Part shown: piece after piece, positions 1 to 64,000 of the stretch
Numbering within the stretch: the first letter of the stretch is position 1
Layout: every line of letters starts with the position of its first letter
Assembly: GCF_934196125.1 (NCBI RefSeq)
Contig: NZ_CAKPVT010000003.1
DNA: 64,000 nucleotides
Strand: one strand, 5' to 3'
Source: an uncultured Streptococcus sp.
Lineage (GTDB): Bacteria > Bacillota > Bacilli > Lactobacillales > Streptococcaceae
The notes under the pieces: generated by a model
What the model was told of the DNA's origin: nothing
The model's database searches: none
The model's input: the letters and a program-made list of their open reading frames with translations, nothing else
Program-made: the position numbers and the translations under genes

Positions 1-1962
1 GTTGTTCGTCAAGAAGATATGGTACAACGTCCATTAAACTTTGCATTGGTCGATGAAGTTGACTCTGTCTTGATTGATGAAGCAAGAACGCCATTGATTG
101 TTTCAGGTCAAGCAAGTTCAGAAACAAGCCAACTTTACATTCGTGCGGATCGCTTTGTAAAAACATTGACAAGTGTTGATTACGCTATTGATGTACCTAC
201 AAAAACAATCGGTTTGACTGATTATGGTATTGATAAAGCAGAAGAATACTTCCACTTGGAAAATCTTTATGACTTGGAAAATGTTGCTCTAACGCACTAC
301 ATTGATAATGCCCTTCGTGCTAACTACATCATGCTTTTAGATATTGATTATGTGGTTAATCAAATGGAAGAAATCTTGATTGTTGACCAATTTACAGGTC
401 GTACAATGGAAGGACGCCGTTTCTCTGATGGTTTGCACCAAGCTATCGAAGCCAAAGAGGGCGTGCCTATCCAAGACGAATCTAAAACAAGTGCCTCAAT
501 TACTTACCAAAATATGTTCCGTATGTACAAAAAATTGGCTGGTATGACAGGTACTGCAAAAACAGAAGAGGATGAATTCCGCGAAGTTTACAATATGCGC
601 GTCATTCCAATCCCAACAAACAAACCTGTGGCACGTATTGACCATTCAGACCTTCTATATCCAACACTTGACTCTAAATTTAGAGCTGTTGTTGCAGATG
701 TTAAGGCTCGTCATGAAAAAGGTCAACCAGTCTTGGTTGGTACTGTTGCAGTAGAAACATCAGACCTTATTTCTAAGAAATTGGTTGAAGCTGGTGTGCC
801 ACACGAAGTTTTGAATGCGAAAAATCACTTCAAAGAAGCACAAATTATCATGAATGCTGGTCAACGTGGTGCTGTTACAATTGCGACAAACATGGCTGGT
901 CGTGGTACCGATATTAAACTTGGTGAAGGTGTTCGTGAACTTGGTGGGCTTTGTGTCATTGGTACAGAACGTCATGAAAGCCGTCGTATTGATAATCAGC
1001 TTCGTGGTCGTTCAGGTCGTCAAGGTGACCCAGGTGAATCACAATTTTACCTTTCACTTGAAGACGATTTGATGCGTCGTTTTGGTTCAGACCGTATCAA
1101 GGTATTTCTTGACCGCATGAACCTTGAGGAAGAAGAAGCTGTCATTAAATCTAAAATGTTGACACGTCAAGTTGAATCAGCTCAAAAACGTGTTGAAGGT
1201 AATAACTACGATACTCGTAAACAAGTCTTGCAATATGATGACGTGATGCGTGAACAACGTGAAATCATTTACGAAGAACGTCGTGATGTTATCACAGCAG
1301 ACCGTGACCTGGCTCCTGAAATCAAAGCTATGGTTAAACGCACAATCAATCGTGCCGTTGATGCTCACAGTCGTGCAGACCGCGAAGAAGGTATCCTAGC
1401 AATCTTGAACTTTGCCAAAGCAAATTTGGTTGCTGAAGATTCAATCAGCTTGTCTGATTTAGAAGATTTAGACTTTGAAGCAATCAAAGAAAACTTGTAC
1501 GAACGTGCTTTGAAAGTTTACGATGCACAAATTGCTAAAATACAAAACCAAGAAGCTGTTATCGAATTCCAAAAAGTTTTGATTTTGATGGTTGTTGACA
1601 ACAAATGGACTGACCATATCGATGCTCTTGAACACTTGCGTCAATCAGTTGGTTTGCGTGGTTATGCCCAAAATAACCCTGTTGTTGAATACCAAGCTGA
1701 AGGTTTCCGTATGTTCCAAGCAATGATTGGAGCGATTGAATTTGATGTCACACGTACAATGATGAAAGCTCAGATTCACCAAAAAGAACGTGAACATTCA
1801 TCACAACGTGCAACAACAATGGCAGAAAAGAATATTGCTGCGCAAACTGTTCGTGCTCAAGCTGACAGCGATATTGATTTTTCCAAAGTTAAACGCAATG
1901 ACTTGTGCCCTTGTGGCTCTGGTAAAAAATTCAAAAATTGCCACGGTCGTAAACAATTTTAA
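1..1962 (+). CDS. secA: Preprotein translocase ATPase SecA, C-terminal about 650 aa (5' end lies outside the window)
   Basis: Translation has SecA helical scaffold/wing motifs and the C-terminal zinc-binding tail ...[14 protein letters not shown]. The ORF runs in from the window edge. Confidence 0.95.
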
Positions 1963-2058
1963 AAAGTCGATAGAAAATTCTGAAAAATCAATTGAAAACT
2001 CGCCTGAAAATGGTATAATAGAAAGAATCTAAAGTTTCTATTCAGGAGAGGAAAAATC

Positions 2059-3114
2059 ATGTCATTTAAAGCAACAAGTAAAAAGATTAATTTCGATGCT
2101 CTTAAAGAAGAATCAAAATTAACTGGTGACGTTCTGGCTAAAAAAGAAGCTCGTGATCGCGAATTAGAAGCTATCATTAAAGGTGAAGATGACCGAGTTC
2201 TTTTGGTTATCGGCCCTTGCTCATCTGATAATGAAGATGCTGTGCTTGAATACGCTCATCGTTTGGCAAAACTTCAAGAAGAAGTTAAAGACCGTGTCTT
2301 TATGGTAATGCGTGTCTACACAGCAAAACCACGTACGAATGGTGATGGTTATAAAGGTTTGATGCACCAACCTGATACATCAGAAGCACCAAGTTTGATT
2401 AACGGTATTAAAGCCGTTCGTCACCTTCATTATCGTGTGATTTCAGAGACTGGCTTAACAACAGCAGATGAAATGCTTTATCCAGAAAATCTTCCATTGG
2501 TAGATGATTTGGTATCTTATATTGCTGTTGGTGCGCGTTCAGTTGAAGACCAACAACACCGCTTTGTTGCTTCAGGCATTAGTGTCCCAACAGGGATGAA
2601 AAATCCTACTTCAGGTAACTTGAACGTTATGTTTAATGGTATTTATGCTGCACAAAATAAACAAAACTTTATTTACCATAACGCTGAAGTTGATACTGAC
2701 GGAAATCCATTGGCACATGCGATTCTTCGTGGAGCAACGAATGAACATGGCGAAAATGAACCGAATTATTACTATGATGATTTGTTGAAAGCTATTGAGC
2801 TTTATGAGAAAATGGGCTTAGAAAATCCATTTATCGTTGTTGACACAAATCATGATAATTCAGGGAAAAATTACCTTGAACAAATTCGTATCGTTCGTCA
2901 AACATTGATTAATCGTGATTGGAATGATAAGATTAATAAGTACGTTCGTGGTTTCATGATTGAATCTTACTTAGAAGATGGTCGTCAAGACGCACCAGAA
3001 GTATTTGGTAAATCTATTACAGACCCATGTCTTGGCTGGAAAAAAACAGAACAACTTATTCGTGAAATTCATGCCACACTAAGTCATGATTCTTTTGAAG
3101 AATTGCTATTCTAA
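2059..3114 (+). CDS. 3-deoxy-7-phosphoheptulonate (DAHP) synthase, class I
   Basis: 351 aa. RBS aggagagg 8 nt upstream. Sequence resembles AroG/AroF-type DAHP synthases (GPCS...KPRT motifs). Confidence 0.8.
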   Translation: MSFKATSKKINFDALKEESKLTGDVLAKKEARDRELEAIIKGEDDRVLLVIGPCSSDNEDAVLEYAHRLAKLQEEVKDRVFMVMRVYTAKPRTNGDGYKGLMHQPDTSEAPSLINGIKAVRHLHYRVISETGLTTADEMLYPENLPLVDDLVSYIAVGARSVEDQQHRFVASGISVPTGMKNPTSGNLNVMFNGIYAAQNKQNFIYHNAEVDTDGNPLAHAILRGATNEHGENEPNYYYDDLLKAIELYEKMGLENPFIVVDTNHDNSGKNYLEQIRIVRQTLINRDWNDKINKYVRGFMIESYLEDGRQDAPEVFGKSITDPCLGWKKTEQLIREIHATLSHDSFEELLF

Positions 3115-3234
3115 TAATTGAATAACCTATGGGGCTGGGGAATTTTCTCAGCTCCTTAGTTTTGGAAATCATTAAGCGGTTAAGCTGATAAAACGTTTGA
3201 ATTGGTAAAAAATCGTTTTTCATAAAGGAGACGT

Positions 3235-3594
3235 ATGATTATTGGTCACGGCATTGATTTGCAGGAAATTGATGCAATCAAGCGAGCCTATGAGAAAAAT
3301 AACAGATTTGCTAAGCGAGTGTTGACAGACAAAGAATTCCAATGTTTTTCGGAGCAAAAAAGCACGAAACGACAGATGGAGTTTTTGGCGGGACGTTGGG
3401 CGGCAAAAGAAGCCTTTGCAAAGGCAATGGGGACTGGAATTGGAACACTTGGTTTAAAGGATATTGAAATTTTAAACAACCAATTAGGTGCGCCTGTGAT
3501 TACCCGGTCACCTTTCTCAGGGAAGTGCTTTATTTCACTTTCTCATACAGGAAACCTTGTTCAAGCCAGTGTTATTTTGGAAGATAATAGCTGA
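3235..3594 (+). CDS. acpS: Holo-[acyl-carrier-protein] synthase
   Basis: 119 aa, begins MIIGHGIDL...; RBS aaaggag. Sits in the conserved acpS-alr pair. Confidence 0.9.
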
Positions 3595-3650
3595 ACAATG
3601 AAATTGAAACAAAAACATTCAAAAAATTTTCTAGCTTTGGAGGAGATAAA

Positions 3651-4757
3651 ATGATTTCAAGTTTACACAGACCAACAAAGGCAGTCATTGATTTAGATGC
3701 CATTTGTCAAAATATTGATGCGGTTAAAGCCAATATACCACAAGATAAAAAGGCTTTTGCAGTTGTTAAAGCTAATGCTTATGGACACGGTGCCACAAAC
3801 GTAGCGCAAGCTATTCATCATCTTGTGGATGGATTCTGTGTGTCAAATATTGATGAAGCTTTGGAATTACGTGAAGCAGGTATTGAGGAAACAATCCTTA
3901 TTTTAGGTGTTATTATGCCTGATGAGGTGGCTTTGGCGCGTGATTACCATGTTACTTTGACAGTTGCTAGTCAAGAATGGCTTGATTTGGCAAATGAACA
4001 AGGTATTAGCTTAGCTGGTTTGGACGTTCACTTGAAAGTGGATTCTGGTATGGGACGAATCGGTGTGCGCAGTCTTGATGAAGCAGAAAATGTGATTGCG
4101 AATTTGAAAAAAGCTGGGGCTAACGTTGTAGGTATCTTTACGCATTTTGCAACAGCAGACGAAGCTGACGATACGAAATTTAATGAACAGTTGGAATTCT
4201 TTACGAATTTGGTTAATAATTTGAGCGACAAGCCTGCTATTGTCCATGCTAGTAATTCAGCAACAAGTATTTGGCATAGTGAAACCATTTTTAACCTTGT
4301 TCGACTTGGGATTGTCATGTATGGATTGAATCCAAGTGGAACAGAGCTTGATTTGCCTTATCCGCTTAAACCAGCGCTTAGTTTGGAATCATCATTGGTT
4401 CATGTTAAGACGATTCCTGCTGGTGCAACGGTTGGCTACGGTGCTACCTATACTGCTCAAAAAGAGGAATATATCGCAACTGTTCCAATTGGTTACGCAG
4501 ACGGTTGGACACGTGATTTACAAGGGTTTTCAGTACTTGTGAATGGCGAATTTTGTGAAATCGTTGGACGCGTGTCAATGGATCAAATTACCGTTCGCTT
4601 GCCAGAAAAACTTCCAATCGGAACGAAAGTTACTTTGATTGGTCAAGAGGGCGATAAGGTTATTTCAGCGACAGATTTGGCTCAAAAACGTGGCACAATC
4701 AATTACGAAGTTCTTTGTCTATTGAGTGACCGTATTCCACGTGTTTATTCAAAATAA
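3651..4757 (+). CDS. alr: Alanine racemase
   Basis: 368 aa with the PLP-lysine motif [10 protein letters not shown]; RBS ggagg. Confidence 0.92.
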
Positions 4758-4768
4758 ATGATAAAAAG

Positions 4769-4816
4769 ATTCTATCTTGCTGTAAGAAACTTGCGGCGAT
4801 TTAGAATCTATTTTTT
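4769..4816 (+). terminator. Rho-independent terminator after alr; the recG extended -10 (TGnTATAAT) follows
   Basis: Stem AGATTCTA...TAGAATCT followed by a T-run. Then ttgttataat. Confidence 0.5.
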
Positions 4817-4843
4817 GTTATAATAGTAGCAAAGTGAGGTCAT

Positions 4844-6859
4844 ATGAATTTACAATCATCAATTGTGGAATTAAAAGGAATAGGGGCTAAGTCGGCGGAA
4901 AAATTTTATAAGTTAGATATTTATAGCATTGAAGATTTACTGCTGTACTATCCTTTTCGATATGAAGATTTTAAGAGCAAGCGTGTTTCAGAGCTTGCTG
5001 ATGGGGAAAAAGCTGTTATTACGGGAACGGTTGTGACACCTGCAAATGTGCAATATTATGGTTATAAGCGTAATTGTTTGTCGTTTAAAATCAAGCAGGG
5101 CGAAGCGGTTATTGCGATTTCTTTTTTTAACCAGCCTTATTTAGCTGATAAAGTCGAGATTGGCAGCGATATCGCGATTTTTGGAAAATGGGATGCCCTG
5201 AAATCAGCGGTGACTGGTATGAAAATTTTAGCGCAAGTTGAAGATGATATGCAGCCAGTTTACCGTGTTGCTCAAGGTATTTCACAAAATGCACTGGTCA
5301 AAGCTATCAAATCAGCTTTTGAAATTGGTGCTCAGAATTGGTTGCCTGAAAATTTACCGCAGGTGCTTTTGGACAAGTATCGTTTGTTAGAGCGTGCTCA
5401 AGCAACGGCTGCTATGCACTTTCCGAAAGATTTAGCAGAGTATAAACAAGCACTTCGTCGGATAAAATTTGAAGAACTGTTCTATTTCCAAATGAATTTG
5501 CAAGCTTTAAAGGCAGACAATAAATCAGAAACTAATGGTTTGGCGATTGCTTATGATGAGCAAAAAGTTGCTGATAAGATTGCAGCTCTGCCATTTACCT
5601 TGACGGGTGGGCAAAGGCGCAGTCTTGAAGATATTTTGGCGGATATGCGTTCTGGTGGTCATATGAATCGTCTCTTGCAAGGGGACGTTGGTTCTGGTAA
5701 GACGGTTGTGGCTAGTCTTGCCATGTATGCTACTTATACGGCAGGTTTTCAATCAGCTTTGATGGTGCCAACGGAAATTTTGGCGGAGCAGCATTTTGAA
5801 AGTTTGACCCAGCTTTTTCCAAATTTGTCCATTGCAATTTTAACATCAGGGATGAAAACAGCAGCCAAACAAGCGGCACTTTCGGCGATTGCGGATGGTT
5901 CGGTAGATATGATTGTTGGTACGCATGCGCTGATTCAAGATGCGGTAACTTACCACCGCTTGGGGCTTGTCATTACTGATGAACAACATCGTTTTGGTGT
6001 CAATCAACGTCGTGTTTTCCGTGAAAAGGGCGAAAATCCAGATGTGCTCATGATGACTGCGACACCAATTCCACGGACACTTGCCATTACAACTTTTGGT
6101 GAAATGGACGTTGCGATTATTGATGAATTGCCTGCAGGGCGCAAACCGATTATCACGCGTTGGGTTAAACATGAACAGTTGGAAGTTGTGCTTGATTGGG
6201 TCAAAAAAGAATTGCAAAAAGGGGCACAAGCCTATGTGATTTCACCTTTAATTGAAGAATCTGAATCACTTGATTTGAAAAATGCTGTTGCCTTGCACGA
6301 TGAATTGTCAGCCTATTTTGCGGATAGTGCAACTGTAGCGCTCATGCATGGTCGCATGAAAAATGACGAAAAAGAAGCTATCATGCAAGATTTCAAGGCA
6401 CAAAAAAGTCAGGTTTTGGTATCGACAACCGTCATTGAAGTTGGTGTTAATGTCCCAAATGCGACCATTATGATTATTATGGATGCTGACCGATTTGGGC
6501 TTAGCCAGTTGCATCAGCTTCGTGGACGAGTTGGGCGTGGAGATAAACAATCTTATGCTATTTTAGTTGCCAATCCCAAAACACAAACAGGAAAAGAGCG
6601 CATGAAAATTATGACAGAAACAACGGATGGTTTTGTTTTAGCAGAAGCCGACCTTAAAATGCGTGGTTCAGGTGAGATTTTCGGCACACGCCAATCAGGA
6701 ATTCCAGAATTCCAAGTGGCAGATATTGTCGAAGATTACAATATTCTCGAGGAAGCTAGACGCATTGCAAGTCAGATTGTTTCCGAAAAAGATTGGCAAA
6801 ACAATCCACAATGGCAAATTGTTAGCCAAAATCTCAAAGACAAAGGAACTTTTGATTAA
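4844..6859 (+). CDS. recG: ATP-dependent DNA helicase RecG
   Basis: 671 aa with Walker A GDVGSGKT, DEQH box and helicase C motifs (QLHQLRGRVGRG). Confidence 0.92.
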   Translation: MNLQSSIVELKGIGAKSAEKFYKLDIYSIEDLLLYYPFRYEDFKSKRVSELADGEKAVITGTVVTPANVQYYGYKRNCLSFKIKQGEAVIAISFFNQPYLADKVEIGSDIAIFGKWDALKSAVTGMKILAQVEDDMQPVYRVAQGISQNALVKAIKSAFEIGAQNWLPENLPQVLLDKYRLLERAQATAAMHFPKDLAEYKQALRRIKFEELFYFQMNLQALKADNKSETNGLAIAYDEQKVADKIAALPFTLTGGQRRSLEDILADMRSGGHMNRLLQGDVGSGKTVVASLAMYATYTAGFQSALMVPTEILAEQHFESLTQLFPNLSIAILTSGMKTAAKQAALSAIADGSVDMIVGTHALIQDAVTYHRLGLVITDEQHRFGVNQRRVFREKGENPDVLMMTATPIPRTLAITTFGEMDVAIIDELPAGRKPIITRWVKHEQLEVVLDWVKKELQKGAQAYVISPLIEESESLDLKNAVALHDELSAYFADSATVALMHGRMKNDEKEAIMQDFKAQKSQVLVSTTVIEVGVNVPNATIMIIMDADRFGLSQLHQLRGRVGRGDKQSYAILVANPKTQTGKERMKIMTETTDGFVLAEADLKMRGSGEIFGTRQSGIPEFQVADIVEDYNILEEARRIASQIVSEKDWQNNPQWQIVSQNLKDKGTFD

Positions 6860-7035
6860 GGTTTATGAAAGTTTTCTGCAAGGATAAGTTAAGCTTTGCT
6901 TCTTATAATGACCCTATCAAATGAAACGAGAGGTAAAGCTTATGACAGTAAAAGTAACCTACAAAAAGTATTTTGCCCAAAAAATTCATGTGAAACCAGC
7001 TTACGGAAAGTAAGCTGAAAAAAGGGTACTCTTTT

Positions 7036-7410
7036 TTGATAAAACGCTATGGTACAAGATGTGTCTTAGTACAGATAATACAGGGACTATTAGTGATATC
7101 GTTAATTTTTCCTTGTAAGTATTTTAACCTTCCAATTCCAGATGTTGCCCTAATTATTATTTCATCTTGTATTACAATATGTATTGAATTGCCTATCAAT
7201 TATAAAAATACCTATTCACCTGCTAATTGTACACTTGCTAATGCGACATTTATTATTTCATGTACAGCTGTGCAAAATACAGGCATATTTGCTAGTAGAG
7301 TTTTAGAGTGTATTGCTGGATTTTTGATTGGATATTTTGTCGGTTCTGTTGCAAAGTTTTCCGAAAAAATCTATTTTAGTGTATTAATTAACCTTCAATG
7401 TATTCTTTGA
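7036..7410 (+). CDS. Hypothetical Cys-rich small membrane protein (doubtful)
   Basis: 124-aa ORF with a TTG start and no clear SD, in an AT-rich 530-bp gap. Its 3' end overlaps the convergent ansA by about 20 bp. Confidence 0.15.
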   Translation: MIKRYGTRCVLVQIIQGLLVISLIFPCKYFNLPIPDVALIIISSCITICIELPINYKNTYSPANCTLANATFIISCTAVQNTGIFASRVLECIAGFLIGYFVGSVAKFSEKIYFSVLINLQCIL

Positions 7411-8350
7411 GGGCTTGTCCTTTTAAGCCAGCGTTTAAGGCAATGAGCAATTTCAAGCGTGCTTTTTGGGCGTTGAGTTCTTTGACAAACATGACACCAG
7501 CTTTGGCGAGTTGCACACCGCCACCTTCATAAGCATAAACTGGCTCGGCGATTCCGTTGAAACAACGTGAAACGAGAACAACAGGCACACCTTGTTTGAT
7601 TAAATCAACGATTTCTTGAGCTGCGCGTGGTGGCACATTTCCAGCGCCAAGGGCTTCGACAACAACGCCACAGACATTGCTAGGATTTAGGAAACTGATA
7701 ATGCCGTCTCCTCCCATACCAGCGTAAGCTTTTACAATAGGAACCGTCCCTGAAATATCCTGCAAATCAAAACGGACACGTGGGTCAGCCGTTCTAAAGA
7801 CAAGAATGTCATGTTTTGTAATCAGACCAAGTGGACCGTGGATTGGTGTTTGAAAGGTTGAAACGTTAGTAGTATGCGTTTTTGTGACGTATTTGGCTGC
7901 GTGAATCTCATCGTTCATGACAACGAGAACACCTTTTCCGATAGCTTGGTCATGACTAGCCACACGAAGGGCACTAAGATAATTATAAACACCATCACTA
8001 CCAAGCTCGTTTGATGAGCGCATAGCACCCGTTAGGACAATAGGAATATTGGGAATTGCCATTGTATCAAGGAAATAAGCCGTTTCCTCTAGGGTATCTG
8101 TGCCATGAGTGATGACAATGCCGTCATAGTTATTAGCGTTTTTCTTAATCTCTTGGTAGAGTTTTAGCATATGTTTAGGTGTAATGTGCGGGCTTGGAAG
8201 ATTAAAAAAATCAAGTGCCGTCACTTGAATGTTTTCAAGATTAACCCCAACATGATTCATTGGATTATCAGTATCTGGGCGGACATTACCTGCTTCATCA
8301 GCGTGCATAGAAATGGTACCACCAGTATGCAGAACAAGGATTTTTTTCAT
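7388..8350 (-). CDS. ansA: L-asparaginase (type I)
   Basis: 320 aa, MKKILVLHTGGTISM... (TGGTI catalytic motif). RBS aaggaag. Confidence 0.88.
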   Translation of the reverse strand: MKKILVLHTGGTISMHADEAGNVRPDTDNPMNHVGVNLENIQVTALDFFNLPSPHITPKHMLKLYQEIKKNANNYDGIVITHGTDTLEETAYFLDTMAIPNIPIVLTGAMRSSNELGSDGVYNYLSALRVASHDQAIGKGVLVVMNDEIHAAKYVTKTHTTNVSTFQTPIHGPLGLITKHDILVFRTADPRVRFDLQDISGTVPIVKAYAGMGGDGIISFLNPSNVCGVVVEALGAGNVPPRAAQEIVDLIKQGVPVVLVSRCFNGIAEPVYAYEGGGVQLAKAGVMFVKELNAQKARLKLLIALNAGLKGQALKEYIEG

Positions 8351-8420
8351 TATTATAAAACTTCCTTTAAAAATGTGTTATAATCTATTTTAACATAAAG
8401 ATGGAGGGTAAGGAACCGAT

Positions 8421-9824
8421 TTGGCGATAAAAGCAGTCTTTTTTGATATTGATGGAACTCTTTTAAACGACCGAAAAAATGTGCAACAATCAACACAAAA
8501 AGCCATTAAAAGTTTGAAAAAACAAGGAATTTTTGTTGGTCTGGCGACAGGGCGCGGACCAAGTTTTGTACAACCGTATCTTGAAAATCTTGGCTTAGAT
8601 TTTGCGGTAACCTATAACGGGCAATATATTTTTACACGTGATCAAGTGCTTTATCATAATCAATTGCCTGTTTCAGCCATTTATCGTATTATTCGTTATG
8701 CGAGTGATAGGCGCCGTGAAATTTCTCTGGGAACGGCATCTGGTTTAGTTGGTTCACATATTATTGATATGGGAACTAGTCGTTTTGGACAAGTGGTTAG
8801 CACGATTGTCCCAAAACGTTGGGCAAAAGTGGTGGAGCGTAGCTTTAAGCATTTGATTCGTCGTTTCAAACCGCAAAATTTGAACAATCTGTTAACTATT
8901 ATGCGCCAGCCGATTTACCAAATCGTTCTTGTTGCAACTGAAGGTGAGACTGATGAGATTCAGGAAGCTTTTCCTTATATCAAAATCACACGTAGTAGCC
9001 CTTATTCTGCGGACTTAATCTCAAAAGAACAATCAAAGATAAAAGGGATTGAGCGTGTGGGTGAGATGTTTGGCTTTGAATTAGCTGAAGTCATGGCATT
9101 TGGTGATTCTGATAATGATATTGAGATGTTATCAGGTGTCGGTATTGGTGTGGCTATGGAAAATGCCAAAAGCTCGGTCAAAGAACTCGCTCACTATACA
9201 ACTGACAGCAATAACAATGATGGTATTTCAAAGGCTTTGGCTCATTACGGCTTAATTCATTTTAAAGTTGAAGAAAGTTTTGAAAGTCAAGACGAGAATT
9301 TCAATAAAGTTAAGGATTTTCATCATCTTATGGACAGTGAGACTTGCGAAACACCACGATTGTACGGCAGTGAAGAGGCAACACATCGTTCTGATTTTAA
9401 AGTGGAAGAAATTGTCGAATTTCTACATGCGGCAAATAAGGAGAATCCTGAAGCGTTTGAAAAATCGATATCAGATTTGCATGCTGCCATTGGTAAAGCA
9501 GTAAATAAAGTACGAAGTAAAGAACATCCAGAAACACCGCTGGTTGGTCAGGTAGATGCTTTGACGGACTTATTATATTTGACCTATGGTTCATTTGTTT
9601 TGATGGGAGTTGACCCAAAACCGTTTTTTGATACGGTTCATGAAGCCAATATGGGAAAAATCTTTCCTGACGGAAAAGCGCATTTTGATCCTGTAACGCA
9701 TAAAATTTTGAAACCAGATGATTGGGAAGAACGGTTTGCGCCTGAACCTGCTATCAAACGCGAACTTGACCGCCAAATTCAAAAATCATTAAATCGTAAA
9801 AAAAGAAACCAAGCTAGTCATTAA
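8421..9824 (+). CDS. Cof-type HAD-IIB phosphatase fused to a C-terminal all-alpha NTP-pyrophosphohydrolase-like (MazG/HisE-like) domain
   Basis: N-terminal 270 aa carry HAD motifs (FFDIDGTLL...GDSDNDIEM). The remaining 190 aa are a continuous extension with EE-x-x-E and D-x-L-x-D-L-L helices. TTG start with RBS ggaggg/aagga. Confidence 0.65.
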   Translation: MAIKAVFFDIDGTLLNDRKNVQQSTQKAIKSLKKQGIFVGLATGRGPSFVQPYLENLGLDFAVTYNGQYIFTRDQVLYHNQLPVSAIYRIIRYASDRRREISLGTASGLVGSHIIDMGTSRFGQVVSTIVPKRWAKVVERSFKHLIRRFKPQNLNNLLTIMRQPIYQIVLVATEGETDEIQEAFPYIKITRSSPYSADLISKEQSKIKGIERVGEMFGFELAEVMAFGDSDNDIEMLSGVGIGVAMENAKSSVKELAHYTTDSNNNDGISKALAHYGLIHFKVEESFESQDENFNKVKDFHHLMDSETCETPRLYGSEEATHRSDFKVEEIVEFLHAANKENPEAFEKSISDLHAAIGKAVNKVRSKEHPETPLVGQVDALTDLLYLTYGSFVLMGVDPKPFFDTVHEANMGKIFPDGKAHFDPVTHKILKPDDWEERFAPEPAIKRELDRQIQKSLNRKKRNQASH

Positions 9825-9900
9825 CTAACTTGGCTTCTTTTTGTAATTATAGAAGATTGATTAAAAATTATTATTAAAGAGTATCGATATGGCGCAAGAC

Positions 9901-10353
9901 TTAGAAAGTCTTTTCGCTATCACGAACAACTAGCAAATCGATTTTTGCATGACGCATGATGTATTCTGATGAAGAACCGATAAGAAGTCGTTCAAATGTG
10001 TTGAGACCAGTTGCCCCAACCATAATCAAGTCAACTTTTTCTTTGTCAGGAATATCTCGTGCTAGGAGAGTTTTAGGATTACCAAATTCGATAACTTGTT
10101 TGAGCTTCGTTAATCCTTTTTCGCGTGCTTGTTGCTCATAATCGTTCAATACCTCTTTTGCTTCCTGTTCGAGCTTTTCATAAATGTAAGTGTCGAAAGT
10201 AGCAACACTTTGAAGTGCGCGTGTATCAATAACGTGTGTTAGTAGCAACTCAGCATTATTGCGTAGTGCAATGTTTACCCCTTTTTCAAAAGCCAACTCT
10301 GATTCATAAGAACCATCAATCGCAATTAGGATTCGTTCATAATGATGTGACAT
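9901..10353 (-). CDS. Universal stress protein (UspA family)
   Basis: 150 aa, ILIAIDGS...LLLTHV...GATG motifs. RBS aaggaggagg. Confidence 0.85.
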   Translation of the reverse strand: MSHHYERILIAIDGSYESELAFEKGVNIALRNNAELLLTHVIDTRALQSVATFDTYIYEKLEQEAKEVLNDYEQQAREKGLTKLKQVIEFGNPKTLLARDIPDKEKVDLIMVGATGLNTFERLLIGSSSEYIMRHAKIDLLVVRDSEKTF

Positions 10354-10676
10354 AACTGCCTCCTCCTTAATTATGCTAGCAAGAGCGTAAAAGTGACCGA
10401 AAATGTAGGATTAATAAGAAATCTTGGTTTTAGTGACCTAAGGTTAGTTATCCGTGTGCTATTACATCAGGTAAAAGCATCCCGCATTCCAAACTTTCAG
10501 CCCATATCAATAAGTTTAATAAGCTAATTGCGGGATGAACAAGTAGCGTTAAACGCTTACGATTGTTGTTAAAACATCCCTAAGCTTATTATACTCTTTT
10601 TATATGAAAAATGAAAGCGTTTGAAGTATTTTTCTGAATATTTTTTGCTATAATAGAAAAAGCGAGGGAAAAAGTA

Positions 10677-12443
10677 ATGAGAAAAGATATGGTAGTTGTT
10701 TTAAAAGATTTGTATCGTCATAAATACACATACATTTTACGAGCAACGATTTTACAACTCCTAATCACGACAGTTGGGGCTTATGTCTTGTCACTGTTAA
10801 TTAGGGTTGTTTTGGTTGGTTCTGATATTCCAGGAATGACAACCGACAATATCTTTTCTTTTTTAAACAATCCGTTAACATTAAGTGTTTTGGTGATTTA
10901 TCTTTTTTTGCTAGCTTTTTTAGTTTACCTAGAATTTTCGCTTCTTGTTGAAATTATTCGGCACAAGGAAGGAAAACTACGGTTGACTTGGATGCGGTTA
11001 AAAGAAGATGTCATTTACTTTTTTAAAGCCATTTCAGGTTGGCATTTCGTAGCCTTTTTGGCTTATCTTGTTTTAACGATTCCGTTTTTGACTGTGATGT
11101 TTTCATCAGCTTTGTTAGAAAATCTCTATATTCCGAAATTTATCTCAGGTGAGCTTTTGAAAACGACGAATGGAAAGCTACTCTATTATGGGCTTTACCT
11201 TGTTTTAGGCTACTTAAATCTTCGATTTTTATACACCTTGCCCTTGACGGTTACTGGAAAAGGTGAACGTTTTGGGCGTAATATGGCAACATCTTGGCAA
11301 CTAACACGTGGTAAGAAAATTTTAAAATTATTTAGGCTTGCTATTGTTCTGATTAGTGTTATAGCTGTTGTTGCTGTGTTTAGTTTTCTTGGCATCAGTT
11401 TGGCGGCTTTGGTTGATGGCGCAGATAAATCGTTTTGGGTTGAAACTTTATTCTTATCCTTTGTTTGGGGAGTATTGTTTGCAGGGCGACTGCTGTTCAA
11501 ATTAGCATCGATTTCCTACTTATTACAAGTGACAGAAAATAGCAGTAGCACTTTAGTACCTGCTAATCAAGGAAAAAGACGACATCGTTTGTTAGCTTTG
11601 ACTGGACTTATTTTGGTCGTTGGTGGTATTAATTATATATACAATGTTTTGAAAGTGTCTGGCGAACCTGTGGAGTACTTAGAAGTGATTGCACATAGGG
11701 GAATGGTTTCGCAAGGGGTTGAAAATTCTCTGGAAGCTTTGGAAGGTGCGGCAAATGCTGGCGCTGACTATGCTGAAATGGATATTATTTTATCAAAAGA
11801 CCAGCAATTTATCGTTAGCCATGATGATAATCTCAAGCGCCTAACGGGCAAGGATATCACGATTTCACAATCTAATGCCAAAGACGTTATTGGTTTGAAA
11901 ACAAGTCAAAATGGATACCAATCGCAAATTGTTTCTTTCGAGGATTACGTCGCTAAGGCAAAGCAACTCGGTATAAAATTGTTAGTCGAGTTAAAACCAA
12001 CAGGCAATGAGCCTGCAAATTATGAACGATTGTTTGTTGATAAAATGAAAGAGCTGGGTGTTGAGAAATCTTATATGACCATGTCTGCGGACCTAAAGAC
12101 AATTGAAACGGTTGAAAAACTTGCCCCAACAATCAAAACAGGCTATACCATTTCTTTGCAAATTGGAAATTTTACCAGCCAGAAGGTGGATTTTTATGCG
12201 ATTGAGGACTTCTCATATAATGAGCTCTTAGCACGTACAGCGCATAAAAATGGCAAGAAGATTTACGTCTGGACGATTAATTCAACTGATGATATTGAAA
12301 AATACGTCGAAACCAGTACAGATGGGATTATTACCGATTATCCAGATTTGGTGAGTGATATTGAAGTATATTTAGCAAACGATAATAGCTATCTTGACTA
12401 TTTTTTGCGTCTAACTAACCTTTCTTGGATTGAAAATTTGTAA
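10677..12443 (+). CDS. Membrane-anchored glycerophosphodiester phosphodiesterase
   Basis: 588 aa. Polytopic N-terminal half plus a C-terminal GDPD domain (HRG...EMDI...SHDD). Confidence 0.8.
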   Translation: MRKDMVVVLKDLYRHKYTYILRATILQLLITTVGAYVLSLLIRVVLVGSDIPGMTTDNIFSFLNNPLTLSVLVIYLFLLAFLVYLEFSLLVEIIRHKEGKLRLTWMRLKEDVIYFFKAISGWHFVAFLAYLVLTIPFLTVMFSSALLENLYIPKFISGELLKTTNGKLLYYGLYLVLGYLNLRFLYTLPLTVTGKGERFGRNMATSWQLTRGKKILKLFRLAIVLISVIAVVAVFSFLGISLAALVDGADKSFWVETLFLSFVWGVLFAGRLLFKLASISYLLQVTENSSSTLVPANQGKRRHRLLALTGLILVVGGINYIYNVLKVSGEPVEYLEVIAHRGMVSQGVENSLEALEGAANAGADYAEMDIILSKDQQFIVSHDDNLKRLTGKDITISQSNAKDVIGLKTSQNGYQSQIVSFEDYVAKAKQLGIKLLVELKPTGNEPANYERLFVDKMKELGVEKSYMTMSADLKTIETVEKLAPTIKTGYTISLQIGNFTSQKVDFYAIEDFSYNELLARTAHKNGKKIYVWTINSTDDIEKYVETSTDGIITDYPDLVSDIEVYLANDNSYLDYFLRLTNLSWIENL

Positions 12444-12479
12444 GGGAAAGTTTATAATATCTAAAACGAGGTAAAATCC

Positions 12480-13694
12480 ATGAAAGTATTTGATAAATCT
12501 TCAAAGCTAGAACACGTTGCTTATGATATCAGAGGACCAATTCTTGACGAAGCTAACCGTATGATTGCTAACGGAGAAAAAATCTTGCGCCTTAATACTG
12601 GTAACCCAGCTGAATTCGGCTTTACAGCACCAGACGAAGTCATTCGAGACTTGATTGCCAATGTCCGCAATAGTGAAGCTTATTCAGATAGTAAAGGGAT
12701 TTTTTCTGCGCGTAAGGCAATTATGCAATATTGTCAGCTAAAAGGATTCCCACATGTGGATATTGATGATGTTTATCTAGGAAATGGTGTGTCTGAATTG
12801 ATTTCAATGTCTCTTCAGGCGCTTCTTGATGATAGCGATGAAGTCTTGGTGCCAATGCCTGATTACCCATTGTGGACAGCTTGTGTTAGCTTGGCGGGTG
12901 GTAATGCTGTTCATTATCTTTGTGATGAAAAAGCTAACTGGTATCCTGATATTGATGATATCAAATCAAAAATCACTTCTAACACAAAAGCGATTGTTGT
13001 GATTAACCCTAATAACCCAACAGGCGCTTTATACCCTGATGAGCTTCTTAAAGAAATTGTTGAAATTGCTCGTCAAAATGATTTGATTATCTTTGCTGAT
13101 GAAATCTATGATCGCTTGGTAATGGACGGCAACACACACACAGCAATTGCTAGCTTAGCACCAGATGTTTTCTGTGTGTCAATGAATGGTTTATCAAAAT
13201 CTCACCGAATCTGCGGTTTCCGTGTTGGTTGGATGGTCTTATCAGGTCCTAGAAATAATGTTAAAGGCTACATTGAAGGGCTTAATATGTTGGCAAATAT
13301 GCGCCTTTGCGCTAATGTCTTAGGTCAACATGTTGTTCAAACCTCACTTGGTGGCTATCAATCAGTTGATGAATTGTTGATTCCTGGTGGTCGAATTTAT
13401 GAACAACGTAACTTCATCTACAAAGCTGTCAATGACGTTCCAGGGCTTTCAGCTGTAAAACCAGACGCAGGACTTTACATTTTCCCTAAAATCGACCGTG
13501 AAATGTATCAGATTGATGATGACGAACAGTTCTGTTTGGAATTATTGAAACAAGAAAAAGTCATGTTGGTTCCTGGTAAAGGATTCAACTGGAAAGAACC
13601 AGACCACTTCCGTATCGTTTATCTACCACGTGTGGAAGAATTGGCAGAAGTTCAAGAAAAATTAACAAGAGTATTAAGTCAATATCGACGCTAA
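12480..13694 (+). CDS. PLP-dependent aminotransferase, AlaA/AlaT-like
   Basis: 404 aa class-I aminotransferase (NPNNPTG; SLSKS..CGFRVGW lysine motif). Conserved position upstream of codY. Confidence 0.85.
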   Translation: MKVFDKSSKLEHVAYDIRGPILDEANRMIANGEKILRLNTGNPAEFGFTAPDEVIRDLIANVRNSEAYSDSKGIFSARKAIMQYCQLKGFPHVDIDDVYLGNGVSELISMSLQALLDDSDEVLVPMPDYPLWTACVSLAGGNAVHYLCDEKANWYPDIDDIKSKITSNTKAIVVINPNNPTGALYPDELLKEIVEIARQNDLIIFADEIYDRLVMDGNTHTAIASLAPDVFCVSMNGLSKSHRICGFRVGWMVLSGPRNNVKGYIEGLNMLANMRLCANVLGQHVVQTSLGGYQSVDELLIPGGRIYEQRNFIYKAVNDVPGLSAVKPDAGLYIFPKIDREMYQIDDDEQFCLELLKQEKVMLVPGKGFNWKEPDHFRIVYLPRVEELAEVQEKLTRVLSQYRR

Positions 13695-13829
13695 AGAAAA
13701 AGTTATTAAAATGTTGGAAATTTGCAATTTGATTAAAAGATCAAGTGCAAAATCCGAACGTTTTAATGCTTTTTTTGATTAAAATCCGCTTAAAAAGAAT
13801 GCGTTTACAAAAATGTCGGAAGATAAAGG

Positions 13830-13844
13830 AATTTTCAGATAATT
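13830..13844 (+). promoter_or_regulatory. CodY box (AATTTTCAGATAATT; one mismatch to the AATTTTCWGAAAATT consensus) next to the codY promoter
   Basis: 14/15 match to the consensus, located 3 bp upstream of the -35 element. Confidence 0.55.
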
Positions 13845-13846
13845 GT

Positions 13847-13875
13847 TTGCAAAATAAGAATTCCTTTGATATAAT
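13847..13875 (+). promoter_or_regulatory. Sigma-A promoter of codY: -35 TTGCAA, 17-bp spacer, -10 TATAAT
   Basis: Canonical hexamers at 13847-13852 and 13870-13875. The transcript would start about 13882, inside the tandem repeat. Confidence 0.5.
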
Positions 13876-13880
13876 TGTAA

Positions 13881-13958
13881 CGCAAATAACGCAAATAACG
13901 CAAATAACGCAAATAACGCAAATAACGCAAATAACGCAAATAACGCAAATAACGCAAA
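13881..13958 (+). repeat. Perfect 9-bp tandem repeat (CGCAAATAA) x about 8.7, forming the codY 5' UTR
   Basis: Eight identical units at 13881, 13890 ... 13944 plus a partial ninth. Ends 11 bp before the codY RBS aaggaag. Confidence 0.97.
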
Positions 13959-13969
13959 GGAAGTAGAAA

Positions 13970-14755
13970 ATGCCGAATTTATTAGAAAAAACACGAAAGA
14001 TTACATCAATTTTGCAACGCTCTATTGACAGCTTAGACACTGAATTGCCATATAACGCAATGGCTGCACAATTAGCTGATATCATTGATTGTAACTCTTG
14101 CATCATCAACGGAGGAGGTACCCTCCTTGGTTATGCAATGAAGTATAAAACAAATACTGACCGCGTAGAGGAATTCTTTGACGCTAAACAATTCCCAGAA
14201 AGCTATGTTAAAGCGGCTAGTCGTGTTTACGACACAGAGGCAAACTTGTCTGTGGATAATGAATTGACTATTTTCCCAGTAGAATCAAAAGACACCTACC
14301 CTGATGGCTTGACAACTATTGCGCCAATCTATGGTGGCGGTATGCGTCTAGGTTCTCTTATCATTTGGCGTAATGATAAAGAATTCTCAGAAGATGATTT
14401 GATTCTTGTTGAAATTGCCTCAACAGTAGTTGGTATCCAATTGCTTAATCTTCAAACTGAAAATCTTGAAGAAACTATTCGTAAACAAACAGCTGTTAAT
14501 ATGGCTATTAACACGCTATCTTACTCAGAAATGAAAGCTGTATCAGCTATTTTGGGTGAATTAGACGGTACAGAAGGTCGCTTAACTGCATCAGTTATTG
14601 CTGACCGCATTGGTATCACACGTTCAGTTATTGTTAATGCCCTACGTAAATTGGAATCTGCGGGGATTATCGAAAGTCGTTCATTGGGTATGAAAGGAAC
14701 TTACCTTAAAGTCATCAATGAAGGTATCTTCGATAAATTAAAGGAATATAATTAA
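13970..14755 (+). CDS. codY: GTP/BCAA-sensing pleiotropic transcriptional repressor CodY
   Basis: 261 aa with a GAF-like N-terminus and a C-terminal wHTH ([23 protein letters not shown]). Confidence 0.95.
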
Positions 14756-15303
14756 TGAAAAAAGCTCTTATTTCAATTGACTATACCTATGATTTTGTAG
14801 CAGATGATGGCAAGTTAACGGCTGGAAAGCCAGCACAAGCTATTGAAGAAGCTATTACGCATATCACCAAAGAAGCCTATGAAGCAGGGAATTATATCTT
14901 CTTTGCTATTGACGGTCACGATGAGGGGGATGATTTTCATCCAGAGACAAAATTGTTCCCACCTCATAATATCAAGGGAACAAGTGGTCGTGATTTATAT
15001 GGTCAGTTAGCTGATTTATATGCAGAAATCAAGGAAGATAGCAAAGTCTTTTGGTTGGATAAACGTCATTATTCAGCCTTTTCAGGGACGGATTTAGATA
15101 TTCGATTGCGTGAACGTCATGTGACAACTGTTGTATTGACAGGCGTTTTGACGGATATTTGTGTCCTTCATACAGCCATCGATGCTTACAATTTAGGATA
15201 TGATGTTGAAATTCCTGCGGAAGCAGTCGCGAGCTTAACAGAGGAAAATCATCAGTTTGCACTAAATCATTTTAAAAATGTCTTAGGTGCAAAGATTGTT
15301 TAA
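14755..15303 (+). CDS. Isochorismatase-family cysteine hydrolase (nicotinamidase/pyrazinamidase-like)
   Basis: 182 aa (ISIDYTYDF...VLTGVLTDICV). Start overlaps the codY stop. Conserved codY neighbour in streptococci. Confidence 0.8.
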   Translation: MKKALISIDYTYDFVADDGKLTAGKPAQAIEEAITHITKEAYEAGNYIFFAIDGHDEGDDFHPETKLFPPHNIKGTSGRDLYGQLADLYAEIKEDSKVFWLDKRHYSAFSGTDLDIRLRERHVTTVVLTGVLTDICVLHTAIDAYNLGYDVEIPAEAVASLTEENHQFALNHFKNVLGAKIV

Positions 15304-15305
15304 AA

Positions 15306-15336
15306 GCTTGGAAGAAGTGGTAGACCACTTCTTTTT
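15306..15336 (+). terminator. Rho-independent terminator
   Basis: GAAGAAGTGGT-agacc-ACCACTTCTTTTTT. Confidence 0.55.
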
Positions 15337-15425
15337 TCATGTTAAAGAGGCTTAAAATATGGTATAATTTTAAGGACTGTATTGTAATTTAGGTTACGAT
15401 TTAATTTAATCAAGGAGAGATAGAG

Positions 15426-15728
15426 ATGAAAATTTCTGAAGAAGAAGTTCGTCATGTGGCTGATTTGTCAAAATTGTCCTTTTCTGAAGAAGAAACAGCA
15501 GAATTTGCGACAACTTTGTCTAAAATTGTAGATATGATAGAACTCTTGAATGAAGTTGATACAGAGGGCGTCCCTGTAACGACAACAATGGCGGATCGTA
15601 AGACTGTTATGCGTGAAGATGTGGCAGTAGCTGGTGATGACCGTGATGAGCTCTTTAAAAATGTGCCTCAATCTGAAAATTACTATATTAAAGTTCCTGC
15701 TATCTTAGAGGACGGAGGAGATGCCTAA
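15426..15728 (+). CDS. gatC: Asp/Glu-tRNA amidotransferase subunit C
   Basis: 100 aa, [17 protein letters not shown]...; RBS aaggagag. Confidence 0.9.
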
Positions 15729-17194
15729 TGTCATTTAATACAAAATCAATTGATGAGTTGCACAATCTTCTTGTCAATAAAGAAATCTCAGCAGTTGAAT
15801 TAACAAAAGCAACACTTGAAGATATTAAAGAACGTGAAGCAGCTGTTGATTCATTCATCACTGTTTCTGAAGAAGCTGCGCTTGCACAAGCAAAAGCTAT
15901 CGATGAAAAAGGTGTCGATGCTGATAATGTGATGTCAGGGATTCCTTTGGCTGTTAAAGATAACATTTCAACACGTGGTATTTTAACAACAGCAGCGTCT
16001 AAAATGCTTTACAACTATGAACCCATTTTTGATGCAACTGCGGTTGAAAAACTTTACGGTAAGGATATGATTGTTGTCGGTAAAACAAATATGGACGAAT
16101 TTGCCATGGGTGGTTCAACTGAAACATCATACTTTAAGAAGACAAAAAATGCTTGGGATAATAGCAAAGTTCCTGGTGGCTCATCTGGTGGTTCTGCGGC
16201 AGCTGTTGCCTCAGGTCAAGTTCGTTTGGCATTAGGTTCTGATACTGGTGGTTCAATCCGCCAACCTGCAGCTTTTAATGGTGTTGTTGGTTTGAAACCA
16301 ACTTACGGACGTGTATCACGTTTTGGTTTGATTGCATTTGGTAGCTCACTTGACCAAATCGGCCCATTTTCTCAAACAGTTAAAGAAAATGCGCAATTGT
16401 TGAATGTGATTGCTGGTCATGATGCTAAAGATGCGACATCTTCTGACCGCGAAGTGGCTGATTTCACAGCTAAAATTGGTCAAGATATTAAAGGCATGAA
16501 AATTGCTTTGCCAAAAGAATATCTTGGTGAAGGTATCGACCCAGAAGTGAAAGAAACAATTCTTAAAGCGGCTAAACACTTTGAAAAACTTGGTGCAACG
16601 GTTGAGGAAGTTAGCCTTCCATACAGTAAATATGGCGTAGCGGTTTACTATATCATTGCTTCATCAGAAGCTTCTTCAAACTTGCAACGTTTTGACGGTA
16701 TTCGTTACGGTTACCGCACTGAAAACTACAACAATCTTGAAGATATTTACGTTAATACACGTAGCGAAGGTTTTGGTGATGAAGTGAAACGTCGTATCAT
16801 GCTTGGTACATTTAGCTTGTCATCAGGTTACTATGATGCTTACTTCAAAAAAGCTGGTCAAGTTCGTACATTGATTATTCGTGATTTTGAAAAAATCTTT
16901 GCGGATTATGATTTGATTTTAGGTCCAACTGTTCCAAGTGTAGCCTTTGGTTTGGATACCCTTAATCATGACCCTGTTGCTATGTATTTGGCAGATATTT
17001 TGACAATTCCTGTCAACTTGGCTGGGCTTCCAGGGATTTCAATTCCTGCTGGATTTGCTCAAGGGCTTCCAGTTGGTATGCAATTGATTGGTCCAAAATA
17101 CAGCGAAGAAACTATCTACCAAGCTGCAGCAGCCTTTGAAGCAACAACTGATTATCATAAACAACAACCGATTATTTTTGGAGGTGACAAATAA
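15728..17194 (+). CDS. gatA: Asp/Glu-tRNA amidotransferase subunit A
   Basis: 488 aa with the amidase signature ([12 protein letters not shown]). Start overlaps the gatC stop. Confidence 0.95.
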
Positions 17195-18636
17195 TGAACT
17201 TTGAAACAGTCATCGGGCTTGAAGTCCACGTTGAGTTAAATACAAATTCAAAGATTTTTTCACCGACATCAGCACATTTTGGTAATGAACAAAATGCCAA
17301 TACAAATGTTATCGACTGGTCATTCCCAGGTGTTCTTCCTGTGATGAATAAAGGTGTTATTGACGCTGGTATTAAAGCAGTCTTGGCGCTTAACATGGAT
17401 ATTCACCAAAATATGCACTTTGACCGTAAAAACTATTTCTATCCTGATAATCCAAAAGCTTACCAAATTTCACAATTTGATGAGCCAATTGGCTACAATG
17501 GTTGGATTGAAATTGAGCTTGAAGATGGCTCAACTAAGAAAATTCGTATCGAACGTGTTCATTTGGAAGAAGATGCTGGTAAAAATACTCACGGTACTGA
17601 TGGTTATTCTTATGTTGACCTTAACCGTCAAGGTGTGCCGTTGATTGAAATCGTTTCAGAAGCTGATATGCGTTCACCAGAAGAAGCTTATGCTTACTTA
17701 ACAGCTCTTAAAGAAGTCATCCAATACACTGGTATTTCTGACGTTAAAATGGAAGAAGGTTCTATGCGTGTGGATGCCAACATCTCTCTTCGTCCATATG
17801 GTCAAGAAGAATTTGGTGTGAAAGCTGAATTGAAAAACTTGAACTCATTTAACAACGTGCGTAAAGGGCTTATCTATGAGCAAAAACGCCAAGCACAAGT
17901 TCTTCGTTCAGGTGGTCAAATTCAACAAGAAACACGTCGTTATGATGAATCAACTGGTGAAACAATCTTGATGCGTGTTAAGGAAGGGGCATCAGATTAT
18001 CGTTATTTCCCAGAACCAGACTTACCACTTTACGAAGTGTCAGACGAATGGATTGAATCAGTTCGCAAAACATTGCCAGAATTTCCAAAAGACCGTCGTG
18101 CCAAATACGTCAATGAATTTGGTTTGACAGCTTATGATGCTGCGCAATTGACAGCAACGAAAGCAACATCTGATTTCTTTGAAAGTGCAGTTGCGCTTGG
18201 TGGTGATGCTAAACAAGTTTCTAACTGGTTGCAGGGTGAAGTTGCTCAATTCTTGAACAGCGAAAATAAGACACTTCCAGAAATCTTGTTAACACCTGAA
18301 AATCTTGTTGAAATGCTTGCTATCATTGCTGACGGCACTATTTCATCAAAAATTGCTAAGAAAGTCTTTCTTCATTTGGCTAAAAATGGTGGTTCTGCGC
18401 GTGAATACGTTGAAAAAGCTGGTTTGGTTCAAATTTCTGACCCTGCTGTGCTTATTCCGATTATCCACCAAGTCTTTGAGGACAATGAAGCTGCTGTTGC
18501 CGACTTCAAGTCTGGTAAACGTAATGCCGATAAAGCCTTCACTGGATTCTTGATGAAAGCCACAAAAGGTAAAGCAAACCCACAAGTTGCCCTTAAATTG
18601 TTGGCACAAGAGTTGGCAAAATTGAAAGAAGACTAG
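17194..18636 (+). CDS. gatB: Asp/Glu-tRNA amidotransferase subunit B
   Basis: 480 aa, [15 protein letters not shown]...; overlaps the gatA stop. Confidence 0.95.
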
Positions 18637-18704
18637 GGTAAAAAATCAACTTTTGAGCTAGCCTTTTGTTATGATAAATTAAGATAACAAGTTGGAGTTG
18701 ACAT

Positions 18705-19256
18705 ATGTTCGTTTTATTATTACTAGTCATCAGTTTAGTCTTCTGTATCGTTTACTTCAGGAAGAAGTCTAACTGGCTGCTATGGTTTAATCTTGTTTTT
18801 GTTTTATTGACATTTTTCTATAAGTTGACTAAAATAGGGCTGGCTAGTCAAGATTTAGCTTTACGAATTAATTATGATTACTATCTATTTTCTTTATCAG
18901 TAATTGCATTTCTTTTCGGAATTGTTGTTAATATCCTCTATATCTATGAGGATAGTTGGTTAGAAAAGTTAGTTCTAGGCTTTGGCTTAGTTGTTGGTTC
19001 AGTTTTTATCTTTTTTGTGCCTTTCTCATTTTACTATGCTTCGGGAGCTATTAGTGAATATGAAACCATTAGAGAAAATGGTAAAACTTATGTTTTAGCG
19101 GGAGAAAGTTTTAATTTTCATCGTTCTTTTCGTCATAAGTATGAGGTGGTGTCTAAATATCTCCGCCATGCTAAACCGATTGATTATGATATTGATCATC
19201 TTAGTGAACGATTTAATGATGGTAAATCTTACGAAGATTATTATGATATCAAATAA
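18705..19256 (+). CDS. Hypothetical polytopic membrane protein (AT-rich accessory DNA)
   Basis: 183 aa with about 4 TM helices. RBS ttggag. Marks the start of a low-GC island directly after gatB. Confidence 0.45.
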   Translation: MFVLLLLVISLVFCIVYFRKKSNWLLWFNLVFVLLTFFYKLTKIGLASQDLALRINYDYYLFSLSVIAFLFGIVVNILYIYEDSWLEKLVLGFGLVVGSVFIFFVPFSFYYASGAISEYETIRENGKTYVLAGESFNFHRSFRHKYEVVSKYLRHAKPIDYDIDHLSERFNDGKSYEDYYDIK

Positions 19257-19386
19257 GAATTATTTGATATGCAGTACTATTATTATTTAACGACTATAAT
19301 ACTTAAGGCTAGCAAAATTGAAAGAAGATTAAATTTTAAGAAAAGCATATAAATCAAGGAAAATCATAAATAGAAGTTTGCTTTTT

Positions 19387-19596
19387 ATGGTATCAATGTT
19401 TGTAATAACTAGCATGATTTATTTTAGTAACTATGAGTTTATGTGGTTGTTTATTGTAGGTCTTTCTGCACTAAGTGTCTCTTTACTGATAGGAATACGT
19501 CACATGAGGTATAACCTAGTTGTAAAGAATATAACCGTAGATAATAGAGAGAGTTACAAGGTTTTAAAAAAATTAGAAAAAGAAGGTGTATTTTAA
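19387..19596 (+). CDS. Hypothetical small membrane protein
   Basis: 69-72 aa with two hydrophobic helices. Weak RBS; start is ambiguous (TTG 19378 or ATG 19387). Confidence 0.25.
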   Translation: MVSMFVITSMIYFSNYEFMWLFIVGLSALSVSLLIGIRHMRYNLVVKNITVDNRESYKVLKKLEKEGVF

Positions 19597-19598
19597 GA

Positions 19599-19733
19599 GT
19601 TCCATCGGGTAATGAAGCTGGAGCTTGGCAAGGAATGTGGATACCAGGTGGTTTTACAAATGCAGGAATCCCAGAAGCAGTTATTAATCAGATCCTCTCA
19701 GATGGATATAAAGTAATAGATGTATTTAAATAA
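19599..19733 (+). pseudogene. Remnant of the last about 45 codons of a toxin-like gene (VPSGNEAGAWQGMWIPGGFTNAGIPEAVINQILSDGYKVIDVFK*), with no start codon
   Basis: The open frame runs without ATG/RBS into a stop that sits 17 bp before the RBS of the downstream immunity-like gene. Its position mirrors the toxin C-termini of the cassettes downstream. Confidence 0.3.
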
Positions 19734-19750
19734 AGAAAGGCGGATAACTA

Positions 19751-20093
19751 TGGAGGAAATATTTCCAGGAAATGGTTTTGCAGTTGTAAAAAAAAAGATA
19801 ATACGTACACAATTGAATGGCCTCAAGGGCCATTTGACCAGACAGTTTCTTACCCAATAACCAAAGAATTGGCAGATAAAGCTTTCAGATTCTATGACGA
19901 TGCTTATGAAGTAATGATATATGCTGAGACTGGTTTGTGGCCAGAAAAAAATACAGAAGATGAAGAAAATGAACGAGTAAGAAAATTCCCAGAGTTATTG
20001 ATAAAAGTTCCTGATAATCAAGATTTATTTACAGAAGAAGAATTGAAAACATTGATACCTTTAGGAGAAAAAAGTTTATCAGAAGAAGAGTAA
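19751..20093 (+). pseudogene. Immunity-like small acidic protein interrupted by a +/-1 frameshift in an A9 homopolymer (19788-19796)
   Basis: RBS aaaggcgg. ATG at 19751 gives MEEIFPGNGFAVVKKK, then 9 A's. Beyond that the other frame continues DNTYTIEWPQGPFDQ...EELKTLIPLGEKSLSEEE up to 20093. Confidence 0.45.
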
Positions 20094-20105
20094 TTTAATA
20101 AAGTA

Positions 20106-20261
20106 AAAAGGCACTTTACTATCTGATTGGCGTCGGATAGTAAAGCCTTGACTAGTAAGAGTGAACTCACTAATCAAGTTGCCAATAGCTAACAAAAAGC
20201 TAGCTGTATTTATTGTACAAAAATTCAAAGGACTTTTCTAGTCTTTTTGAGTGTTTCTTAA
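20106..20261 (+). repeat. Cassette-junction repeat, copy 1 (12-bp-stem inverted repeat plus conserved spacer), ending at the toxin-module start
   Basis: Nearly identical to 21104-21260 apart from compensatory changes in the hairpin arms. Hairpin 20110-20147. Confidence 0.85.
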
Positions 20262-20837
20262 ATGTACAATCATTTCAGTAGCATGGTCAAAGGTGCTTCA
20301 TCCACGAAGATGGAGCATGTCGTGAAGATGATGCAGAATAGTGGTAGAAGTAATTATAAAAATATTATGACCCAAGCTAAGAATCTTCAAACTGCACAAG
20401 CGCTCCTAAATGAGAAAGCCAGTGGGGCTGGTGAATTTAATATAAATGAAATTCGACCAAAATTAAAAACAGATTCAGATACTGCATTTTTCTGGTCTGG
20501 TAGAACAGATGGTGTTGGAGGAGCTGACATAGCAGCAAATGTAGCAAAAGGTAAAGGCGGTACGACTTTAGAGTCAACAATAGCGAATAAAAATATTAAA
20601 ATGCCTGAATGGGATTTTAATAACCCAAGTTCAATGGAAGCTTGGGACTTGGCTTCAGGAGCTTATGCAGAACAAGTTTCTGGTCAGGTTCGTGCAGTAG
20701 TAGGTTCAGAGTTGAGACCTGGCAATATATGGGAAAATGTGGAGTTACCTCGATTAAAAAGTAATCCTAACGTAACTCAAATTACTACAATTGACCCAAA
20801 AACAGGAATTGAAAAAATCATTTTTGAAAGGAAGTAA
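20262..20837 (+). CDS. Orphan polymorphic-toxin C-terminal module 1 (conserved 56-aa N-terminal segment plus variable 135-aa domain of unknown activity)
   Basis: The first 168 nt are near-identical to the 21261 paralogue, then diverge sharply. No SD in front of the ATG (…gtgtttcttaaATG). Followed by a small gene with an RBS. Confidence 0.55.
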   Translation: MYNHFSSMVKGASSTKMEHVVKMMQNSGRSNYKNIMTQAKNLQTAQALLNEKASGAGEFNINEIRPKLKTDSDTAFFWSGRTDGVGGADIAANVAKGKGGTTLESTIANKNIKMPEWDFNNPSSMEAWDLASGAYAEQVSGQVRAVVGSELRPGNIWENVELPRLKSNPNVTQITTIDPKTGIEKIIFERK

Positions 20838-20842
20838 ATTAA

Positions 20843-21076
20843 ATGAAAATTACAGGGAGTAGCTCACACGTGAAATTTGATTTAGAAAATGGATATGCGG
20901 TGAAGGCAGACGGAGAAATGTTAGTAGGAGGGAAATTTGTAGCTTTTAAAGATTCAATGAAAAATTGGGAGCCACCACATGAAAATGAAGAACTTTCAGA
21001 AAAAGAAATTCAAGAAATTATTCAGCAGGTAAAAGAAAATACAAACGAAAATACTGTGCAAATTTCATTTGAATAA
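20843..21076 (+). CDS. Putative cognate immunity protein 1 (77 aa, acidic)
   Basis: Strong RBS aaaggaag. Starts 5 bp after the toxin-module stop. Confidence 0.5.
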   Translation: MKITGSSSHVKFDLENGYAVKADGEMLVGGKFVAFKDSMKNWEPPHENEELSEKEIQEIIQQVKENTNENTVQISFE

Positions 21077-21103
21077 ATAAGTAATATATTGAATTTAAAA
21101 ATA

Positions 21104-21260
21104 AAAAAGGCACTTTATCACTAGACTGGTAATCAAGTGATAAAGCCTTGACTAGTAAGCATACACTCATTAATCAAGTTGCCAATAGCTACCAAAAGAT
21201 AGCTGTATTTATTGTACGAAACTTCAAGGGACTTTTCTAGTCTTTTTGAGTGTTTCTTAG
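21104..21260 (+). repeat. Cassette-junction repeat, copy 2
   Basis: Hairpin 21109-21147 (GGCACTTTATCACT...AGTGATAAAGCC) followed by a conserved 110-bp spacer. Confidence 0.85.
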
Positions 21261-21884
21261 GTGTACAATCATTTCAGTAGCATGGTCAAAGGAGCTTCAT
21301 CCACGAAGATGGAGCATGTCGTGAAGATGATGCAGAATAGTGGTAGAAGTAATTATAAAAATATTATGACCCAAGCTAAGAATCTTCAAACTGCACAAGC
21401 GCTCCTAAATGAGAAAGCCAGTGGGGCTAATAATTTCAAATTTGGAAATAATTCAAAGAATCATTTGAAAAATGTAGAGGTGGTCAATACTAAAAGAGGG
21501 GTTGTTGGTGGTCATAATATGGATGATTTCAACAATGCACTTAAAAATCAAGGATTTAATCCAGAAGACTTGATTGTTTCAAAAAAACCACACCCAACTA
21601 TTGATGGCATTTATGAAGTTGAATACAAAATACCTAGAAAAGATATGGCTGGTAATGTTGCGGAACCAATATCTTATAAGAATATTGAAAAACCAAAAAC
21701 AGTTTATGCCCCAACAAAAATTAGTGACAATCAAATGTATGAATGGGGGCAGACTGCCATGAATAATGGGAAAATCCAACCAGACGGTCGAACAATTATT
21801 GGAACTTCTCCAAACGGTGTAAAATTTATAGGCTATTTAAATGACGCAGGAGAAGTAACTAATTTTTTCCCTGTATTAAATTAG
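21261..21884 (+). CDS. Orphan polymorphic-toxin C-terminal module 2 (same conserved 56-aa head, different 150-aa variable domain; possible nuclease-type fold)
   Basis: GTG where copy 1 has ATG, and no SD. The variable part (GGHNMDDF...KTVYAPT...NFFPVLN) is unrelated to module 1. Confidence 0.55.
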   Translation: MYNHFSSMVKGASSTKMEHVVKMMQNSGRSNYKNIMTQAKNLQTAQALLNEKASGANNFKFGNNSKNHLKNVEVVNTKRGVVGGHNMDDFNNALKNQGFNPEDLIVSKKPHPTIDGIYEVEYKIPRKDMAGNVAEPISYKNIEKPKTVYAPTKISDNQMYEWGQTAMNNGKIQPDGRTIIGTSPNGVKFIGYLNDAGEVTNFFPVLN

Positions 21885-21904
21885 AATGATTGGATTGTGA
21901 TACT

Positions 21905-22294
21905 ATGGAAAATGAATTTCAAATTTTAAATGATAAGAAAAGTATAGATCAATTAATGTTAACCTATTTTTCAATAGTAAGTGGAAAAGATTTAGAAAGA
22001 GCTTTATCTGCTTTTAAAGAAGAAAAAGGATATGGAATAGAAATAGTTTTTGTTTCTTTTAAAAATGATTTAGATGACTACGATATGATGCAGTTACCTA
22101 AAACATTAGATGATAATCATGTTTTAGTTGAATTAGGTTCTCCAGCTGTCGAAGTAGATCAAATAGCATATTTAGACTTTAAAACTTTTTATGATTATTT
22201 AGCTGAGAACGTAAAAAAAGAGATAGAAAAAAATTCAGAAGAAAGTGCATTAATAGAACTTTTAAAACAAGTTAAAATCAGTTTGGAGATATAG
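21905..22294 (+). CDS. Putative cognate immunity protein 2 (about 130 aa)
   Basis: Starts 6-20 bp after the module 2 stop (TTG 21890 or ATG 21905). Acidic, with no TM helices. Confidence 0.45.
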   Translation: MENEFQILNDKKSIDQLMLTYFSIVSGKDLERALSAFKEEKGYGIEIVFVSFKNDLDDYDMMQLPKTLDDNHVLVELGSPAVEVDQIAYLDFKTFYDYLAENVKKEIEKNSEESALIELLKQVKISLEI

Positions 22295-22316
22295 TTTTTA
22301 TAAAATAAAAATGGTA

Positions 22317-22430
22317 AGTGATAAAGCCTCGAATAGTAAGGTCTAAACTCACTAATCAAGTTTCTGATAGATACTAATATAAAAAAGTGTAACGTATTTA
22401 TTTAAGAATACATTACACTTTTTTTGTTTG
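22317..22430 (+). terminator. Partial third junction repeat (right arm only) followed by a strong rho-independent terminator (22381-22426)
   Basis: agtgataaagcc...aactcactaatcaag shared with copies 1 and 2, then GTGTAACGTATT...AATACATTACAC followed by TTTTTTT. Confidence 0.6.
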
Positions 22431-22561
22431 ATAATTAAAAAATATCCCAGTCTCTTTTCTGAAATTTAAGAACCAAATTACTAATCTCTTTTAGGTCATT
22501 TTGAGTTAAGTTGTGCAGACTTTGAATAATTTCATACTCCTCTTGAGAAGTTATAGTATAT

Positions 22562-22599
22562 GGGGTCACTGGAACATCCGTACAGAAAATAGCGGTAGG
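22562..22599 (+). repeat. Tn3-family 38-bp terminal inverted repeat (GGGGTCACTGGAAC...), outer end at 22562
   Basis: Starts GGGG and resembles the Tn3 IR. Lies 27 bp beyond the tnpA stop, as IRL does in Tn3-family elements. No matching second IR was found in the window. Confidence 0.4.
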
Positions 22600-22626
22600 A
22601 TTTAAAACACGAACATTTTAGATTTA

Positions 22627-24981
22627 TTATGAATTTAAAGGACGTAATTGACCATTTTTCAAGGAAGGATCGTATCGAAACGAATATTTACCAACAAAGT
22701 TAATATGCTCAAAGAGAAGTGGTGACAACTTATTGATTTTCTCTTCTGAACAATCAAATCCTTCAATACGCATTTGGTCAATTACTCTTTCTAAATAAAG
22801 TGTATTCCAATAAATGATGGCATTTGTCACAATGCTGAGAGCAGTCAATTGCTCTTCCATTCCGTCAATATAGGTTTGATAAAGTTTGCCCTTTTTTCCA
22901 TAAAATATGTGGCGACATAATGTATGTCTTGCTTCTCCTTTATTCAGCTGTTCTAAAATCTGTCTTGCGTAAATTTCATCAGAGATATAGCGTAATTGAT
23001 GCTTTGTTTTATATACTTTTCCATACTCAATAATGGCTTTTCCTAGCTCTGTTGGTTGGCCATTGCGTTGAAGTGCTTTTGTTAATTCTATCGCATTCAC
23101 TTTTCCTGATTTCAAGGAACCTGCTACTCGAAGTATTTCACTCCAGTTTTTTTCTATTCGAGCAATGTTGATTTTATTTTGAGAAACTTCATTTAACATT
23201 TTATAGTCTGCAGTTAAGTCTATTCGCCAAAGTTTTGTTCCATGGTTGTTAGCAATTCGTGGGCTAAATTGGAACCCTAACAAGCCAAAAAGTCCAAATA
23301 CTAAGTCACTATATCCGGCTGTATCTGGCATGATTTGTTTCGGTTCTAAGCCACTTGTTTGATTTAAAAAACCATCCAATAAGTACAAAGAATCACGCAA
23401 TGTTCCTGGAACAACCATTCCATGAAAGCCTATATATTGATCAGAAACAAAGTTGTAAAATGTGATTCTACGACCACGGCCAAAATATTTTGGATTGCTT
23501 CTAGAATATAAGGAACGTTGTGGTGTGGTATAACGAATGCCATCGGCTGAAGCCATCTGATTCGTTCCCCATACACGAGAAGTAGGTAGTTCTTTGTATG
23601 CAGAAATAATTTTTTTATTTGTTGCTGACAGTGTATCCAATCGAACATATTGGTGATTGACGTACATTAGCCGATCATATTTTAAACTCTCGATTCCTTC
23701 TTTAGATACTGGAGAAAAAACAATATTACAGGCTTCTGCTAAAAGTACTGCTAGAACACTAATATCTAGGTGATCCATACGCGTATTCGATTCATTAATA
23801 TGGTGGAAACAGGAGGTTAAATCAAGTTGTTGATTTACCTCCAATAATAAATCTGGAAGATCAATTTTGGGCATTAATGCTTTTACGCGATTTTTGAACT
23901 GCTTATCTTCCTTATGTTCACGTGTTTTTCGGAGTTTAGACACGATAATTTTATCTTTGTTCTCCTGTTTTTCAATTCTAGCCATTTCAGAATGAGGCCA
24001 TTTTTTTATTGTTTCGTTATAAGACAGACTTAAAACTTCTTCTAATTGTTTTATTGCTTCAGTAGAAGATCTAGGTAATTCCAATTGAGAGAGTAAACTT
24101 TCTTTTTGCTGTTCCCACGTATCTTCACTGATTAAACAACTCATTGGATCAATGAATCTTTCACTTTTAGGTACAAATATATCATGTTTATTCAAGCTTT
24201 GGATTAGTAACTCAACACCTAGAATAAGCATACTTTGATTGACTTCATTAGGGTTAGAGTGAATATAATAAGCCCATTTCTTTGGTATATGATTTTCAAC
24301 AGATTCAAATTGTCTAAAGGTAATTGGCTTTGGAAATCTACGTCGAATTAAGTACCACACTGCCATACAATCTTCACCATAGTGGCCATTTTCTATTGTT
24401 AATGTTTCAATAATCAAAGGAATAAACTTTCGAATTTTACGATAAGATTGAATTAATTCTGCGATTGCAATAGGTTCTTGTTCATTTTTAACAAGTTTCT
24501 TTACTTGAAACACCGCATTTACAATATCCTCTGCTGGATATTGGTCAAACACTCGGCTTCGCAGACAATCATTTTCAATAGAATCGTCTAAAAATAGTTC
24601 AACTATTTCAGATAGAGTAAATGCTGCACGATCCAAATCTTTTAACGTTCGTAGTCGCTCTTTTGATTCTTTATTTTTTGCTCGTCTAAAAATTGACTCA
24701 TAATATTTTATTAAAGCTGTAAGTAATTCGTCTGTAGCAATCTTTTCATACTCATACACAAAAGCAACTAAAAGGGCTAATTTTTTCTGAATACTCATTC
24801 TTTGAATAAGGCTTGATTTGGCTTTAAAAGCGTAGGCAGCTAAATGTTTTATTTTCCCTTCAGGGATAGTTGAGAAATCCCATTTACTCGTATGAAACTG
24901 CTGGAATTCCTTTAATCGATGAAAACCACGAATGATTTCTTTCCTACTTTCATCAATTAAAGGAGCTCGTAAAATATCCAT
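22627..24981 (-). mobile_element. tnpA: Tn3-family transposase TnpA (784 aa), probably 5'-truncated; one-ended transposon remnant
   Basis: C-terminal Tn3 DDE-domain motifs (LTKALQRNG...WNTLY...GKYSFR). About 200 aa shorter than typical TnpA. No resolvase or res site, and no RBS context upstream. Confidence 0.75.
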
Positions 24982-25068
24982 TTTAGTGAATGCCCCTTGA
25001 ACAGGTGTACTCTAATGTGTTTAACGATGGATATTTAGGTTTATTCAAGTTAATGCTAAAATTGATCC

Positions 25069-25926
25069 TCAATCGTCATCGTCACCTAAAAGATTCAGAA
25101 TATCCAAAAATAAATTAATAAAGTCTAAGTAAATATCTATTGAGCTAGACATAGCTAACAGCCACCATGACTTTCCAGAATCAGGAACACCATCACGCAA
25201 CTTGTCTAAGAAACGTATTTTGATCATTTGATTATCATATGCACTATACAGTGTAAAGATAATAATGTCCGCAACTAAAATTACTATGTTCAGGAGACTA
25301 TTAGTATAATAGTGCTGAAAGAACCCGAATGCAATTAATGCCAATAATCCACCAAATAATGGTGTTCCCCATCCGGTTAAATTGTTTCTTGTTAGCATCC
25401 CAAACAATGCGCTACCCAAATAAATAATGATCGTCAGCACCAAAGCCTCAAAAATTAGGTTTCTGTCGTAAAAAATGGGTACAAGTCCCATCACTATCCC
25501 GACTGCTGTCGTGACCCCAATAGTAGCTGCCATGCCTAGTAGTAAAGAATCGGTCCCTTGTGCAAAAATCAATAAAATGAATAAGACAAAACAAAGTGCA
25601 AGAAATACTAGACCATGAGCAGAAAGAAGAATATTCAATAATTTCAAAAGCAACTCTGGATGCAAATACATATACAGTGACACCATTCCGGTATAGAATA
25701 ATTGGATCACAAAAATTAAATATACTTGAAGAACATGCCTCTGCAAAAATGAAACTTCATTTTCATCTGGTGCAAACTTGCTTGCTTTTTGCACTAAGCG
25801 AAATTTACCAACATAATTTCCATCCGCACTCCCCACACTGGCAACTTCTTTTGTCAAAGTACGCAGACTTTCTGAATAGGAACCAGCGGATGGTGCTGAA
25901 CGTTTTTGTATTTTACTTTTATGCAA
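25069..25926 (-). CDS. Bax-inhibitor-1/YccA-family-like polytopic membrane protein with an N-terminal soluble extension
   Basis: 285 aa with about 7 TM helices and an acidic C-terminal tail (GDDDD). Family assignment by eye only. Confidence 0.4.
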   Translation of the reverse strand: MHKSKIQKRSAPSAGSYSESLRTLTKEVASVGSADGNYVGKFRLVQKASKFAPDENEVSFLQRHVLQVYLIFVIQLFYTGMVSLYMYLHPELLLKLLNILLSAHGLVFLALCFVLFILLIFAQGTDSLLLGMAATIGVTTAVGIVMGLVPIFYDRNLIFEALVLTIIIYLGSALFGMLTRNNLTGWGTPLFGGLLALIAFGFFQHYYTNSLLNIVILVADIIIFTLYSAYDNQMIKIRFLDKLRDGVPDSGKSWWLLAMSSSIDIYLDFINLFLDILNLLGDDDD

Positions 25927-26159
25927 TTGGCTCCTCCCTTCTAACTAATCCCTTTTTCATCCATACCTGTCCAGCTAAAAGAATTTTTCTACGAACGCTT
26001 TTACGACCCCTTCAAATTCTTTCTCAGTCAATGTTTTGTAGTAGCCACCCTTATCTCTGCATGCTAAGTGTAAAATAAATTGCGGTAAGCACTGGAAAAA
26101 ACAAAAGAAGACCATTACTCTAGATGTTAGGTTTAGCCGCCAATAACAAATCTCCATGG

Positions 26160-26530
26160 AAAACATTATAACTGAATTAATAGATATTTTAAAGAGTCAT
26201 TCAACAGTTCTCGCAAAAAGAAAAAGCAGCCGTGGTTTTCTTGATGAGCGTAATCAAGAAAATTGTCGCTCAAGCACTTGAACAGGTAGATGATTCTTTG
26301 ATTGAAGAACAAAAAGAAAAAGGTTCCCAGATCGAGAAAAAAACATTCGGACGGTTGTTACAATGATTGGCGAAATCCGCTTTAAACGACGATGCTATAT
26401 TACGCCCAACGGTTCAGCAGTCTCCCCCCTCGATGAATTTATGGGATGGACAAAATACAATCGTTACAGTACTTTAGTCGTCAGAAATCTCAGTGAGCTT
26501 GCGACGAAGCTGTCCTATTGTTGTTCTTAC
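26160..26530 (+). pseudogene. Degenerate transposase gene remnant (IS family uncertain, ISL3/UPF0236-like MIGEIRFKRR motif), with multiple stops and frameshifts
   Basis: Translation breaks three or more times. No intact ORF longer than 60 aa. Confidence 0.45.
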
Positions 26531-26612
26531 TGAGTGTTACCATTAAGGCAACCAATGCAACTAGCAATGTTCCAAACTGGAACATCAAACCAATTGCTTC
26601 AGCAACAGACAA
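26490..26612 (-). CDS. Small hydrophobic holin-like toxin peptide (Hol-Tox-like, 40 aa, TTG start)
   Basis: (L)SVAEAIGLMFQFGTLLVALVALMVTLSKNNNRTASSQAH: a single TM helix with a basic tail. SD gaaggga 10 nt upstream. Confidence 0.35.
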   Translation of the reverse strand: MSVAEAIGLMFQFGTLLVALVALMVTLSKNNNRTASSQAH

Positions 26613-26949
26613 AAATGCTATTCCCTTCTACGAAGTAGGAAAATGCTCATAAGCATCACCCCCTGAATAGCCAACCGCCATAAACTTACTACGTCAATTA
26701 GTATATCATAATTATAGGCCTAATTATTTTGCTGCTTTATCGGGATTTCTAATGGTGAAGGAAGATACAACTAGCTGTTTTTTACTGTTGAAATGACCCT
26801 CAACAGAAATATTGTACTTTCCATCTTGTAGCATTAACAGTAATGTCGTTAATTCAGGATTCACTACAATGCAATTATAAGATCGATGAATCGTTGTTAA
26901 CGCAAACCAGGAGTTCAAATTTTCTGATTATGCAGTCAACATCTAACAC

Positions 26950-27477
26950 TTATTCTTTTCTAACCTTATCTTCAATAAAACTATTCATTTTTGAAATTAA
27001 TTGATCATCGGTACACGACTTTGCACTTTGAAGAGTGATATTAATTTCGCCAAACCCCATTTTTACATTTGCAGCTATTGTTTTTCTCTGTAAAGAAGAT
27101 AGACCAGACAAAACTTGTTCCGGTTCTTTGAGATATACTGAAACAAACGATTGATTGACTATGCTTTTATTTTCAATTTTATCTATCTCTTCCCACAAGA
27201 TTAGTTGCTCTTTTGTCGAAAGAGCACTACTATAATCATAGAATCCTACATCATTTAAAACAACTAATTTCTTCCCTACAAAGACTTGTTTCACTATGTA
27301 TAGCTCACAAGCTCCGAAAAATAAGAAACCCATTATACCTATCACCATAGATAGATACATAGTCTCAACTATTCCTACAATTAATATAAAAAAACTTGCA
27401 AGTACCATAAGCATACCTAGAAATGACAGTCCAATTTGCTTACTCTTACTTTGATATACTACAAACTCTTTCTCCAT
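26950..27477 (-). CDS. Hypothetical membrane-anchored protein (2 N-terminal TM helices plus a soluble domain)
   Basis: 175 aa. RBS aggtga upstream of MEKEF. Unknown family. Confidence 0.45.
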   Translation of the reverse strand: MEKEFVVYQSKSKQIGLSFLGMLMVLASFFILIVGIVETMYLSMVIGIMGFLFFGACELYIVKQVFVGKKLVVLNDVGFYDYSSALSTKEQLILWEEIDKIENKSIVNQSFVSVYLKEPEQVLSGLSSLQRKTIAANVKMGFGEINITLQSAKSCTDDQLISKMNSFIEDKVRKE

Positions 27478-27992
27478 TTTTTCACCTCAATATATTATTC
27501 AAATATAGAAAATAGTATACCAAAAAAGCCATCAATTGAATAGACTTTTCTGTGTTGCCAATTATATTCTTAGCTGATAAAATCTTTACAAGATGTATTC
27601 TTTGGGGCTGCTGCGGAAACAGTAGGCTCTTTTTTGTGGTCAATTTGATGATTTTACTACATACAATTTGCTTACCCAAAACTTCACCTAATTGTTGTTA
27701 CAATGACTGGCCGCTGTCGTTCACGGATTTTCTCGCGCTCGTTTTATGCAATATAACTTAACAGTGATAAAAACATATCGAACATAGCAGTATCTAGAGT
27801 TTATTTCTCCTAGTAAAGAAGCTATTAGGTCTACTTTATAGATAAAACTGTACGTTCTATTTTTTTATCCAGGTCAACGATTCTTCCTCTGAAAAATTTT
27901 GTTCAAACTCTTCTTTTGTTGTGATATGTTGTGATATAACATAGTTGTAACACCTCAACCTAATAAGAAATAATCTTAGGAGGAAACGAGGT

Positions 27993-28247
27993 ATGTCGCA
28001 AATGAGTAAACACTATGAACCAGAATTCAAAAAGAAGATTGTACGTCTTCATCTTGAAGAGGGACGAACCCTAAAAGGCCTTGCTGCTGAATATGGCGTA
28101 TCCAAGGCAAGTATATCTATTTGGGTAAAACAGTTCCGTGAAGAATGCCAAACAAATGAAGAAGCCAAAGTAGAGTATGATTACATGAAGGAGAATTTGC
28201 AGTTAAAAAAACAACTAGCAGAACTCCAGAAGGAAATTGACTTTTAA
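27993..28247 (+). CDS. IS3-family transposase OrfA (HTH)
   Basis: 84 aa, MSQMSKHYEPEFKKKIVRLHLEEGRTLKGLAAEYGVS...; RBS ggagg. Confidence 0.85.
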   Translation: MSQMSKHYEPEFKKKIVRLHLEEGRTLKGLAAEYGVSKASISIWVKQFREECQTNEEAKVEYDYMKENLQLKKQLAELQKEIDF

Positions 28248-28269
28248 AAAAAGCAGCGGCATTCTTTGC

Positions 28270-29153
28270 GAAGGAAATCGATTAGCGGCTTATCGATTTA
28301 TTCAGCAGTATGGGCGCAAATACGGTGTCCGTTGGTTATTGAAAAGACTGAACATCTTACCAAATGCTTATTATAATTTAATTTCTTGAAAAACAGGAAA
28401 TCTGAATATAATAAGCACAAGGTCAAAATCAAGCATGAAATTGTGGATATCTATCACGCTCACAACGGCACTGATGGTTACAGAACTGTGCATGCTTATC
28501 TTCTTCGCAAGGGATACAGCATCAGTTGTGTAACTGTCCATAAGTACATGAATACAGAGCTTCAGTTATTTTCAATTACAAGGAAACGCAAGCCAGACTA
28601 TGAATATGGGGCTCCTCACAAAGTGTTTGAAAATAAGCTCCATCAGGATTTTAAGGCAGAATCCATAAACCAGAAATGGTGCACTGATTTTACCTATTTA
28701 TTCTTAACGGATGGTAGCAAACGTTATAACTGTACAATCATTGATCTGCATGATAGAAGTGTTATTGCCAGCATTACCGATAAGCACATAACAGCGGATC
28801 TTGCAAAGAAAACACTGCAGAAGGCAATTGATTCATAACCGGAATTAGATACTAACCATTTAATTTTACACTCGGATCAAGGAAGTCAGTTTACCTCAAA
28901 GGAATTCACGGAATACTGTGAGTCAGTTGGTATCACGCAAAGCATGAGCAAAGCTGGATATCCGTATGATAATGCTCCTATGGAACGTTATTACAATACT
29001 CTCAAGAATGAACTGATTAATCATCATTACTATCATTCTGAGAAAGAATTATATACATCCATTGAAGAATTTGCGTATGTTCATTACAATCACGAACGAC
29101 CGCATTCTTATAACAATTATAAAACACCTTTTGAGGCACGTTACGGGGCATGA
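28270..29153 (+). pseudogene. IS3-family transposase OrfB (integrase core), disrupted
   Basis: The OrfB N-terminus (AAYRFIQQYGRKYGVRWLLKRL) is in one frame and the DDE core (WCTDFTY...HSDQGSQFTS...ERPH) in two others, interrupted by a frameshift and a TAA. Confidence 0.8.
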
Positions 29154-29189
29154 ACCCTATAGCAATAAAAATTAGGTCAAAGTGTTACA

Positions 29190-29624
29190 AAAAAGTGGAT
29201 AGATGTCAATAAAATAGACACAAAAAGAGAAGATACTTAAAGACATTCAAAGTACAGAGCCTCCTTTTCATTTGGTGTAAGCATATCTAAGGTGCCATGA
29301 GGACGTTTGGTGTTATAGAATCCTTCAATGTAAGCGAAACAAGCTAACCGTACTTCTTCGATTGAATGAAATGAACGGCGGTTTAATTCTTCTTTTTTCA
29401 TATATTTTAAAAAAGCTTCGGTGACAGCGTTATCCCACGGATAACCTGGTTTAGAAAGAGAATGGACAATCGGATGATGCTCTATAAACTTTCTAAATTC
29501 TAAAGAGGTATATTGAGAACCTTGATCTGTATGAAAAAGAACAGGACTCATTAAATTTCGAGAATGAAGTGCTTTATCTAATGTTTTAATAGCTAGGTTT
29601 GTATCAATTAGTGGAAGGATCTTG
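29190..29624 (-). pseudogene. 3' fragment of a second IS3-family transposase OrfB (IS3/IS861 group), 5'-truncated, abutting the first IS
   Basis: ...LIDTNLAIKTL...FHTDQGSQYTS...YPWDNAVTE...KRPH. The element end TGTACTTTGAATG... lies directly against the right IR of the first IS. Confidence 0.7.
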
Positions 29625-30041
29625 GATCGTTTGGGAGCTAAAAAGCCAATTATCTTTGGGGGAAGCATGCTTGTCTTTGCTCTTTGTCTTTATAGTATTT
29701 TTGGCTTGCATTTATCAAATGCTTGGTTGACAATTTTCTACATCTTATCAATGGGTGGAACTGGAATTGCTTTTGGTAATGTCATGACAAGTGGTCAAAA
29801 ACAAGTAGCACTTAAGGAGCGTGCAGATGCTAACGTAATTTTTAATACACTACAACAATTTGCTGGTGCTGTTGGAACAACAATCGCTTCACTGGTTGTA
29901 GCCTTAAGCCAAACAAACAGCAGCCTTAGTTACTCTGCAGCAACAGCCCAAGGTTCACGCAACGCTTTTATCGTCTTGCTCATTCTAGCAGCTGTCGAAC
30001 TTGTTATCTTACTACGAGTTGTTGACGGAAAAGAAAAATAA
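29622..30041 (+). pseudogene. C-terminal fragment (about 4 TM helices) of an MFS transporter truncated by IS insertion
   Basis: LGAKKPIIFGGSMLVFALCLY... has MFS C-terminal topology. No start codon or RBS. The N-terminal portion is replaced by IS3 fragments. Confidence 0.55.
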
Positions 30042-30165
30042 GTTTATAGAGAGTGGCTTGCTGCTCTTTTTTCATTAAATTTCCTTATGTGGGAATGGTT
30101 TTCAATTCGCCATATTTTGGCAAATATGTTAAAATAAATAGTAAAATATATTTTTTGGAGAAGAA

Positions 30166-30694
30166 TTTGAGTATAGACGATTATAGGCCGACCTTCGTGG
30201 TTGAGGCAGTTTATGATTTAAGAGCAGATGATTTATTACGACGAGGGATTCATGCCGTGTTAGTGGATTTAGATAATACCTTAATCGCATGGAATAATCC
30301 TGATGGAACGCCTGAAGTACGTGCATGGTTAGATGAGATGACTATGGCGGATATTTCAGTTGTTGTCGTATCAAATAACAAGCATTCTCGTGTGAATCGT
30401 GCGGTTTCGCGATTTGGTGTGGACTTTGTTAGCCGTGCGATGAAACCTTTCACACGCGGTATCAGTATGGCAATCAAACGTTATGGTTTTGATCGTGATG
30501 AGGTTATCATGGTTGGTGACCAGTTGATGACGGACATTCGTGCGGCACACCGTGCTGATATTCAGTCCGTTTTGGTCAAGCCATTAATGACTTCTGATGC
30601 TTGGAATACAAAGATTAATCGTTGGCGCGAACGCCGTGTTTGGGCTAAACTTGAAGAAAAATACGGAAAAATTCAATATCAAAAAGGAATTTAA
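30166..30694 (+). CDS. yqeG: YqeG-family HAD-IIIA phosphatase
   Basis: HAD motifs VLVDLDNTL...VSNN...GDQLMTD. TTG start with SD ggag (the listed ORF begins upstream at 30053). First gene of the conserved yqeG-yqeH-yhbY-nadD-yqeK-rsfS cluster. Confidence 0.8.
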
Positions 30695-31812
30695 TGGAAG
30701 AATTATTATGTATTGGCTGTGGAGCCAACATTCAAATAGAAGATAAGGAAAAGGCAGGATATACCCCAAAAGCTGCTCTTGAAAAAGGTTTAGGGAGTGG
30801 CGAATTGTATTGTCAAAGATGTTTTAGATTACGTCATTACAATGAAATCACCGATGTGCACATTACTGATGATGAATTTTTGAAACTTCTGCACGAAGTT
30901 GGTGATAGTGACGCCCTTGTGGTCAATGTTGTGGATGTCTTTGATTTCAATGGTTCAGTTATCCCTGGCTTGCCACGTTTTGTTTCTGGCAATGACGTCC
31001 TACTTGTCGGAAATAAAAAGGATATTTTGCCAAAATCAGTTAAGGATAGCAAAGTGACACAATGGCTGACAGAACGTGCGCACGAAGAAGGACTTCGTCC
31101 AGTTGATGTCATTTTGACGAGCGCCCAAAATCACCAAGCTATCAAGAACTTGATTGAAAAGATTGAAAAATTACGTCGTGGGCGTGATGTTTACGTCGTG
31201 GGTGTTACAAACGTTGGTAAATCAACACTTATCAATGCTATCATCAAAGAAATCACAGGAGAAAAAGATATTATCACGACATCTCGCTTCCCTGGAACAA
31301 CCCTTGATAAAATCGAAATTCCATTGGACGACGGCAGTTATATTTTTGATACACCAGGGATTATTCACCGTCACCAAATGGCACATTATCTTGGGGATAA
31401 AAATTTGAAATACATCAGTCCTAAGAAAGAAATTAAACCGAAAACTTATCAGCTCAACCCTGAACAAACGCTGTTCTTGGCTGGTTTGGGACGTTTTGAT
31501 TTTATCTCAGGAGACAAGCAAGGTTTTACAGCTTATTTTGACAATAATTTGAAATTGCACCGTACTAAATTAGCTGGTGCTGATGCTTTCTATGACAAAC
31601 ATGTCGGTAGTCTTTTAACACCACCGACAGACAAGGAATTAGCTGATTTTCCAAAATTAGTCCGTCATGAATTTACCATTAAAGCTAAAATGGATGTGGT
31701 TTATTCTGGGCTGGGTTGGATTCGCATTAAAGCTTCGCAAGATAGCCCTGTTAAAATTGCTGCTTGGGCGCCAGAAGGTGTGGCAGTATTGCTTCGCAAG
31801 GCATTGATTTAA
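30694..31812 (+). CDS. yqeH: Ribosome-biogenesis GTPase YqeH
   Basis: 372 aa with an N-terminal zinc ribbon (CIGCG...CQRCF) and circularly permuted GTPase motifs. Confidence 0.9.
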   Translation: MEELLCIGCGANIQIEDKEKAGYTPKAALEKGLGSGELYCQRCFRLRHYNEITDVHITDDEFLKLLHEVGDSDALVVNVVDVFDFNGSVIPGLPRFVSGNDVLLVGNKKDILPKSVKDSKVTQWLTERAHEEGLRPVDVILTSAQNHQAIKNLIEKIEKLRRGRDVYVVGVTNVGKSTLINAIIKEITGEKDIITTSRFPGTTLDKIEIPLDDGSYIFDTPGIIHRHQMAHYLGDKNLKYISPKKEIKPKTYQLNPEQTLFLAGLGRFDFISGDKQGFTAYFDNNLKLHRTKLAGADAFYDKHVGSLLTPPTDKELADFPKLVRHEFTIKAKMDVVYSGLGWIRIKASQDSPVKIAAWAPEGVAVLLRKALI

Positions 31813-31950
31813 AAGAATAAAAGAAAGGAAGTTCAGGTCAGTTTTGAGCGACTTGAACAGAGGCGGAAAATTTGCTGAAAAGCCAACTGAATAATTAAGA
31901 TTTTTTGTTGAGTGTGTTTTCAGCGGATTTTCATGCCTGATATGATAATT

Positions 31951-32265
31951 ATGTTAACATCAAAACAACGTGCTTTTTTGAAATCACAAGCACACTCAAT
32001 GAAACCAATTGTGCAAATTGGGAAAAGTGGTTTTAATGACCAAATTAAAACAAATGTCCGAAATGCTTTGGATGCGCGCGAATTGATTAAGGTAACGCTT
32101 CTTCAAAATACCGATGAAGATATTCACGAAGTTGCTGAAATCTTAGAAGATGAAATTGGTTGCGATACTGTTTTGAAAATCGGACGTATCCTTATTTTTT
32201 ATAAAGAATCATCTAAAAAACAAAACCGTAAAATTTCACCAAAAGTAAAAGAATTGAATCAATAA
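31951..32265 (+). CDS. yhbY: RNA-binding ribosome-assembly protein YhbY (CRS1 domain)
   Basis: MLTSKQRAFLKSQAH...; the start is chosen by homology, and the listed ORF begins at 31912. Confidence 0.8.
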   Translation: MLTSKQRAFLKSQAHSMKPIVQIGKSGFNDQIKTNVRNALDARELIKVTLLQNTDEDIHEVAEILEDEIGCDTVLKIGRILIFYKESSKKQNRKISPKVKELNQ

Positions 32266-32341
32266 AGTCAAGTTTACGAATTGACAATGTCGTTTAAAGA
32301 GTTAGTCGTTTAAGAAGTCGCCTGGCTTGGAGGTAGTCAAT

Positions 32342-32980
32342 ATGGCATTAGAATTGTTAACTCCATTCACCAAAGTTGAATTGGAGAAGAAAGAAAAAGA
32401 TAAAAATCGTAAGCAGATTGGAATTCTAGGAGGTAATTTCAATCCTGTTCATAATGCACATCTCGTCGTTGCAGACCAAGTTCGCCAACAATTGTGTTTG
32501 GATAAGGTTTTTCTTATGCCCGAATACGAGCCACCACACGTTGATAAGAAAAATACAATCGATGAAAAACATCGCTTGAAAATGCTTGAATTAGCCATTG
32601 AAGGTGTTGAAGGGTTGGGGATTGAAACCATTGAATTGGAACGTAAAGGCATTAGCTATACTTACGATACAATGAAGCTTTTGATTGAAAAAAATCCTGA
32701 TGTTGATTACTATTTCATCATTGGCGCAGACATGGTGGATTATTTGCCAAAATGGTATAAAATTGATGAATTGATTAAAATGGTACAATTTGTCGGTGTT
32801 CAACGTCCTAAATACAAAGCTGGAACGTCTTATCCAGTCATTTGGGTTGATGTGCCGCTGATGGATATTTCATCTAGTATGATTCGTCATCATTTTGAAA
32901 ATGGTTGCCGTCCTAATTTCCTAATGCCACAGGCAGTTATTGACTACATTGAGAAAGAAGGAATTTATCATGACTTATGA
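32342..32980 (+). CDS. nadD: Nicotinate-nucleotide adenylyltransferase
   Basis: [15 protein letters not shown] motif. RBS ggagg 9 nt upstream of ATG 32342. Confidence 0.9.
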
Positions 32981-33563
32981 GGCTTATACCGCAGGGATTG
33001 AACGTGTTGAGCTTTTAGGTAAAGTTGCATCAGTTATGAGTGAAAAACGTTTTAACCATGTCCTTGGCGTGGAAAAAACCGCCATTGAATTGGCAGAGCG
33101 TTATGGTTATGATACGGAAAAAGCTGGACTGGCTGGATTAATTCACGATTATGCCAAAGAGATTTCAGACCAAGAATTTTTAGATTTGATTGATAAGTAT
33201 CAGCTTGACCCAGAACTAAAAAAATGGGGCAATAATGTTTGGCATGGCATGGTCGGTATTTATAAGATTCAAGAAGATTTGGGCGTGACGGACAAGGAAA
33301 TCTTGCGTAGTATTGAGACTCATACCGTTGGTTCAAGTGATATGTCCTTGCTAGATAAGATTGTTTATGTGGCAGACTATATCGAGCCAAATCGCTGTTT
33401 TCCCTTGGTGGAAGAAGCGCGCGTGATTGCCAAAAAATCGTTAGATAAGGCGGTTGCCTACGAAACTGTTCATACCGTAGAACACCTAGCGCACCAAGCC
33501 TTTCCTATCTTCTCACAAACCATTGAGACGTATAATGCGTATGTTCATTATTTAAAAGACTAA
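32970..33563 (+). CDS. yqeK: YqeK HD-domain hydrolase (bis(5'-nucleosyl)-tetraphosphatase)
   Basis: HD motif (NHVLGVE...LIHDYAK). RBS gaaggaa. Overlaps the nadD end by 11 bp. Confidence 0.85.
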
Positions 33564-33594
33564 ATAGATTTATAGAATTGAAAGAGGATTTATA

Positions 33595-33948
33595 TTGACT
33601 AAAGAAGAACTTTTGGCTGTTGTTGTCAAGGCAGCTGATGAAAAACGTGCAGAAGACATAGTTGTCTTAGACCTTTATGGATTGACTAGTGTGACAGATT
33701 ATTTTGTAGTGGTTAGCGCTATGAACACACGTCAACTGGACGCTATTGCAGAAAATATTCGTGAAAAAGTTAAAGAGGCTGGTGGTGATGCTAGTCATGC
33801 TGAAGGTGATAGTCGTACAGGTTGGGTACTTCTTGACCTTAATGATGTTGTTGTCCATATCTTCTCAGAAGACGAACGTGAACACTACAACATTGAAAAA
33901 CTTTGGCACGAAGCACCAATGGTTGACGTATCAGAATACCTTGCTTAA
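33595..33948 (+). CDS. rsfS: Ribosome silencing factor RsfS (Iojap)
   Basis: 117 aa with a TTG start and RBS agagga (...VVLDL...DYFVVVSA). Confidence 0.85.
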
Positions 33949-34034
33949 TTTTGTAGCATTATTCTTATAATCTGGGGCACTTGTCTCAGATTATTTCATT
34001 CTAAGAATGATAGAAAGTTTGATAGGACAAAACA

Positions 34035-34772
34035 ATGAACAAAAACTACGAAAAATTTGCATCGGTTTATGATGCTATCATGGATGACTCCTTTTATGAT
34101 AAATGGACTGACTTTTCGCTCCGCCATTTTCCAAAAAATAAGAAAAAACTCTTGGAATTAGCCTGTGGAACTGGGATTCAGTCAGTACGTTTTGCCAAAG
34201 CTGGCTTTGACGTGACAGGGATTGATTTGAGTGAAGATATGCTTGAAATCGCAAGAAAACGTGCAAAAGCAGCCAGCGAAGCTATCGAGTTCAAACAAGG
34301 TAATATGCTCGATTTGTCGCAAGCAGGAAAATACGATTTGGTGACCTGTTATTCAGATTCTATCTGTTATATGGCTGATGAAGTTGAGGTTGGTGATGTC
34401 TTTAAACAAGTTTACGACTGTTTGAATGAGTACGGAGTATTCATCTTTGACGTGCACTCAACTTACAAAACTGATACTGTCTTTCCTGGTTATTCTTACC
34501 ATGAAAATGCAGAAGAATTTGCCATGGTTTGGGATACCTATGCTGATGAGGCACCACATTCTGTTGTGCATGAATTGACTTTCTTCCTGCAAGACGAGGA
34601 TGGACGCTTCACACGCTATGACGAAGTTCACGAAGAACGCACTTATGAAGTCCTAACTTACGATATCCTCTTGGAACAAGCAGGCTTCAAATCATTCAAA
34701 CTCTACGCTGATTTCGAAGACAAAAAACCACGCAAAAAATCAGAACGCTGGTTCTTTGTCTGTCAGAAGTAG
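34035..34772 (+). CDS. Class I SAM-dependent methyltransferase
   Basis: LELACGTG motif. Conserved position after rsfS. Confidence 0.8.
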   Translation: MNKNYEKFASVYDAIMDDSFYDKWTDFSLRHFPKNKKKLLELACGTGIQSVRFAKAGFDVTGIDLSEDMLEIARKRAKAASEAIEFKQGNMLDLSQAGKYDLVTCYSDSICYMADEVEVGDVFKQVYDCLNEYGVFIFDVHSTYKTDTVFPGYSYHENAEEFAMVWDTYADEAPHSVVHELTFFLQDEDGRFTRYDEVHEERTYEVLTYDILLEQAGFKSFKLYADFEDKKPRKKSERWFFVCQK

Positions 34773-34863
34773 GGGGAATCCGCTCAAAAATTCGCTCACT
34801 TTTTTACTAAAATGAGCGAATTAGGGAAAAGTTGACTGGATTAGAATTAAAAAGGAGTACTCC

Positions 34864-35958
34864 ATGACTGTTACTGGTATTATTGCTGAATTTAATCCCT
34901 TTCATAATGGGCATAAGTATTTGCTGTCGCAGGCTGAGGGGGTCAAGATTGTTGCCATATCGGGAAACTTTGTCCAACGTGGTGAGCCTGCGATTGTGGA
35001 TAAGTGGGTACGCGCGGAAATGGCTCTGCGAAATGGCGCTGATTTGGTGGTTGAATTGCCATTTTTGGTGGCTGTTCAGTCAGCGGATTACTTTGCACAA
35101 GGTGCGATGGATATTTTAGAGCGTTTAGGTGTGGATAAGTTGGCATTTGGCACTGAAGAAAATCTGGATTATCAACACTTTTCACAGATTTATGGGGATA
35201 ATCAACAGAAAATGGTGGATTACTTGCAAAGTTTGCCAGATAATTTGTCTTATCCACAGAAAACGCAGAAAATGTGGGAGACTTTTGCTGGTGTGAACTT
35301 TACTGGAAATACGCCAAATCATATTTTAGGGCTTTCTTATGCCAAAGCTTGCGCTGGAAAAGCTATTCAGATGACTCCAATCATGCGCCAAGGAGCAGGT
35401 TATCACTCGCTTGAGACAGAAACACCGTTTGCGTCCGCGACAAATTTGCGTGTCCACAGAAAAGACAAAGCTTTTGTGGATAAATTCATGCCAAATGCGG
35501 ACCTTTTCGTCAACGCCCCTCAGGTGACTTGGGATGATTATTTCCCTTTGCTTAAATATCAAATCCTGACAAATGCTGATTTGTCGGAGATTTTTCAAGT
35601 TAATGAAGAACTAGCTAGTCGTATTCGCTCTGCTATTAGGAGCGTAGCGACTGTGGACGAGTTAGTGGATAAAGTGGCCACAAAACGCTACACAAGGGCG
35701 CGTGTGCGCCGTATTTTGGCTTATATTTTGGTGGGAGCTGTGGAAAAGCCCTTGCCAGAAGCTGTTCATGTGCTGGGATTTACGCCAAAAGGGCAGGAAC
35801 ACCTCAAAACGGTGAAAAGCTCTGTGGATATCGTGGCTCGAATCGGTGCAAAACCGTGGGATGTGGTAACGCAACAAGCCGACCAAGTCTATGCGTTAGG
35901 AAATCCACATATTCAAGAGCAAAACTGGGGAAAAGTACCAGTGAGAATCAAGAAGTAA
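34864..35958 (+). CDS. tmcAL: tRNA(Met) cytidine acetate ligase TmcAL (YlbM/UPF0348 nucleotidyltransferase)
   Basis: [20 protein letters not shown]... HIGH-like nucleotidyltransferase N-terminus, 364 aa. Confidence 0.8.
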
Positions 35959-36247
35959 GCGATTATAAGTGAAAAAAACTTCATTTTTTCTCTTGACTCT
36001 AACGTAACGTTGTAGCAACTACTCAATTAAATTTAAAGTATACGCACCTTTTATAAATCCTTTTATATCAATGTTTACACTTTTAAAAACTTCAAGAAGA
36101 TGGACTCAAATCCTCTCATTTGGATAATATTGACACCAATTAACACCATAAAATAGACTAGTCAAGTTCTACCTTTTTAGGTAGAACTATTTTTATAAAG
36201 AGAATGATTTACTCAAAAAAAAGCGCCTATTACATAGGCACTCATAC

Positions 36248-36568
36248 TTAGAATCCGAAACTTCGCTCACTTTCTAATGAACTAACCTTTCCTTTTTTTA
36301 TTTTTGCCCCTTCTTTTTCTACCCATTTCTCATATCGCTGTATAAAACGTGTTTCTTCTTCATCTTTAAATCCTTCAAAAACAACTTCATCGATATCTTC
36401 ATCATTAAAATAAAAAACTTGTTCTGGATCTAACCCTTCAGGGTAACGTGCACCAGTATAATCAAAATAAACTTTCTGCCCCTCATGATCAATCAATGGT
36501 CCACGGTTTAAAATCATAATTTTTTGATTTCCTTCTGCTAAATAAACGGTACTTCCAATTGATAACAT
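36248..36568 (-). CDS. DUF4176-family protein (family recurrent in type VII secretion / LXG toxin loci)
   Basis: MLSIGSTVYLAEGNQKIMILNRGPLIDHEGQKVYFDYTGARYPEGL matches the DUF4176 pattern. Followed by a hairpin GCCTA-ttaca-TAGGC. Confidence 0.55.
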   Translation of the reverse strand: MLSIGSTVYLAEGNQKIMILNRGPLIDHEGQKVYFDYTGARYPEGLDPEQVFYFNDEDIDEVVFEGFKDEEETRFIQRYEKWVEKEGAKIKKGKVSSLESERSFGF

Positions 36569-36570
36569 AA

Positions 36571-36765
36571 TTAATTCTCCTTATTTTCCTTAATCTGATA
36601 TTTGATATTAATATTTGGAACAAAGTCATGATTCCACTCTGTTCCAACAGCAACAATAAGCAATCCAAAGAATCCAAAAATCACATATAGACCAACAAAT
36701 CCAATCGTAACCGTCGCAAAAATACCAACTATGATTAATAAAGCAAATATGCTACCGACAATCAC
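36571..36765 (-). CDS. Small two-TM membrane protein cotranscribed with the DUF4176 gene
   Basis: 64 aa. Its stop lies 3 bp from the DUF4176 start. Confidence 0.35.
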   Translation of the reverse strand: MIVGSIFALLIIVGIFATVTIGFVGLYVIFGFFGLLIVAVGTEWNHDFVPNINIKYQIKENKEN

Positions 36766-37008
36766 CGGTTTGATTTTTAATCATTTATGTATTGTAAAAG
36801 GGCTTCTTTTTCTAAAAAATGGTCGTTTAGTCGATTGTAATGGATTTAAACACCGTCCCCATTTTACACAGCCACGTCAAAGTGCTATAATGTTAAGGAT
36901 TACGAATTTAGCTTTGCTAGTTCAGTAGTTCAATGATTTGGAGCTTTAGGGTGTCCAAATCAATTAATCATGCTAAAATAAAAATAATCTTTACAAAGGA
37001 GACTACCC

Positions 37009-37725
37009 ATGGGACGTAAGTGGGCCAATATTGTTGCCAAAAAAACTGCCAAAGATGGTGCCAACTCTAAAGTTTATGCGAAATTTGGTGTTGAAATCTA
37101 TGTTGCTGCTAAAAAAGGTGAACCAGATCCAGAATCAAACTCAGCTTTGAAATTTGTACTTGAACGTGCAAAACAAGCGCAAGTACCAAAACACGTTATC
37201 GACCGCGCAATCGATAAAGCAAAAGGTAATACAGACGAAACTTTCGTTGAAGGTCGTTACGAAGGATTTGGACCAAATGGTTCAATGATTATCGTTGATA
37301 CTTTGACAAGTAATGTTAATCGTACTGCTGCTAACTTGCGTACTGCATTTGGTAAAAACGGTGGGAACATGGGAGCATCTGGTTCTGTATCTTACATGTT
37401 CGATAAAAAAGGTGTTATTGTCTTTGATGGTGATGACGCAGATAGTGTTTTTGAACAATTGCTAGAAGCTGATGTTGATGTTGAAGACGTTGAAGCAGAA
37501 GATGGTGTTGTTACTGTTTACACAGCGCCAACTGATCTTCACAAAGGGATTGAATCTTTGCGTGCTAATGGTATTGAAGAATTCAAAGTAACTGAACTTG
37601 AAATGATTCCTCAATCAGAAGTGACACTTGAAGGTGAAGAACTTGAGGTCTTTGAAAAACTTGTTGATGTTCTTGAAGATGACGAAGATGTTCAAAAAGT
37701 TTACCATAACGTATCAGATTTCTAA
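37009..37725 (+). CDS. YebC/PmpR-family transcriptional regulator
   Basis: 238 aa, [21 protein letters not shown]... Promoter TTTACA-17-TATAAT at 36860-36891. Confidence 0.9.
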
Positions 37726-37911
37726 TATCAGATATCGTTGATAAAATGATGGGATATTCAGCCTTTTTGAGCTGAATATCCTTTTTATTTTTGGTGATAA
37801 GCTAAGGCTATCTCGGTGATAAAAAATCTATTGGCAATTAGTGCGCATTTAGGATAGAATAAATTTATCACAGTAAAGAAACCTTAAAACTAATGAAAGT
37901 GAGGACATCAA

Positions 37912-38094
37912 ATGAAACAAGTCATTGTTGGAATTACAGGAAATATCAAAGAAATGCCAGCTATGTCAAGAATGTATTTTGATGCGTTTTCTCGTCATTT
38001 ATCAGATGGTGTTAAGGTAGCTGGAGGGGTTCCAGAATCTGTTATCGATAGAGTTTCTAGAGATAAATTAATAATTCGACAAATTACGGAGTGA
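37912..38094 (+). CDS. Hypothetical small protein
   Basis: 60 aa. RBS gtgagga. AT-rich. Confidence 0.4.
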   Translation: MKQVIVGITGNIKEMPAMSRMYFDAFSRHLSDGVKVAGGVPESVIDRVSRDKLIIRQITE

Positions 38095-38099
38095 TATAC

Positions 38100-38450
38100 A
38101 TGATTAAGATTCCAACTAAAAAAGATGATATGCTTGAAATTTACGAAGATAATGGTAAATATATATTAAAGTATCCAACATTCAATATTACTATGCCAGA
38201 GGTTACTCAAGAAATCTCTAAAGAATCTGTTGATAGTTACCTAAGAGGTGAACATACCGGAGAAGAGTTAATTAATTATGCAGCTTCCGGGAAGTGGAAA
38301 CCCTCTGTTGATTCGTGGCATGCCACTCGACAGTATCTTATTGAACATCCTGAAGATATTTTGGTTAATATCAAACACAATAAACAATATTTTTCAGATT
38401 TTGAATTTAATGATTTTCTTAAAAATCTCTGTTTAAGAAAATTAACATAG
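38100..38450 (+). CDS. Hypothetical protein (116 aa), translationally coupled to the previous ORF
   Basis: RBS ggag 9 nt upstream of ATG 38100. Confidence 0.45.
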   Translation: MIKIPTKKDDMLEIYEDNGKYILKYPTFNITMPEVTQEISKESVDSYLRGEHTGEELINYAASGKWKPSVDSWHATRQYLIEHPEDILVNIKHNKQYFSDFEFNDFLKNLCLRKLT

Positions 38451-38485
38451 CACAACTAGATTCCATAGGTGTTATTAAAGGGAAT

Positions 38486-38752
38486 TTGGAATTATTACTT
38501 GTTGATACTATTCAATGGATGGAAGAAATTGAATCTATCCATATAGAATTACTTCAAGAAAAAATTAATAATTATATTCACTATCTCGAAAGCAAGCAAT
38601 ATGTTGAAAAGTATGGCGATAACTTCAAAGAAAAGGTCATCCATATTACCTTTCAATATGCTCCTTCAGATAATGGTCTTGCTTTTCTAGTTCAAGTTCA
38701 AAAAGTTTTGCAATCAACTGATATGAGCTTGAAAGTAACTTTACAAGATTGA
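38486..38752 (+). CDS. Hypothetical protein (about 88 aa; immunity-like?)
   Basis: TTG/ATG start is ambiguous. Acidic helical protein. Confidence 0.35.
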   Translation: MELLLVDTIQWMEEIESIHIELLQEKINNYIHYLESKQYVEKYGDNFKEKVIHITFQYAPSDNGLAFLVQVQKVLQSTDMSLKVTLQD

Positions 38753-38929
38753 TTTCAAGGCGCTTTTGCGTCTTTTTCTCTCATTCTTCAATCGTAATCT
38801 TCTTTTATGGTAAACTATTTGCAAAGCACAGCTGAATTTCAATTCTTTTTCTCATTCTTTACTTGCTATTGATAGTTACATTCTCTTTAACGCTCTGCGA
38901 TTTTCAAAAAAGACCGTAATCATGGGTAG

Positions 38930-39208
38930 TTGGTCATTGACTACAAGGGTGGGGGAATGGCCAATCTCTTTAAAGACCTGCCCCACTTGCTTGGAACGAT
39001 TACCAACTTGGATGGGGCGCAAGCCATGCGTGCTTTGACTTCAATCAATGCTGAAATTCACCGTCGTGAACGCATATTTGTGGCAAATGGGGTTAACCAT
39101 ATCAATCAGTACCAGAAGAAATACAAACTGGGTGAGGTTGCTGAGCCACTACCGCATTTGTTCTTGATTTCAGATGATGAAAACCTTGATAAGAATTGGC
39201 AAATCTGA
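38930..39208 (+). pseudogene. Remnant of an EssC-like FtsK/SpoIIIE-family secretion ATPase with an internal deletion
   Basis: [21 protein letters not shown] (the pre-Walker-A segment) is joined directly to ...[24 protein letters not shown]...[10 protein letters not shown] (the Walker-B region). The Walker A GxxGSGKS is missing. Confidence 0.5.
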
Positions 39209-39290
39209 AGTTAGTTATCATCGCTTCTCCAGTTTCATCAATGCAAGCTAAATCATGTTTGTTTTTGGCAATGTCAATACCAACATAGAG
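39190..39290 (-). pseudogene. IS110-family transposase N-terminal remnant (about 33 codons)
   Basis: [33 protein letters not shown] with RBS aaagga. The listed 93-aa ORF is a chimera with the antisense strand of the EssC remnant. Confidence 0.5.
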
Positions 39291-39439
39291 CATAAGTTTC
39301 TGATTCCTTTCCAAGTGATTAGCGACTGTTGTTCGTTCCACGCACTCTTTGCCTTGTATTCTTACACGAAATAAAACGTCCAAGCGTTATCATTCTCATT
39401 ACCAATAAAAAAAAGAGCTGTGGTTAGAGTCTCCTACAA

Positions 39440-39892
39440 ATCGTCTAATAGCGATATAACATCTTACGATGATATCGGTGGTCATTCAACACAAGTTGTT
39501 CAAGGAACGACAACCGCTACTTAATTGGAAAATACAATGAAGAAAATGCAGACAATACTGTTGACATCAATTATACAAATGAAAACATCACTCAAATCTT
39601 GACAAATCTAAATGATGTCAAATATGATTTCAAGATTTTTGATGCCCCAACTGTTAATTCTGTCATTAAGAATCAATGTTTGGATAATTTGAAAACCATT
39701 GATTTGGAATCAGAAGAGCAACCATACATCTATTTCATCTTTGGACAAGACCAAGAAGATTTACAAGAATTTGTTAATAAACGTTTGAAAGAATTCCAAG
39801 AAGACGGTACATTGACAGAACTTGCTGAAAAATACCTTGGTGGAGATTACACGCCTTCTGCTGATGATTGGAAAGCTCCAACATCAGATTAA
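39440..39892 (+). pseudogene. Fragmented amino-acid ABC transporter substrate-binding protein gene (C-terminal part)
   Basis: ...DVKYDFKIFDAPTVNSVIKN...EQPYIYFIFG...GTLTELAEKYLGGDY spread over at least two frames. Confidence 0.5.
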
Positions 39893-39903
39893 AAAGTGTG
39901 GGT

Positions 39904-39920
39904 TATAGTTTTAAACTATA
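39904..39920 (+). promoter_or_regulatory. Met box (TATAGTTTTAAACTATA), a MetR/MtaR LysR-type activator site upstream of metQ
   Basis: Perfect 17-bp palindrome matching the streptococcal Met-box consensus TATAGTTTnAAACTATA, 68 bp before metQ. Confidence 0.65.
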
Positions 39921-39987
39921 AGAAAACCTTATTAATAACAATTTGAAAACTAGGATCAAATAGGATAAAATAAAAACGCTTATTAAA

Positions 39988-40905
39988 ATGAAAGAGGACA
40001 TATCTATGAAATTGAAAAAATTATTTGGATTAGCTAGTGTAGCTTTGACGTCAACTGTTTTGTTGGCAGCGTGTGGAGGTTCTTCAAGTTCATCATCTTC
40101 TGATGATAAAACACTTAAAGTTGGTGTCATGACTCTAGATGCTGCAACAGAACCACTTTGGGATAAAGTTGAAGAATTGGCCGAAGAAAAAGGTGTTAAG
40201 ATTGAACTTGTTGAATTTACAGACTACAATCAACCAAACGAAGCCCTTCAAAATGGTGAAATTGATGTCAATGCTTTTCAACACAAATATTTCTTGAGCA
40301 ACTGGAATTCTGAAAATGATGGAACTTTGGTAGAAGTTGCTGATACGCTTCTTAGCCCAATTCGTCTCTTCTCAGGAGCTGACAGCGACGGCGATGCAAA
40401 ATACACTGACGTTAGTGATATTCCAGATAAAGGAACTATTTCAATTCCTAATGACGCTTCAAATGAAAGCCGTGCCCTCTACCTTCTTCAATCTGCAGGT
40501 TTGATTGAATTAGATGTTTCTGGTGATGAATTGGCTACAATTAAAAACATTTCATCAAATCCGAAAAACTTAGATATTAAAGAAGTTGATGCTGCTCAAA
40601 CTGCTTCTACTTTGACATCAGTTGATGCTGCAGTTATTAACAACTCTTATGCTCAAACTGCTGATGTTGACTATGACACAACACTTTATAAAGAGGTTGT
40701 TGATGAAAATTCAAATCAATGGATTAACGTTATTGTAGCCCAAAAAGGTTGGAAAAAATCAGATAAAGCTGATGCTATTAAGACTTTAGTTTCTGTTTAC
40801 CAAACAGATGAAGTCGGGAAAATCATCGAAGAAGCTTCAGACGGTGCTGATATTCCTGCATGGGATGGCGCAACAACATCTTCATCATCTTCTGATGACG
40901 ATTAA
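39988..40905 (+). CDS. metQ: Methionine ABC transporter substrate-binding lipoprotein (NlpA/MetQ family)
   Basis: Lipobox LLAAC followed by a Ser-rich linker. 305 aa. Confidence 0.9.
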   Translation: MKEDISMKLKKLFGLASVALTSTVLLAACGGSSSSSSSDDKTLKVGVMTLDAATEPLWDKVEELAEEKGVKIELVEFTDYNQPNEALQNGEIDVNAFQHKYFLSNWNSENDGTLVEVADTLLSPIRLFSGADSDGDAKYTDVSDIPDKGTISIPNDASNESRALYLLQSAGLIELDVSGDELATIKNISSNPKNLDIKEVDAAQTASTLTSVDAAVINNSYAQTADVDYDTTLYKEVVDENSNQWINVIVAQKGWKKSDKADAIKTLVSVYQTDEVGKIIEEASDGADIPAWDGATTSSSSSDDD

Positions 40906-41115
40906 TATAGCCTATTGAAAATGAAAAAATTAGGGGCTGGGATAACTTCCCAGTCTCTAAATCATTATTTCGTATTTTATGGAGAGTTAATAACTTCTAA
41001 ATTGCTTCTTTGTTAGGAGTGGATTTTAAAATAATTAGCAATATGGTAGAATAGTAACTTGGAGAGTTTTCAAAACTGTGCTACCGATGTGTTTTGAATT
41101 TTGAGAGGTTGAAAA

Positions 41116-42498
41116 ATGGTAGTAAGTGATAATAATCAGTTGCAGAAGTTTGAAAATGATGACGTTGCTCAATATTATTTTGAGATTTTACGTCAGTTAA
41201 TTGCTAAAAAATCGATTTTTGCACAGCAGATTGGGTTAGCAGAAGTAGCAAATTATCTAGGCGATATTTTCACTGAAGCTGGTGCTGAAGTGATAATTGA
41301 TGATACTTGTACGGCGCCGTTTGTTTTGGCACGTTTTAAGAGCAATAGACCTGATGCTCAGACGATTATTTTTTACAACCATTATGATACTGTGCCAGCT
41401 GATGATGACCAGCCTTGGTCGTCAAATCCTTTTGAATTAACCGTCCGTGATGGCTACATGTATGGACGTGGTGTTGATGACGATAAAGGGCATATCACAG
41501 CACGCTTGACAGCCGTTCAGAAGTATCGCCGTGAGTTTGGAGATTTTCCAGTTAACATTATATTTATTATGGAAGGTTCGGAAGAATCAGCTTCTGTGGG
41601 TCTTGAAACCTATCTTGAAAAATACGCTGATGAGCTCCGTGGCGCGGATTTATTGGTGTGGGAGCAAGGTATTTCAAATGCCAAAGGTCAGATTGAAATT
41701 TCTGGTGGAACAAAAGGTATTGTCACCTTTGATATGATTGTTGATTCTGCTAAGGTTGATATTCATTCGAAATTTGGTGCGGTCATTGAGTCAGCATCAT
41801 GGTATTTGCTTAATGCGATTGCTAGCCTTCGTGATGAAACTGGTCGCATTTTGGTTGACGGGATTTATGACCAAGTCATTGAGCCAAGTGAGCGTGAATT
41901 GTCACTTATCCTAGAACATGCCAATCTTGATGCCGATAACCTAAAAACACTATATGGTTTGAATTTGCCAATGTTGACAAGGGATAAGGAAAAGTTAGTT
42001 CGAACGCTTTTCTTTGAACCAGCTATCACGATTGAAGGAATTTCGACAGGCTATCAAGGTCAAGGTGTCAAAACGATTCTACCAGCTAAAGCTCAGGCTA
42101 AAATGGAAGTTCGTTTGGTTCCTGGACTTGAGTCAAAAGATGTTCTTCAGAAGATTGAACAACATTTGCAACAACATGGCTTTGAACAGGTGGAGTTGAT
42201 TTACACATTGGGCGAACAGGCTTATCGTAGTGATATGTCCGCCCTGGCGATTCTCAATGTGATTGAGATTGCAAAGGCATTTTCACCAAATGGTGTTTCA
42301 GTTTTGCCGACGACTGCTGGTACTGGACCAATGCACCAATTCTTTGAAGCATTAGAAGTTCCGATTGCTTCTTTTGGTATTGGCAATCCAAACAGCCGTG
42401 ACCATGCTGGAGATGAAAATGTTAATTTGGCGGATTATTACACCCACATTGAGATGATTGAGGAGTTGATTAAGAGTTATGACAAAATCGATTATTAA
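41116..42498 (+). CDS. M20-family metallopeptidase/dipeptidase (ArgE/DapE-like) within the met transport operon
   Basis: 460 aa (HYDTVPA...DDKG...EGSEE). Confidence 0.85.
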
Positions 42499-43543
42499 TT
42501 TAGAACATATTGACATTACGTTTTATCAGAAAAAACGTGAGATAGAAGCGGTAAAAGACGTTTCTATTACGATTAACAAAGGTGAAATTTATGGAATCGT
42601 TGGTTATTCTGGAGCAGGAAAATCAACCTTAGTTCGTACGATTAACCTATTACAGGCACCAACTTCTGGAAAAATTACGATTGGTGATGATGTGACATTT
42701 GACAACGGTAAAGTGCAGTTAAAAGGTGCAGCTTTACGTCAAAAACGTCAAAAAATTGGGATGATTTTCCAACATTTTAATTTAATGGCACAAAAAACAG
42801 CGCGCCAAAATGTGGCTTTTGCGCTTCGCCATTCAAAATTATCAAAAGAAGAAAAAGACAAAAAAGTTGCTGATTTGCTTGAATTAGTAGGCTTGTCAGA
42901 TCGTGCTGAAAATTATCCTGTTCAATTATCAGGTGGACAAAAGCAACGTGTTGCGATTGCGCGTGCTCTTGCCAATGACCCAGAAATCTTGATTTCTGAT
43001 GAATCAACATCTGCCCTCGATCCTAAAACAACAAAACAAATTTGGGCTTTATTGCAAGATTTGAATCAAAAACTTGGTTTGACTGTGGTTATGATTACAC
43101 ACGAAATGCAAATTGTCAAAGATATCTGTCACCGTGTTGCTGTTATGCAAAATGGGCACTTGATTGAAGAAGGTTCTGTATTGGACATTTTCTCAAATCC
43201 AAAAGAACCATTGACGCAAGAATTTATCAAAACAGCTACTGGTATTGATGAAGCCTTGGTTAAAATTGAAAAGCAAGCTCTTGTGCAACAGTTGTCAAAA
43301 GACGATTTGCTTGTTCAATTGAAATACGCAGGAACATCAACAGATGAGCCTATTTTAAATCAGATTTACAAACAATTTGAAGTAACAGCGAATATCCTTT
43401 ATGGAAATATTGAAATTCTAGATGATACACCAGTTGGTGAAATGATTGTTGTTCTATCTGGTGAAGCTGATGCGCTTGCTGCTGCCCAAACAGCTATTCT
43501 TGAAGCTGGAATTGAATTAATTGTATTGAAACGAGGTGCCTAA
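42479..43543 (+). CDS. metN: Methionine ABC transporter ATP-binding protein
   Basis: Walker [10 protein letters not shown], signature LSGGQKQRV, and a C-terminal NIL domain. Confidence 0.92.
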
Positions 43544-44236
43544 ATGATTGAATGGATTGAGACAAATTTACCAAATGTTTACCGCATTGGTTGGGAAGGA
43601 ACGAATTCTTGGTCAGATGCCTTCTCAGCAACGCTTTATATGACTGGCTGGTCATTTGTGATTGGTGGTATTTTAGGGCTTTTAATGGGATTATTTTTAG
43701 TTCTAACTGGACCAAATGGTGTGCTTAGCAATCGTATTGGGTTTAAAATTTTAGATATTTTCACGTCAATTGTTCGTGCCATTCCTTTCATCATTTTGTT
43801 GGCTATTTTGAAAGGTTTCACCTATGCTATCGTTGGAACCAACCTAGGTCGAACAGCGGCGCTAATTCCGCTATCAGCAGCGACATTTGCCTTCTATGCT
43901 CGTCAGGTTCAAGTTGTCTTTTCAGAAATGGATAGAGGTGTTATTGAAGCCGCACAAGCTTCAGGAGCTACCCTTTGGGATATTATCAAAATTTACCTTA
44001 GCGAAGGTTTGCCAGAACTTATCCGTGTCTCAACAGTAACGCTCATCTCACTTATCGGTGAAACAACTATGGCGGGTGCGATTGGAGCAGGTGGTCTTGG
44101 TTATATTGCCATTTACTACGGTTATAACCGCTCAGCAACAGATGTCACTATCGTTGCAACAATCTGTATCCTTATCCTAGTCTTTATTATCCAATTTATC
44201 GGAGACTTCCTGACTAAAAAACTAAGTCATAAATAG
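43544..44236 (+). CDS. metI: Methionine ABC transporter permease
   Basis: 230 aa, 5 TM helices, EAAQASGAT motif. Confidence 0.92.
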   Translation: MIEWIETNLPNVYRIGWEGTNSWSDAFSATLYMTGWSFVIGGILGLLMGLFLVLTGPNGVLSNRIGFKILDIFTSIVRAIPFIILLAILKGFTYAIVGTNLGRTAALIPLSAATFAFYARQVQVVFSEMDRGVIEAAQASGATLWDIIKIYLSEGLPELIRVSTVTLISLIGETTMAGAIGAGGLGYIAIYYGYNRSATDVTIVATICILILVFIIQFIGDFLTKKLSHK

Positions 44237-44394
44237 AAAAAAGTACTTCTGTGAAAACAGAGGTGCTTAATGATTATTTTGTGCTATTTTATTGTCCATG
44301 TCTGTAATGAGACTAGCAAGAGTGATGTTCTCGAGAGAAGCTTTAAAATTTTCTTGAACCTCATCAATACGTGGTTGTAAAATGGAGTTCTTGA

Positions 44395-44604
44395 GGTGCT
44401 TTTGTCAAATGGACATTTGTTAGCCCAGCAGATTTGCAAGCTGACGGTAACCGTACAGGGCAATATATTCTTGCTGGTGAAGAATTAACCACAAACGATA
44501 AGGGTGAAAGTATTATCAGCTATGCAGACTATGCTATTGGCTTTGTTGATGAAATTGAAAATAGCAAACACATCAAAGAACGCATCAGTTTACTTGGAAA
44601 ATAA
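44395..44604 (+). pseudogene. C-terminal 69-codon fragment of an NAD(P)H-binding YwnB/NmrA-like oxidoreductase
   Basis: GAFVKWTFVSPADLQADGNRTGQYILAGEEL...ISYADYAIGFVDEIEN... preceded in frame by TGA. No N-terminal part in any frame. Confidence 0.5.
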
Positions 44605-44663
44605 GATAAAATAACACACCAAACTCATTTGAGCTTGGTGGGGTTTGTTAGTCATCATATTAT

Positions 44664-46037
44664 CTACGCTTTTTTGACTTTTGTGATAAATATGCTAAGA
44701 ATGAAGCCGACGAGGGCAAAGCTAATCCACCCCATTGAGAATTGTCCGAATGGAACAATTGTTGTGAAGAATTCAACGAGGCTTGTTGGAATTCTAAATA
44801 AGCCAGTCATTGTAGATAATGTTGAAAAGGCATCATAAAGTGCTGGAATGGCGGTGAAACCAATGGTTAAGCGATAAACAATTGGACTATTATTGAAGAA
44901 TTTAGCAAGGAGTACCAAAAGTACAATCACGACTGTAAGTGGATAGAGAAGGTAAAGAACTGGCAATGACCATTTAATCAACTCAGAAAGACCACCAAAG
45001 TAGAAGAATAAGGCAATCAAGGTAAAGATACTTGCCCAAGCAACGTGAGATAGTTTTGGTTGTAGTTTGTGGAAATATTCCGCGCAGGCTGTGATTAGCC
45101 CTGTTGCTGTTGTTAAACAAGCAAGGAAAATCGCTGCCGCAAGAACTGCTCGTCCAATGCTTCCAAGATAGAAATAAGCTGCTTGTCCCAGAACATTTCC
45201 GCCATCGATAGCAGCGCCATTAAATGTAAATTGTCCGTTAGTAAATGTAAATAAGCTTTGTGATGTTGCGCCGATACGAGCCACAAAAATGTAAATAAGC
45301 GCAAGCAATACGGTTGCAATGATACCAGATTTGAAGGTCAAAAGAGCGACTTCTGACTGATTTTTGGCACCGTGTTGTTTACTAGCATCGATAACGATAA
45401 TGGCAAAAGCAAGGGAAGCAAGAGCGTCCATTGTACCATATCCTTGAATGAGCCCCGCAACAAAAGGCACGTCTTTAAAGGCATTACTAATATCATTAGC
45501 GGCGTTATAAGCAGTACCAATGTTACCAGCTGGTTTGATAAAGGAAGCAATCACCAAGATTGCAAGAATGATAAGAAGGGCAGGTGTCAAATATTTCCCA
45601 ATACGGTCAGCAATCTTGCTTGGTTTAATGGCTAAAATGTAAGAAAGACCAAAAAAGAGCAAACCGTAAGCAATTTTTACGCCAATGCTATCACCTAAAA
45701 TTGGTTGGATCCCAATCGAAAATGACGTAGCACCTGTCCTTGGAATCGCAAAGAAAGGTCCAATTGACAAATAGAGGGCAATTGAAAATAACAAGGCATA
45801 ATGGCGTGAAACAGGGCGTGCAAAATCCTCGACGTCGCTAGCACCAGAATAAGCAACAGCAACGACTCCAAGCAATGGCAGGGTGACGCCTGTCAAGCAG
45901 AAGCCAAGAATAGCCAAGGCTAAGTTACTTCCAGAATATATGCCTAAAAAGGCAGGGTAAATAAGGTTACCCGCTCCAAAAAATAGAGCAAATAACATGA
46001 AACCGATAATGACATAAATATTTTTAAATGGTTTCAT
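44664..46037 (-). CDS. brnQ: Branched-chain amino acid transport system carrier protein (LIVCS family)
   Basis: MKPFKNIYVIIGFMLFALFFGAGNLIYP...; RBS aggagg upstream of the second ATG (46037). Confidence 0.9.
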   Translation of the reverse strand: MKPFKNIYVIIGFMLFALFFGAGNLIYPAFLGIYSGSNLALAILGFCLTGVTLPLLGVVAVAYSGASDVEDFARPVSRHYALLFSIALYLSIGPFFAIPRTGATSFSIGIQPILGDSIGVKIAYGLLFFGLSYILAIKPSKIADRIGKYLTPALLIILAILVIASFIKPAGNIGTAYNAANDISNAFKDVPFVAGLIQGYGTMDALASLAFAIIVIDASKQHGAKNQSEVALLTFKSGIIATVLLALIYIFVARIGATSQSLFTFTNGQFTFNGAAIDGGNVLGQAAYFYLGSIGRAVLAAAIFLACLTTATGLITACAEYFHKLQPKLSHVAWASIFTLIALFFYFGGLSELIKWSLPVLYLLYPLTVVIVLLVLLAKFFNNSPIVYRLTIGFTAIPALYDAFSTLSTMTGLFRIPTSLVEFFTTIVPFGQFSMGWISFALVGFILSIFITKVKKA

Positions 46038-46370
46038 ATGTCCTCCTAATAATGAAAAATGCTTACAATTACTTTTTAATTGAGTAAAATTGTATGACAA
46101 TTATTATAGCGAACAGAGAAGCTGTCGTCAATAGAAGAAAAGTTCAAAAATTATAAATAAATTCTCATAAAAAACTGACAAGCCGTATCCTAAAACTATA
46201 AAATGCGCTAAAGAATGTCATAAAAAGTATCATAAAAAAATTTAAATTGTGAAAAAATTTGGAAAATAGTTTATTTAAGCGCTTCATTTAACAAATCTTG
46301 TGAGAGGATGTTTGACGAAGTGGTAGTTTTGTATTATTATAAAAAAGTTATTACTATATGAGGAGTTACT

Positions 46371-47597
46371 ATGAGACATTTTATTGGCGTTTGGAATAGA
46401 ACTAGCCTAATCAAACGCATCATTATCGGAGTTATCCTTGGTTTAATTCTGGGAGTAGCCTTTCCAAAATTATCAGGAATCGGCATTTTGGGAGATTTAT
46501 TTGTAGGTGGCCTTAAAGCTGTTGCACCATTATTGGTTTTTGTTTTGGTTGCCAATGCTTTATCACAACATGAAAAAGGGCAAAAGACCAATATGTCAAC
46601 AGTTGTCGGTCTTTACCTTGTTGGGACATTGGCTGCGGCGTTAGTGGCAGTATTAGTTAACTACATTTTCCCATTGAAATTGACATTAGACAATGTAGCA
46701 GAATCGGATTTATCAGCACTAGAAGGGGTAGCAGAAGTTTTCAAAGATCTCTTGCTCAAAGTTGTGGATAACCCTGTTAATGCCATCGCATCTGCTAACT
46801 ATATCGGAGTGCTAGCGTGGGCGGTTGTATTTGGGCTTGCAATGCGCAATGCTAGCCAACAAACGAAAGACTTACTACAAACCATGGCAGAAGTAACGTC
46901 GCAGGTTGTGCGTTGGATTATTAATTTAGCGCCATTTGGTATTTTAGGTTTGGTCTTTAACACCATTTCTGATAATGGTATTGGAATTCTGGCTAATTAT
47001 GGTTTCTTGATTGTAACTCTAGTTGGAACAATGCTTTTTGTGGCTCTGGTGGTTAATCCATTAATTGCATTTGTGATGATTCGTCAAAATCCTTACCCAC
47101 TTGTTCTTCGTTGCTTAAAAGAATCTGGTTTGACAGCCTTCTTTACGCGTAGTTCAGCGGCAAATATCCCTGTCAATATGAAACTTTGTGAAGATTTAGG
47201 TTTGAATAAAGACACTTATTCGGTATCTATTCCTCTCGGAGCAACAATCAATATGGCTGGCGCAGCGATTACGATTAACGTCCTAACACTTGCTGCGGTT
47301 AACACCCTTGGAATTAGTGTTGATTTTCCAACAGCTTTCTTATTGAGTGTGATTTCAGCGGTATCTGCTTGTGGTGCTTCTGGTGTGGCAGGGGGGTCTC
47401 TCCTATTGATTCCAGTTGCATGTAGCTTATTTGGCATTTCAAATGATATTGCTATGCAAGTTGTTGGTGTTGGTTTTATTGTTGGTGTTGTCCAAGATTC
47501 TTGTGAAACAGCGCTTAACTCATCAACGGACGTTCTTTTTACAGCGGTAGCTGAAAAATCTGTCTGGGATAAAAACAAAAAAGCAAACCATAGCTAA
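46371..47597 (+). CDS. sstT: Serine/threonine:sodium symporter (DAACS family)
   Basis: 408 aa, [21 protein letters not shown]... Confidence 0.9.
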
Positions 47598-47693
47598 TCA
47601 CCGTAGCTGGGCAAATTGCTCAGCTATTTTTTATATTAACCCCCTTGCTATAACCTGTATTTATAACTAGTTCAAGAAATAAGTTTCTTTAAG

Positions 47694-48041
47694 TTGAACC
47701 TTATTTATGATAAAATAAAACAACATCAAAAGGGAGACGTATCTTTAGCAAAAGCAGATGGCTCATTTGTTTTAGGTACCGATAATTTCAACGGATATAT
47801 TAAAGGAAATGCGGAGTTACTATCTGCTTCTGGGCATGCTGAATTTGAGTTTGAAAACGATAGATTCGCTATTGGATTAGGTGGTGAAGCTACTGGTGTT
47901 AACGTGTCCTATTCTGCTGGAGTGTCATTTTTAGAATATGATAATGGCGGTGATAAAGGAAATCTCTTCGGAATACAGGGAGGACCAAAACTTGATGCAG
48001 GAGTTAGTGCAAACTTTTCTTTATCTGGGGAGAAAGCATGA
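47694..48041 (+). CDS. Hypothetical Gly-rich beta-type protein (115 aa), probably the first part of a frameshifted gene that continues in another frame to about 48180
   Basis: No obvious family. The next frame continues with similar composition (MNFGLVDINAVNLKLGGSLGG...). Confidence 0.3.
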   Translation: MNLIYDKIKQHQKGDVSLAKADGSFVLGTDNFNGYIKGNAELLSASGHAEFEFENDRFAIGLGGEATGVNVSYSAGVSFLEYDNGGDKGNLFGIQGGPKLDAGVSANFSLSGEKA

Positions 48042-48638
48042 ACTTTGGACTGGTTGACATCAATGCTGTTAACCTGAAATTAGGGGGCTCACTGGGTGGG
48101 TCTTGGATTCGATTTAGATTTAACATTACCAATTCCAACTTGGAATTTTGGCTGGGGGTTAGCTCATGATAGACAGTATAAAAAGCAAATGGTGGTTATT
48201 TACTATTTTATCAGGAATTTGTATGTATCTTAATCCTTACTTTGGCTTATTTTCTATTTTTATGATAGTTGTTCTATTTTTTGATATTATAATGTTTACA
48301 ATTATGAAAGGACATTTTTATCTTTTTTCAAAAAAATAGCCGATAAAACAGAACACACAAGAATAATTAAGAAAATATTTGATAAGGAGATACTTTTTTT
48401 AAAAATTGGAAAATTATTTACCACTATTGTTATGATTTTTGTGATTTTAGTAGTAGTCAAACAGAATCTAGATACTCAAAAAATAATGGCTCCATATTAT
48501 ATACCAGTTATACAAACAAACTTTTTTTGCAGATTACTTGTATAATTCTATCTGTAATCTTAATAGTATTTTCTTTTATTCTATTTTGTTTTTATGCAGA
48601 TTCATATAAACAGAAATTGAATGAATTGGTGTAATTAA

Positions 48639-49058
48639 ATGAAAAGATCTCTATTATTATTTTTCATATTTACAATTACATTATTAATCAATAACAATAT
48701 AAAATACTATGGATTAATCAGTTTATTCTTGATTCTTCCCTACTTTATTCATACTATAAATCTATCCATACGTAAAAAGTTAGCAGCTAAAGATAGCTAT
48801 ATAGGACGAGAAGCTAAACGACAATTAGAATTTTTTAGTAGCAAAGTTTATAGAATGCTTATATTAATTCCTACTATCCTTCTCGGAATAATACTATTCA
48901 TTATGTATACAGTAGTTGTTTTGAACAACTCATTTGAACTACATAATGTAATATTATTATCAATAAGTGGTATTCTTTTAATAGGGTTTTTATGGCAGTT
49001 TTATTTAGAAATAGAAAAAAATTATGAAAGGATTGGTATTATGGGTTATTTAAAATAG
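48639..49058 (+). CDS. Hypothetical 4-TM membrane protein in a very AT-rich patch
   Basis: 139 aa; composition only. Confidence 0.35.
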   Translation: MKRSLLLFFIFTITLLINNNIKYYGLISLFLILPYFIHTINLSIRKKLAAKDSYIGREAKRQLEFFSSKVYRMLILIPTILLGIILFIMYTVVVLNNSFELHNVILLSISGILLIGFLWQFYLEIEKNYERIGIMGYLK

Positions 49059-49069
49059 CAGGCATTCGT

Positions 49070-49714
49070 TGGCAGCAAGTCTCTTTTGTCGTCAAATTTA
49101 TTGGCTTTTTTGCTCTTTTAAAAGTGGTCATGGTGTATTTGTTTGCACCGAATTATGGCGAAACAATTTACGGAACCAAGACTATTTTGCTACAAGGCTA
49201 TGGGTGATTTTATCTTACCAGTCAAGAATTATTTTACCTGTTTAACCTTGCTTTGAAATATTTTTGCACGGTTCCGCTGGCTGTCTTATTTCTTATGACA
49301 ACGCAGCCAAGTCAATTTGCTTCAAGTTTGAATCAAATCGGTGTACCTTATAAGATTGCCTATGCAGTTAGTTTGACGCTACGCTACATTCCTGACGTGC
49401 AAGAAGAATTTTACATGATTCGAATGTCACAAGAAGCGCGTGGACTGGAACTATCACAAAAAGAAAAACTAATGAAACGTATCAAAGGAAATCTACAAAT
49501 TGTCATTCCCTTAATTTTCAGCTCACTTGAGCGAATTGATACGGTGTCAACAGCTATGGAGCTACGTCGTTTTGGAAAAAATAAAAAACGTACTTGGTAC
49601 ACTTATCAAAAATTTACAACAGGGGATTTGCTAACCATTGTTATTTTACTAGTCATTATTAGTTTGTGGCTTTTCCACCTTAACCAAGGGCGTTTTTACA
49701 ATCCTTGGCATTAA
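49070..49714 (+). pseudogene. ECF-transporter T component (EcfT/CbiQ) gene, frameshifted in its first half; no ecfA genes nearby
   Basis: The C-terminal part (...AYAVSLTLRYIPDV...ARG...) is intact as ORF 49253-49714. The N-terminal TM segments are recognisable in two other frames. Confidence 0.55.
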
Positions 49715-49768
49715 AAAAAGCGTATAAACCAGAACAATTAGCTGTTCAACGGTTTATACGTTTTTTTC

Positions 49769-50440
49769 TTATTTCAAATAACCAAGATAATCAAATTTTT
49801 CAAATGTATTGTCATTTGCAATGGCAACGACTTCAGTATTGGCTTCAAAAGCTTGGTTGGGATTGATAGGGGTATCAAGACTTGACGTTGATTTTTTACG
49901 AATACCGATTAAATTAAGATCGTATTTGTGTCGAAGGTCCAGCTGAACTAGACTTTTTCCAACCCAAGAATCAGGAATAGAAAATTCAATCATAGCAATA
50001 TTATCCTCGATGTGAATAATATTTTTAATATGGTGTCGAAGCATATTTGAAGCAACTCTTTTTCCAGAGTCGCGCTCTGGTGTGATAACTTTAGTCGCCC
50101 CAATGCCGTAAAGCACTTCTTCATAAGATGCATTTTTAGCTTTGGCAAGAATAGTTTTTACCCCTAATTTTTTACAATGCATAATGGCAAGAACTGAAGA
50201 TTCTAAGGTGTTTCCAGTTGCAATTACGACAACATCACATTGCGCAATGCCGACGGCTTTTAAAAATTCAATATCTGTCATATCACCAACCGCTGCCTTA
50301 GTTGCCATATCAGCCACATTTTGAACGAGATTTTCATCTCTATCTAAAGCAATGACCTCTTGCTCGAATTTATTTAATTCTTCAACAACAGTACGTCCAA
50401 AAATTCCTAATCCAAGAACTCCAAAAATCTTTTTTGTCAT
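49769..50440 (-). CDS. ktrA: K+ uptake NAD-binding peripheral subunit (TrkA/KtrA family)
   Basis: GLGIFGRTV Rossmann motif plus an RCK_C domain. Confidence 0.85.
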   Translation of the reverse strand: MTKKIFGVLGLGIFGRTVVEELNKFEQEVIALDRDENLVQNVADMATKAAVGDMTDIEFLKAVGIAQCDVVVIATGNTLESSVLAIMHCKKLGVKTILAKAKNASYEEVLYGIGATKVITPERDSGKRVASNMLRHHIKNIIHIEDNIAMIEFSIPDSWVGKSLVQLDLRHKYDLNLIGIRKKSTSSLDTPINPNQAFEANTEVVAIANDNTFEKFDYLGYLK

Positions 50441-50451
50441 AATAATTTCCT

Positions 50452-51825
50452 CTAACCAACATTAATATTTGTTTGTGCGTAGCAAATATCTTTTTCCTTC
50501 TTTTGCAAAAGACTAAGTAGGACAGTAATCGGTCCAACACGTCCGATAAACATAAGTGTCATGATGACAAATCGCCCTGCTTGCGATAATTTAGGCGTTA
50601 AATCCATGGAAACTCCGACCGTAGCAATCGCAGAAATGGCTTCAAACAGCAAAGCTAGCGGGTCATGATTCGGTTCAAATTCCAAAAGCAACAGATAGCC
50701 GATGATTAAAATAGTAAAGAAAAAGATTAACACGGTCAGTGTTTGTTTTATCGCTTTATTGGCAATAACGCGGTGGCGGAAAGTGACTTCATTTTGCCCT
50801 GCAAGTTCGGATTTGAAAAGCAAGAAGGCAATTGCGACTGTTGTCACCTTAACACCGCCAGCCGTACCACCAGGAGCACCACCGATAATCATTTGAATCA
50901 TATAAAGAACATTCGTTGCTGAATGCGTATCAAGATAAGAAATCGTTGCAAATCCAGCCGTCCTCATGGTTACTGATTGGAAAAAGCAGACCATGATTTG
51001 CTGAAAAATGGTGTATTGCCCAATTGTCTTAGCATTTTTAAATTCGATTAGCCACGTCAATGCTGTTCCAAGCAGTAAAAGAATTCCCGTTGTGGCAAGC
51101 ACTAAGCGTGTCTGGTTGCTTAATGAGCGGGAAAATGCAGAAAAGCGATAAGGTTTGTCTTTGATAAAGTGTTTGATAGCTTTTTTCAAATCCATCCAAA
51201 CAGCAAACCCGATTCCACCAGATACGATTGCGGCAGCAATTGCCACGTTAACCAAGGGATTCAGAACGAATTGTTTAAGGCTAGCATCGCCAAAATTATC
51301 AAACCCAGCATTACAAAAAGCAGAGACAGCAAGAAAAATGGCATTAAAAATACCGTGCCACAAGCCAAAACGTGGAATAAAATCAAAGAGCAATACAATA
51401 GCAACCAAGGACTCGATAATAAAAGTAATTTTGTAAGCATTAAAAAGGTAATGCCTAAGGTCATTGTTATTGTCATAGCTAAGTGCTGATTGTAGCAAAC
51501 TCTGCTCTGATAAATTCATGCGACGACGTAAAAGGTAGGTACTGATTGCAATTAAAGTAACCAATCCTAGTCCGCCAATTTGTATGAGACACATTGCAAT
51601 CACTTGACCGAGTCCATTATAAACACTTGCGACAGGAACGACTGATAATCCCGTCACACAAACCATTGAAACCACATTGAACAAGTGGTCAAGGTAAGTA
51701 GTGCTAGGAGCATCGGCATAGTGAACTATCGGGAGTGAGAGTAACAAACTCCCAATAAAAATGACGATGACAAAACTAAACGTTAACCGTCGCGTACTTG
51801 TTAAAGATTTAAAAATGCTATTCAA
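50452..51825 (-). CDS. ktrB: K+ transporter membrane subunit (TrkH/KtrB family)
   Basis: 457 aa, polytopic with GGxG-type selectivity motifs. Confidence 0.9.
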   Translation of the reverse strand: MNSIFKSLTSTRRLTFSFVIVIFIGSLLLSLPIVHYADAPSTTYLDHLFNVVSMVCVTGLSVVPVASVYNGLGQVIAMCLIQIGGLGLVTLIAISTYLLRRRMNLSEQSLLQSALSYDNNNDLRHYLFNAYKITFIIESLVAIVLLFDFIPRFGLWHGIFNAIFLAVSAFCNAGFDNFGDASLKQFVLNPLVNVAIAAAIVSGGIGFAVWMDLKKAIKHFIKDKPYRFSAFSRSLSNQTRLVLATTGILLLLGTALTWLIEFKNAKTIGQYTIFQQIMVCFFQSVTMRTAGFATISYLDTHSATNVLYMIQMIIGGAPGGTAGGVKVTTVAIAFLLFKSELAGQNEVTFRHRVIANKAIKQTLTVLIFFFTILIIGYLLLLEFEPNHDPLALLFEAISAIATVGVSMDLTPKLSQAGRFVIMTLMFIGRVGPITVLLSLLQKKEKDICYAQTNINVG

Positions 51826-51894
51826 AGAGTATTCCTCCTAAACTCCAAAACGGTTTTCAAAGCCTTCTAAAAGAGCCTCACGACTCATAATATA

Positions 51895-52608
51895 TTAAAG
51901 AGGTTTTTTATTTGGCATCCCAACCTTACGTGGGTATTTATTTGGTGTTTCTTTTTTCTTTTCAAGAATTGTGATTTGGCGACTATCGCCATTTGGCAAT
52001 TCATAATGATAATTGTCTATGAGTTTTGAAAAAAGAATTGTCATGGCATTTTTGGCATTTGCCAATTCTTCTTCGGCAGCAGAAGCCTTAAGAGCAATTA
52101 ATTGCCCACCAACTTTTAAAAATGGGATTGTCAATTCGGTCAAGACTTGGAGATGAGCAACAGCTCGTGCTGTTACAATATCATAGCTTGCGCGGAAATG
52201 CTTATCTTGACCAAAATCTTCAGCACGTCCATGGTAAAAATGAACTCCCTCTAAGCCAAGTTCATCTGCCAATAAATTAAGAAAATTAATACGCTTATTT
52301 AGCGAATCAATGATAGTAACATCAATATCAGGGTATAAAATCTTGATAGGAATACTTGGAAAACCAGCTCCAGCTCCAATATCTAGCAAACGAATCGCTT
52401 GATTTGTTATTTTTCCTTGAAGAACAGGGGCAATAGAATCATAAAAATGTTTCAAATAAACGCCCTCTTCATCTGTAATAGCCGTCAAATTAATTTTTTG
52501 ATTCCATTCAACCAAAAGCTCAAAATAACGCTCAAATTGCTTTTTTTGTGTATCTGTCAACTCAAAACCTTGTTGACTAAGTTTTTTATAAAATTCTTCA
52601 GGTGTCAT
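51895..52608 (-). CDS. rsmG: 16S rRNA (guanine527-N7)-methyltransferase
   Basis: [32 protein letters not shown]...DIGAGAGFP. Start trimmed to ATG 52608; the listed ORF extends to 52659. Confidence 0.9.
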
Positions 52609-52940
52609 GATTATCAGTAAAGAAAGCATTAGTAGCCTGCAAGACACAAACCACCACAACTTTCCTCTAATATCCTTTCAATTCCAATATATGTCATCTT
52701 ATTTTACCATAAAATTCCATCCAATAACATTCTTAGAAATGGTTATAACACCCGAAAAAACTATTTTTCCTCCACCTTCCTATGTAATCACTTTAAGAAT
52801 TGAACGAAAATTGATATAATAAGCCTAGAAAGTATATTTTTATCTATTTATTTTAGTAGTTTATCAAAAGCTTTTGTGTAGCGGTAGGTTACAAAAAGCA
52901 ACTGATTTTGGAAGAGTATGTCATACCTAAGGAGGAATTT

Positions 52941-53495
52941 ATGATTTTTGTTATTATTGCTATTATTATTGTTGTTTTAGTGCTTTGGATTATTGCTGTC
53001 TATAATGGTCTTGTAAAAAGTCGTATGCAAACTAAGGAATCTTGGAGTCAAATTGATGTGCAACTCAAACGTCGTAATGACCTCATTCCGAATCTGATTG
53101 AGACTGTAAAAGGCTACGCAGCTTATGAAGAAAAAACATTTGCTAAGATTACAGAATTACGCAGTCAAGTTGCCCAAGCAGAAACACCGGCAGAAGCAAT
53201 GCACGTGTCAAATGCTCTTACTAAACAACTTTCAAGCTTGATTGCTGTTGCTGAAAATTATCCTGAACTTAAAGCTAATAACAGCTTTATCAAGTTGCAA
53301 GATGAATTGACAAATACAGAAAACAAAATTTCTTATTCACGTCAATTGTTCAATACAACAACAGCAAATTATAATGTTAAATTAGAAACTTTCCCAAGTA
53401 ATATCATCGCAGGTGTGTTCGGCTTTAAACCAAGCCAATTCTTGGAAACACCTGAAGATGAAAAAGAAACACCAAAAGTATCATTTGACTTCTAA
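52941..53495 (+). CDS. lemA: LemA-family membrane protein
   Basis: N-terminal TM helix plus the LemA core. RBS aggagg before ATG 52941. Confidence 0.85.
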
Positions 53496-53620
53496 AAAAT
53501 GGTGTTTTGAGAAGTTGTTTTAAAGCAACCTTTAGTAAAGAAAGGAATAAAATGGAAGGTCTCTTGAATGGTTGGTGACTTTAACAACTCAAAGAGACTT
53601 TCTATTTTCTTAATAAAATC

Positions 53621-54523
53621 ATGTTATACAATCAAATTTCTAGTAACAAGCGAAGAACGGTTGTTTTGATTCTTGTTTTCTTCTTGATTTTGTCAGCTAT
53701 TGGTGCCGCAGTTGGCTATCTTTGGTTAGATAGTCTAGAATTCGGTGTGGTTATCGCCTTAATCATTGGTGGAATCTATGCTGCTAGTATGATTTTTCAA
53801 TCTACAAATGTTGTCATGTCAATGAATAATGCGCGTGAAGTCAGCGAGGAAGAAGCTCCAGAACTTTATCATATTGTAGAAGATATGGCAATGGTGGCAC
53901 AAATTCCAATGCCGCGCGTGTTTATCGTTGAAGATGATTCTTTAAATGCGTTTGCGACAGGTTCAAGTCCTGAAAATGCTGCTGTCGCAGCCACTACAGG
54001 ATTGTTAGCTGTGATGAATCGTGAAGAGTTGGAAGGTGTTATCGGACACGAAGTTAGTCATATTCGTAATTACGATATCCGCATTTCTACCATTGCTGTC
54101 GCCTTAGCCAGCGCAGTGACTTTGATTACTAGTATCGGTAGCCGCATGATGTGGTTTGGCGGAGGTGGCAATCGTCGCCGTTCGAATAACCGTGATGAGG
54201 GTGGTCTTGGTATTTTGATGTTGCTCTTTTCAATTTTATCGTTAATTTTAGCACCACTTGCCGCAACTCTCGTTCAATTAGCCATTTCACGGCAACGTGA
54301 ATACCTTGCTGATGCCAGTTCTGTTGGACTCACTCGCAACCCTGAAGGAATGATTAAAGCACTTCAAAAACTGGAGCAATCTTCTCCAATGCATCATCCT
54401 GTTGATGAAGCAAGTGCGGCACTCTATATTAATGACCCTATCAAAAAAAAAGAAAGAACAACATCATTGTTCAATACACACCCATCTATTTCGGATCGTA
54501 TTGAACGTCTTCGTCAAATGTAA
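53621..54523 (+). CDS. htpX: Zinc metalloprotease HtpX
   Basis: [10 protein letters not shown] (HExxH) motif, 4 TM helices, 300 aa. Confidence 0.92.
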
Positions 54524-54664
54524 GTATTTTTCTCCTTCACACGCTTGTGTGAAGTTTTTTGTTGCTACATTATTCAATAAGCTTTATTATTGGTAGTAAT
54601 ATGTACAGACAATACCGTAAAAAGTTGGTATAATAGTAAAGAAATTTTAAAAGAGGTAGTAATA

Positions 54665-55201
54665 ATGATGTTTTCAATTTCGGAAATAAAAAAGAATCCA
54701 GATGGAATTGATTTTAATTCTGTTTTAGAAATTAAAGAAAAATTAATAGAACGTAACAAAGATGTGCTAGATGTTAAAGAGGTTTTTGTACAAGGGACTA
54801 TTTCCTACGATGATGGCTTATATTTGTTAAATTATACACTTGATTATACAATTACATTACCGTCAAGTCGCTCAATGCTACCTGTAGATGTACATCAAGT
54901 TGAAGAAGTCTCAGAAATTTTTATTGAAGCAGTGGATATTCATGCAAAAGAAGATCTTGTTAGAGAAAATCTTGTTTTAGTACTTGAAGAAGATTATATT
55001 GATTTAGAAGAGAGCGCTATTGATAATATTTTATTAACGATTCCAATGCAAGTTTTAAGCGAAGAGGAACAAAATTCTGACACAATGCCATCAGGAAATA
55101 GCTGGTCAGTTTTGACAGAAGAGCAATATGATGCCCTGCAAGATAAGAAGAAAAAAGAAAATAATCCGTTTTATGCTTTAAGTGGATTGTTTGAAGATTG
55201 A
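54665..55201 (+). CDS. YceD/DUF177-family protein
   Basis: MMFSISEIKKNPDGIDFNS... with an acidic C-terminal half. RBS aggtag. Confidence 0.7.
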   Translation: MMFSISEIKKNPDGIDFNSVLEIKEKLIERNKDVLDVKEVFVQGTISYDDGLYLLNYTLDYTITLPSSRSMLPVDVHQVEEVSEIFIEAVDIHAKEDLVRENLVLVLEEDYIDLEESAIDNILLTIPMQVLSEEEQNSDTMPSGNSWSVLTEEQYDALQDKKKKENNPFYALSGLFED

Positions 55202-55404
55202 TACTATTTTTAATAAAAAAATAAAATATTCTTGAATTATAGTTAACGCTTTGATATACTTTTAAAGTGATATAGTATACTTATTTTTATTGTTTATTTT
55301 GAGAATATTATAACAAAGTGATGGAAATGCTATAATCTTTTTCTTATTGGGAAACAAAGAAGGTGCTCTGTATAGGAGTGTATACTTTTAAAAGGTTGGT
55401 GACA

Positions 55405-55670
55405 ATGAGTAAAAAGATTTTAATTATTGAAGATGAAAAAAATCTTGCACGCTTTGTGTCTTTGGAGTTACAACATGAAGGTTATTCTGTAGTTATAGAA
55501 ACAAACGGACGCTTAGGGCTTCAAATGGCTCTTGATGACGATTTTGACTTGATTTAATGCTTCCAGATATGGATGGATTTGAAATCACACGTCGTCTTCG
55601 ATTGGAAAAAGAAACTTCTATCATTATGATGACAGCCCGTGATTCTATCATGGATATTGTTGCTGTGCTG
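55405..55670 (+). pseudogene. OmpR-family response regulator, receiver domain only, with a frameshift near 55555 and no DNA-binding domain
   Basis: MSKKILIIEDEKNLARFVSLELQHEGY...DLI then shifts frame to LPDMDGFEITRRLR...IIMMTARDSIMDIVA, after which the sequence diverges. Confidence 0.7.
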
Positions 55671-55854
55671 TGTCATTATAAGCTCCTTTTATTGACTTGT
55701 CAAATATTCTTATGCAAAAAATTACTTTATATTATTATGATACCATACTCATGATATTGCGTACAATACTATCTATAACTGGATGTATTGACATGATAAA
55801 AAGTATTTTTTCTTCTACCTTCTTATAATTACTGTATTACAATGTAATAACAAA

Positions 55855-55895
55855 AAACGAAGCTTATTTTTAAAATCTAGCTTCGCTTTTTTAGC
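55855..55895. terminator. Bidirectional rho-independent terminator
   Basis: AAAAAACGAAGCT...AGCTTCGCTTTTTT. Confidence 0.5.
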
Positions 55896-55902
55896 TTCCT
55901 CA

Positions 55903-56223
55903 CTATATAATTGCCCAGTCATAAGGAGAAATATTGTCTAGCTCCTTGTATTTTTTCTTTTCAAGTTGTTCAAGCTGATAAGTACTATCCATTCTTAATA
56001 AAAAGACAGCAGGAATTCCAGTTGCTTTTTCTATTTTTAGTGCTACTTCACTACTCATGAATTTCTTGCGATTAAGAATATCAGAAATATAAGCTTGACT
56101 TACATTGATACGACTAGCAAGTTCTGCTTGTGTGATGCTATAGTGTTTCATTGTCTCCTTGAGCGTATCTCGAGCAGAAAATTCAGAAATATCAACTTCA
56201 ATTTTATTGTTTCGATTCAACAT
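55903..56223 (-). CDS. higA: HigA-family HTH (XRE) antitoxin
   Basis: 106 aa with HTH ITQAELASRINVSQAYISDIL. RBS taggaggtag. Follows higB on the same strand. Confidence 0.65.
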   Translation of the reverse strand: MLNRNNKIEVDISEFSARDTLKETMKHYSITQAELASRINVSQAYISDILNRKKFMSSEVALKIEKATGIPAVFLLRMDSTYQLEQLEKKKYKELDNISPYDWAII

Positions 56224-56234
56224 TTTTCTACCTC

Positions 56235-56558
56235 CTAATGATAATCTTCACTTTCTATAATAGAAAGTGTAACAATTTCGCTTTTATGAGTGGTTAGCTT
56301 ATCGCTTTTATCCTAGCCTTCAAAAATTAGTCTAAAATTTGCGGCAACATCTACTGCGAATTGTTGCTTATGTTCTCCTGATAATTGATGTAAGCGAGGC
56401 GGTGGTAAGTGACTGATTTGAGATAAATTTTCTGCAACAGTAAATTCCTTTAAACGTTGTTTAATTCTTAATGCTCTATCTTTTCCATAGAACTTAACCA
56501 CTTTTCGTTCATCAGATAAAATTTTAGTGAGCTTATTCGTTTCTCCGAAATATTCCAT
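56235..56558 (-). pseudogene. higB: HigB-family RelE-type toxin gene with an in-frame amber stop codon
   Basis: ...LHQLSGEHKQQFAVDVAANFRLIFEG-TAG-DKSDKLTTHKSEIVTLSIIESEDYH*. The listed ORF stops at the amber codon (plus-strand 56313-56315). The residues after it complete the HigB fold, and the real stop overlaps the higA SD. Confidence 0.6.
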
Positions 56559-56945
56559 AATTTCACTTTCTTTCGTTGATAAACAAATTATAACAAAAAG
56601 TTATAATTTAGTCAAAAATAATATAACCTTTTGTTGTACAGTCTACTTATGTTTTAACGTAACTTTAGTATCACTGTTGTGGTCAAACTTTTTTGTAACA
56701 CTTTGCCCTGAGTCATAAAGTTCTACTAGAGTTTCTTTGAAACTTTGTTCATATCGTTTAACCATAATTGGAGTGTACCAAATTACCTAAAATACTGTCC
56801 ATTTTTTCTAGGATAACATCAAGACACAGTAATCGCCCCAACAATTGGATAGACATCTGTCACTGCATGAAAAAGCGCAAGTAAAACTACAAATAAAAAA
56901 CTTCTCCATAGTTTAGAGAAGTAATTTAAATCTTTTTATTAAAAT

Positions 56946-57473
56946 TTACCATGTGAAATAGCGAATTATTTTGAAAATACCAAGTACAAGCATAACTGTA
57001 CCGAGAAGTGTCCAAAGCAACATTGCGCCCCACAAAGGTGCAAGTAGAAGCATAAGACCAGCAACTACGCTAATAATTCCTGAAAGAATCGTCCAAAATT
57101 TAGAAGGAGAATAAGAAATGAAAGCAAAAGACAAGACTCCTTCAGTAATCCAAGTAAACCCAATCAAAAGTCCACTAATAAGGAACAAAATACTTTCAGC
57201 TGCTCCTAAATTAATTAATGAAAAGATTCCAGCAATTAAATAAACTACACCTAAAAGAAGATGTCCAAACCTAGACCATGCTTCTTCATCCTTCAAAGAA
57301 AAAGTAGAAACAAGATAAGAAATTCCAATTAAAATAAAACCAGCTCCAACTACTACGGTACCTATCTGTGCTGTACGTCCAGGCCAAAACAAAATAAGTA
57401 ATCCCATAATAGTAGAAACAAGGCCACTAATTCCAACATTGTTACGTAAATTTTTCAAGATATTTTCAGACAT
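56946..57473 (-). CDS. HdeD/DUF308-family membrane protein
   Basis: 175 aa, 6 TM helices, G-rich helices typical of DUF308. Confidence 0.55.
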   Translation of the reverse strand: MSENILKNLRNNVGISGLVSTIMGLLILFWPGRTAQIGTVVVGAGFILIGISYLVSTFSLKDEEAWSRFGHLLLGVVYLIAGIFSLINLGAAESILFLISGLLIGFTWITEGVLSFAFISYSPSKFWTILSGIISVVAGLMLLLAPLWGAMLLWTLLGTVMLVLGIFKIIRYFTW

Positions 57474-57542
57474 ATCTAATACTCCTTTCTTTTATTTATT
57501 AAGTATAACTCACTAAAAGGTAAATTGCAAGTTTTTTTACTT

Positions 57543-57800
57543 TTAATCAATATGTTGAGACAACTCTTTCTGTATTTTCTTTAAATATACTCTGATTTCA
57601 TCTGTTTCACCAAATGCTTCAAATTCACTCAGCTTATTTTCGAAACTTCTTAAAATACTCGAAAACTCTTCTATTGCAAGATTATTCTTCTTTTCTTGAA
57701 AAAGTTTTTGATTCTCAGTTTTCAATGCATAAACTTCTTGAGTGAGCTGTGCATTTTGATCCACAGTTTCTCTTATAAAATCAAGCTTTTCTAAAATTTC
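57543..57800 (-). CDS. Hypothetical coiled-coil protein fragment (GTG start, or N-terminally truncated)
   Basis: The open frame extends upstream of the GTG to a stop at about 57800. Helical heptads. Confidence 0.25.
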   Translation of the reverse strand, partial: EILEKLDFIRETVDQNAQLTQEVYALKTENQKLFQEKKNNLAIEEFSSILRSFENKLSEFEAFGETDEIRVYLKKIQKELSQHID

Positions 57801-58089
57801 TTTTCATTATCCAACGAAACAAATTTATTCTTTCTTTTAGAAACCTGCTTTTACGTTATCGTCGGATTTTGTGCAAGTTGCCTTATACCCCCTGAAGAAG
57901 ATCCAAAAGACGACACAAAAAAAGAATGAAAGAAAGTAGAGTCACTTGCAATAAAAAATCAGTATAACCAGCATATAGCCTTGTTACTTCTTTTCTTGAT
58001 TTTTTAGGCCCCTGAGTTAAAGAAAGAAAAATATACAAAAATCCTAAACTCTCCAAAATAACTATCGAAAAAAACATATTACAAAAGAA

Positions 58090-59267
58090 TAAAACAAATT
58101 GTTTCCAATAATAGAGATATAAAAGTTTGGAATATTTCCTTAGGAAGTAATCAAGAGATAAATGATAATTTTATATCAGCAGAAGCAGCTGTTTTAGATA
58201 AGATTCAATATGAAAATGATGTTGTTTTTGTTATTGCAGGTACAAATAAACCTAATGCAATGATTGAAAAAATTGGTTCTCCAGCAGATTCGATTAATGG
58301 TTTAGTTGTGAATGCTATTACTAAAAGTGGTATCTCTACTAAGTATACTCGTAAAGGATTGGCTTTATCATTTTTTGCTAAGCCGGATGTTAGTTATTAT
58401 GGAGGAAGTCAAGAAAAATATATAAAGGTATGTGAACCCTTAGGGGAAGCTAATGTTGCAGGGACCTCTTTTGCTGCACCTTGGATTGCTCGAAAATTAT
58501 CCTATTTAATAGATATTTTAGGATTAAAAAGAGAACTGGCAAAAGCATTAATAATAGATTCGGCAAGGGGATGGAATGAAAAGCCTACTATGGATGAAAT
58601 TTCAATATATGGACATGGGGTTGTTCCGATTAGAATTGAAGATATCATTTATACTCCAGATGATGAAATTAGATTTTTAGTTTCAGATATAAGTGAAAAA
58701 TGGAATACTTATAATTATGACTTTCCTATTCCTTATATATCTGACAATGATATAAAAAAATATCCTTATATTACACGGGCTACAATGTGTTACTTTCCTA
58801 CCTGTAATCGGAGTCAAGGAATAGACTATACAAATACAGAGTTAGATTTACATTTTGGAAGGGTATATGAAGATAGTAAGAATAGGATAAAAATCAGAGA
58901 AATTGACGATAATAAACAAAATCAAGAAGAGGATTCAGCTTTTATTTCTGAGTCTTATGCACGTTCGGAATATCAAAAGTGGAATAATATAAAATATAAA
59001 TCTGAAAAAATGAAAGTAAGATATAAAAAATATTATCCTGATAGAATGTGGGGTATGGAAATCAAAACGGCTAATAGATTAGATCCTAAGGATGGAATAG
59101 GACTTAGGTTTGCAGTAGTTGTTACTATTAAGGAAGTAAAAGGGATTAACAGAATTGATGAGTTTATAAAAAATTTTCAATTGGAAAGTTGGCTTGTTAA
59201 TCGAATAGATGTTAAAGCAAGAATTGATATAAATGAGACAATAAATGAGACAATTGAATTTGAGTAA
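58090..59267 (+). pseudogene. S8 (subtilisin-like) peptidase lacking its N-terminal Asp/His region
   Basis: The frame opens right after a stop with ...VWNISLGS...VVFVIAGTN (oxyanion Asn) ...GTSFAAPWIA (catalytic Ser), then a 230-aa C-terminal extension. No start codon or RBS. Confidence 0.55.
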
Positions 59268-59385
59268 GATATAATCTTTGTAGTTATTACTGATTGAAAT
59301 GATGTAAGATGATGAACATGTAAGTGCTAATAAATATATAGGACAAGAGAAATCTTGTCCTTATTTTTTTGTGTAAGGGGGAAGT

Positions 59386-59601
59386 ATGGAAGAAAGATTT
59401 ACAGATTTATGTACAGCACATAAATTAGCGAAATTATTTGAATACGAATTAAAAACAGTACAAAATTATATTAGTCAAATGAGAAGAGATCCAGAATTTA
59501 ATAAATATGTTGTAGGTCCAAGAGGACATACAATGGTAAGTTATGCAGGTTTTTATGATTATTGGATAAAACAAGGAGAAAAGCAAAGAGAAATGTTATA
59601 A
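59386..59601 (+). CDS. Putative excisionase/DNA-binding protein
   Basis: 71 aa directly upstream of the integrase. RBS aagggggaag. Confidence 0.45.
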   Translation: MEERFTDLCTAHKLAKLFEYELKTVQNYISQMRRDPEFNKYVVGPRGHTMVSYAGFYDYWIKQGEKQREML

Positions 59602-59641
59602 TGAGTTATACATTTTTTCTGCTTGGTTCATAGGAGAGAGA

Positions 59642-60769
59642 ATGTTTTATAAAAAGTTAAAAAATGGTAAATACCGTTATTTTGAGAAGTATTTTGATGA
59701 AAATCAAGAGAAGTGGCGTCAAGTCACAGTGACTTTAAATTCAAAAAGTAGAGTTGCGCAAGCAGAAGCTAAAAATAGATTAGCTTTAAAAATAAAAGAA
59801 CGGCTTGAACAACAAATTTATCAGGAAATACTTACAATTCAAGAAGTTTATAATGATTGGCGAAAAATTAGAGATGAAGAATTAAAAGCTTCTTCTATTC
59901 ATACAGAAAATGGTTCTTTTCAAAGGTTTTTAAAAAAATTTGGGAAAAGAAAAATAGACAGTGTAAAAGGGAGCGAAATTCAGAAATTTATCTTAGAATT
60001 AAAGTTATCCCCAAAGACACGAGTATTGAGAAGAAGTTATTATACGATGTTGTTTTCTTATGCGCAAAAGGTGGGCTATATAGAAGATAATCCTATGTCA
60101 CAAGTTGTCTTACCTAAAGTAAGAACAACAGTGGATGATGTTAAAAAGAAACAATGTAATTTTTTAGATCGTACAGAAATGCGTACGATACTAGATTATG
60201 GTTATAGCATACCTAAGTATTATAGACAAACGTCTTTGTTTGAATTTATGTTTTTTACAGGATTGCGTATAGGAGAGCTTCTTGCTTTAAGATGGGAAGA
60301 TATTGACTTTGAAGAAATGACTTTAACAGTGAATCATACACTAAATCTTCATGGTTATGTAGCAGATGCTCGACAACTGCTTTCTCCTAAAACTGCCCAT
60401 TCTTATAGAACTTTATCATTGAATAAAAGATGTATGGAAATATTGTCTGTTTTTCAAAAGGAGTGTTACGATAAGGAATTTATCTTTGTCAGTGAAAAAA
60501 ATCATATTTATGGTAGAGATGAGCTTTCTGTTATTTTTAAGAAAATCTGTTCAGAGCAACTCGGAGAGGATAAAAATATGAGAAGGTATCATTTGCATAT
60601 GTTAAGACATTCTCATATCTCCTTACTCGTTGAAATGAATATACCAATTAAAGCCATTATGGAACGTGTAGGGCATTCGAGTGAGAAAATGATTTTACAG
60701 GTCTATAGTCATGTGACTAAAAATATGCGTAAAGAATTAAGAGTCAAACTGAACGATTTTAAATTATAA
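59642..60769 (+). CDS. int: Tyrosine-type site-specific integrase
   Basis: 375 aa, catalytic R...HxxR...Y (LRHSHISLL...VYSHV). Confidence 0.9.
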   Translation: MFYKKLKNGKYRYFEKYFDENQEKWRQVTVTLNSKSRVAQAEAKNRLALKIKERLEQQIYQEILTIQEVYNDWRKIRDEELKASSIHTENGSFQRFLKKFGKRKIDSVKGSEIQKFILELKLSPKTRVLRRSYYTMLFSYAQKVGYIEDNPMSQVVLPKVRTTVDDVKKKQCNFLDRTEMRTILDYGYSIPKYYRQTSLFEFMFFTGLRIGELLALRWEDIDFEEMTLTVNHTLNLHGYVADARQLLSPKTAHSYRTLSLNKRCMEILSVFQKECYDKEFIFVSEKNHIYGRDELSVIFKKICSEQLGEDKNMRRYHLHMLRHSHISLLVEMNIPIKAIMERVGHSSEKMILQVYSHVTKNMRKELRVKLNDFKL

Positions 60770-60898
60770 TACTTGAATTGTAGTAAAAAACTAACCAAAA
60801 ACTAACCAAAAATGAAGGAAAAAGGGGGGGAATAGGGAAATAATATTGTGAGTAAATCTCTTGAGAATGCGATTATAGCGCACGGTTAAGGGATTTGT

Positions 60899-61459
60899 GT
60901 GATGTTATTTTTTAAGATGGTTAATGAAATACTAGATATGGTTCATGTTCAGGGAACTTTTGATTTACACAAAGGTGAAAAAACAGATTTGAAAAAATCA
61001 ATCGAATTTGTTTTGGGAAATTTCCGTATTTTGCACCCAGATTTTAATTTCCAATTTTCAACAAGTGTGGAAGAATGTGTCTTTGCAGAAATTTACAAAA
61101 ATCATTTCGAACAGGCAATTTTGATTTTAATTGATAATGGCGTGAAATATTCTTCTGGAAGCAAAATAATCCATGTGACTTTGGACATCCAAGGAGATGA
61201 TGCTATTGTCAAAGTTAAGGATGAAGGAGAAGGTATTTCTCAAGAAGACCTAAAATATATTTTTGAACGTTTTTATCGAACAGATAAATCACGTAATCGT
61301 GTTTCGACACAAGGAGGTCTTGGGATTGGTTTAGCTATTCTTAAGCAGATTGTTGATGCTTATGAGCTCAATGTTAGCGTTAATAGTGTTGTTGACGAAG
61401 GCACGGAGTTTACATTGGTTATTCCGATACTTAAGACCAAACAAGATAAGACAGACTGA
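60899..61459 (+). pseudogene. Histidine kinase C-terminal HATPase_c fragment; the sensor and HisKA domains are missing
   Basis: N, G1 and G2 boxes are present (LIDNGVKYS...DEGEGIS...GGLGIGLAI). There is no coding sequence for the upstream domains. Confidence 0.7.
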
Positions 61460-61647
61460 GTTTTTCTCTCGGTCTGTTCGTTTTTCTAATAAAGCATGAT
61501 TGATTAGTCATTTTTTATTAGAAAAGGGACAAGGTTTAAGAAATGGGGAAAAGTTTGGTTGATATGGTAAAATTGGTATTACTTTCATAATGATTGATTT
61601 TATGTTAAAATAAAGTATTGAAATAATTGGTAGAATGGGGTGTTTGC

Positions 61648-62145
61648 ATGCGTTGTCCAAAATGTAATTATAATAAATCAAGTGTTATTGATAGTCGCCA
61701 AGCTGAAGATGGAAATACCATTAGACGTCGTCGCGAATGTGAAAATTGTCAGACACGTTTCACGACTTTTGAACGTGTTGAAGAATTGCCCTTACTAGTC
61801 ATTAAAAAAGATGGAACGCGTGAACAATTTTCTCGTGAAAAGATTTTAAATGGTATTTTCCAAAGTGCTCAAAAACGTCCAGTATCAAGCGATGATATTG
61901 AACAAGTTGTCTCACGTATCGAGCAAAAAGTTCGTAGTGAGTACGAAGGTGAAGTTCCAAGTACAGCCATTGGTAATCTTGTCATGGATGAGTTAGCTGA
62001 ACTTGATGAGATTACTTATGTGCGTTTTGCCTCTGTTTACAAATCGTTTAAAGATGTTGATGAGATTGAAGAACTTCTACAACAAATTACCAACCGAGTT
62101 CATAGTAAGAAGAAAAGAAGTAATTTAAATGAGACCGATCGATGA
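61648..62145 (+). CDS. nrdR: Transcriptional repressor NrdR
   Basis: [18 protein letters not shown]... zinc ribbon plus ATP-cone. Confidence 0.92.
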
Positions 62146-63286
62146 GTTTTCTTATATCAAAAATAATAAGGTTTTATTAGATTCTGATAGTCTTAGCCAG
62201 CTGTATCACCCAGTGATTGGAAATCATGCGGCTTTGCTTTATGATTATTTGTTGGCGTTTTTTGATGATGGTGTTAAACGTCACAAATTTAGTGAGATTC
62301 TCAATCATTTGCAATTAAGCATGCATCAGGTGGAAGAAGCTTTTGCAATTTTGACTGCTGTTGATTTACTTGTTTTGTACCAAACACGTGATGCTTATGT
62401 TTTAAAATTGCAGCCAGCTTTGAATCGTGAGATTTTTCTTAGCAATCCTGTCTATCGTCGCTTGTTAGAGCAGGAAATTGGTGATGTTGCAGTGGCTGAG
62501 CTGGATATTAAAATTCCGCAAGAGGCTAGAGAGATTTCCAAAAAATTCTCAGATATTTTTTCAGCAGAAGGGACACCAAAGTCAAAAGCAAATGTGTCAA
62601 AAAATCATTTTGATTTGGATAGCTTTGAGCGTTTGATGTTGCGTGATGGCCTGCAATTTAAAGATGAAAAAGCAGATGTTGTTTCGATTTACAGCCTTGC
62701 TGACAAATACACCATGAATTGGTTTGATACCTATCATTTGGCAAAAAGCACGGCTATTAATGGTAAAATTTCACCCCAACGAATGACTATTCAGTTGGAA
62801 CAACCCAAAGATGCGAAATCACAAGGTCAAAGCAAAGAGCAATTTGACACCAAGGAACAAGTGATTATTCGTGAAGCCAAGCAAGCTAATGCAAGAGAAT
62901 TTTTGGAGAAAATCAAAGCACCACGTCGTGCAGTGGTTACCGAGAGCGAGCGAAAATTGTTGGAAGAATTAGCTAACATGAGCTTTTTAGATGAAGTGAT
63001 TAATGTCATGGTGCTTTATACGTTAAATAAAACGCAGTCAGCTAATCTCAATAAACCTTACATTATGAAGGTAGCAAATGATTTTGCTTATCAAAACATT
63101 GCGACTGCTGAAGCTGCCGTTTTAAAAATGCGCAGCTTTGCCCAACGCAATAAAGACCGTAAAGTACAAGCAAAAGTTGCTAAAAGCAATGTCCCTGAAT
63201 GGACAGCAAAAGAATACAAGCATGTTGCTACTGCTGAAGAAAAAGCGAAATTGGAAGAACTCAAACGTAGCATGTTAGAAGATTAA
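62129..63286 (+). CDS. dnaB: Replication initiation and membrane attachment protein (helicase co-loader, DnaB of Firmicutes)
   Basis: 385 aa; conserved nrdR-dnaB-dnaI order. Confidence 0.8.
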
Positions 63287-63296
63287 GGAGCGAGTG

Positions 63297-64000
63297 ATGG
63301 AAAAAATTGGACAAACCTTGGCTAAACAGCTTCGCCAAAGTCGCACAGACCTTAATGAATTGACCCAAGTTATTTTAGCAGATAAGGAAATTGCTGATTT
63401 TATCACGTCAAATGGCTTGACTCAGGAGCAAATTAACCGTAGTCTACCTAAGTTTAATCAATTCATGGTGGAGCGTGAAAAATTTCAAAATCAGGATGAA
63501 TCCTATATTGCTAAAGGGTACAAGCCTGCCCTTAGCATGAATGAGGGCTATGCAGATGTCATTTATTTGGAAACACGCGAATTAGTTGAGGCTAAAAAAC
63601 GTCAAGATATTAAAAATCGTGTGACTTTGATTGGCTTGCCAGCTAGTCTCAAACACATTTCAACAGATGATCTTGATTTAGGAGACCCAAATCGTATTGA
63701 AATTTACAATTATTTGAACGATTATCAAAAAGATCTTGAGCCAGGAACTCAAAAAGGGCTTTATGTTTTTGGAAATTTTGGTGTTGGGAAGTCTTATTTG
63801 ATGGCTTATCTAGCAAATCGTTTATCTGCCAAGTACGACAAGTCAACGACCTTGCTTCATTTTCCGACTTTCTGTGTTGATATTAAAAATGCTATCAATA
63901 CAGGAACGGTGAAAGAGCAAATTGACCAAATCAAACAATCTGAAATTTTAGTTCTTGATGATATTGGGGCAGAGCAACAAAGCCCATGGATTCGTGATGA
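63297..64000 (+). CDS. dnaI: Primosomal helicase loader DnaI (3' end beyond the window)
   Basis: MEKIGQTLAKQL... with Walker A GNFGVGKSYL. Runs off the window end. Confidence 0.85.
   Translation, partial: MEKIGQTLAKQLRQSRTDLNELTQVILADKEIADFITSNGLTQEQINRSLPKFNQFMVEREKFQNQDESYIAKGYKPALSMNEGYADVIYLETRELVEAKKRQDIKNRVTLIGLPASLKHISTDDLDLGDPNRIEIYNYLNDYQKDLEPGTQKGLYVFGNFGVGKSYLMAYLANRLSAKYDKSTTLLHFPTFCVDIKNAINTGTVKEQIDQIKQSEILVLDDIGAEQQSPWIRD

Follow-up and report, generated by a model that had tools for sequence, protein, structure and literature searches.

The closest analogue by mechanism of the repeat described here is the (ATCTTTC)n tract of Haemophilus influenzae hmw1A, which is transcribed within the 5'-UTR and gives graded expression (PMC12721329, PMC8262952) that is inversely proportional to copy number (PMC8262952). 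The hmw system depends on a long hairpin, formed by the repeats and a G-rich arm and processed by RNase III (PMC12721329). Within the genus Streptococcus, intergenic VNTRs of group A Streptococcus control downstream genes and regulators are the largest VNTR-bearing class (PMC6193603), and a polymorphic homopolymer adjoining the regulator gene Spy1337 (Spy1336/R28-Spy1337) alters transcript levels and virulence (PMC7098570). As to the regulator considered here, codY promoters contain CodY boxes (consensus in PMC9096947), and experiments in L. lactis, S. pneumoniae and S. pyogenes have demonstrated that codY is autoregulated (PMC9318921). We found no paper in the open-access literature on a repeat in a codY leader or on CodY in the S. 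gallolyticus group.

In the window, by which we mean the whole 64-kb stretch of Streptococcus DNA that was analysed, codY is preceded by a tandem array of the unit TAACGCAAA, situated between a CodY box/-35/TG-extended -10 module and the codY Shine-Dalgarno (SD) sequence (Table 1). Tandem Repeats Finder (TRF) describes it with a period of 9, 9.0 copies, 100 % matches and a score of 162, which makes it by far the top tandem repeat of the window, all others having at most 5 copies and scores of at most 62. The periodic tract measures 81 bp and comprises nine perfect units; read in the phase CGCAAATAA it gives 8.67 copies, in agreement with the original prediction of 8.7 copies of a 9-bp unit. 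Only 11 nt separate the end of the array from the codY ATG, and the final AAA of the array is part of the SD sequence AAAGGAAG. Outside the array the unit is almost absent from the 64 kb, with a single copy at 26898. Near this lone copy lies a match to the Listeria sRNA rli28 (RF01492; 26543-26715, minus strand; 54.7 bits against a gathering score of 45), the sole Rfam family above threshold in the 64 kb.

Table 1. Features of the codY locus, in order of position in the window.
Feature	Position	Strand	Basis and remarks
PLP-dependent aminotransferase gene	12480-13694		Upstream of codY
Long hairpin rich in A/U with a terminal U-run, probable intrinsic terminator of the aminotransferase gene	13695-13776	+	Fold
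cre-like (CcpA-type) motif TTGTAAACGCATTCT	13796-13810	-	Sole exact WTGNAANCGNWNNCW match of the window; chance expectation 1.5
CodY box AATTTTCAGATAATT, putative operator	13830-13844	+	1 mismatch to consensus AATTTTCWGAAAATT; about -52 to -38 from the predicted +1
-35 hexamer TTGCAA	13847-13852	+	Promoter scan, 10/12 match with 17-nt spacer; TTGCaa conserved genus-wide
TG-extended -10 TGATATAAT	13867-13875	+	TATAAT 13870-13875, TG 13867-13868; TGnTATAAT conserved in almost all of 80 species
Perfect tandem array (TAACGCAAA)9	13878-13958	+	TRF; predicted +1 (about 13880-13882) in unit 1; last unit gives the AAA of the SD
Shine-Dalgarno AAAGGAAG, 6 nt ahead of ATG	13956-13963	+	Sequence; predicted accessibility 0.58-0.64 at any copy number
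codY, 261 aa	13970-14755	+	TIGR02787 E = 5e-122, NF003170 E = 7e-116
Isochorismatase-family hydrolase gene (nicotinamidase-like), second cistron	14755-15303	+	PF00857; start overlaps codY stop (TAATG)
Intrinsic terminator closing the codY-isochorismatase unit	15310-15335	+	11-bp stem, 4-nt loop, T-run; fold

The array shares with hmw1A and hmw2A that it is a perfect tandem repeat of intermediate size between promoter and start codon, within what would be the transcribed leader, and that its copy number is polymorphic between strains; polymorphism within a strain and graded output are features of hmw. As in VNTR contingency loci, the tract is perfect and head-to-tail, all units being perfect in alleles of up to 11 copies, and it occupies an expression-relevant position between the conserved -10 and the SD sequence, where it is expected to be transcribed. 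The group A Streptococcus loci resemble it in being slippage-prone, non-coding repeats of the same genus that adjoin a regulator gene and are highly polymorphic in nature (PMC6193603, PMC7098570). Those loci, however, are mononucleotide tracts or promoter and intergenic repeats with measured effects on transcripts and virulence, whereas the codY array has a 9-bp unit and lies wholly downstream of the -10, in the leader. The codY leader is a case of repeat-mediated variation in non-coding DNA upstream of regulators. What sets it apart is its gene, which encodes a regulator at the core of metabolism whose control region is otherwise invariant, and the fact that no structural mechanism is apparent.

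The control region upstream of the array resembles that of CodY-autoregulated codY promoters, both in the closeness of the CodY box to the 15-bp consensus AATTTTCWGAAAATT and in its location, the box ending 2 nt ahead of the -35. AATTTTCAGATAATT is the only match with at most one mismatch in the window; yet boxes with up to two mismatches occur at chance level in this AT-rich DNA (2 found against 2.2 expected), so that the box is statistically not compelling by itself and becomes so through its conservation. We compared 80 codY loci from about 80 Streptococcus species, and in all 80 a box with at most two mismatches (none in 6 loci, one in 66) lies 24-26 nt upstream of a TG-extended -10. A footprint conserved at fixed spacing throughout the genus supports the assignment of operator and promoter, and the CodY box abutting TTGCAA-17-TATAAT that had been proposed from the window is thus a module common to all 80 species, with the geometry of the autoregulated codY promoters of Lactococcus and Streptococcus, in which the box lies directly upstream of the -35. 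The autoregulation read from the box in the original prediction accords with this conservation and with the experimental work in the three species named above; CodY would then repress codY here, too, in a branched-chain amino acid-dependent manner. About 20 nt upstream of the CodY box lies the cre-like motif. Although its sequence carries substitutions (TTGTAAGCGGATACT, TTGTAAGCGCATACT and others), its position is kept in 8/8 codY loci of the S. bovis/equinus complex (SBSEC), a hint that CcpA may act on codY in these species.

It is the stretch downstream of this module that departs from the canonical codY promoter. The -10 and the ATG lie 26-43 nt apart in 78 of the 80 species and 31 nt apart in every SBSEC reference, as against 94 nt in the window, which makes the window leader an outlier in the genus and bears out the original view that a leader built from repeats is unusual; in the lineage of the window the distance is 94 nt or more by virtue of a variable repeat. 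Just two further codY leaders in the set of 80 species are long, those of L051 and L053 (S. raffinosi, Hadza-gut MAG), with 85 nt between -10 and ATG. This sequence of about 85 nt upstream of the codY ATG is non-repetitive and G+C-richer, and these leaders were therefore elongated independently by a different route.

The boundaries of the transcription unit follow from the predicted terminators. The region 13690-13800, downstream of the aminotransferase gene, folds with a dG of -30.4 kcal/mol (z = -5.87; none of 200 shuffles was equally stable), and this hairpin probably isolates codY transcription as the terminator of the aminotransferase gene. Its 3' arm contains a T-run (13770-13776) that has 7, 8 or 9 T among the conspecific sequences described below (L005, L009, L127, L129). 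Downstream, the overlapping codY and isochorismatase cistrons are closed by a second terminator, after which gatCAB follows outside the unit. Since terminators bound the unit and its cistrons overlap, the array is placed in the leader of a bicistronic codY-isochorismatase transcript with a promoter of its own. Moreover, the 11 nt between array and ATG and the lack of a usable -10 in the unit imply that codY mRNA must start at or upstream of the array. The transcript would then consist mostly of repeats up to the ribosome-binding site, as originally proposed.

We regard it as very improbable that the true codY promoter lies elsewhere and that the array, instead of being transcribed as a leader, is an ordinary intergenic microsatellite or a promoter-spacing element. 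What could be said for it is that one streptococcal data set examined, the annotation supplements of S. pneumoniae D39, contains no mapped codY transcription start; the codY promoter is not addressed in the GBS and S. salivarius CodY papers. Against it, the space downstream of the array leaves no room for a promoter, being 11 nt long and overlapped by the SD sequence, no -10-like hexamer was found in the repeat unit (the best, AATAAC, matches at 4/6), the promoter scan found no promoter inside the array, the promoter upstream is conserved in 80/80 species, and the gene that precedes codY is followed by a strong terminator.

Open reading frames across the array were likewise considered and rejected. 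The plus-strand frame 13745-13966 (TQITQ...) is no upstream ORF or leader peptide, given that it starts upstream of the promoter, within the terminator hairpin; nor is it a gene, as the T7/T8/T9 indel among strains changes its frame and the predicted leader has no start codon. The minus-strand frames over the array are stop-free artefacts of the 9-bp unit. A public gene call in L127 (1518-1712, 64 aa) corresponds to the plus-strand frame 13745-13966 of the window, which passes through the repeat units without a stop. Artefactual read-through ORFs of this kind lengthen with copy number and may populate protein databases.

The hypermutability that had been predicted from the perfection of the array is evident from its variation among close relatives. 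Contigs were collected by exact-protein look-ups (CodY, isochorismatase and aminotransferase) and by scanning metagenomes for the -10 together with the first unit, and 24 sequences including the window were treated as conspecific, their flanks being at most 0.5 % divergent (0-7 SNPs per 1398 bp upstream). Among these 24 we counted 2 copies in six, 3 in one, 4 in four, and 6, 9 (the window) and 11 in one each; nearly all comparison sequences are short-read metagenome assemblies, in which long alleles are incomplete and heterogeneity within a sample is invisible, and the remaining 10 were broken in the array. These 10 contigs or scaffolds, which end or are gap-filled there, show at least 3 (three), at least 6 (one), at least 7 (three) and at least 8 units (three). 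All visible units are perfect in the conspecific alleles, while promoter and operator are invariant. Two sequences, L006 and L133, have no SNP in 2743 bp of flank and yet carry at least 8 and 4 copies, respectively, so that the array mutates faster than SNPs accumulate; similarly, L003 (2 copies) and L008 (3 copies) are one SNP apart. Every group of flank haplotypes holds both 2-copy and expanded alleles, copy number being independent of haplotype. A range of 2 to at least 11 copies among genomes this close is what is seen at VNTR contingency loci. It had been suggested that an identical copy number in all related genomes, together with a transcription start downstream of the repeat, would point to a neutral intergenic microsatellite; copy number is in fact not identical.

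Could these differences be artefacts of repeat collapse or mis-assembly? Ten assemblies are indeed broken or gap-filled with a fixed 100 N in the array, but reads and k-mers exceed the 18-54 bp of arrays with 2-6 units, which are found in long contigs with unique flanks, independent samples and assemblers yielded the alleles of 2, 3, 4, 6, 9 and 11 units, and the breaks are located where long arrays should cause them. We therefore give an artefact the least credence of all explanations considered. The breaks fall in the array because short k-mers cannot bridge a long perfect repeat: Logan contigs end within 4 units and the SPAdes contig L135 after 7, and the k119 contig L134 spans 11. Assemblies that end or are scaffold-gapped exactly at the array, with aminotransferase and codY on separate contigs, include L134-L139, L121, L002, L006, L129 and L132. 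As every scaffold gap is a fixed 100 N, the longest alleles cannot be sized from the gaps.

Outside the lineage of the window the leader is nearly uniform. Seven contigs with the same AAGAATT flank were assigned to a sister taxon, as they are about 4-5 % divergent; six of them have 2 copies. The seventh (L116, SKFA01000004.1) has 3, which indicates low-level slippage outside the window lineage too. Further SBSEC sequences, namely 24 metagenome contigs and 7 reference genomes, all have 2 copies. In this non-random sample, drawn from exact-protein look-ups and with some contigs from the same studies, expanded alleles thus make up 18 of the 24 conspecific sequences but only 1 of 38 from other SBSEC (Fisher p = 1.2e-9).

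In a comparison over 3.8 kb the locus shows 95.5-97.5 % identity to sequences from the S. gallolyticus clade and 87-89 % to S. equinus, S. infantarius and S. vicugnae; the 90 % cluster of the neighbouring GDPD protein is mostly S. gallolyticus, and CodY is not above 98 % identical to that of any reference genome. We therefore assign the window to a lineage of its own in the S. gallolyticus clade of the SBSEC, so far known from metagenome assemblies. In 7/7 SBSEC reference genomes the leader reads TATAATTG-TAACGCAAA-TAACGCAAA-GGAAGTAGAAAATG, with exactly two units. A degenerate version is found in S. alactolyticus and in species of the pyogenic group (TAACGCAACTAAAGCAAAGGA; TAACGCAAATAAgtCAAAGGA), and a degenerate TAACGCAAATAAnnCAAAGGA in more distant species. 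As the SBSEC has two units and other species degenerate ones, the array likely arose as an expansion of the ancestral two-unit direct repeat of a normal short leader. A MAG labelled 'Oribacterium sp.' (L011, CAVAFU010000044.1) contains an SBSEC-type codY locus with 98 % CodY identity and 89 % DNA identity to the window and a degenerate second unit (TAACGCAAATAATGCAAA); its label is probably due to binning contamination.

What, then, does a change in copy number alter? Assuming that the +1 lies 5-7 nt past the -10, the leader would measure roughly 25-28 nt with 2 units, 88-91 nt with 9 and 106-109 nt with 11. The original prediction held that copy number would change the length of the 5'-UTR, the spacing between the operator/promoter and the ribosome-binding site, and possibly mRNA stability. 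Operator-promoter geometry cannot be altered by the array, as this lies downstream of the -10, and only the length of the 5'-UTR changes. Nor did the leader reveal features of a riboswitch, T-box or leader-peptide attenuator. It is less well folded than 200/200 shuffles (z = +2.54), and no Rfam match with E<0.3 was found in 13600-14300, so that a structured leader or known RNA family was rejected. The repeat by itself has an MFE of -1.9 kcal/mol and is predicted to be about 80 % unpaired, SD accessibility is predicted to remain at 0.58-0.64 over 1-20 units, and the predicted leader contains no ATG, GTG or TTG. Rho-dependent attenuation on a long, unstructured leader with C>G was set aside, as streptococci are not known to have Rho.

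It is at this level that the comparison with hmw breaks down. The hmw repeats are the left arm of the hairpin cleaved by RNase III, whereas the codY leader is predicted to be unstructured and has no complementary arm, the longest exact complement to the repeat in the codY-to-gatB region (13959-18700) being 8 nt and 4 kb off; an hmw-like hairpin partner was accordingly rejected. Furthermore, hmw encodes a surface adhesin under immune selection and carries at least 11 repeats in nature, while codY encodes a global regulator that resides in the cytoplasm and is expected to act as repressor of codY itself, and the ancestral state of its leader is two units.

The repeat could act through something that binds it, i.e. 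the TAACGCAAA units, as DNA or RNA, could recruit or titrate a protein or small RNA and so act as roadblock, sponge or additional operator. A series of nine identical sites at regular distances would lend itself to cooperative binding, and the unit is conserved as the core of the leader across the SBSEC, being degenerate in pyogenic-group species. Still, we consider a binding platform improbable. A second CodY operator in the array was rejected, the best match having 6 mismatches, and cre, DnaA-box and PurR-box patterns found no match in the array; the near-absence of the unit elsewhere in the 64 kb, the lack of an Rfam family and the prevalence of 2 copies elsewhere, which shows that multiplicity is not a conserved requirement, argue in the same direction. 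With SD, SD-AUG spacing, operator and promoter fixed, and with neither structure nor motif, leader length is left as the only variable.

Taken together, our preferred reading, to which we would assign a probability of roughly 55 %, is that the array is a VNTR driven by slippage in the transcribed leader of codY, with an effect that is near-neutral or that of a weak, buffered rheostat. Slipped-strand mispairing would expand and contract (TAACGCAAA)n in the 5' leader of the bicistronic codY-isochorismatase operon, with transcription starting in the first repeat unit and the last unit contributing to the SD sequence. From an ancestral leader of two units, an array of 2 to at least 11 units would have formed, changing faster than SNPs in its flanks. 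Copy number would alter nothing but the length of an A-rich, unstructured leader without a start codon, which would range from about 25 nt up to 106 nt or more. Because it changes length only, any effect should arise after transcription and be graded, by way of mRNA decay or the loading of ribosomes. In Firmicutes, an mRNA with a longer bare 5' segment could become accessible to RNase Y or RNase J; a long leader could equally serve as a standby platform for ribosomes. The direction of any effect on expression is not predictable. Negative autoregulation by CodY would damp or partly compensate whatever effect there is, and the most likely phenotype is thus near-neutral to a weak rheostat on CodY dosage.

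A more ambitious explanation, which we hold to be possible but clearly less probable than a near-neutral or weakly buffered VNTR, is that of an adaptive contingency or rheostat locus. Repeat number would set CodY dosage via leader-length-dependent mRNA decay or ribosome loading, giving rise to heritable and reversible differences between strains or cells in the threshold of nutrient limitation for the CodY regulon, with selection keeping the tract unstable. The abundance of expanded alleles in the conspecific set, on several flank haplotypes, against a single case among SBSEC sequences with the same two-unit seed, can be cited in its favour, and the 75 % of expanded conspecific alleles could reflect selection instead of drift. 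The strong conservation of a short leader in 78/80 species likewise implies that length matters; it suggests that leader length is under constraint and that expansions may be non-neutral. Precedents exist in the graded output of the hmw1A repeat and in the group A Streptococcus VNTRs and homopolymer introduced above. On the other hand, the repeat offers no structure, partner sequence, uORF or binding motif as a mechanistic handle, predicted SD accessibility is independent of copy number, and negative autoregulation should even out shifts in dosage. A single ancestral expansion that made the tract unstable in a length-dependent manner, contraction to 2 units then being a quasi-absorbing state, can also account for the surplus of expanded alleles. 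Somewhat more doubtful still is the specific form of the idea in which UTR length alone, with no hairpin, uORF or operator change, moves the derepression threshold of the CodY regulon and provides metabolic bet-hedging in a gut commensal.

On the practical side, the array is a ready strain-typing marker and, at the same time, a recurrent break point for short-read assemblies of this taxon. Its biological interest lies in the gene that it precedes. CodY couples the availability of branched-chain amino acids to hundreds of metabolic and colonisation genes in Firmicutes, and codY expression is normally under a rigidly conserved promoter, operator and short leader; here, the length of that leader varies up to about four-fold among strains that are otherwise nearly identical. 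The alleles form a natural series that could reveal how 5'-UTR length affects the fate of Gram-positive mRNA and how far autoregulation buffers it. If the repeat does alter CodY dosage, a central metabolic regulator would join the genes varied by repeats, which so far have mostly been those for surface antigens and virulence regulators.

Follow-up and report, generated by a model that had tools for sequence, protein, structure and literature searches.

An orphan toxin–immunity cassette array in an uncultured Streptococcus, very probably a vestige of a polymorphic toxin family exported by T7SSb in relatives

A 64,000-nucleotide stretch of DNA from an uncultured Streptococcus sp., hereafter the window, carries beside gatCAB a short island of toxin-like coding regions, each followed by a small ORF. 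What are these genes, and what are they still good for? The initial annotation had read them as silent C-terminal toxin/immunity cassettes kept for recombinational swapping, and had hesitated between an undescribed polymorphic toxin family and a locus in decay after the deletion of its main gene. Our analysis indicates that the locus (19599-22430) is very probably what is left of an array of orphan toxin-immunity cassettes, from a polymorphic toxin family that relatives export by T7SSb. This type of locus is already well known, and both toxins fall in named families. The array and its right-hand neighbour consist of the following elements:

19597-19733, plus strand: stump of the unit 1 toxin, ~45 codons from its 3' end (…GNEAGAWQGMWIPGGFTNAGIPEAVINQILSDGYKVIDVFK, then the stop), from translation and frame walk
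19750-20093, plus strand: imm1, immunity gene of unit 1, a pseudogene here, assigned by position only
20094-20275, no strand: junction 1, conserved and non-coding, with repeat, hairpin and promoter-like site
20262-20837, plus strand: unit 2 orphan module, a 191-aa ORF of head and ARC domain, from matches to PDB 9OUF and 9RO8
20276-20425, plus strand: head copy 1, 150 nt, encoding the linker (S)MVKGASSTKMEHVVKMMQNSGRSNYKNIMTQAKNLQTAQALLNEKASG, from its homology to part of the interior of PT-TG toxins
20843-21076, plus strand: Imm74 (Tci1-like) immunity gene, PF15603 at E=1.5e-13, above the gathering threshold
21077-21274, no strand: junction 2, with hairpins A (21109-21147), B (21147-21178) and C (21187-21204)
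21261-21884, plus strand: unit 3 orphan module, a 207-aa ORF of head and bacterial EndoU RNase domain, PF14436 at E=1.4e-17
21275-21424, plus strand: second head copy, with 99.3% identity to the first
21905-22294, plus strand: imm3, immunity gene of unit 3, 129 aa, acidic, without a family match, assigned by position only
22295-22424, no strand: degenerate third junction and terminator-like inverted repeat at the array end, with a third repeat copy at 22316-22377
22627-24981, minus strand: Tn3-family transposase remnant, outside the array, covering NF033527 model positions 192-954

Repeat and ORF analysis confirmed three toxin/immunity units with conserved repeats between them, units 2 and 3 having in common a repeat made of a junction and a 150-nt coding head. 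No other direct repeat of 150 nt or more occurs in the window. This one (20192-20440 and 21191-21439) has 249 nt at 95% identity; with gaps it covers ~335-337 nt at 90.8% identity (20094-20429 versus 21093-21428), and the expected number of chance matches to the junction motifs is zero. Counted from their ORF starts (ATG at 20262, GTG at 21261), modules 2 and 3 are identical at 166 of 168 nt, the two mismatches being ATG/GTG and ggTgct/ggAgct, and they diverge abruptly past GCCAGTGGGGCT, just as had been described. GC content is 28-35% in the island versus 38-40% in gatCAB. The right boundary of the array is formed by the Tn3 remnant, from which the N-terminal ~190 aa are missing, and from ~22551 onward the sequence has about 95% nucleotide identity to Enterococcus faecalis plasmids.

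Unit 1 keeps its place as a toxin-immunity unit by position, but its toxin is reduced to the stump and imm1 is frameshifted. The 5' end of the stump is cut off and abuts the stop of a 69/72-aa membrane ORF; the stump is identical across all sister contigs, and a Pfam search with it gave no match. The frameshift of imm1 lies in a homopolymer (19788-19796) that is A9 in the window and A8 in the other contigs, while an A7 version yields an intact 113-aa protein (P0242/P0249).

The small downstream ORFs had been described as acidic, with their own ribosome-binding sites, 5-20 bp after the toxin regions. The immunity-like ORFs are indeed acidic (pI 4.35, 4.74 and 4.38 for units 1, 2 and 3) and follow the toxin ORFs after 16, 5 and 20 nt. 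Shine-Dalgarno-like sequences are clear before imm1 (AAAGGCGGA) and Imm74 (GAAAGGAAG), but the one before the ATG of imm3 at 21905 is weak, and a TTG at 21890 is an alternative start. The toxin modules, as annotated, have no such signals: no Shine-Dalgarno sequence was found before the first start or the internal ATG of modules 2 and 3, and no sigma-70-like site was found on the plus strand of the junctions. Moreover, an in-frame stop stands immediately 5' of each module start (TAA in unit 2, TAG in unit 3), and the start codon is not conserved, being ATG, GTG or, in one related copy, GCG.

[quoted passage not shown] It aligns without gaps over 133 residues to PDB 9OUF (Tac1; E=2.2e-66), matches PDB 9RO8 (E=1.2e-57), and retains six of six active-site residues probed by mutagenesis: W78, E104, W117, W128, S132 and E161 correspond to W490, E516, W529, W540, S544 and E573 of Tac1 (Glu573 being catalytic). 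More than 200 homologues of this domain carry diverse N-termini (PT-TG, YD-shell, PT-HINT, PAAR). The Imm74 protein encoded downstream falls into one 90% cluster with Imm74 proteins of Listeria, and a possible internal promoter-like site lies ahead of its gene (20791-20818). Tac1/Imm74 is a T7SSb toxin/immunity pair demonstrated by experiment (PMC12356396), and the association of Tox-ARC with Imm74 had already been drawn by Zhang et al. 2012 (PMC3482391). The unit 3 toxin likewise has an EndoU domain, predicted to act as an RNase: its PF14436 match scores 64.7 bits, versus a cut-off of 25.3, and covers model positions 3-128/129, a further match was obtained to the CdiA-CT of PDB 5HKQ (E=2.7e-13), and the same C-terminal domain occurs fused to PT-TG in P0206/P0211/P0215. 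These matches bear out the variable domains as homologues of toxin domains; because Tac1/Tox-ARC, with its Imm74, and EndoU are named and partly characterised families, the suggestion of an undescribed toxin family does not hold.

A search for the conserved start inside larger proteins was fruitful, and the test that the initial annotation had named for its own refutation did not refute it. The segment had been given as a 56-aa head and is near-identical in both units, but its homology to larger toxins is limited to the 150 nt at 20276-20425 and 21275-21424, the first seven codons (MYNHFSS) with the start codon being junction sequence. Homology places this head as the linker that follows the PT-TG pre-toxin domain. 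It is internal in two sister-strain proteins, of 296 aa (L001; PT-TG, head, deaminase) and 306 aa (P0206; PT-TG, head, EndoU), and lies at residues 287-326 of P0230, a full-length 494-aa toxin in the complete genome CP172876.1. The P0230 gene is within a complete T7SSb locus (L031), after EsaA-YukD-YukC-EssC…EsxC-like-DUF5081, and is followed by a 385-aa PT-TG fragment; that is, the arrangement of an array downstream of a full-length gene is present there. In E. ureilyticus, a 487-aa toxin with a diverged head-like internal segment (~80% nucleotide identity over 84 nt) is encoded downstream of essC and followed by Imm59, and a 675-aa homologue on B. mycoides pBMX_1 comes directly after essC-WXG100-DUF5081. 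A T7SSb-cluster context was found in the relatives L031, L019 and L008, the partner genes of L008 being weak TIGR04197 matches.

The same head carries about 16 different C-terminal domains. The full-length toxins consist of a ~185-aa N-terminal domain, PT-TG and, as third part, the ~50-aa linker (the head) with a variable toxin domain after it. No LXG match (PF04740) was obtained at E<=10 with the N-terminal 186/181 aa of the E. ureilyticus/B. mycoides parents, nor in searches of the whole parent proteins, and the family does not, as far as its sequence goes, appear to belong to the LXG toxins. The locus points to a little-studied parent class, with a ~185-aa N-terminus without detectable LXG and then PT-TG, which sits after EsxC/WXG100-DUF5081 in T7SSb loci of Enterococcus and Bacillus.

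A toxin followed by a small acidic antidote, in an AT-rich island beside mobile-element remnants, is also a layout that stand-alone intracellular toxin-antitoxin or abortive-infection modules unconnected with secretion could have, and NADase and RNase activities are frequent in toxin-antitoxin and defence systems. The antitoxin of such systems, however, is usually encoded before the toxin. Here, translation signals are found on the immunity ORFs and are absent from the toxin ORFs, the head is an internal linker of toxins from T7SSb loci, and the same toxin domains are C-terminal on long secreted toxins (PT-TG, Rhs/YD-shell, PAAR, PT-HINT; LXG, PMC12356396). We consider this explanation very improbable and retain the orphan-cassette reading, which the domain identities, the internal position of the head and the differences between strains support.

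These differences emerged when strains were compared for cassette number and order. Metagenome contigs of the same Streptococcus population, with flanks 99.6–99.7% identical, present at least five structural alleles, which were taken from metagenome assemblies, where repeats can yield mis-joins; form C is spanned unbroken by contigs of different samples and assemblers, Logan contigs included. Sister strains differ in the content, number and order of cassettes, and crossovers were mapped inside the head. Head-to-head crossovers put various toxin domains onto the PT-TG segment; L010 corresponds to the left and right parts of L001 joined together, the 150-nt head being the overlap; a SNP mosaic is seen inside heads; and one indel maps to a short A/T-rich microhomology. 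The deaminase, EndoU1 and EndoU2 each occur in two forms, the junction-type orphan and the fusion to PT-TG. RecA-type homologous recombination would use the 150-nt head, and the broader conserved stretch of junction plus head (~290 nt), as its substrate and would in this way swap or delete whole head-toxin-immunity units.

Promoter-less cassettes that vary in order between strains, with conserved imperfect inverted repeats of strong structure between them, could instead form an integron-like site-specific system, with the structured junction as the recombination site. Yet neither an integrase nor a site-specific recombinase lies in or beside the array, the sole neighbour being the truncated Tn3 transposase. 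The junctions contain no attC-like R''/R' core and gave no Rfam or attC-like match, and the breakpoints fall inside the 150-nt coding head and in A/T-rich microhomology, in homologous stretches of variable position, not at the hairpins. We did not class the array as integron-type on these grounds, and the explanation is barely credible.

For homologous recombination at the head, the population crossovers in the 150-nt linker provide direct though observational support of the swapping model in Gram-positive T7SS-type toxins; a 2026 review describes recombination of orphan fragments with other toxin genes as 'not yet experimentally demonstrated' (PMC13492133). It should be noted that all rearrangements seen are between orphan fragments and none involves a full-length expressed gene in this species. 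They are equally compatible with reductive decay, and do not demonstrate that the cassettes are maintained so as to be swapped onto an expressed toxin.

The ~185-nt junctions themselves are structured. Besides a promoter-like site on the minus strand (20240-20212; in junction 2, 21239-21211), junction 1 contains hairpins A (20110-20147, specific to the upstream cassette), B (20147-20178) and C (20187-20205). The third junction is without the left arm of hairpin A, and a bidirectional terminator-like inverted repeat (22381-22424) lies 3' of it. No homology was detectable between junction 1 and PT-TG coding sequence. The structured element is strand-asymmetric, with the minus strand favoured, and comprises what would be the parts of a candidate antisense RNA: its own promoter (TAGAAA-17-TACAAT), three hairpins, and an intrinsic terminator that has a U-run on the minus strand only. 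We tentatively raise the rather doubtful possibility that the junction before each head is a functional strand-specific element, a candidate ~110-nt antisense sRNA silencing or insulating the cassettes. If this were true, the junctions and the head crossovers would together be a natural example of regulated, recombination-ready cassettes in the non-LXG PT-TG class of T7SSb toxins.

What function, then, could remain? The modules would be silent because they have no Shine-Dalgarno sequence, no conserved start and no plus-strand promoter, and in their present configuration they would not be exportable; transcripts running on from gatCAB or from the membrane ORFs before the array, together with non-canonical initiation, may express them. 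As annotated, the window has no full-length toxin gene or secretion apparatus. Its T7SS traces are a 92-aa EssC fragment (38930-39208), which lies beside an IS110 fragment here as in every sister contig, DUF4176 and a DUF6572 gene (38486-38752). Intact EssC was found neither in the window nor in any sister contig, and a full-length toxin gene neither in the window nor in any Streptococcus contig examined, the upstream remnant being the 45-codon stump.

The DUF6572 gene adjoins the essC fragment, and DUF6572/EIC-CR is a targeting element in the Streptococcus suis MSE-ExT paper. The head-toxin ORFs, which are intact and keep their catalytic residues, might be functional 'minimal' substrates, expressed short and exported through trans-acting targeting factors by a T7SS encoded elsewhere; they would then resemble the fragmented MSE-ExT toxins of S. 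suis. However, the MSE of S. suis is ~310 aa long versus ~50 aa for the head, which is also without a YxxxD/E motif, and no DUF6572-like C-terminal region was found in Imm74 or imm3; on these two points, length and DUF6572, we did not place the array among the MSE-ExT toxins. The missing Shine-Dalgarno sequence, the variable start, the stop just upstream and the absence of intact EssC also make this explanation unlikely.

We favour decay of the locus with deletion of its main gene, a part of the initial annotation that fits the absence of the N-terminal secretion domain from every Streptococcus contig seen. Since that domain is absent and EssC is present only as a fragment in these contigs, the array is very probably a relic, and the use that remains to it is likely immunity. 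Not only the secretion domain but also the PT-TG segment is absent from the window, which retains the unit 1 stump with frameshifted imm1, head-ARC with Imm74 and head-EndoU with imm3. Intact Imm74 and imm3 could protect against the corresponding toxins of neighbours with a working T7SS, which would be the only selectable function left in this lineage; failing that, the locus would simply be in decay. The two toxin ORFs have stayed intact, that of unit 2 with its full set of catalytic residues; this is more than pure decay requires, and divergence (1-5 substitutions per gene) is too low for a selection test. The view is limited to 64 kb, and other parts of the genome may encode an intact T7SS and the full-length parent; where T7SS loci are active, their variable regions normally include truncated copies of essC (PMC9900821, PMC12558993). 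In a bovis/equinus-group streptococcus that has apparently lost the weapon, the locus would serve as a reservoir of immunity to toxins of the ARC NADase and EndoU types. Signs of decay are the imm1 frameshift, the Tn3 remnant boundary, the EssC fragment and the low GC of the island.

Several known systems invite comparison. T7SSb orphan toxin fragments are, like the units of this array, 5'-truncated genes that keep nucleotide homology to a full-length toxin, are each followed by an immunity gene, and have full-length versions in other strains or genera (PMC7790226, PMC13492133). Unlike them, the array derives from a parent family with a ~185-aa N-terminus and PT-TG in place of a detectable LXG, lies far from any T7SS core with its parent gene deleted, carries a conserved structured non-coding element in each junction, and displays crossovers in the handle in population data. 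Tac1-Tci1 of Streptococcus parasanguinis has, like unit 2, an ARC toxin with an Imm74 gene directly downstream, but the full-length Tac1 is an LXG protein whose gene lies in a T7SSb cluster together with two Lap partner genes, whereas unit 2 has its ARC domain as an orphan without promoter, attached to a PT-TG-type linker. The MSE-ExT toxins of S. suis are also N-terminally truncated and modular; their C-terminal toxins, which include many NADases, are exchangeable, and their genes lie near truncated essC and DUF6572 genes as in the window; those proteins, with their ~310-aa MSE, are expressed and exported, whereas here ~50 aa are conserved and translation signals are absent. CDI (cdiA-CT/cdiI), Rhs orphan arrays and Neisseria MafB-CT likewise consist of tandem silent CT/immunity cassettes with a common short 5' segment, through which they can recombine homologously with the main gene (Koskiniemi 2014, as related in papers citing it); the general principle of cassette recombination in polymorphic toxins was set out by Zhang 2012 (PMC3482391). 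The array differs from these in its missing main gene and in its handle, which is without VENN, PxxxxDPxGL and similar motifs, and the secretion route of the family in its Gram-positive relatives is T7SSb. The unit 3 EndoU, for its part, is homologous to a CdiA-CT (5HKQ).

The three consecutive toxin/immunity units described by the initial annotation are present at 19599-22430 on the plus strand, and the locus is indeed an orphan toxin-immunity array, one of a kind already known. Units 2 and 3 open with an ungapped direct repeat (20192-20440 and 21191-21439; 249 nt, 95% identity), which extends to about 337 nt at 90.8% identity when gaps are allowed; the 64-kb window has no other direct repeat of 150 nt or longer. 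The repeat comprises the head, a 5' coding segment common to the two units, and part of the non-coding junction before it; a third, degenerate junction copy lies at 22316-22377, and no chance matches to the junction motifs were expected. Equal-length ORF pairs elsewhere in the window (175 aa; 106 aa) were rejected as further repeats, as their proteins are unrelated.

From the start codons of units 2 and 3 (ATG 20262 and GTG 21261), 166 of 168 nt are the same, and the alignment shows the two ORFs diverging abruptly after this shared stretch, both as had been claimed. An in-frame stop immediately precedes each start codon. The reported lack of expression signals also held: no Shine-Dalgarno sequence was found before either start or before the internal ATG, and the junctions contain zero plus-strand sigma-70-like sites. 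Small acidic ORFs do follow units 1, 2, and 3, with gaps of 16, 5, and 20 nt and pI values of 4.35-4.74. The view that these genes have their own ribosome-binding sites was right in part, the Shine-Dalgarno sequence of the unit 2 immunity gene being good but that of the third immunity gene weak. The toxin modules would be untranslated and non-exportable in this genome, and the remaining selectable function would probably be immunity.

The toxin-like region assigned to unit 1 does contain a toxin remnant, but merely a stump:

19597-19733, plus strand, unit 1 toxin stump of 45 codons

Searches of Pfam, NCBIfam, and PDB sequences returned no family for this stump. Its immunity gene, imm1, is frameshifted in the window by an A9 run (19788-19796); the run is A8, also out of frame, in most sister contigs, and A7 in 15 contigs, where imm1 encodes an intact 113-aa protein. 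This variation could reflect slippage-driven inactivation, phase variation or, in part, sequencing error. Family searches gave no assignment for imm1, and it had no plasmid homologue. Between gatB and the stump (18705-19596) are two lineage-specific AT-rich membrane ORFs (183 aa and 69/72 aa), to which no family could be assigned; these may likewise be orphan immunity genes, directed against toxins that act on membranes.

Metagenome contigs with the same gatCAB context (L001-L006) carry one more cassette between units 1 and 2, consisting of a 296-aa toxin gene followed by a 125-aa immunity gene. In this toxin a PT-TG pre-toxin domain precedes the head, which is followed by a BURPS668_1122-type deaminase, and the head is therefore internal there. 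DNA homology between its gene and the orphans covers exactly 150 nt (20276-20425 and 21275-21424; 96.7-97.3% identity). The junction (~180 nt) was rejected as a decayed PT-TG coding region, its local alignment score being equal to the shuffle mean.

A word-index search with the 56-aa head gave a single 68-aa match and missed known relatives, and exhaustive HMMER was used instead. Only 11 matches were found over 1.84 billion cluster representatives; the head is therefore rare. The anticipated larger toxin with an internal head was found in one of these matches, P0230, a full-length protein of 494 aa with the head at residues 287-326. In the complete genome CP172876.1, P0230 is encoded directly after EsaA-YukD-YukC-EssC … EsxC-like-101 aa-DUF5081-98 aa; downstream of it come an immunity-sized gene and then another PT-TG fragment, of 385 aa. 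An Enterococcus ureilyticus homologue of 487 aa, encoded ~7 kb 3' of essC and followed by Imm59, combines PT-TG, a diverged head-like segment (~80% nucleotide identity over 84 nt), and TNT. It has its first ~300 residues in common (38% identity, E=1e-60) with a 675-aa homologue on Bacillus mycoides pBMX_1, encoded directly 3' of essC-WXG100-DUF5081. The head is an internal segment of toxins encoded at type VIIb secretion system (T7SSb) loci. These parents were rejected as LXG toxins at the sequence level, since the ~185-aa N-terminal domain has no LXG match even at E<=10.

About 16 kinds of C-terminal domain were found on the head, including two EndoU types, a deaminase, Endonuclease_NS_2, two ADP-ribosyl cyclase (ARC) types, TNT, and several without a family. 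An intracellular toxin-antitoxin module is an unlikely reading of the array, because the same domains are found on long secreted toxins. It is also unlikely that the modules are 'minimal exported fragments' of the type described in S. suis (PMC12558993), because the head is just 50 aa and translation signals are absent.

In the comparison of strains that the initial annotation had suggested, the arrays differ in cassette number and order, though their flanks match at 99.6-99.7% in many samples. The host, deposited as 'uncultured Streptococcus sp.', has a GatB that clusters with those of S. equinus, S. lutetiensis, and S. infantarius. The following five structural alleles were distinguished (J, junction):

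Form A: stump-imm1, PT-TG-head-deaminase-imm, J-head-ARC-Imm74, J-head-EndoU-imm
Form B (the window): Form A minus the deaminase cassette, with a short A/T-rich microhomology as the boundary
Form C (at least 24 contigs): stump-imm1, PT-TG-head-EndoU (306 aa, P0206)-imm
Form D/E (L021, L022, and L025): PT-TG-head-EndoU, J-head-X, J-head-EndoU2, J-head-ARC-Imm74, then directly an intact MFS gene

Form C corresponds to the left and right parts of Form A fused across the 150-nt head, where they overlap. Form D/E has a cassette order unlike that of Form A and lacks the Tn3 remnant. Both states, the junction-type orphan and the PT-TG fusion, were found for the deaminase, EndoU1, and EndoU2, and five SNP positions in the head form mosaics consistent with crossovers inside it. 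It should be noted that these alleles come from metagenome assemblies, in which repeats can cause mis-joins; Form C is spanned by contigs of different samples and assemblers, Logan contigs among them. Logan contigs with an intact imm1 stop right after this gene, which is consistent with a multi-copy repeat breaking the assembly. The locus is structurally polymorphic, and breakpoints fall within the head. Complete head-toxin-immunity units would be moved by homologous recombination, acting either on the head or on the conserved stretch of ~290 nt that junction and head form together. An integron-like site-specific system would be a rival explanation, and against it no recombinase is present and the breakpoints lie away from the hairpins of the junction. 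In the dN/dS comparison, alleles differed at 1-5 positions per gene, a divergence too low for a selection test.

A second array of the same family is located 3' of recG in L016-L018 (~9956-13830), and is missing from the window at ~7.4 kb (~7410). Its cassettes are an EndoU2 attached to a PT-TG fragment, a deaminase orphan, and one more orphan of unassigned type; Rep_trans and IS110 genes come next, a setting that suggests that the arrays move with mobile DNA.

The junctions themselves are predicted to be structured:

20095-20243 and 21095-21239, three-hairpin junction structure, more stable on the minus strand

Minus-strand folding of junctions 1 and 2 gave -42.5 and -38.7 kcal/mol (z = -6.9 and -5.8), and plus-strand folding -35.7 and -27.0 kcal/mol (z = -4.9 and -4.2). 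Seven junction variants showed compensatory changes at four pairs of the structure, with 27 G·U cells on the minus strand versus 2 on the plus strand, and a U-run follows the terminal hairpin on the minus strand only. A TAGAAA-17-TACAAT site lies upstream on the minus strand in both copies, promoter-like sites not being enriched relative to shuffles. Every junction has hairpins B and C, whereas hairpin A is particular to the immunity gene upstream and travels with it. The junctions had no Rfam match at gathering or permissive thresholds, the sub-threshold matches to sau-5971 concerning only the terminator at the end of the array. The element was found in the Streptococcus arrays only and is absent from the Enterococcus and Bacillus loci. 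Candidate roles are a ~110-nt antisense sRNA, a block (insulator or terminator) to antisense transcription, and a stabilising structure at the 3' end.

The N-terminal domain of the parent toxins is missing from every Streptococcus contig, and the PT-TG genes are truncated at one point in the first locus and at another in the second. Genes of the DUF4176 family are typical neighbours of T7SSb LXG toxins. The T7SS content of the window is debris only, and this debris recurs in all sister contigs:

36248-36568, minus strand, orphan DUF4176 gene, alone between housekeeping genes
38486-38752, DUF6572 gene
38930-39208, 92-aa EssC/FtsK fragment, overlapping a minus-strand IS110 transposase fragment (region 38486-39383)

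In the S. suis MSE-ExT study (PMC12558993), DUF6572 is the element, named 'EIC-CR', that serves T7SS targeting. The array is bounded by a 5'-truncated Tn3-family transposase (22551-25000), ~95% identical to E. faecalis plasmids; in a plasmid search, this remnant alone matched, and the array was found on no known plasmid. The GC content of the island is 28-35%, versus 38-40% for gatCAB. The T7SS debris, the truncated transposase, and this AT-richness are read as marks of decay and of a foreign source. Near the Tn3 remnant (27993-30041) lie IS3-type fragments, together with an MFS transporter gene reduced to 139 aa; the sister strain L025 has an intact MFS gene directly 3' of Imm74. An Rfam match to the Listeria sRNA rli28 (26543-26715, minus strand; 54.7 bits, gathering score 45) adjoins a 175-aa membrane ORF and IS fragments. 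Farther along, at 47694-48230, a gene for a Gly-rich protein is frameshifted (intact, 155 aa, at 19199-19666 in L022), and is followed by a fragmented 156-aa multi-pass membrane ORF and its 139-aa membrane paralogue. This region (47694-49058) resembles a further remnant of a toxin/membrane-immunity locus in decay, perhaps of a glycine-zipper, membrane-acting type.

The initial annotation recognised neither variable domain; both intact toxins in fact belong to named families (ARC/Tac1 and EndoU). Its structural reading was right and its estimate of novelty too high. Three points are worth keeping: the natural evidence of head-mediated cassette exchange, the non-LXG class of PT-TG parents, and the strand bias of the junction structure. 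The unit 3 domain is a bacterial EndoU nuclease (PF14436, 64.7 bits versus a cut-off of 25.3), homologous to a CdiA-CT (5HKQ, E=2.7e-13) and annotated by NCBI as 'CdiA family toxin C-terminal domain-containing protein'; no family was found for its immunity protein in Pfam, NCBIfam, and PDB sequence searches. This EndoU domain clusters at >=90% identity with Enterococcus gilvus proteins, and the Imm74 protein of unit 2 (PF15603, E=1.5e-13) at >=90% identity with Listeria proteins; this clustering points to cross-genus cassette exchange. A promoter-like TTGACC-16-TG-AAAAAT site (20791-20818), a consensus match only, lies within the 3' end of the ARC module, just 5' of Imm74, and could allow toxin-independent expression of the immunity gene.

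The link between Tox-ARC and Imm74 was already drawn by Zhang et al. in 2012 (PMC3482391). Tac1-Tci1 of Streptococcus parasanguinis is an experimentally demonstrated T7SSb-associated toxin/immunity pair: the toxin, Tac1, depletes NAD(P)+, and its immunity partner, Tci1, belongs to Imm74 (PMC12356396). The unit 2 variable domain matches the Tac1 crystal structure (PDB 9OUF) without gaps over 133 residues (E=2.2e-66), as well as a second 'ADP-ribosylcyclase toxin' (9RO8, E=1.2e-57). All six of the Tac1 residues W490, E516, W529, W540, S544, and E573, the last of which is essential (PMC12356396), are kept, as W78, E104, W117, W128, S132, and E161. With its ARC domain paired with Imm74 and its active-site residues retained, unit 2 is predicted from sequence to be a Tac1-Tci1-like pair.

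Follow-up and report, generated by a model that had tools for sequence, protein, structure and literature searches.

A coding head as recombination homology and a structured 3′ element as candidate antisense RNA gene in a Streptococcus toxin–immunity array

An array of orphan cassettes 3′ of gatCAB

The window, a stretch of 64,000 nucleotides from an uncultured Streptococcus of the equinus/bovis group (contig NZ_CAKPVT010000003.1), carries an array of orphan toxin–immunity cassettes 3′ of gatCAB. The array opens with a plus-strand remnant of a toxin C-terminal domain (19598..19733; translation ending …RVPSGNEAGAWQGMWIPGGFTNAGIPEAVINQILSDGYKVIDVFK*) that lacks its own start codon, matches no Pfam family at threshold and is found in all sister-strain loci. 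It is followed on the same strand by an immunity-like pseudogene (19751..20093) with a frameshift in an A-run near 19790–19800. Cassette 1 contains an orphan toxin gene (20262..20837, plus strand), a coding head joined to a C-terminal domain of unassigned family for which a near-identical protein exists (P0033), and the immunity gene Imm74 (20843..21076, plus strand; PF15603, E=1.5e-13). In cassette 2 the head (to 21428) is joined to an EndoU nuclease domain (21261..21884, plus strand; PF14436, EndoU_bacteria, E=1.4e-17), which in other strains is fused to a long PT-TG gene (P0080). Its immunity gene, encoding 129 aa from ATG (21905..22294, plus strand), has homologues that follow EndoU toxins in Listeria, and its C-terminus recurs in two further loci (L035 and L048). 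A strong bidirectional intrinsic terminator predicted from the fold (22381..22426) ends the array; its weak sau-5971-like Rfam alignment reflects the terminator stem only.

Both cassettes follow the order of an orphan array, a gene for a C-terminal toxin domain and then a small immunity gene, and a domain search of the orphan toxins returned no N-terminal domain other than the head. The repeated block described below is a junction within this ‘decapitated’ array. The start given here for cassette 1 is that of the mechanical open reading frame (ATG 20262), while gene callers use ATG 20283; reading the sequence by eye, no Shine-Dalgarno motif is visible 5′ of either ATG or of GTG 21261. Inspection for a plus-strand promoter serving the orphans gave no convincing −35/−10 pair.

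Repeat search and MAFFT alignment place the non-coding junction at 20106–20261 and 21104–21260, with a partial copy at ~22317–22377. Pattern searches for it gave three and two matches, against 0.07 and 0.00 expected from shuffles, and a covariance model run with filters off over the 64-kb window found three minus-strand copies and no others (122.6, 125 and 36.8 bits). The first-pass annotation had called the two larger copies nearly identical. This applies to the heads (20262–20429 and 21261–21428; 98.8% identity) and, within the junction, to its 3′ two-thirds, whereas hairpin 1 (69%) and the hairpin-2 loop are more divergent; the junctions agree overall at 84.7% (133/157), or 89.6% outside hairpin 1, and the flanks on either side of the repeat at 56–59%. 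The compensatory differences it noticed in the stem are real (CTATC/GATAG against TCACT/AGTGA), and the third copy is indeed partial, with one hairpin arm missing and the strong terminator following. It overlooked two further conserved hairpins, and also that the plus-strand A-run before the hairpin is, on the minus strand, a U-tract after it. A derivation of the 160-bp junction from degenerate long-toxin coding sequence was rejected, as it has stops in all three frames and no PT-TG similarity.

The coding head and exchange of toxin domains

The head in copy 1 (20270..20429, plus strand; ending …MVKGASSTKMEHVVKMMQNSGRSNYKNIMTQAKNLQTAQALLNEKASGA, with the boundary GAGAAAGCCAGTGGGGCT, EKASGA) corresponds to the 3′-terminal part of a PT-TG pre-toxin region. 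It is common to long PT-TG proteins of 265–306 aa, its DNA is 93–98% identical to the long-gene heads of L001, L004 and L049 and 93–100% identical to those of the sister-strain PT-TG genes encoding 296–306 aa, and homology to the long gene begins at a TTTCAG microhomology. Comparison of metagenome assemblies at the gatCAB-linked locus revealed that L004 equals L001 minus the segment between the long-gene head and the head of a deaminase orphan, and that L049 equals L004 minus the segment between the long-gene head and the head of an EndoU orphan; the overlap at both deletions is the 150-bp head. These comparisons indicate two independent head-to-head deletions in sister strains, each of which gave the long PT-TG gene the toxin domain of a different orphan. 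Orphan forms and fusions to the long gene are both seen for each of three domains (deaminase, EndoU and NS_2 nuclease).

The proposed role of the coding head as a recombination substrate is therefore borne out by two natural events. The wider proposal, that the long direct repeats as a whole supply recombination homology, stands for the head, but the non-coding 160 bp are more than such homology, being a structured element shared across genera; among the natural variants, no event was found with a crossover inside the non-coding junction. As the natural variants show, the head (~150–168 bp) serves as homology for ordinary recombination that chooses the toxin domain of the long gene, RecA being the presumed enzyme. 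Neither a secretion domain nor a ribosome-binding site can be recognised in the long ‘parent’ PT-TG gene, and the product of head recombination is therefore only putatively a functional toxin.

In the window strain the pseudogene proved to be a recombinant of two immunity paralogues. Up to 19976, 73 of 74 informative sites match the upstream paralogue, and from 20061 on all match the downstream 117-aa paralogue of L001, which places the crossover between 19977 and 20060. Taken with synteny to the sister loci, the informative sites indicate that a third recombination, between immunity paralogues, removed the long PT-TG gene. An alternative, in which the window would derive from the arrangement of L004 by a deletion through microhomology at the A-run, is rejected by the informative sites, which describe a clean homologous crossover. 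After the deletion, the window has no full-length or long toxin gene left as a recombination partner for the cassettes.

CdiA-CT/CdiI, Rhs and LXG orphan modules are likewise toxin–immunity arrays without a secretion domain, whose short 5′ stretch is homologous to a longer toxin gene and through which, as is seen here, recombination exchanges the active toxin domain. LXG orphans lie 3′ of T7SS loci, for example E. faecalis OG1RF_11111/11113/11123 (PMC7790226), and for them the swap was still called undemonstrated in a 2026 review (PMC13492133), whereas here it is documented by natural variants at one locus. The present array differs from these modules in that the window has no long gene, in its boundary (EKASGA rather than VENN or PxxxxDPxGL) and in that its cassettes end in a conserved structured non-coding element, which descriptions of the known modules do not mention. 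T7SS loci are known to undergo homologous recombination between immunity paralogues that lie in tandem (Garrett et al. 2022, PMC9484751). As there, the crossover between paralogues deleted the intervening segment; unlike there, the deletion took the long toxin gene itself, and orphans alone remain. Orphan cassettes are thought to be a reservoir for changing bacterial weapons, and the locus provides natural, base-resolved examples of the swap for Gram-positive toxins together with the opposite outcome, in which the long gene is lost and a silent archive is left.

Structure and strand of element E

The structured part of the junction, element E, fits a 109-nt covariance model on the minus strand at 20098..20206 (copy 1, E=5e-28; also supported by folds and covariation) and 21097..21205 (copy 2, E=1.4e-28; also supported by folds). 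In the predicted minus-strand fold, copy 1 consists of hairpin 3 (20187–20205), a closing stem GGC/GCC (20181–20183 with 20110–20112), hairpin 2 (arms 20166–20178/20147–20159, loop 20160–20165) and hairpin 1, the one noticed originally (20110–20147), with a U-tract 3′ of it (20105–20109). Copy 2 has hairpin 3 at 21187–21204, hairpin 2 at 21147–21178 (loop 21160–21165), hairpin 1 with the other stem allele at 21109–21147 and the U-tract at 21103–21108. Copy 3, aligned at 22301..22389 on the same strand, is decayed: hairpin 2 is kept (22328–22360), whereas hairpin 1 has lost an arm and other sequence stands in place of hairpin 3. This terminal variant also occurs in L004 and in Enterococcus plantarum (L027). 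The element is non-coding, with stops in all plus-strand frames; a conserved minus-strand small open reading frame, as in a type I toxin, was rejected because variation in loop length breaks any reading frame.

Searches with nhmmer and the covariance model gave 85 matches to E, 80 of them distinct. Across the distinct copies both sides change in 9 of the 12 pairs of hairpin 1 (mixtures of UA, CG and UG), in 5 of 7 pairs of hairpin 3 and in 2 of 3 of the closing stem. These counts are by sequence and not by event, and hairpin 1 has three main alleles, each inherited as a block and tending to accompany the immunity gene upstream. Cells are paired in 91.7% of cases, against 32–47% with partners slid, and none of 500 shuffles reached the observed values. 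The earlier suggestion of selection on hairpin structure thus holds. RNAalifold on the raw MAFFT alignment recovered part of hairpin 1 only, plus the strand difference. Hairpin 2 shows nearly no covariation (1 of 13 pairs), its conservation being partly an ascertainment effect of the search pattern, and could conceivably be a DNA-level protein-binding palindrome; its loop, of 6 or 7 nt, has 44 distinct sequences among the 80 copies.

Several measures distinguish the strands. First, wobble-only cells number 310 for the minus and 63 for the plus strand (per-pair sign test 19 versus 7, p=0.03), or 228 and 57 on a structure-blind MAFFT alignment. Second, the minus strand is the more stable, for hairpin 1 in 43/52 variants (mean energy −12.6 kcal/mol on this strand), for hairpin 2 in 41/42 and for the whole element in 58/60 copies (mean MFE −35.8 versus −25.8 kcal/mol). 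Lastly, a U-tract of at least 4 follows hairpin 1 on the minus strand in 58/60 copies, as a conserved U5–7. Because wobbles, folding energy and U5–7 all lie on the minus strand, hairpin 1 is predicted to be a classic intrinsic terminator read antisense to the toxin genes. The first-pass annotation had excluded a classic terminator for want of a U-tract, which is correct for the plus strand (tail CCTTGACTAG) but not for the minus strand. Like Rho-independent terminators, hairpin 1 is a stem-loop of ~13 bp with a GGC/GCC base followed by U5–7, its stem varying while pairing is kept; unlike the usual ones, it is antisense to all its neighbours, lies within a three-hairpin unit and has an AT-rich stem.

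An RNA read from the plus strand, acting as immunity-gene 3′ UTR or intercistronic factor-dependent terminator, 3′-end stabiliser or processing site, is essentially the reading first given to the repeat, and we consider it unlikely. E does begin ~10–80 nt after the immunity stop codon (measured from the A-run) in a fixed orientation, plus-strand folds too beat shuffles (z = −4.4 and −2.3), and a minority of features favours that strand: stem allele A has a U–G pair that works there only, and copy L031-6295, in which three transitions keep pairing on the plus strand only, folds better there. However, an RNA of this strand would have no U-tract and leave the conserved A-run before the hairpin without a role, wobbles favour the minus strand by ~4–5 to 1, the two fixed G–U pairs of hairpin 2 become C–A/A–C mismatches, and the mean MFE is 10 kcal/mol worse.

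The spacer next to E (20207..20269 in copy 1, 21206..21268 in copy 2) contains a candidate minus-strand promoter. A promoter scan identified the same TAGAAA-N17-TACAAT site in both window copies, with the −10 at 20217–20212 and 21216–21211 and the −35 at 20240–20235 and 21239–21234; the site matches at consensus level, its −35 being weak and its −10 not extended. In ~40/65 distinct contexts the −10 box keeps a constant spacing to the start of the model, and its variants (TACTAT, TACACT, TACAGT and TACATT) all keep A2 and T6. Array-end copies keep hairpins 1–3 while the promoter box is absent, which means that the promoter reading is mistaken unless these copies are relics. The copy 1 spacer also holds a small palindrome, GGACTTTTCTAGTC (20230–20243), and a second TGTACAAT box (20262–20269, plus strand).

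We regard it as probable, if only just, that the junction block combines two parts, the head as recombination homology and E as an antisense small-RNA gene marking cassette 3′ ends. E (~110 nt), which adjoins the 60-nt spacer, is a conserved non-coding module at the 3′ end of toxin–immunity cassettes in several Firmicute genera and folds into three hairpins on the strand opposite the toxin genes, of which the last, hairpin 1, would with its U-tract be an intrinsic terminator facing the immunity gene. The small RNA would be ~105 nt long, starting from the candidate promoter in the spacer and ending at hairpin 1. The combination of conserved stems and hypervariable loops argues against a seed-pairing trans-acting small RNA; E likely acts in cis on the read-through transcript of the toxin array, or as a protein-bound structured RNA. 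A known convergent cis-antisense RNA that shares a terminator with its target is RNA II of the par (Fst) locus on the Enterococcus plasmid pAD1. E resembles it as a small structured RNA directed at the 3′ end of a toxin-related mRNA, and complementary terminators or loops could start kissing contacts, with loop variation leading to copy-specific pairing. Unlike RNA II, E has no open reading frame for a small toxic peptide and no sequence similarity to it, its partner would be the 3′ end of the immunity gene or read-through from the array, and it is known from sequence alone.

Distribution and possible origin of element E

At least 80 distinct copies of E occur in Enterococcus, Listeria, Pseudolactococcus, Bacillus and Streptococcus, and 38 genome loci match the exact core pattern. 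In 51 of 54 checked copies a small, diverse ORF on the same strand ends 21–117 nt before the core; these immunity-like ORFs comprise 50 distinct proteins. The ORF preceding them is a polymorphic toxin with EndoU (6), PT-TG (5) or LXG (4) domains, others being deaminases, Ntox15/24/30, TreTu_C and CdiA_C, and most of 35 genes in this position carry a toxin or pre-toxin domain or the boundary motif (E/K)KASGA. One neighbour is clearly unrelated, an acetolactate decarboxylase adjoining a truncated E copy. The first-pass annotation had named a generic, scattered BOX/RUP-like repeat as the finding that would overturn its reading; when this was checked, other genomes tied E to toxin cassettes. Like BOX, RUP, REP/BIME and Correia/NIME elements, E is multi-copy, hairpin-forming and intergenic, but unlike them it is unscattered, nearly always follows a toxin–immunity pair in one orientation and has no Rfam match.

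Rfam 15 returned nothing relevant for the whole window at gathering thresholds or for a 3.5-kb region at E≤10; the best match near E (E=0.64, 23 bits) compares with gathering thresholds of 54–90. The sole Rfam match in the window is rli28, at 26543–26715. No paper containing the E core sequences was found in the literature searched, and E is apparently undescribed, with neither an Rfam match nor an earlier description found there. An association with phages was rejected, with 0–1 matches in 2.9 million viral contigs; the plasmid collection gave one match, on an unannotated Enterococcus raffinosus megaplasmid. In at least five genera, cassettes of this kind end in the same ~110-nt structured element, which can be read as an antisense RNA carrying a terminator of its own. 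If transcribed, E would constitute a new family of RNAs associated with interbacterial toxin loci and could regulate read-through into downstream cassettes, and with the EKASGA-coding motif it would provide a universal landmark for finding and delimiting cassettes in genomes and metagenomes.

Could the non-coding junction be without function of its own? It would then be hitch-hiking DNA, left behind by a mobile element or when cassettes were acquired and adding extra homology only, with recent horizontal transfer and gene conversion accounting for the similarity of its copies. The toxin domains are 72–91% identical among this Streptococcus, Listeria and Enterococcus and therefore recently transferred, the hairpin-1 alleles travel with the immunity gene, array ends hold decayed copies, and the long toxin gene has gone from the array that holds the window copies. 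We nonetheless judge this improbable, since the loops were randomised while the stems stayed paired through compensatory changes and wobble intermediates, E is ~90% conserved across genera although the flanking immunity genes are unrelated, and the U-tract and −10 box keep the positions that matter.

It is more doubtful that E acts as DNA, as a single-stranded fold or duplex palindrome serving as an IS110- or attC-like boundary, a single-strand origin for Rep_trans or an HTH operator. Strand-specific folding with structure kept over sequence is also a hallmark of attC and single-strand origins, and the 13-nt conserved arms of hairpin 2 around a hypervariable 6–7-nt centre that does not covary would fit such a site. 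At least seven loci have an IS110-family gene, with HTH_3 and sometimes Rep_trans, in the interval from E to the next KASGA boundary, and in two loci (L020 and L045) such elements are inserted within hairpin 3. REP, dRS3 and attC elements are targets of IS110-family elements, and E resembles them in having IS110 copies inserted in or near it. Like integron attC sites, E stands at the cassette 3′ end, contains imperfect palindromes in which structure counts over sequence and folds on the non-coding strand; unlike them, it has no integrase and no R/L core boxes, has a T-run, is mostly sequence-conserved and occurs in Firmicutes. Neither the neighbourhood in the window nor the families most often represented in 150 neighbour proteins include an integrase. 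Recombinase, Rep and HTH genes are absent beside E in the window and in many other arrays, complementarity between the non-coding left end of IS110 and the KASGA flank is 7–9 nt and exceeds shuffles in one of seven copies, and a DNA site leaves the conserved T-run without explanation. E also falls outside the attC/tyrosine-recombinase class in that no two of the three window copies have the same central loop (AGTGAA / CATACA / GTCTAAA); with such spacers, a tyrosine-recombinase core-site model would bar recombination between neighbouring copies.

In other genomes the same junction runs on into a mobile element whose IS110-family recombinase abuts the KASGA boundary. The window has no IS110, but its spacer is homologous to the region between E and the gene for a 92-aa protein of this element. 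The genes after the 92-aa gene are HTH, Rep_trans and IS110. A dedicated mobile element delivering KASGA-type toxin–immunity cassettes, with the window junctions as its insertion relics and E as its antisense regulator, is an idea we put forward as tentative. Such an element, of 3–4.3 kb, would be made up, from one end to the other, of the E small-RNA gene, a region with divergent promoters, a leader containing an attenuator-like terminator, the 92-aa protein, an HTH regulator, an optional Rep_trans/MOB_T-like protein and the IS110-family (bridge-RNA type) recombinase. It would integrate exactly at the GAGAAAGCCAGTGG (EKASG) boundary of a resident toxin gene, fusing a new toxin domain and immunity gene in frame and displacing the earlier domain downstream as an orphan. 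The recurrence of the IS110 element at the same boundaries suggests a mechanism of cassette acquisition. Two further candidates were rejected: a bridge-RNA guide complementary to the KASGA flank, its 7–9-nt matches not being above shuffles, and the leader with the 92-aa gene 3′ of E as the start of an LXG operon (Lap-like), as there is no Pfam match and no LXG toxin follows. The left part of the mobile element is the probable source of spacer and E, which would have been fused to the head at the TTTCAG microhomology.

Organization of the toxin-cassette array

Read rightwards from 18705, the region downstream of gatCAB opens with two small membrane proteins, the remnant of a toxin C-terminus (19598-19733) and an immunity-like gene frameshifted in an A-run (19751-20093). 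Junction copy 1 separates this gene from an orphan toxin gene (20262-20837), that is, a coding head plus toxin domain lacking a longer N-terminal part, and an Imm74 immunity gene (20843-21076) follows. Junction copy 2 lies between the Imm74 gene and an orphan EndoU toxin gene (21261-21884), whose immunity gene (21905-22294) precedes a partial junction copy and a strong bidirectional terminator (22381-22426). The array is bordered by an N-terminally truncated Tn3-family transposase gene (22627-24981, minus strand) with its first ~190 residues missing, the NF033527 match beginning at profile position 192; some sister strains (L049, L050) have this gene as two separate ORFs. Exact matches to GatB and CodY belong to 'uncultured Streptococcus sp.', and both proteins group with those of S. 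equinus, S. lutetiensis and S. infantarius.

Repeat finding, alignment and pattern counts against shuffles confirmed that the junction repeat described in the first-pass annotation is real and far above chance. Identity between junction copies 1 and 2 is 98.8% in the coding head, 89.6% past the first hairpin, 69% in that hairpin and 56-59% in the flanks. A covariance model run without filters found exactly three copies of the ~110-nt non-coding junction element, hereafter E, in the 64-kb window.

Elsewhere in the window, the sole Rfam match above gathering threshold is the Listeria sRNA rli28 (RF01492; 26543-26715, minus strand), full length at 54.7 bits against a cut-off of 45 and situated between a gene of the Bax1-I family and an ORF of 175 aa. 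A DUF4176 gene, of a family that often adjoins T7SS LXG toxins, is located 14 kb away from the array (36248-36568, minus strand), with two rve-type integrase fragments in between (28386-28838, plus strand; 29237-29668, minus strand).

The coding head and exchange of toxin domains

Homology searches identified the head (MVKGASSTKMEHVVKMMQNSGRSNYKNIMTQAKNLQTAQALLNEKASGA) as the end of the pre-toxin region in proteins of 265-306 aa with a PT-TG domain (PF14449), the toxin domain after the head differing protein by protein. The same gatCAB-linked locus was recovered from metagenome assemblies of sister strains through contigs encoding head-bearing proteins, and there a long PT-TG gene with its immunity gene separates the immunity-like pseudogene from the first orphan. 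Comparing these metagenome assemblies block by block showed that the arrangement of locus L004 equals that of L001 minus the DNA from the long-gene head to the deaminase-orphan head, and that of L049 equals L004 minus the DNA from the long-gene head to the EndoU-orphan head, the 150-bp head being where the two alignments overlap in each event. In addition, deaminase, EndoU and NS_2-nuclease domains were each found both as an orphan and fused to the long gene. These two head-to-head deletions and the paired orphan and fused domains show that the head is a working homologous-recombination handle, bearing out what had been proposed from the window alone.

We rate this cassette biology as already known. 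The orphan-swap concept is established for Rhs/CDI systems and has been proposed for E. faecalis (PMC7790226), while toxin reconstitution by orphan recombination is stated to be undemonstrated for LXG-type modules in a 2026 review (PMC13492133). The long PT-TG gene has no recognisable secretion domain and no ribosome-binding site, and may itself be a long orphan. DNA coding for the EKASGA boundary between pre-toxin and toxin, GAGAAAGCCAGTGG(G/A)(G/C)CT, is conserved at 20413-20430 and 21412-21429 as well as at KASG sites in loci L011-L066, and recurs across genera on unrelated scaffolds (LXG, LysM-rich wall proteins, PT-TG). The motif is the Gram-positive counterpart of VENN in CdiA, and its coding DNA is a possible crossover or target site.

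The long PT-TG gene is absent from the array in the window. Informative sites tie the pseudogene at 19751-20093 to the upstream paralogue as far as 19976 and, from 20061 on, to the downstream 117-aa paralogue and the junction as in L001, placing a crossover at 19977-20060 in a gene that is both chimeric and frameshifted. This two-paralogue pattern indicates that a crossover between paralogous immunity genes deleted the long toxin gene and left the window 'decapitated', which accounts for a strain that has orphans yet lacks the long gene. Garrett et al. 2022 (PMC9484751) have described recombination of this kind between immunity paralogues. The same PT-TG gene also underlies a second array, located 3' of recG in other strains of the species (L064-L066), with EndoU, deaminase, TNT and other domains and a copy of E after each. 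In the window this site (6860-7410) holds just one 124-aa ORF without a Pfam match, and neither a second array nor a copy of E.

A structured element at toxin-cassette boundaries

Scanning one genome per species for an exact core pattern returned 38 loci with E, in many Enterococcus species, Listeria goaensis, L. floridensis, L. immobilis, Pseudolactococcus piscium, a Bacillus and a metagenome-assembled Streptococcaceae genome. Profile and covariance-model searches gave 85 matches (80 distinct), often in arrays at 1.1-1.5 kb spacing. Cultured strains with E include Enterococcus gallinarum NBRC 100675, E. caccae ATCC BAA-1240, E. termitis LMG 8895 and Listeria floridensis FSL S10-1187. A small, diverse same-strand ORF ends just 5' of E in almost all cases, and the ORF preceding it encodes a polymorphic toxin whose boundary motif is (E/K)KASGA (EndoU, PT-TG, LXG, deaminases, Ntox15/24/30, TreTu_C or CdiA_C). 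Since several of these toxins are full-length LXG proteins, E follows the first, non-orphan cassette too. The alternative, raised in the first-pass annotation, that E is scattered independently of toxin cassettes is at odds with almost every copy lying behind a toxin and a small ORF. E is essentially absent from viral contigs and matches no Rfam family, and its core sequences were absent from the literature searched. This distribution indicates that the non-coding part of the junction is a cross-genus conserved element, specific to toxin-cassette boundaries.

Three hairpins make up E, together with a short closing stem. Hairpin 1, the hairpin noted in the first-pass annotation, has at least three stem alleles plus sub-variants, and among the 80 distinct copies, which are related and non-independent, 9 of 12 pairs show changes in both partners (one of them, for instance, with CG n=34, UA n=28, UG n=13), with covarying pairs also in hairpin 3 (5/7) and the closing stem (2/3). 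Overall 91.7% of cells are paired, against 32-47% with partners slid, and none of 500 shuffles equalled the observed values. Hairpin 2 combines a hypervariable loop (44 distinct sequences of 6 or 7 nt) with a sequence-conserved stem, this conservation being partly an ascertainment effect of the search pattern.

The strand on which E folds can be read from several biases. Wobble cells number 228 on the strand opposite the toxin genes versus 57 on the toxin strand in a structure-blind alignment, and 310 versus 63 in the model alignment; counted per pair, the bias is 19 minus versus 7 plus (p=0.03). The minus-strand fold is the stabler for hairpin 1 in 43 of 52 variants and for hairpin 2 in 41 of 42, and for whole E its mean folding energy is -35.8 versus -25.8 kcal/mol on the plus strand, the minus strand being better in 58 of 60 copies. 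The earlier suggestion of structural selection on the hairpin is borne out, albeit within a larger element and on the strand opposite the toxin genes. The accompanying remark that the hairpin has no U-tract holds for the plus strand but fails for the minus strand, where the conserved A-run ahead of hairpin 1 becomes a U5-7 tract right behind the stem. Taken with the wobble and energy biases, this tract argues that hairpin 1 is a canonical intrinsic terminator read antisense, predicted to be aimed at the 3' end of the immunity gene.

Both window copies of the ~60-nt spacer that completes the junction contain a consensus-level promoter match on the minus strand (TAGAAA-N17-TACAAT), and its candidate -10 box ends 5-6 nt upstream of the first hairpin on that strand. 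Among 65 distinct upstream contexts, ~40 carry the box, its variants keeping the critical A2 and T6; array-end copies of E lack it. This promoter-like box supports, but does not prove, a reading of E as a small antisense RNA gene of ~105 nt. Conserved stems with variable loops lead us to favour a cis-antisense or protein-bound role for such an RNA over seed-based trans pairing.

Association of E with a putative IS110-bearing mobile element

In many other loci the spacer runs on beyond TCATTTCAG into a leader with a strong plus-strand terminator and then a gene for a 92-aa protein with no Pfam match, followed by an oppositely oriented HTH_3 regulator gene, in some cases a gene for a Rep_trans protein, and a gene for an IS110-family DEDD recombinase of 409 aa. 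The sequence CCC(A/G)AGAAAGCCAGTGG, ~70 nt past the recombinase gene, is the EKASG boundary of the next orphan toxin domain. Comparison of 8-kb loci found this order in L014, L016, L018, L023, L024, L039 and L046, in part in L033 and L064, and in minimal form in L020 and L045, where the IS110 unit alone is inserted within hairpin 3 of E. The unit from E to IS110 has the appearance of a mobile element specific to the boundaries of toxin cassettes. Guide-like complementarity between the non-coding region upstream of IS110 and the boundary spans just 7-9 nt, no better than shuffles in six of seven copies.

The spacer in the window does not continue into the leader of the 92-aa gene but passes, at a TTTCAG microhomology, into the PT-TG head; from this switch, the junction looks like the left part of the mobile element joined to the head and thereafter propagated along with it. 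We hypothesize that the mobile element would deliver a new cassette at the KASGA boundary, displacing the older toxin domain, which would fit the order toxin-immunity, E, mobile element, KASGA, older toxin domain. A 2025 preprint goes no further than noting that mobile elements, IS110 among them, are generally enriched around PT-TG toxins. We found no earlier description of E, and consider E and its link to the IS110-bearing element worthy of experimental follow-up.

Two further observations concern the surroundings of E. The plus-strand intrinsic terminator of the leader (AAACGGTATTAGTGAGG…CCACTGATACCGTTTTTT), present in L018, L023, L046 and others ~100-190 nt downstream of E and ~25-35 nt ahead of the ribosome-binding site of the 92-aa gene, has a wobble pair on the plus strand and is reminiscent of an attenuator or leader. 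Six copies of E in Enterococcus sp. BWB1-3 (L014-169, L021-1413, L021-7019, L036-193, L043+865 and L046+6240) are broken at one same point inside hairpin 3 and all continue into the identical unrelated sequence GCAAGTTACTAAAATAAATCATATTTTTAGAGTTGAGGATTGTGTAAAACACTGAATA, which suggests another element or a rearrangement using hairpin 3 as a breakpoint.

Follow-up and report, generated by a model that had tools for sequence, protein, structure and literature searches.

Results

Remnants around an intact native gene

The 64,000-nucleotide stretch of DNA that we analyzed (hereafter the window) comes from the chromosome of a gut Streptococcus, a bacterium of the Streptococcus bovis/equinus complex, in which broken remains of a T7SSb toxin/immunity cassette, and an orphan gene for a toxin chaperone, are wedged around intact housekeeping genes. 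In S. equinus the native gene order is HIGH_NTase, MerR, yebC, C26, SBP, M20D, SBP, metQ, and the remnants have a GC content of ~31% relative to ~40% (37–44%) in the flanks. A first-pass annotation had described 36248–39892 as a debris field, leaving out a housekeeping gene in the middle of it: yebC/pmpR (37009–37725, + strand; NF009044, E 8e-106), intact, native, 98% identical in amino acid sequence to that of S. equinus and followed by a terminator at 37751–37782. This gene separates two blocks of remnants and is not itself part of the debris.

To the left of yebC, a low-GC cassette (36017–36772; ~31% vs 37–44% in its flanks) lies where other genomes have a MerR/TipAS gene. In S. equinus CP070238 that gene stands between the HIGH_NTase gene and yebC, and in a strain of the same species as ours (L017) a 170-aa MerR gene sits between the equivalents of window positions 36016 and 36773. 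The cassette encodes a full-length orphan DUF4176 protein (36248–36568, − strand), which matches Pfam PF13780 over the complete domain (profile positions 1–74 of 74; 88 bits, E 4e-25) as well as PDB 9dcs (E 1.2e-13), and a terminator-like hairpin lies beside its gene at 36243–36221 (− strand). DUF4176 proteins are T7SSb toxin chaperones (Ltc), encoded beside a cognate LXG-type toxin whose disordered middle domain they bind (PMC12478183; PMC12482557), and with that function the earlier proposal of DUF4176 as an immunity candidate is rejected (PMC12478183). The expected linkage to T7SS was found: homologs from S. lactarius, S. parasanguinis and S. oralis (55% identical) are located 5–9 kb downstream of essC, in T7SS variable regions, where the neighboring genes encode DUF3958 (Lap-like) proteins, toxins and DUF443 immunity proteins. 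A search of the cassette 36017–36772 for a toxin, Lap or immunity gene found none. Directly upstream of DUF4176 is a 64-aa two-helix membrane ORF (36571–36765, − strand) that matched no family in profile searches and whose only similarity, a weak one (E 0.006), is to one TM segment of the DUF443 proteins that are encoded beside DUF4176 in relatives. A comparable 71-aa TM ORF precedes a DUF4176 gene in L045. The 64-aa ORF may be what is left of a membrane immunity protein.

A chimeric ORF and a split immunity gene

To the right of yebC, three small ORFs were called at 37912–38752. They had been listed as being of unknown function, yet all three are identifiable, the first as a chimera and the other two as the halves of one immunity gene. 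In the chimeric ORF (60 codons; 37912–38094, + strand), codons 1–41 come from the start of the native Peptidase_C26 gene and codons 38–60 correspond to the final 23 codons of a T7SSb toxin, with the junction lying in a shared GGVP microhomology of 14 nt (38021–38034). Codons 1–41 match S. equinus L095 7094–7216, a Peptidase_C26 gene directly after yebC, at 63% over 41 aa (tblastn, E 6e-15); the full catalytic domain of this class I glutamine amidotransferase-like protein is absent, only those first 41 codons remaining, joined to toxin codons. The C-terminus of the toxin on metagenome contig L097, ...GGVPESVIDRVSRDKLIIRQITE*, is identical to the tail of the chimeric ORF, and DNA homology to L097/L098 begins exactly at window position 38021; the toxin tails of L036 and L024 match that of the chimeric ORF at 50–54%. 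A promoter-like site belonging to the Peptidase_C26 5′ end (TTGGCA-18-TAGAAT, 37831–37860) is present and the stop of the chimeric ORF overlaps the start of the following one, which makes expression possible.

The 23 codons represent the correct toxin 3′ end directly upstream of an immunity (EI) gene, the remainder of the toxin being gone. In relatives EI is one protein of 217–221 aa. Its N-terminal, toxin-neutralizing domain (38100–38450, + strand) is 51% identical to residues 3–112 of an immunity protein of 221 aa encoded just after the toxin in S. parasanguinis L024, and 96% identical to an intact 217-aa protein (P0236). The C-terminal DUF6572/EIC-CR domain (38450–38752, + strand; PF20212, E 3e-25), in an ORF running from a TTG at 38486 to 38752, is 71–78% identical to the C-termini of the L024 and L019 immunity proteins and keeps the YxxxD motif (QYAPSD). 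Both domains and the motif are therefore present, but in different frames, because one A is missing after 38420 relative to L097/L098; alignments with these contigs and with L024/L036 identify this as an inactivating 1-nt deletion in an A-run (38420–38425, + strand), and it is found in all examined alleles of the species. An intact pair, consisting of a 735-aa toxin and a 217-aa EI, exists in other metagenome contigs (L097/L098), with ~98% DNA identity from 38021 onward. We take the role of EIC-CR, which is DUF6572, in MSE-ExT/EI modules from work on S. suis, in which the EI N-terminal region is enough to neutralize the toxin and immunity does not require DUF6572 (PMC12558993). The earlier idea that the small ORFs are immunity candidates applies to 38100–38450, the immunity domain proper, and not to the other two. 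A T7SS toxin tail and an immunity N-domain remnant were found at 19.6–20.1 kb as well.

An EssC slice, an IS110 stub and a truncated SBP gene

The immunity gene is followed by conserved intergenic sequence (38753–38913, + strand), which is 87.5% identical to E. columbae L019 17531–17689 and 97% identical to L098 up to window position 38909, and within which lies a weak terminator (38757–38774). After a 16-nt filler without homology to L019 or L098 (38914–38929) comes a slice of essC′ (38930–39177, + strand), 83 codons of the D1 ATPase domain. The question of whether this fragment belongs to EssC or to a chromosomal FtsK or SftA was answered in favor of EssC, as the EssC-like ORF (38930–39208) matches TIGR03928 with 156 bits (E 9e-46) and EccCa with E 1e-13, versus 10.7 bits (E 0.07) for FtsK PRK10263. 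The slice has 82–94% amino acid identity to streptococcal and enterococcal EssC proteins within esxA-essC clusters, and its DNA is 94% identical to E. columbae essC and 93.5% identical to that of S. caballi. The first-pass annotation had read into it an internal deletion that fused pre-Walker-A and Walker-B segments; instead, the match is gap-free to residues 691–773 of a 1471-aa EssC, and likewise to profile positions 505–587, and the gene is cut at both ends. The slice begins 22 residues past Walker A (GTTGSGKS, 662–669) and stops within Walker B (LFLISD/E, the slash marking the cut), whose DE reads DD at the junction. A complete EssC has about 1470 aa, with FHA domains, TM helices and three FtsK/SpoIIIE ATPase domains bearing Walker A and B. 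The slice covers only positions 505–587 of the 1296 in TIGR03928 and scores 156 bits against a cut-off of 778; by sequence, it is derived from EssC and is predicted not to be a functional EssC member.

In the closest relative, L098 (97.4% DNA identity), the same intergenic sequence leads directly into an N-truncated essC′ that starts at residue ~257; S. sanguinis, S. parasanguinis and S. oralis, too, commonly have truncated essC′ copies downstream of essC. The slice most likely derives from such an N-truncated downstream copy and not from core essC. Since it lies downstream of the immunity gene, where L098 has its N-truncated essC′, it represents a variable-region effector module and not machinery. 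When the core proteins of S. parasanguinis L024 were compared with the 64-kb window (tblastn), the 83-codon slice was the only match, and no trace of esxA (WXG100), esaA, essA, esaB, essB or the essC N-terminus was found within the 64 kb. These results, together with the T7SS setting of the DUF4176 homologs, bear out the proposed T7SSb link of the region but do not show that a complete T7SS was taken apart at this place.

The slice is capped by an IS110-family stub truncated on both sides (39178–39448, − strand), with PF01548 and the NF033542 N-terminus recognizable in it. That a minus-strand IS110 N-terminal stub is present had been correctly noted, although its size is not 33 codons but codons 1–38 (CDS 39180–39293) plus ~155 nt of 5′ non-coding end. 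It has 71–80% DNA and 68% amino acid identity to IS110 elements of Lactococcus plasmids (386-aa transposase). A complete DEDD transposase (about 340–390 aa) is absent, and the element's end is shorter than in the Lactococcus element and in allele L004, which retains ~125 nt more of it. Beyond the stub is the 3′ part (~148 codons) of a native gene for an amino-acid-binding protein (SBP_bac_3) that precedes metQ (39449–39892, + strand), with a frameshift near 39520; its frame-corrected translation is 72–78% identical to 228–261-aa SBP_bac_3 proteins whose genes stand immediately before metQ in S. equinus and L096. A full-length SBP_bac_3 protein has about 260–280 aa in one frame, of which the C-terminal ~148 codons remain here, and the gene, rightly seen as degraded, is not “shredded” but 5′-truncated with one frameshift.

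Variation among alleles

The alleles of the species differ in how much of the region they keep. L004, besides its longer IS110 remnant, has another island, 7 kb or more in length. Positions 39042–39346 are missing from L012/L016, and 38789–38843 are additionally missing from L009/L013/L017, through a deletion between 14-nt direct repeats. A second frameshift is present in the EI N-domain of L009/L013, and 3 of 15 alleles have indel differences in 38100–38450. To the left of yebC, a 53-bp deletion in L010 fuses the membrane ORF to DUF4176, and L017 has MerR in place of the cassette. The DUF4176 and EI N-domain ORFs are nonetheless intact reading frames in most alleles. The polymorphisms of the remnant ORFs were 0 synonymous to 16 non-synonymous (0 to 3 within 38100–38450), compared with 27 to 18 in the flanking HIGH_NTase and metQ genes (Fisher p = 1.4e-5), a comparison in which the counts are small and in which retrieval of the loci by exact DUF4176 or YebC protein identity introduces a bias for those two genes. 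This allelic series, like the identity of every piece, the positions of the junctions and the intact relatives, is a matter of direct observation.

Discussion

We conclude that the region is probably the eroded rest of horizontally acquired T7SSb variable-region DNA around native housekeeping genes, decayed by deletions and mostly or wholly non-functional. To the right of yebC there would once have been an MSE-ExT-type module inside a larger accessory island, consisting of a toxin, then a two-domain EI with its DUF6572/EIC-CR end, then an N-truncated essC′, and illegitimate deletions at short microhomologies would have eroded it. A first deletion would have fused the native Peptidase_C26 5′ end to the last 23 toxin codons, a second would have removed essC′ codons ~257–690, a third would have joined essC′ codon 773 to IS110 codon 38, and through a fourth the native SBP gene would have been connected, midway along its length, with the IS110 5′ end. 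A 1-nt deletion split the immunity gene. To the left of yebC, a separate 0.75-kb cassette with an orphan DUF4176 chaperone gene would have replaced the MerR gene. If so, nothing in the region could secrete or intoxicate, most or all of it would be non-functional, and its decay would be ongoing. It is the order of these events, the loss of function and the decay of the island in place that we infer.

A question arising from this scenario is “Was there ever a T7SS module at this site?” Alternatively, the lineage may never have had one, and native genes may have given way to a piece of ~1.4 kb that was already broken (toxin tail, EI, essC′ slice and IS110 stub), taken up as DNA and integrated by illegitimate or homology-facilitated recombination; the 0.75-kb DUF4176 cassette would have arrived independently in the same way. 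The two blocks are of small size and low GC and stand in place of native genes (C26 to SBP, and MerR), the left junction lies within the 14-nt microhomology, and the piece is 94–98% identical in DNA to other taxa, including Enterococcus columbae, which indicates that the transfer was recent. Moreover, a larger T7SS block was present at this site in no sampled allele, which leaves decay in place unproven against acquisition of an already fragmentary piece. However, the IS110 end and the island of at least 7 kb in L004, formerly to the right, indicate that the present structure of the window is itself a deletion derivative, and the species contains a graded series of further deletions, so that we consider capture of a broken piece a possible but somewhat unlikely origin.

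Could part of the debris have been kept for defense? The EI N-domain may owe its transcription to the Peptidase_C26 promoter that was captured, be coupled in translation to the chimeric leader, and neutralize the cognate toxin injected by T7SS-positive neighbors, the rest being debris. The sufficiency of this domain in S. suis (PMC12558993) would suit such a role, as would a frame that is open across residues 3–112 of the homologous domain, the promoter-like site with its stop/start overlap downstream, the circulation of the cognate toxin gene in other metagenome contigs at 98% DNA identity, and the second toxin-tail and EI N-domain remnant at 19.6–20.1 kb. Against it, the polymorphisms in 38100–38450 are exclusively non-synonymous, indels occur there in a fifth of the alleles and L009/L013 have acquired the second frameshift, and we regard it as unlikely. 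The bolder version, in which promoter capture by the C26/toxin-tail fusion would have created a new unit expressing a stand-alone immunity N-domain, an acquired anti-T7SS defense gene in a gut streptococcus that itself lacks a T7SS, strikes us as more doubtful still. If functional, the domain would provide defense against T7SS toxins without owning the weapon, but present evidence leans against this.

Given a working T7SSb elsewhere in the genome, the DUF4176 and immunity ORFs could still serve. The loci might then be satellite “spare parts”, with DUF4176 chaperoning a distant toxin and the essC′ and toxin-tail pieces serving the recombination by which effector modules are switched. T7SS-positive streptococci do commonly have satellite LXG modules, or incomplete ones, and truncated copies of essC (PMC13492133), and a T7SS occurs in a related species of the complex, S. 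gallolyticus subsp. gallolyticus. Nevertheless, pieces of 23 toxin codons and 83 essC codons are far below the size of the functional cassettes of relatives, the immunity gene is frameshifted, the alleles go on losing sequence, the remnants show no purifying selection, the 64 kb hold no core gene, and S. pasteurianus and S. macedonicus of the same complex are without T7SS, all of which makes a reserve function improbable. Least credible, to the point of being very improbable, is the earlier view that the EssC piece, unquestionably EssC-type as it is, was the core machinery ATPase gene with an internal Walker A deletion, marking a dismantled complete locus, as its match between Walker A and Walker B is contiguous, it follows an immunity gene and not essB, an N-truncated essC′ occupies the very same position in the closest relative, and esxA, esaA, essA, esaB and essB have left no trace in the window.

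The main value of our observations of decayed T7SSb variable-region DNA is for annotation: small “hypothetical” ORFs beside core genes can be chimeras or split pseudogenes of eroded secretion-system cargo, and a short EssC-like match is not necessarily the mark of a former secretion machine. The alleles of this gut member of the S. bovis/equinus complex show how T7SSb effector DNA is lost step by step through microhomology-mediated deletion, and the near-identity to Enterococcus and other streptococcal modules speaks of inter-genus traffic of cassettes.

Comparison with known systems

Orphan immunity islands are known from Bacteroidales, whose acquired interbacterial defense clusters act against T6SS, and from toxin-less staphylococci with arrays of T7SS immunity genes. 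Our region resembles them in having a toxin-less immunity frame in a gut commensal that meets toxin-producing neighbors; unlike in those islands, the immunity gene is frameshifted, bears no sign of purifying selection and is still being deleted in some strains.

With the DUF4176/Ltc chaperones (Gkragkopoulou et al., 2025, PMC12478183; Wu et al., 2025, PMC12482557; PDB 9dcs) our DUF4176 gene shares a full-length small domain, and its 55%-identity homologs end toxin/DUF443 immunity arrays downstream of essC. In contrast to those, it has neither a toxin nor a Lap nor an immunity gene beside it, it is encoded on the opposite strand and across yebC, within a cassette missing from some strains, and its polymorphisms are all non-synonymous. 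The orphan EssC of S. gallolyticus (PMC13253547) is, like our slice, an EssC ATPase-region piece truncated at both ends and downstream of effector/immunity genes, although the slice is much shorter (83 codons), IS110-capped and in a region without any full-length essC.

A parallel in gene order is provided by the MSE-ExT/EI effector-immunity modules downstream of truncated essC in S. suis T7SSb loci (Bai et al., 2025, PMC12558993), homologs of which are intact in S. parasanguinis, E. columbae and metagenome contigs L097/L098. Both have toxin, then EI with a variable N-domain and an EIC-CR/DUF6572 end with YxxxD, then truncated essC; here, however, only the last 23 toxin codons persist, fused to the 5′ end of a native gene, the immunity gene is frameshifted between its domains, essC′ is down to 83 codons and the 64-kb window has no T7SS core locus. 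What lies around yebC is debris of a known system type, an MSE-ExT/EI/essC′ module plus an orphan Ltc chaperone, and represents ordinary genome decay rather than a new system.

Native gene order and overall reading

By exact-sequence look-ups, the window belongs to an uncultured bacterium of the Streptococcus bovis/equinus complex. Its proteins (WP_288622285 to WP_288622381) bear the annotation 'uncultured Streptococcus sp.', and their 90% clusters include S. lutetiensis, S. equinus, S. gallolyticus, S. macedonicus and S. alactolyticus; about 25 metagenome contigs carry the same locus (loci L001-L018). The region 36248-39892 can be interpreted because the native gene order is known from the syntenic stretch of S. 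equinus CP070238, which runs HIGH_NTase, MerR/TipAS, yebC, Peptidase_C26, SBP, M20D amidohydrolase, SBP, metQ, metN and metI. We infer from sequence comparison that the region is an MSE-ExT/EI/essC' effector module (EI, effector immunity protein with an N-domain and DUF6572/EIC-CR; essC', N-truncated downstream copy of essC) together with an orphan Ltc chaperone gene, around conserved housekeeping genes. Deletions at microhomologies, together with an IS110 element, would have trimmed module and chaperone block.

The first-pass annotation had described a debris field of a locus like those of type VII secretion (T7SSb); the features that it listed do exist, but they amount to ordinary decay of a known type of system. 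Nor is the region wholly debris, because an intact yebC (37009-37725, plus strand), absent from that annotation, lies inside it, and the yebC terminator is also native. The two remnant blocks have a GC content of approximately 31% versus 37-44% in the flanks, and an Rfam search of 35.5-40.5 kb, including the IS110 5′ end, returned zero RNA families. Native metQ stands to the right of the feature end; the MetQ lipoprotein (39988-40905) has 305 aa, whereas nearly every other protein in its cluster has 299 aa, and its exact sequence was found on one other contig only.

A split immunity gene and a chimeric open reading frame

What are the three small ORFs at 37912-38752 (plus strand), the last of which is a DUF6572 match (E 3e-25)? 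They had been annotated as being of unknown function. In relatives' loci, fetched via the EssC slice, a single protein of 214-221 aa follows directly after a large toxin, 4-5 kb past essC, and includes counterparts of the 119-aa ORF as well as of the DUF6572 ORF. Such a protein is present in S. parasanguinis, S. taoyuanensis and Enterococcus columbae, the last with Imm59 as its N-domain and a TNT NADase as the toxin. In the window a 1-nt deletion, in an A-run immediately past 38420, breaks the immunity gene in two, and the frame-corrected query retrieved an intact relative of 217 aa (P0236) that is 96% identical. Two metagenome contigs with P0236 appear to show the ancestral state of the module: L097 carries a 735-aa toxin (2643-4850) and an intact immunity gene, while in L098 the 3′ end of the toxin gene is followed by the immunity gene, by the 160-bp intergenic region also found in the window, and then by an essC' that starts at approximately residue 257. 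Their DNA identity to the window (97.4-98%) begins exactly at 38021.

The 60-codon ORF is a deletion chimera of the native Peptidase_C26 5′ end and a toxin tail, because codons 1-41 match the N-terminus of the S. equinus Peptidase_C26 gene that follows yebC (63% identity, E 6e-15) and the tail is identical to the end of the L097 toxin (...GGVPESVIDRVSRDKLIIRQITE, then stop). The crossover falls in a shared GGVP-coding microhomology (38021-38034); the DNA to the left of it, with the yebC terminator and a promoter-like site (37831-37860), is all native. In place of three unknown genes there are, then, this chimera and the two halves of one immunity gene; a novel coupled operon is excluded by the S. 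equinus synteny and the intact relatives. Searches for the type of the toxin C-terminal domain gave nothing in Pfam and only spurious NHL-repeat matches among PDB sequences.

An internal slice of essC

The ORF at 38930-39208 (plus strand) matches the EssC family TIGR03928 with an E-value of 9e-46 versus 0.07 for FtsK in the family search, which bears out its earlier identification as an EssC-type ATPase and rules out FtsK or SftA as its source. The accompanying claim that Walker A had been deleted and its flanks fused did not survive: protein and DNA alignments are gapless, excluding an internal deletion, and the piece matches S. parasanguinis EssC (1471 aa, locus L024) contiguously over residues 691-773. 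Since the slice starts 22 residues past the D1 Walker A (GTTGSGKS, 662-669) and its 3′ cut falls within Walker B (LFLISD|E), it lies between the two motifs and is one internal slice truncated at both ends. DNA identity, over exactly 38930-39177, is 94% to E. columbae essC and 93.5% to S. caballi essC.

The order from immunity gene to essC' is native in the closest relative (L098), and the slice is best read as the leftover of a downstream essC' after two losses, one of which would have removed codons ~257-690 and left 16 nt of filler (38914-38929), the other everything beyond codon 773. Second essC copies that lack the N-terminal part and begin between residues 470 and 690 are common 4-6 kb beyond a full-length essC (loci L021-L093; e.g., L059 16367-19066 and L068 8037-11878); the species that have them include S. 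sanguinis, S. parasanguinis, S. oralis, S. caprae and S. panodentis, and tandem partial essC duplications are likewise widespread there.

The slice is no evidence for a core machinery gene, and throughout the 64-kb window there is no trace of T7SS core genes. The lineage may formerly have had a complete T7SSb, as first suggested, or may still carry one elsewhere in the genome. A protein search with the EssC fragment returned short fragments only, and in a scan of genome contigs with the slice (best match 93% aa) the window's own species was not among the matches; the slice is therefore probably missing from the representative of that species.

The IS110 and SBP junctions

An IS110 stub (39178-39448, minus strand) consists of the N-terminus, with a 5′ non-coding end of approximately 155 nt and 38 codons, and is homologous to IS110-family elements of Lactococcus plasmids with a 386-aa transposase. 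Junction 39448 is a deletion junction itself, because allele L004 of the same species retains approximately 125 nt more of the IS110 end and then enters another accessory island, 7 kb or longer (L004 1-7120), that replaces the SBP remnant and metQ. Precise insertion of IS110 into the SBP gene is excluded, as both L004 and the Lactococcus element reach those ~125 nt further. The L004 contig was found in two samples, and its island encodes a split MerR, an aldo-keto reductase, CMD, cupin, CxxCxxCC, HAD, Crp-like and LysR proteins; that this MerR is the one displaced from the DUF4176 site is excluded, the sequences being unrelated.

Beyond the junction, the SBP_bac_3 remnant (39449-39892, plus strand) retains ~148 C-terminal codons, interrupted by one frameshift, the family search having called a fragment at 39599-39892. 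Its source is the native SBP_bac_3 gene preceding metQ, and it is 72-78% identical to intact homologues.

An orphan chaperone gene left of yebC

In T7SSb, DUF4176 proteins (named Ltc) act as toxin-specific chaperones (PMC12478183, PMC12482557). The DUF4176 gene (36248-36568, minus strand, E 4e-25) has no partner toxin here, and its homologues (55% identity) end Lap/toxin/DUF443 arrays downstream of essC. Beside it, a 64-aa two-helix membrane ORF (36571-36765, minus strand) gave a single weak TM-segment match to DUF443 immunity proteins (E 0.006) and may be a truncated form of one. The DNA upstream of this minus-strand pair showed no consensus promoter. The segment 36017-36772 stands where allele L017 and S. 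equinus have the MerR gene.

On one metagenome contig, L007, position 36015, at the left edge of the DUF4176 cassette (36015/36016), is joined straight to 25926 (the Bax1-I/Tn3 segment), skipping 10 kb of essential genes. A chimeric assembly or another copy of Tn3 may account for this join. In one strain, L002, a conjugative-element-like block (RepA_N, PrgI, a GbpC-domain surface protein) is inserted at ~36855, between the membrane ORF and yebC.

A second remnant region

The tie drawn earlier to the DNA at 19.6-22.4 kb is upheld by what lies there. Downstream of gatB is a second toxin tail (19593-19733; 64% over 47 aa to the end of an S. parasanguinis toxin, L049), then a 74-aa homologue of the immunity N-domain (19869-20093; 49%) without DUF6572, and two orphan toxin cassettes (20092-22294) with 5′ leaders that are 91% identical (20092-20429 versus 21092-21428). 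One cassette encodes a 207-aa EndoU toxin and a 134-aa partner, the other a 191-aa putative toxin (weak ADP-ribosyl cyclase match) and Imm74. Positions 22627-25926 encode a 784-aa transposase of the Tn3 family and a membrane protein of the Bax1-I family; this segment is missing from most other strains, in which the gatB-side remnants run directly into an MFS gene.

Allelic variation and selection

Within the species the alleles form a series in which L004 is longest and the window type second. L012 and L016 lack 39042-39346; in L009, L013 and L017 a deletion between 14-nt direct repeats has also removed 38789-38843; in L009 and L013 the N-domain of the immunity protein has another frameshift; a 53-bp deletion in L010 joins the membrane ORF to DUF4176; and L017 is without the DUF4176 cassette. 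The effector module may have decayed in place, or it may have come in already broken.

In loci retrieved by exact identity to the DUF4176 or YebC sequence, the remnant ORFs had 0 synonymous and 16 non-synonymous distinct SNPs, counts that are small, versus 27:18 in the flanking HIGH_NTase and metQ (Fisher p = 1.4e-5). Of random changes, ~20% would be expected to be synonymous. Purifying selection on the remnant ORFs is absent, a clear direction from small counts. The stand-alone immunity N-domain, perhaps now driven by the captured C26 promoter, may still protect against its cognate toxin, the sole mildly novel possibility here, but it is not favored by the polymorphism data.

Comparison with known effector-immunity systems

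The T7SS locus of E. columbae is 87-94% identical in DNA to window 38700-39177, and L097 has the same accessory-gene layout as E. columbae, but the toxin tip and the immunity N-domain differ. This likeness between Enterococcus and Streptococcus modules indicates recent inter-genus exchange with tip-swapping. An effector-immunity architecture is known in S. suis, where such modules adjoin truncated essC genes (PMC12558993), and the relatives of the window's small ORFs have the same architecture, a toxin followed by a two-domain immunity protein.
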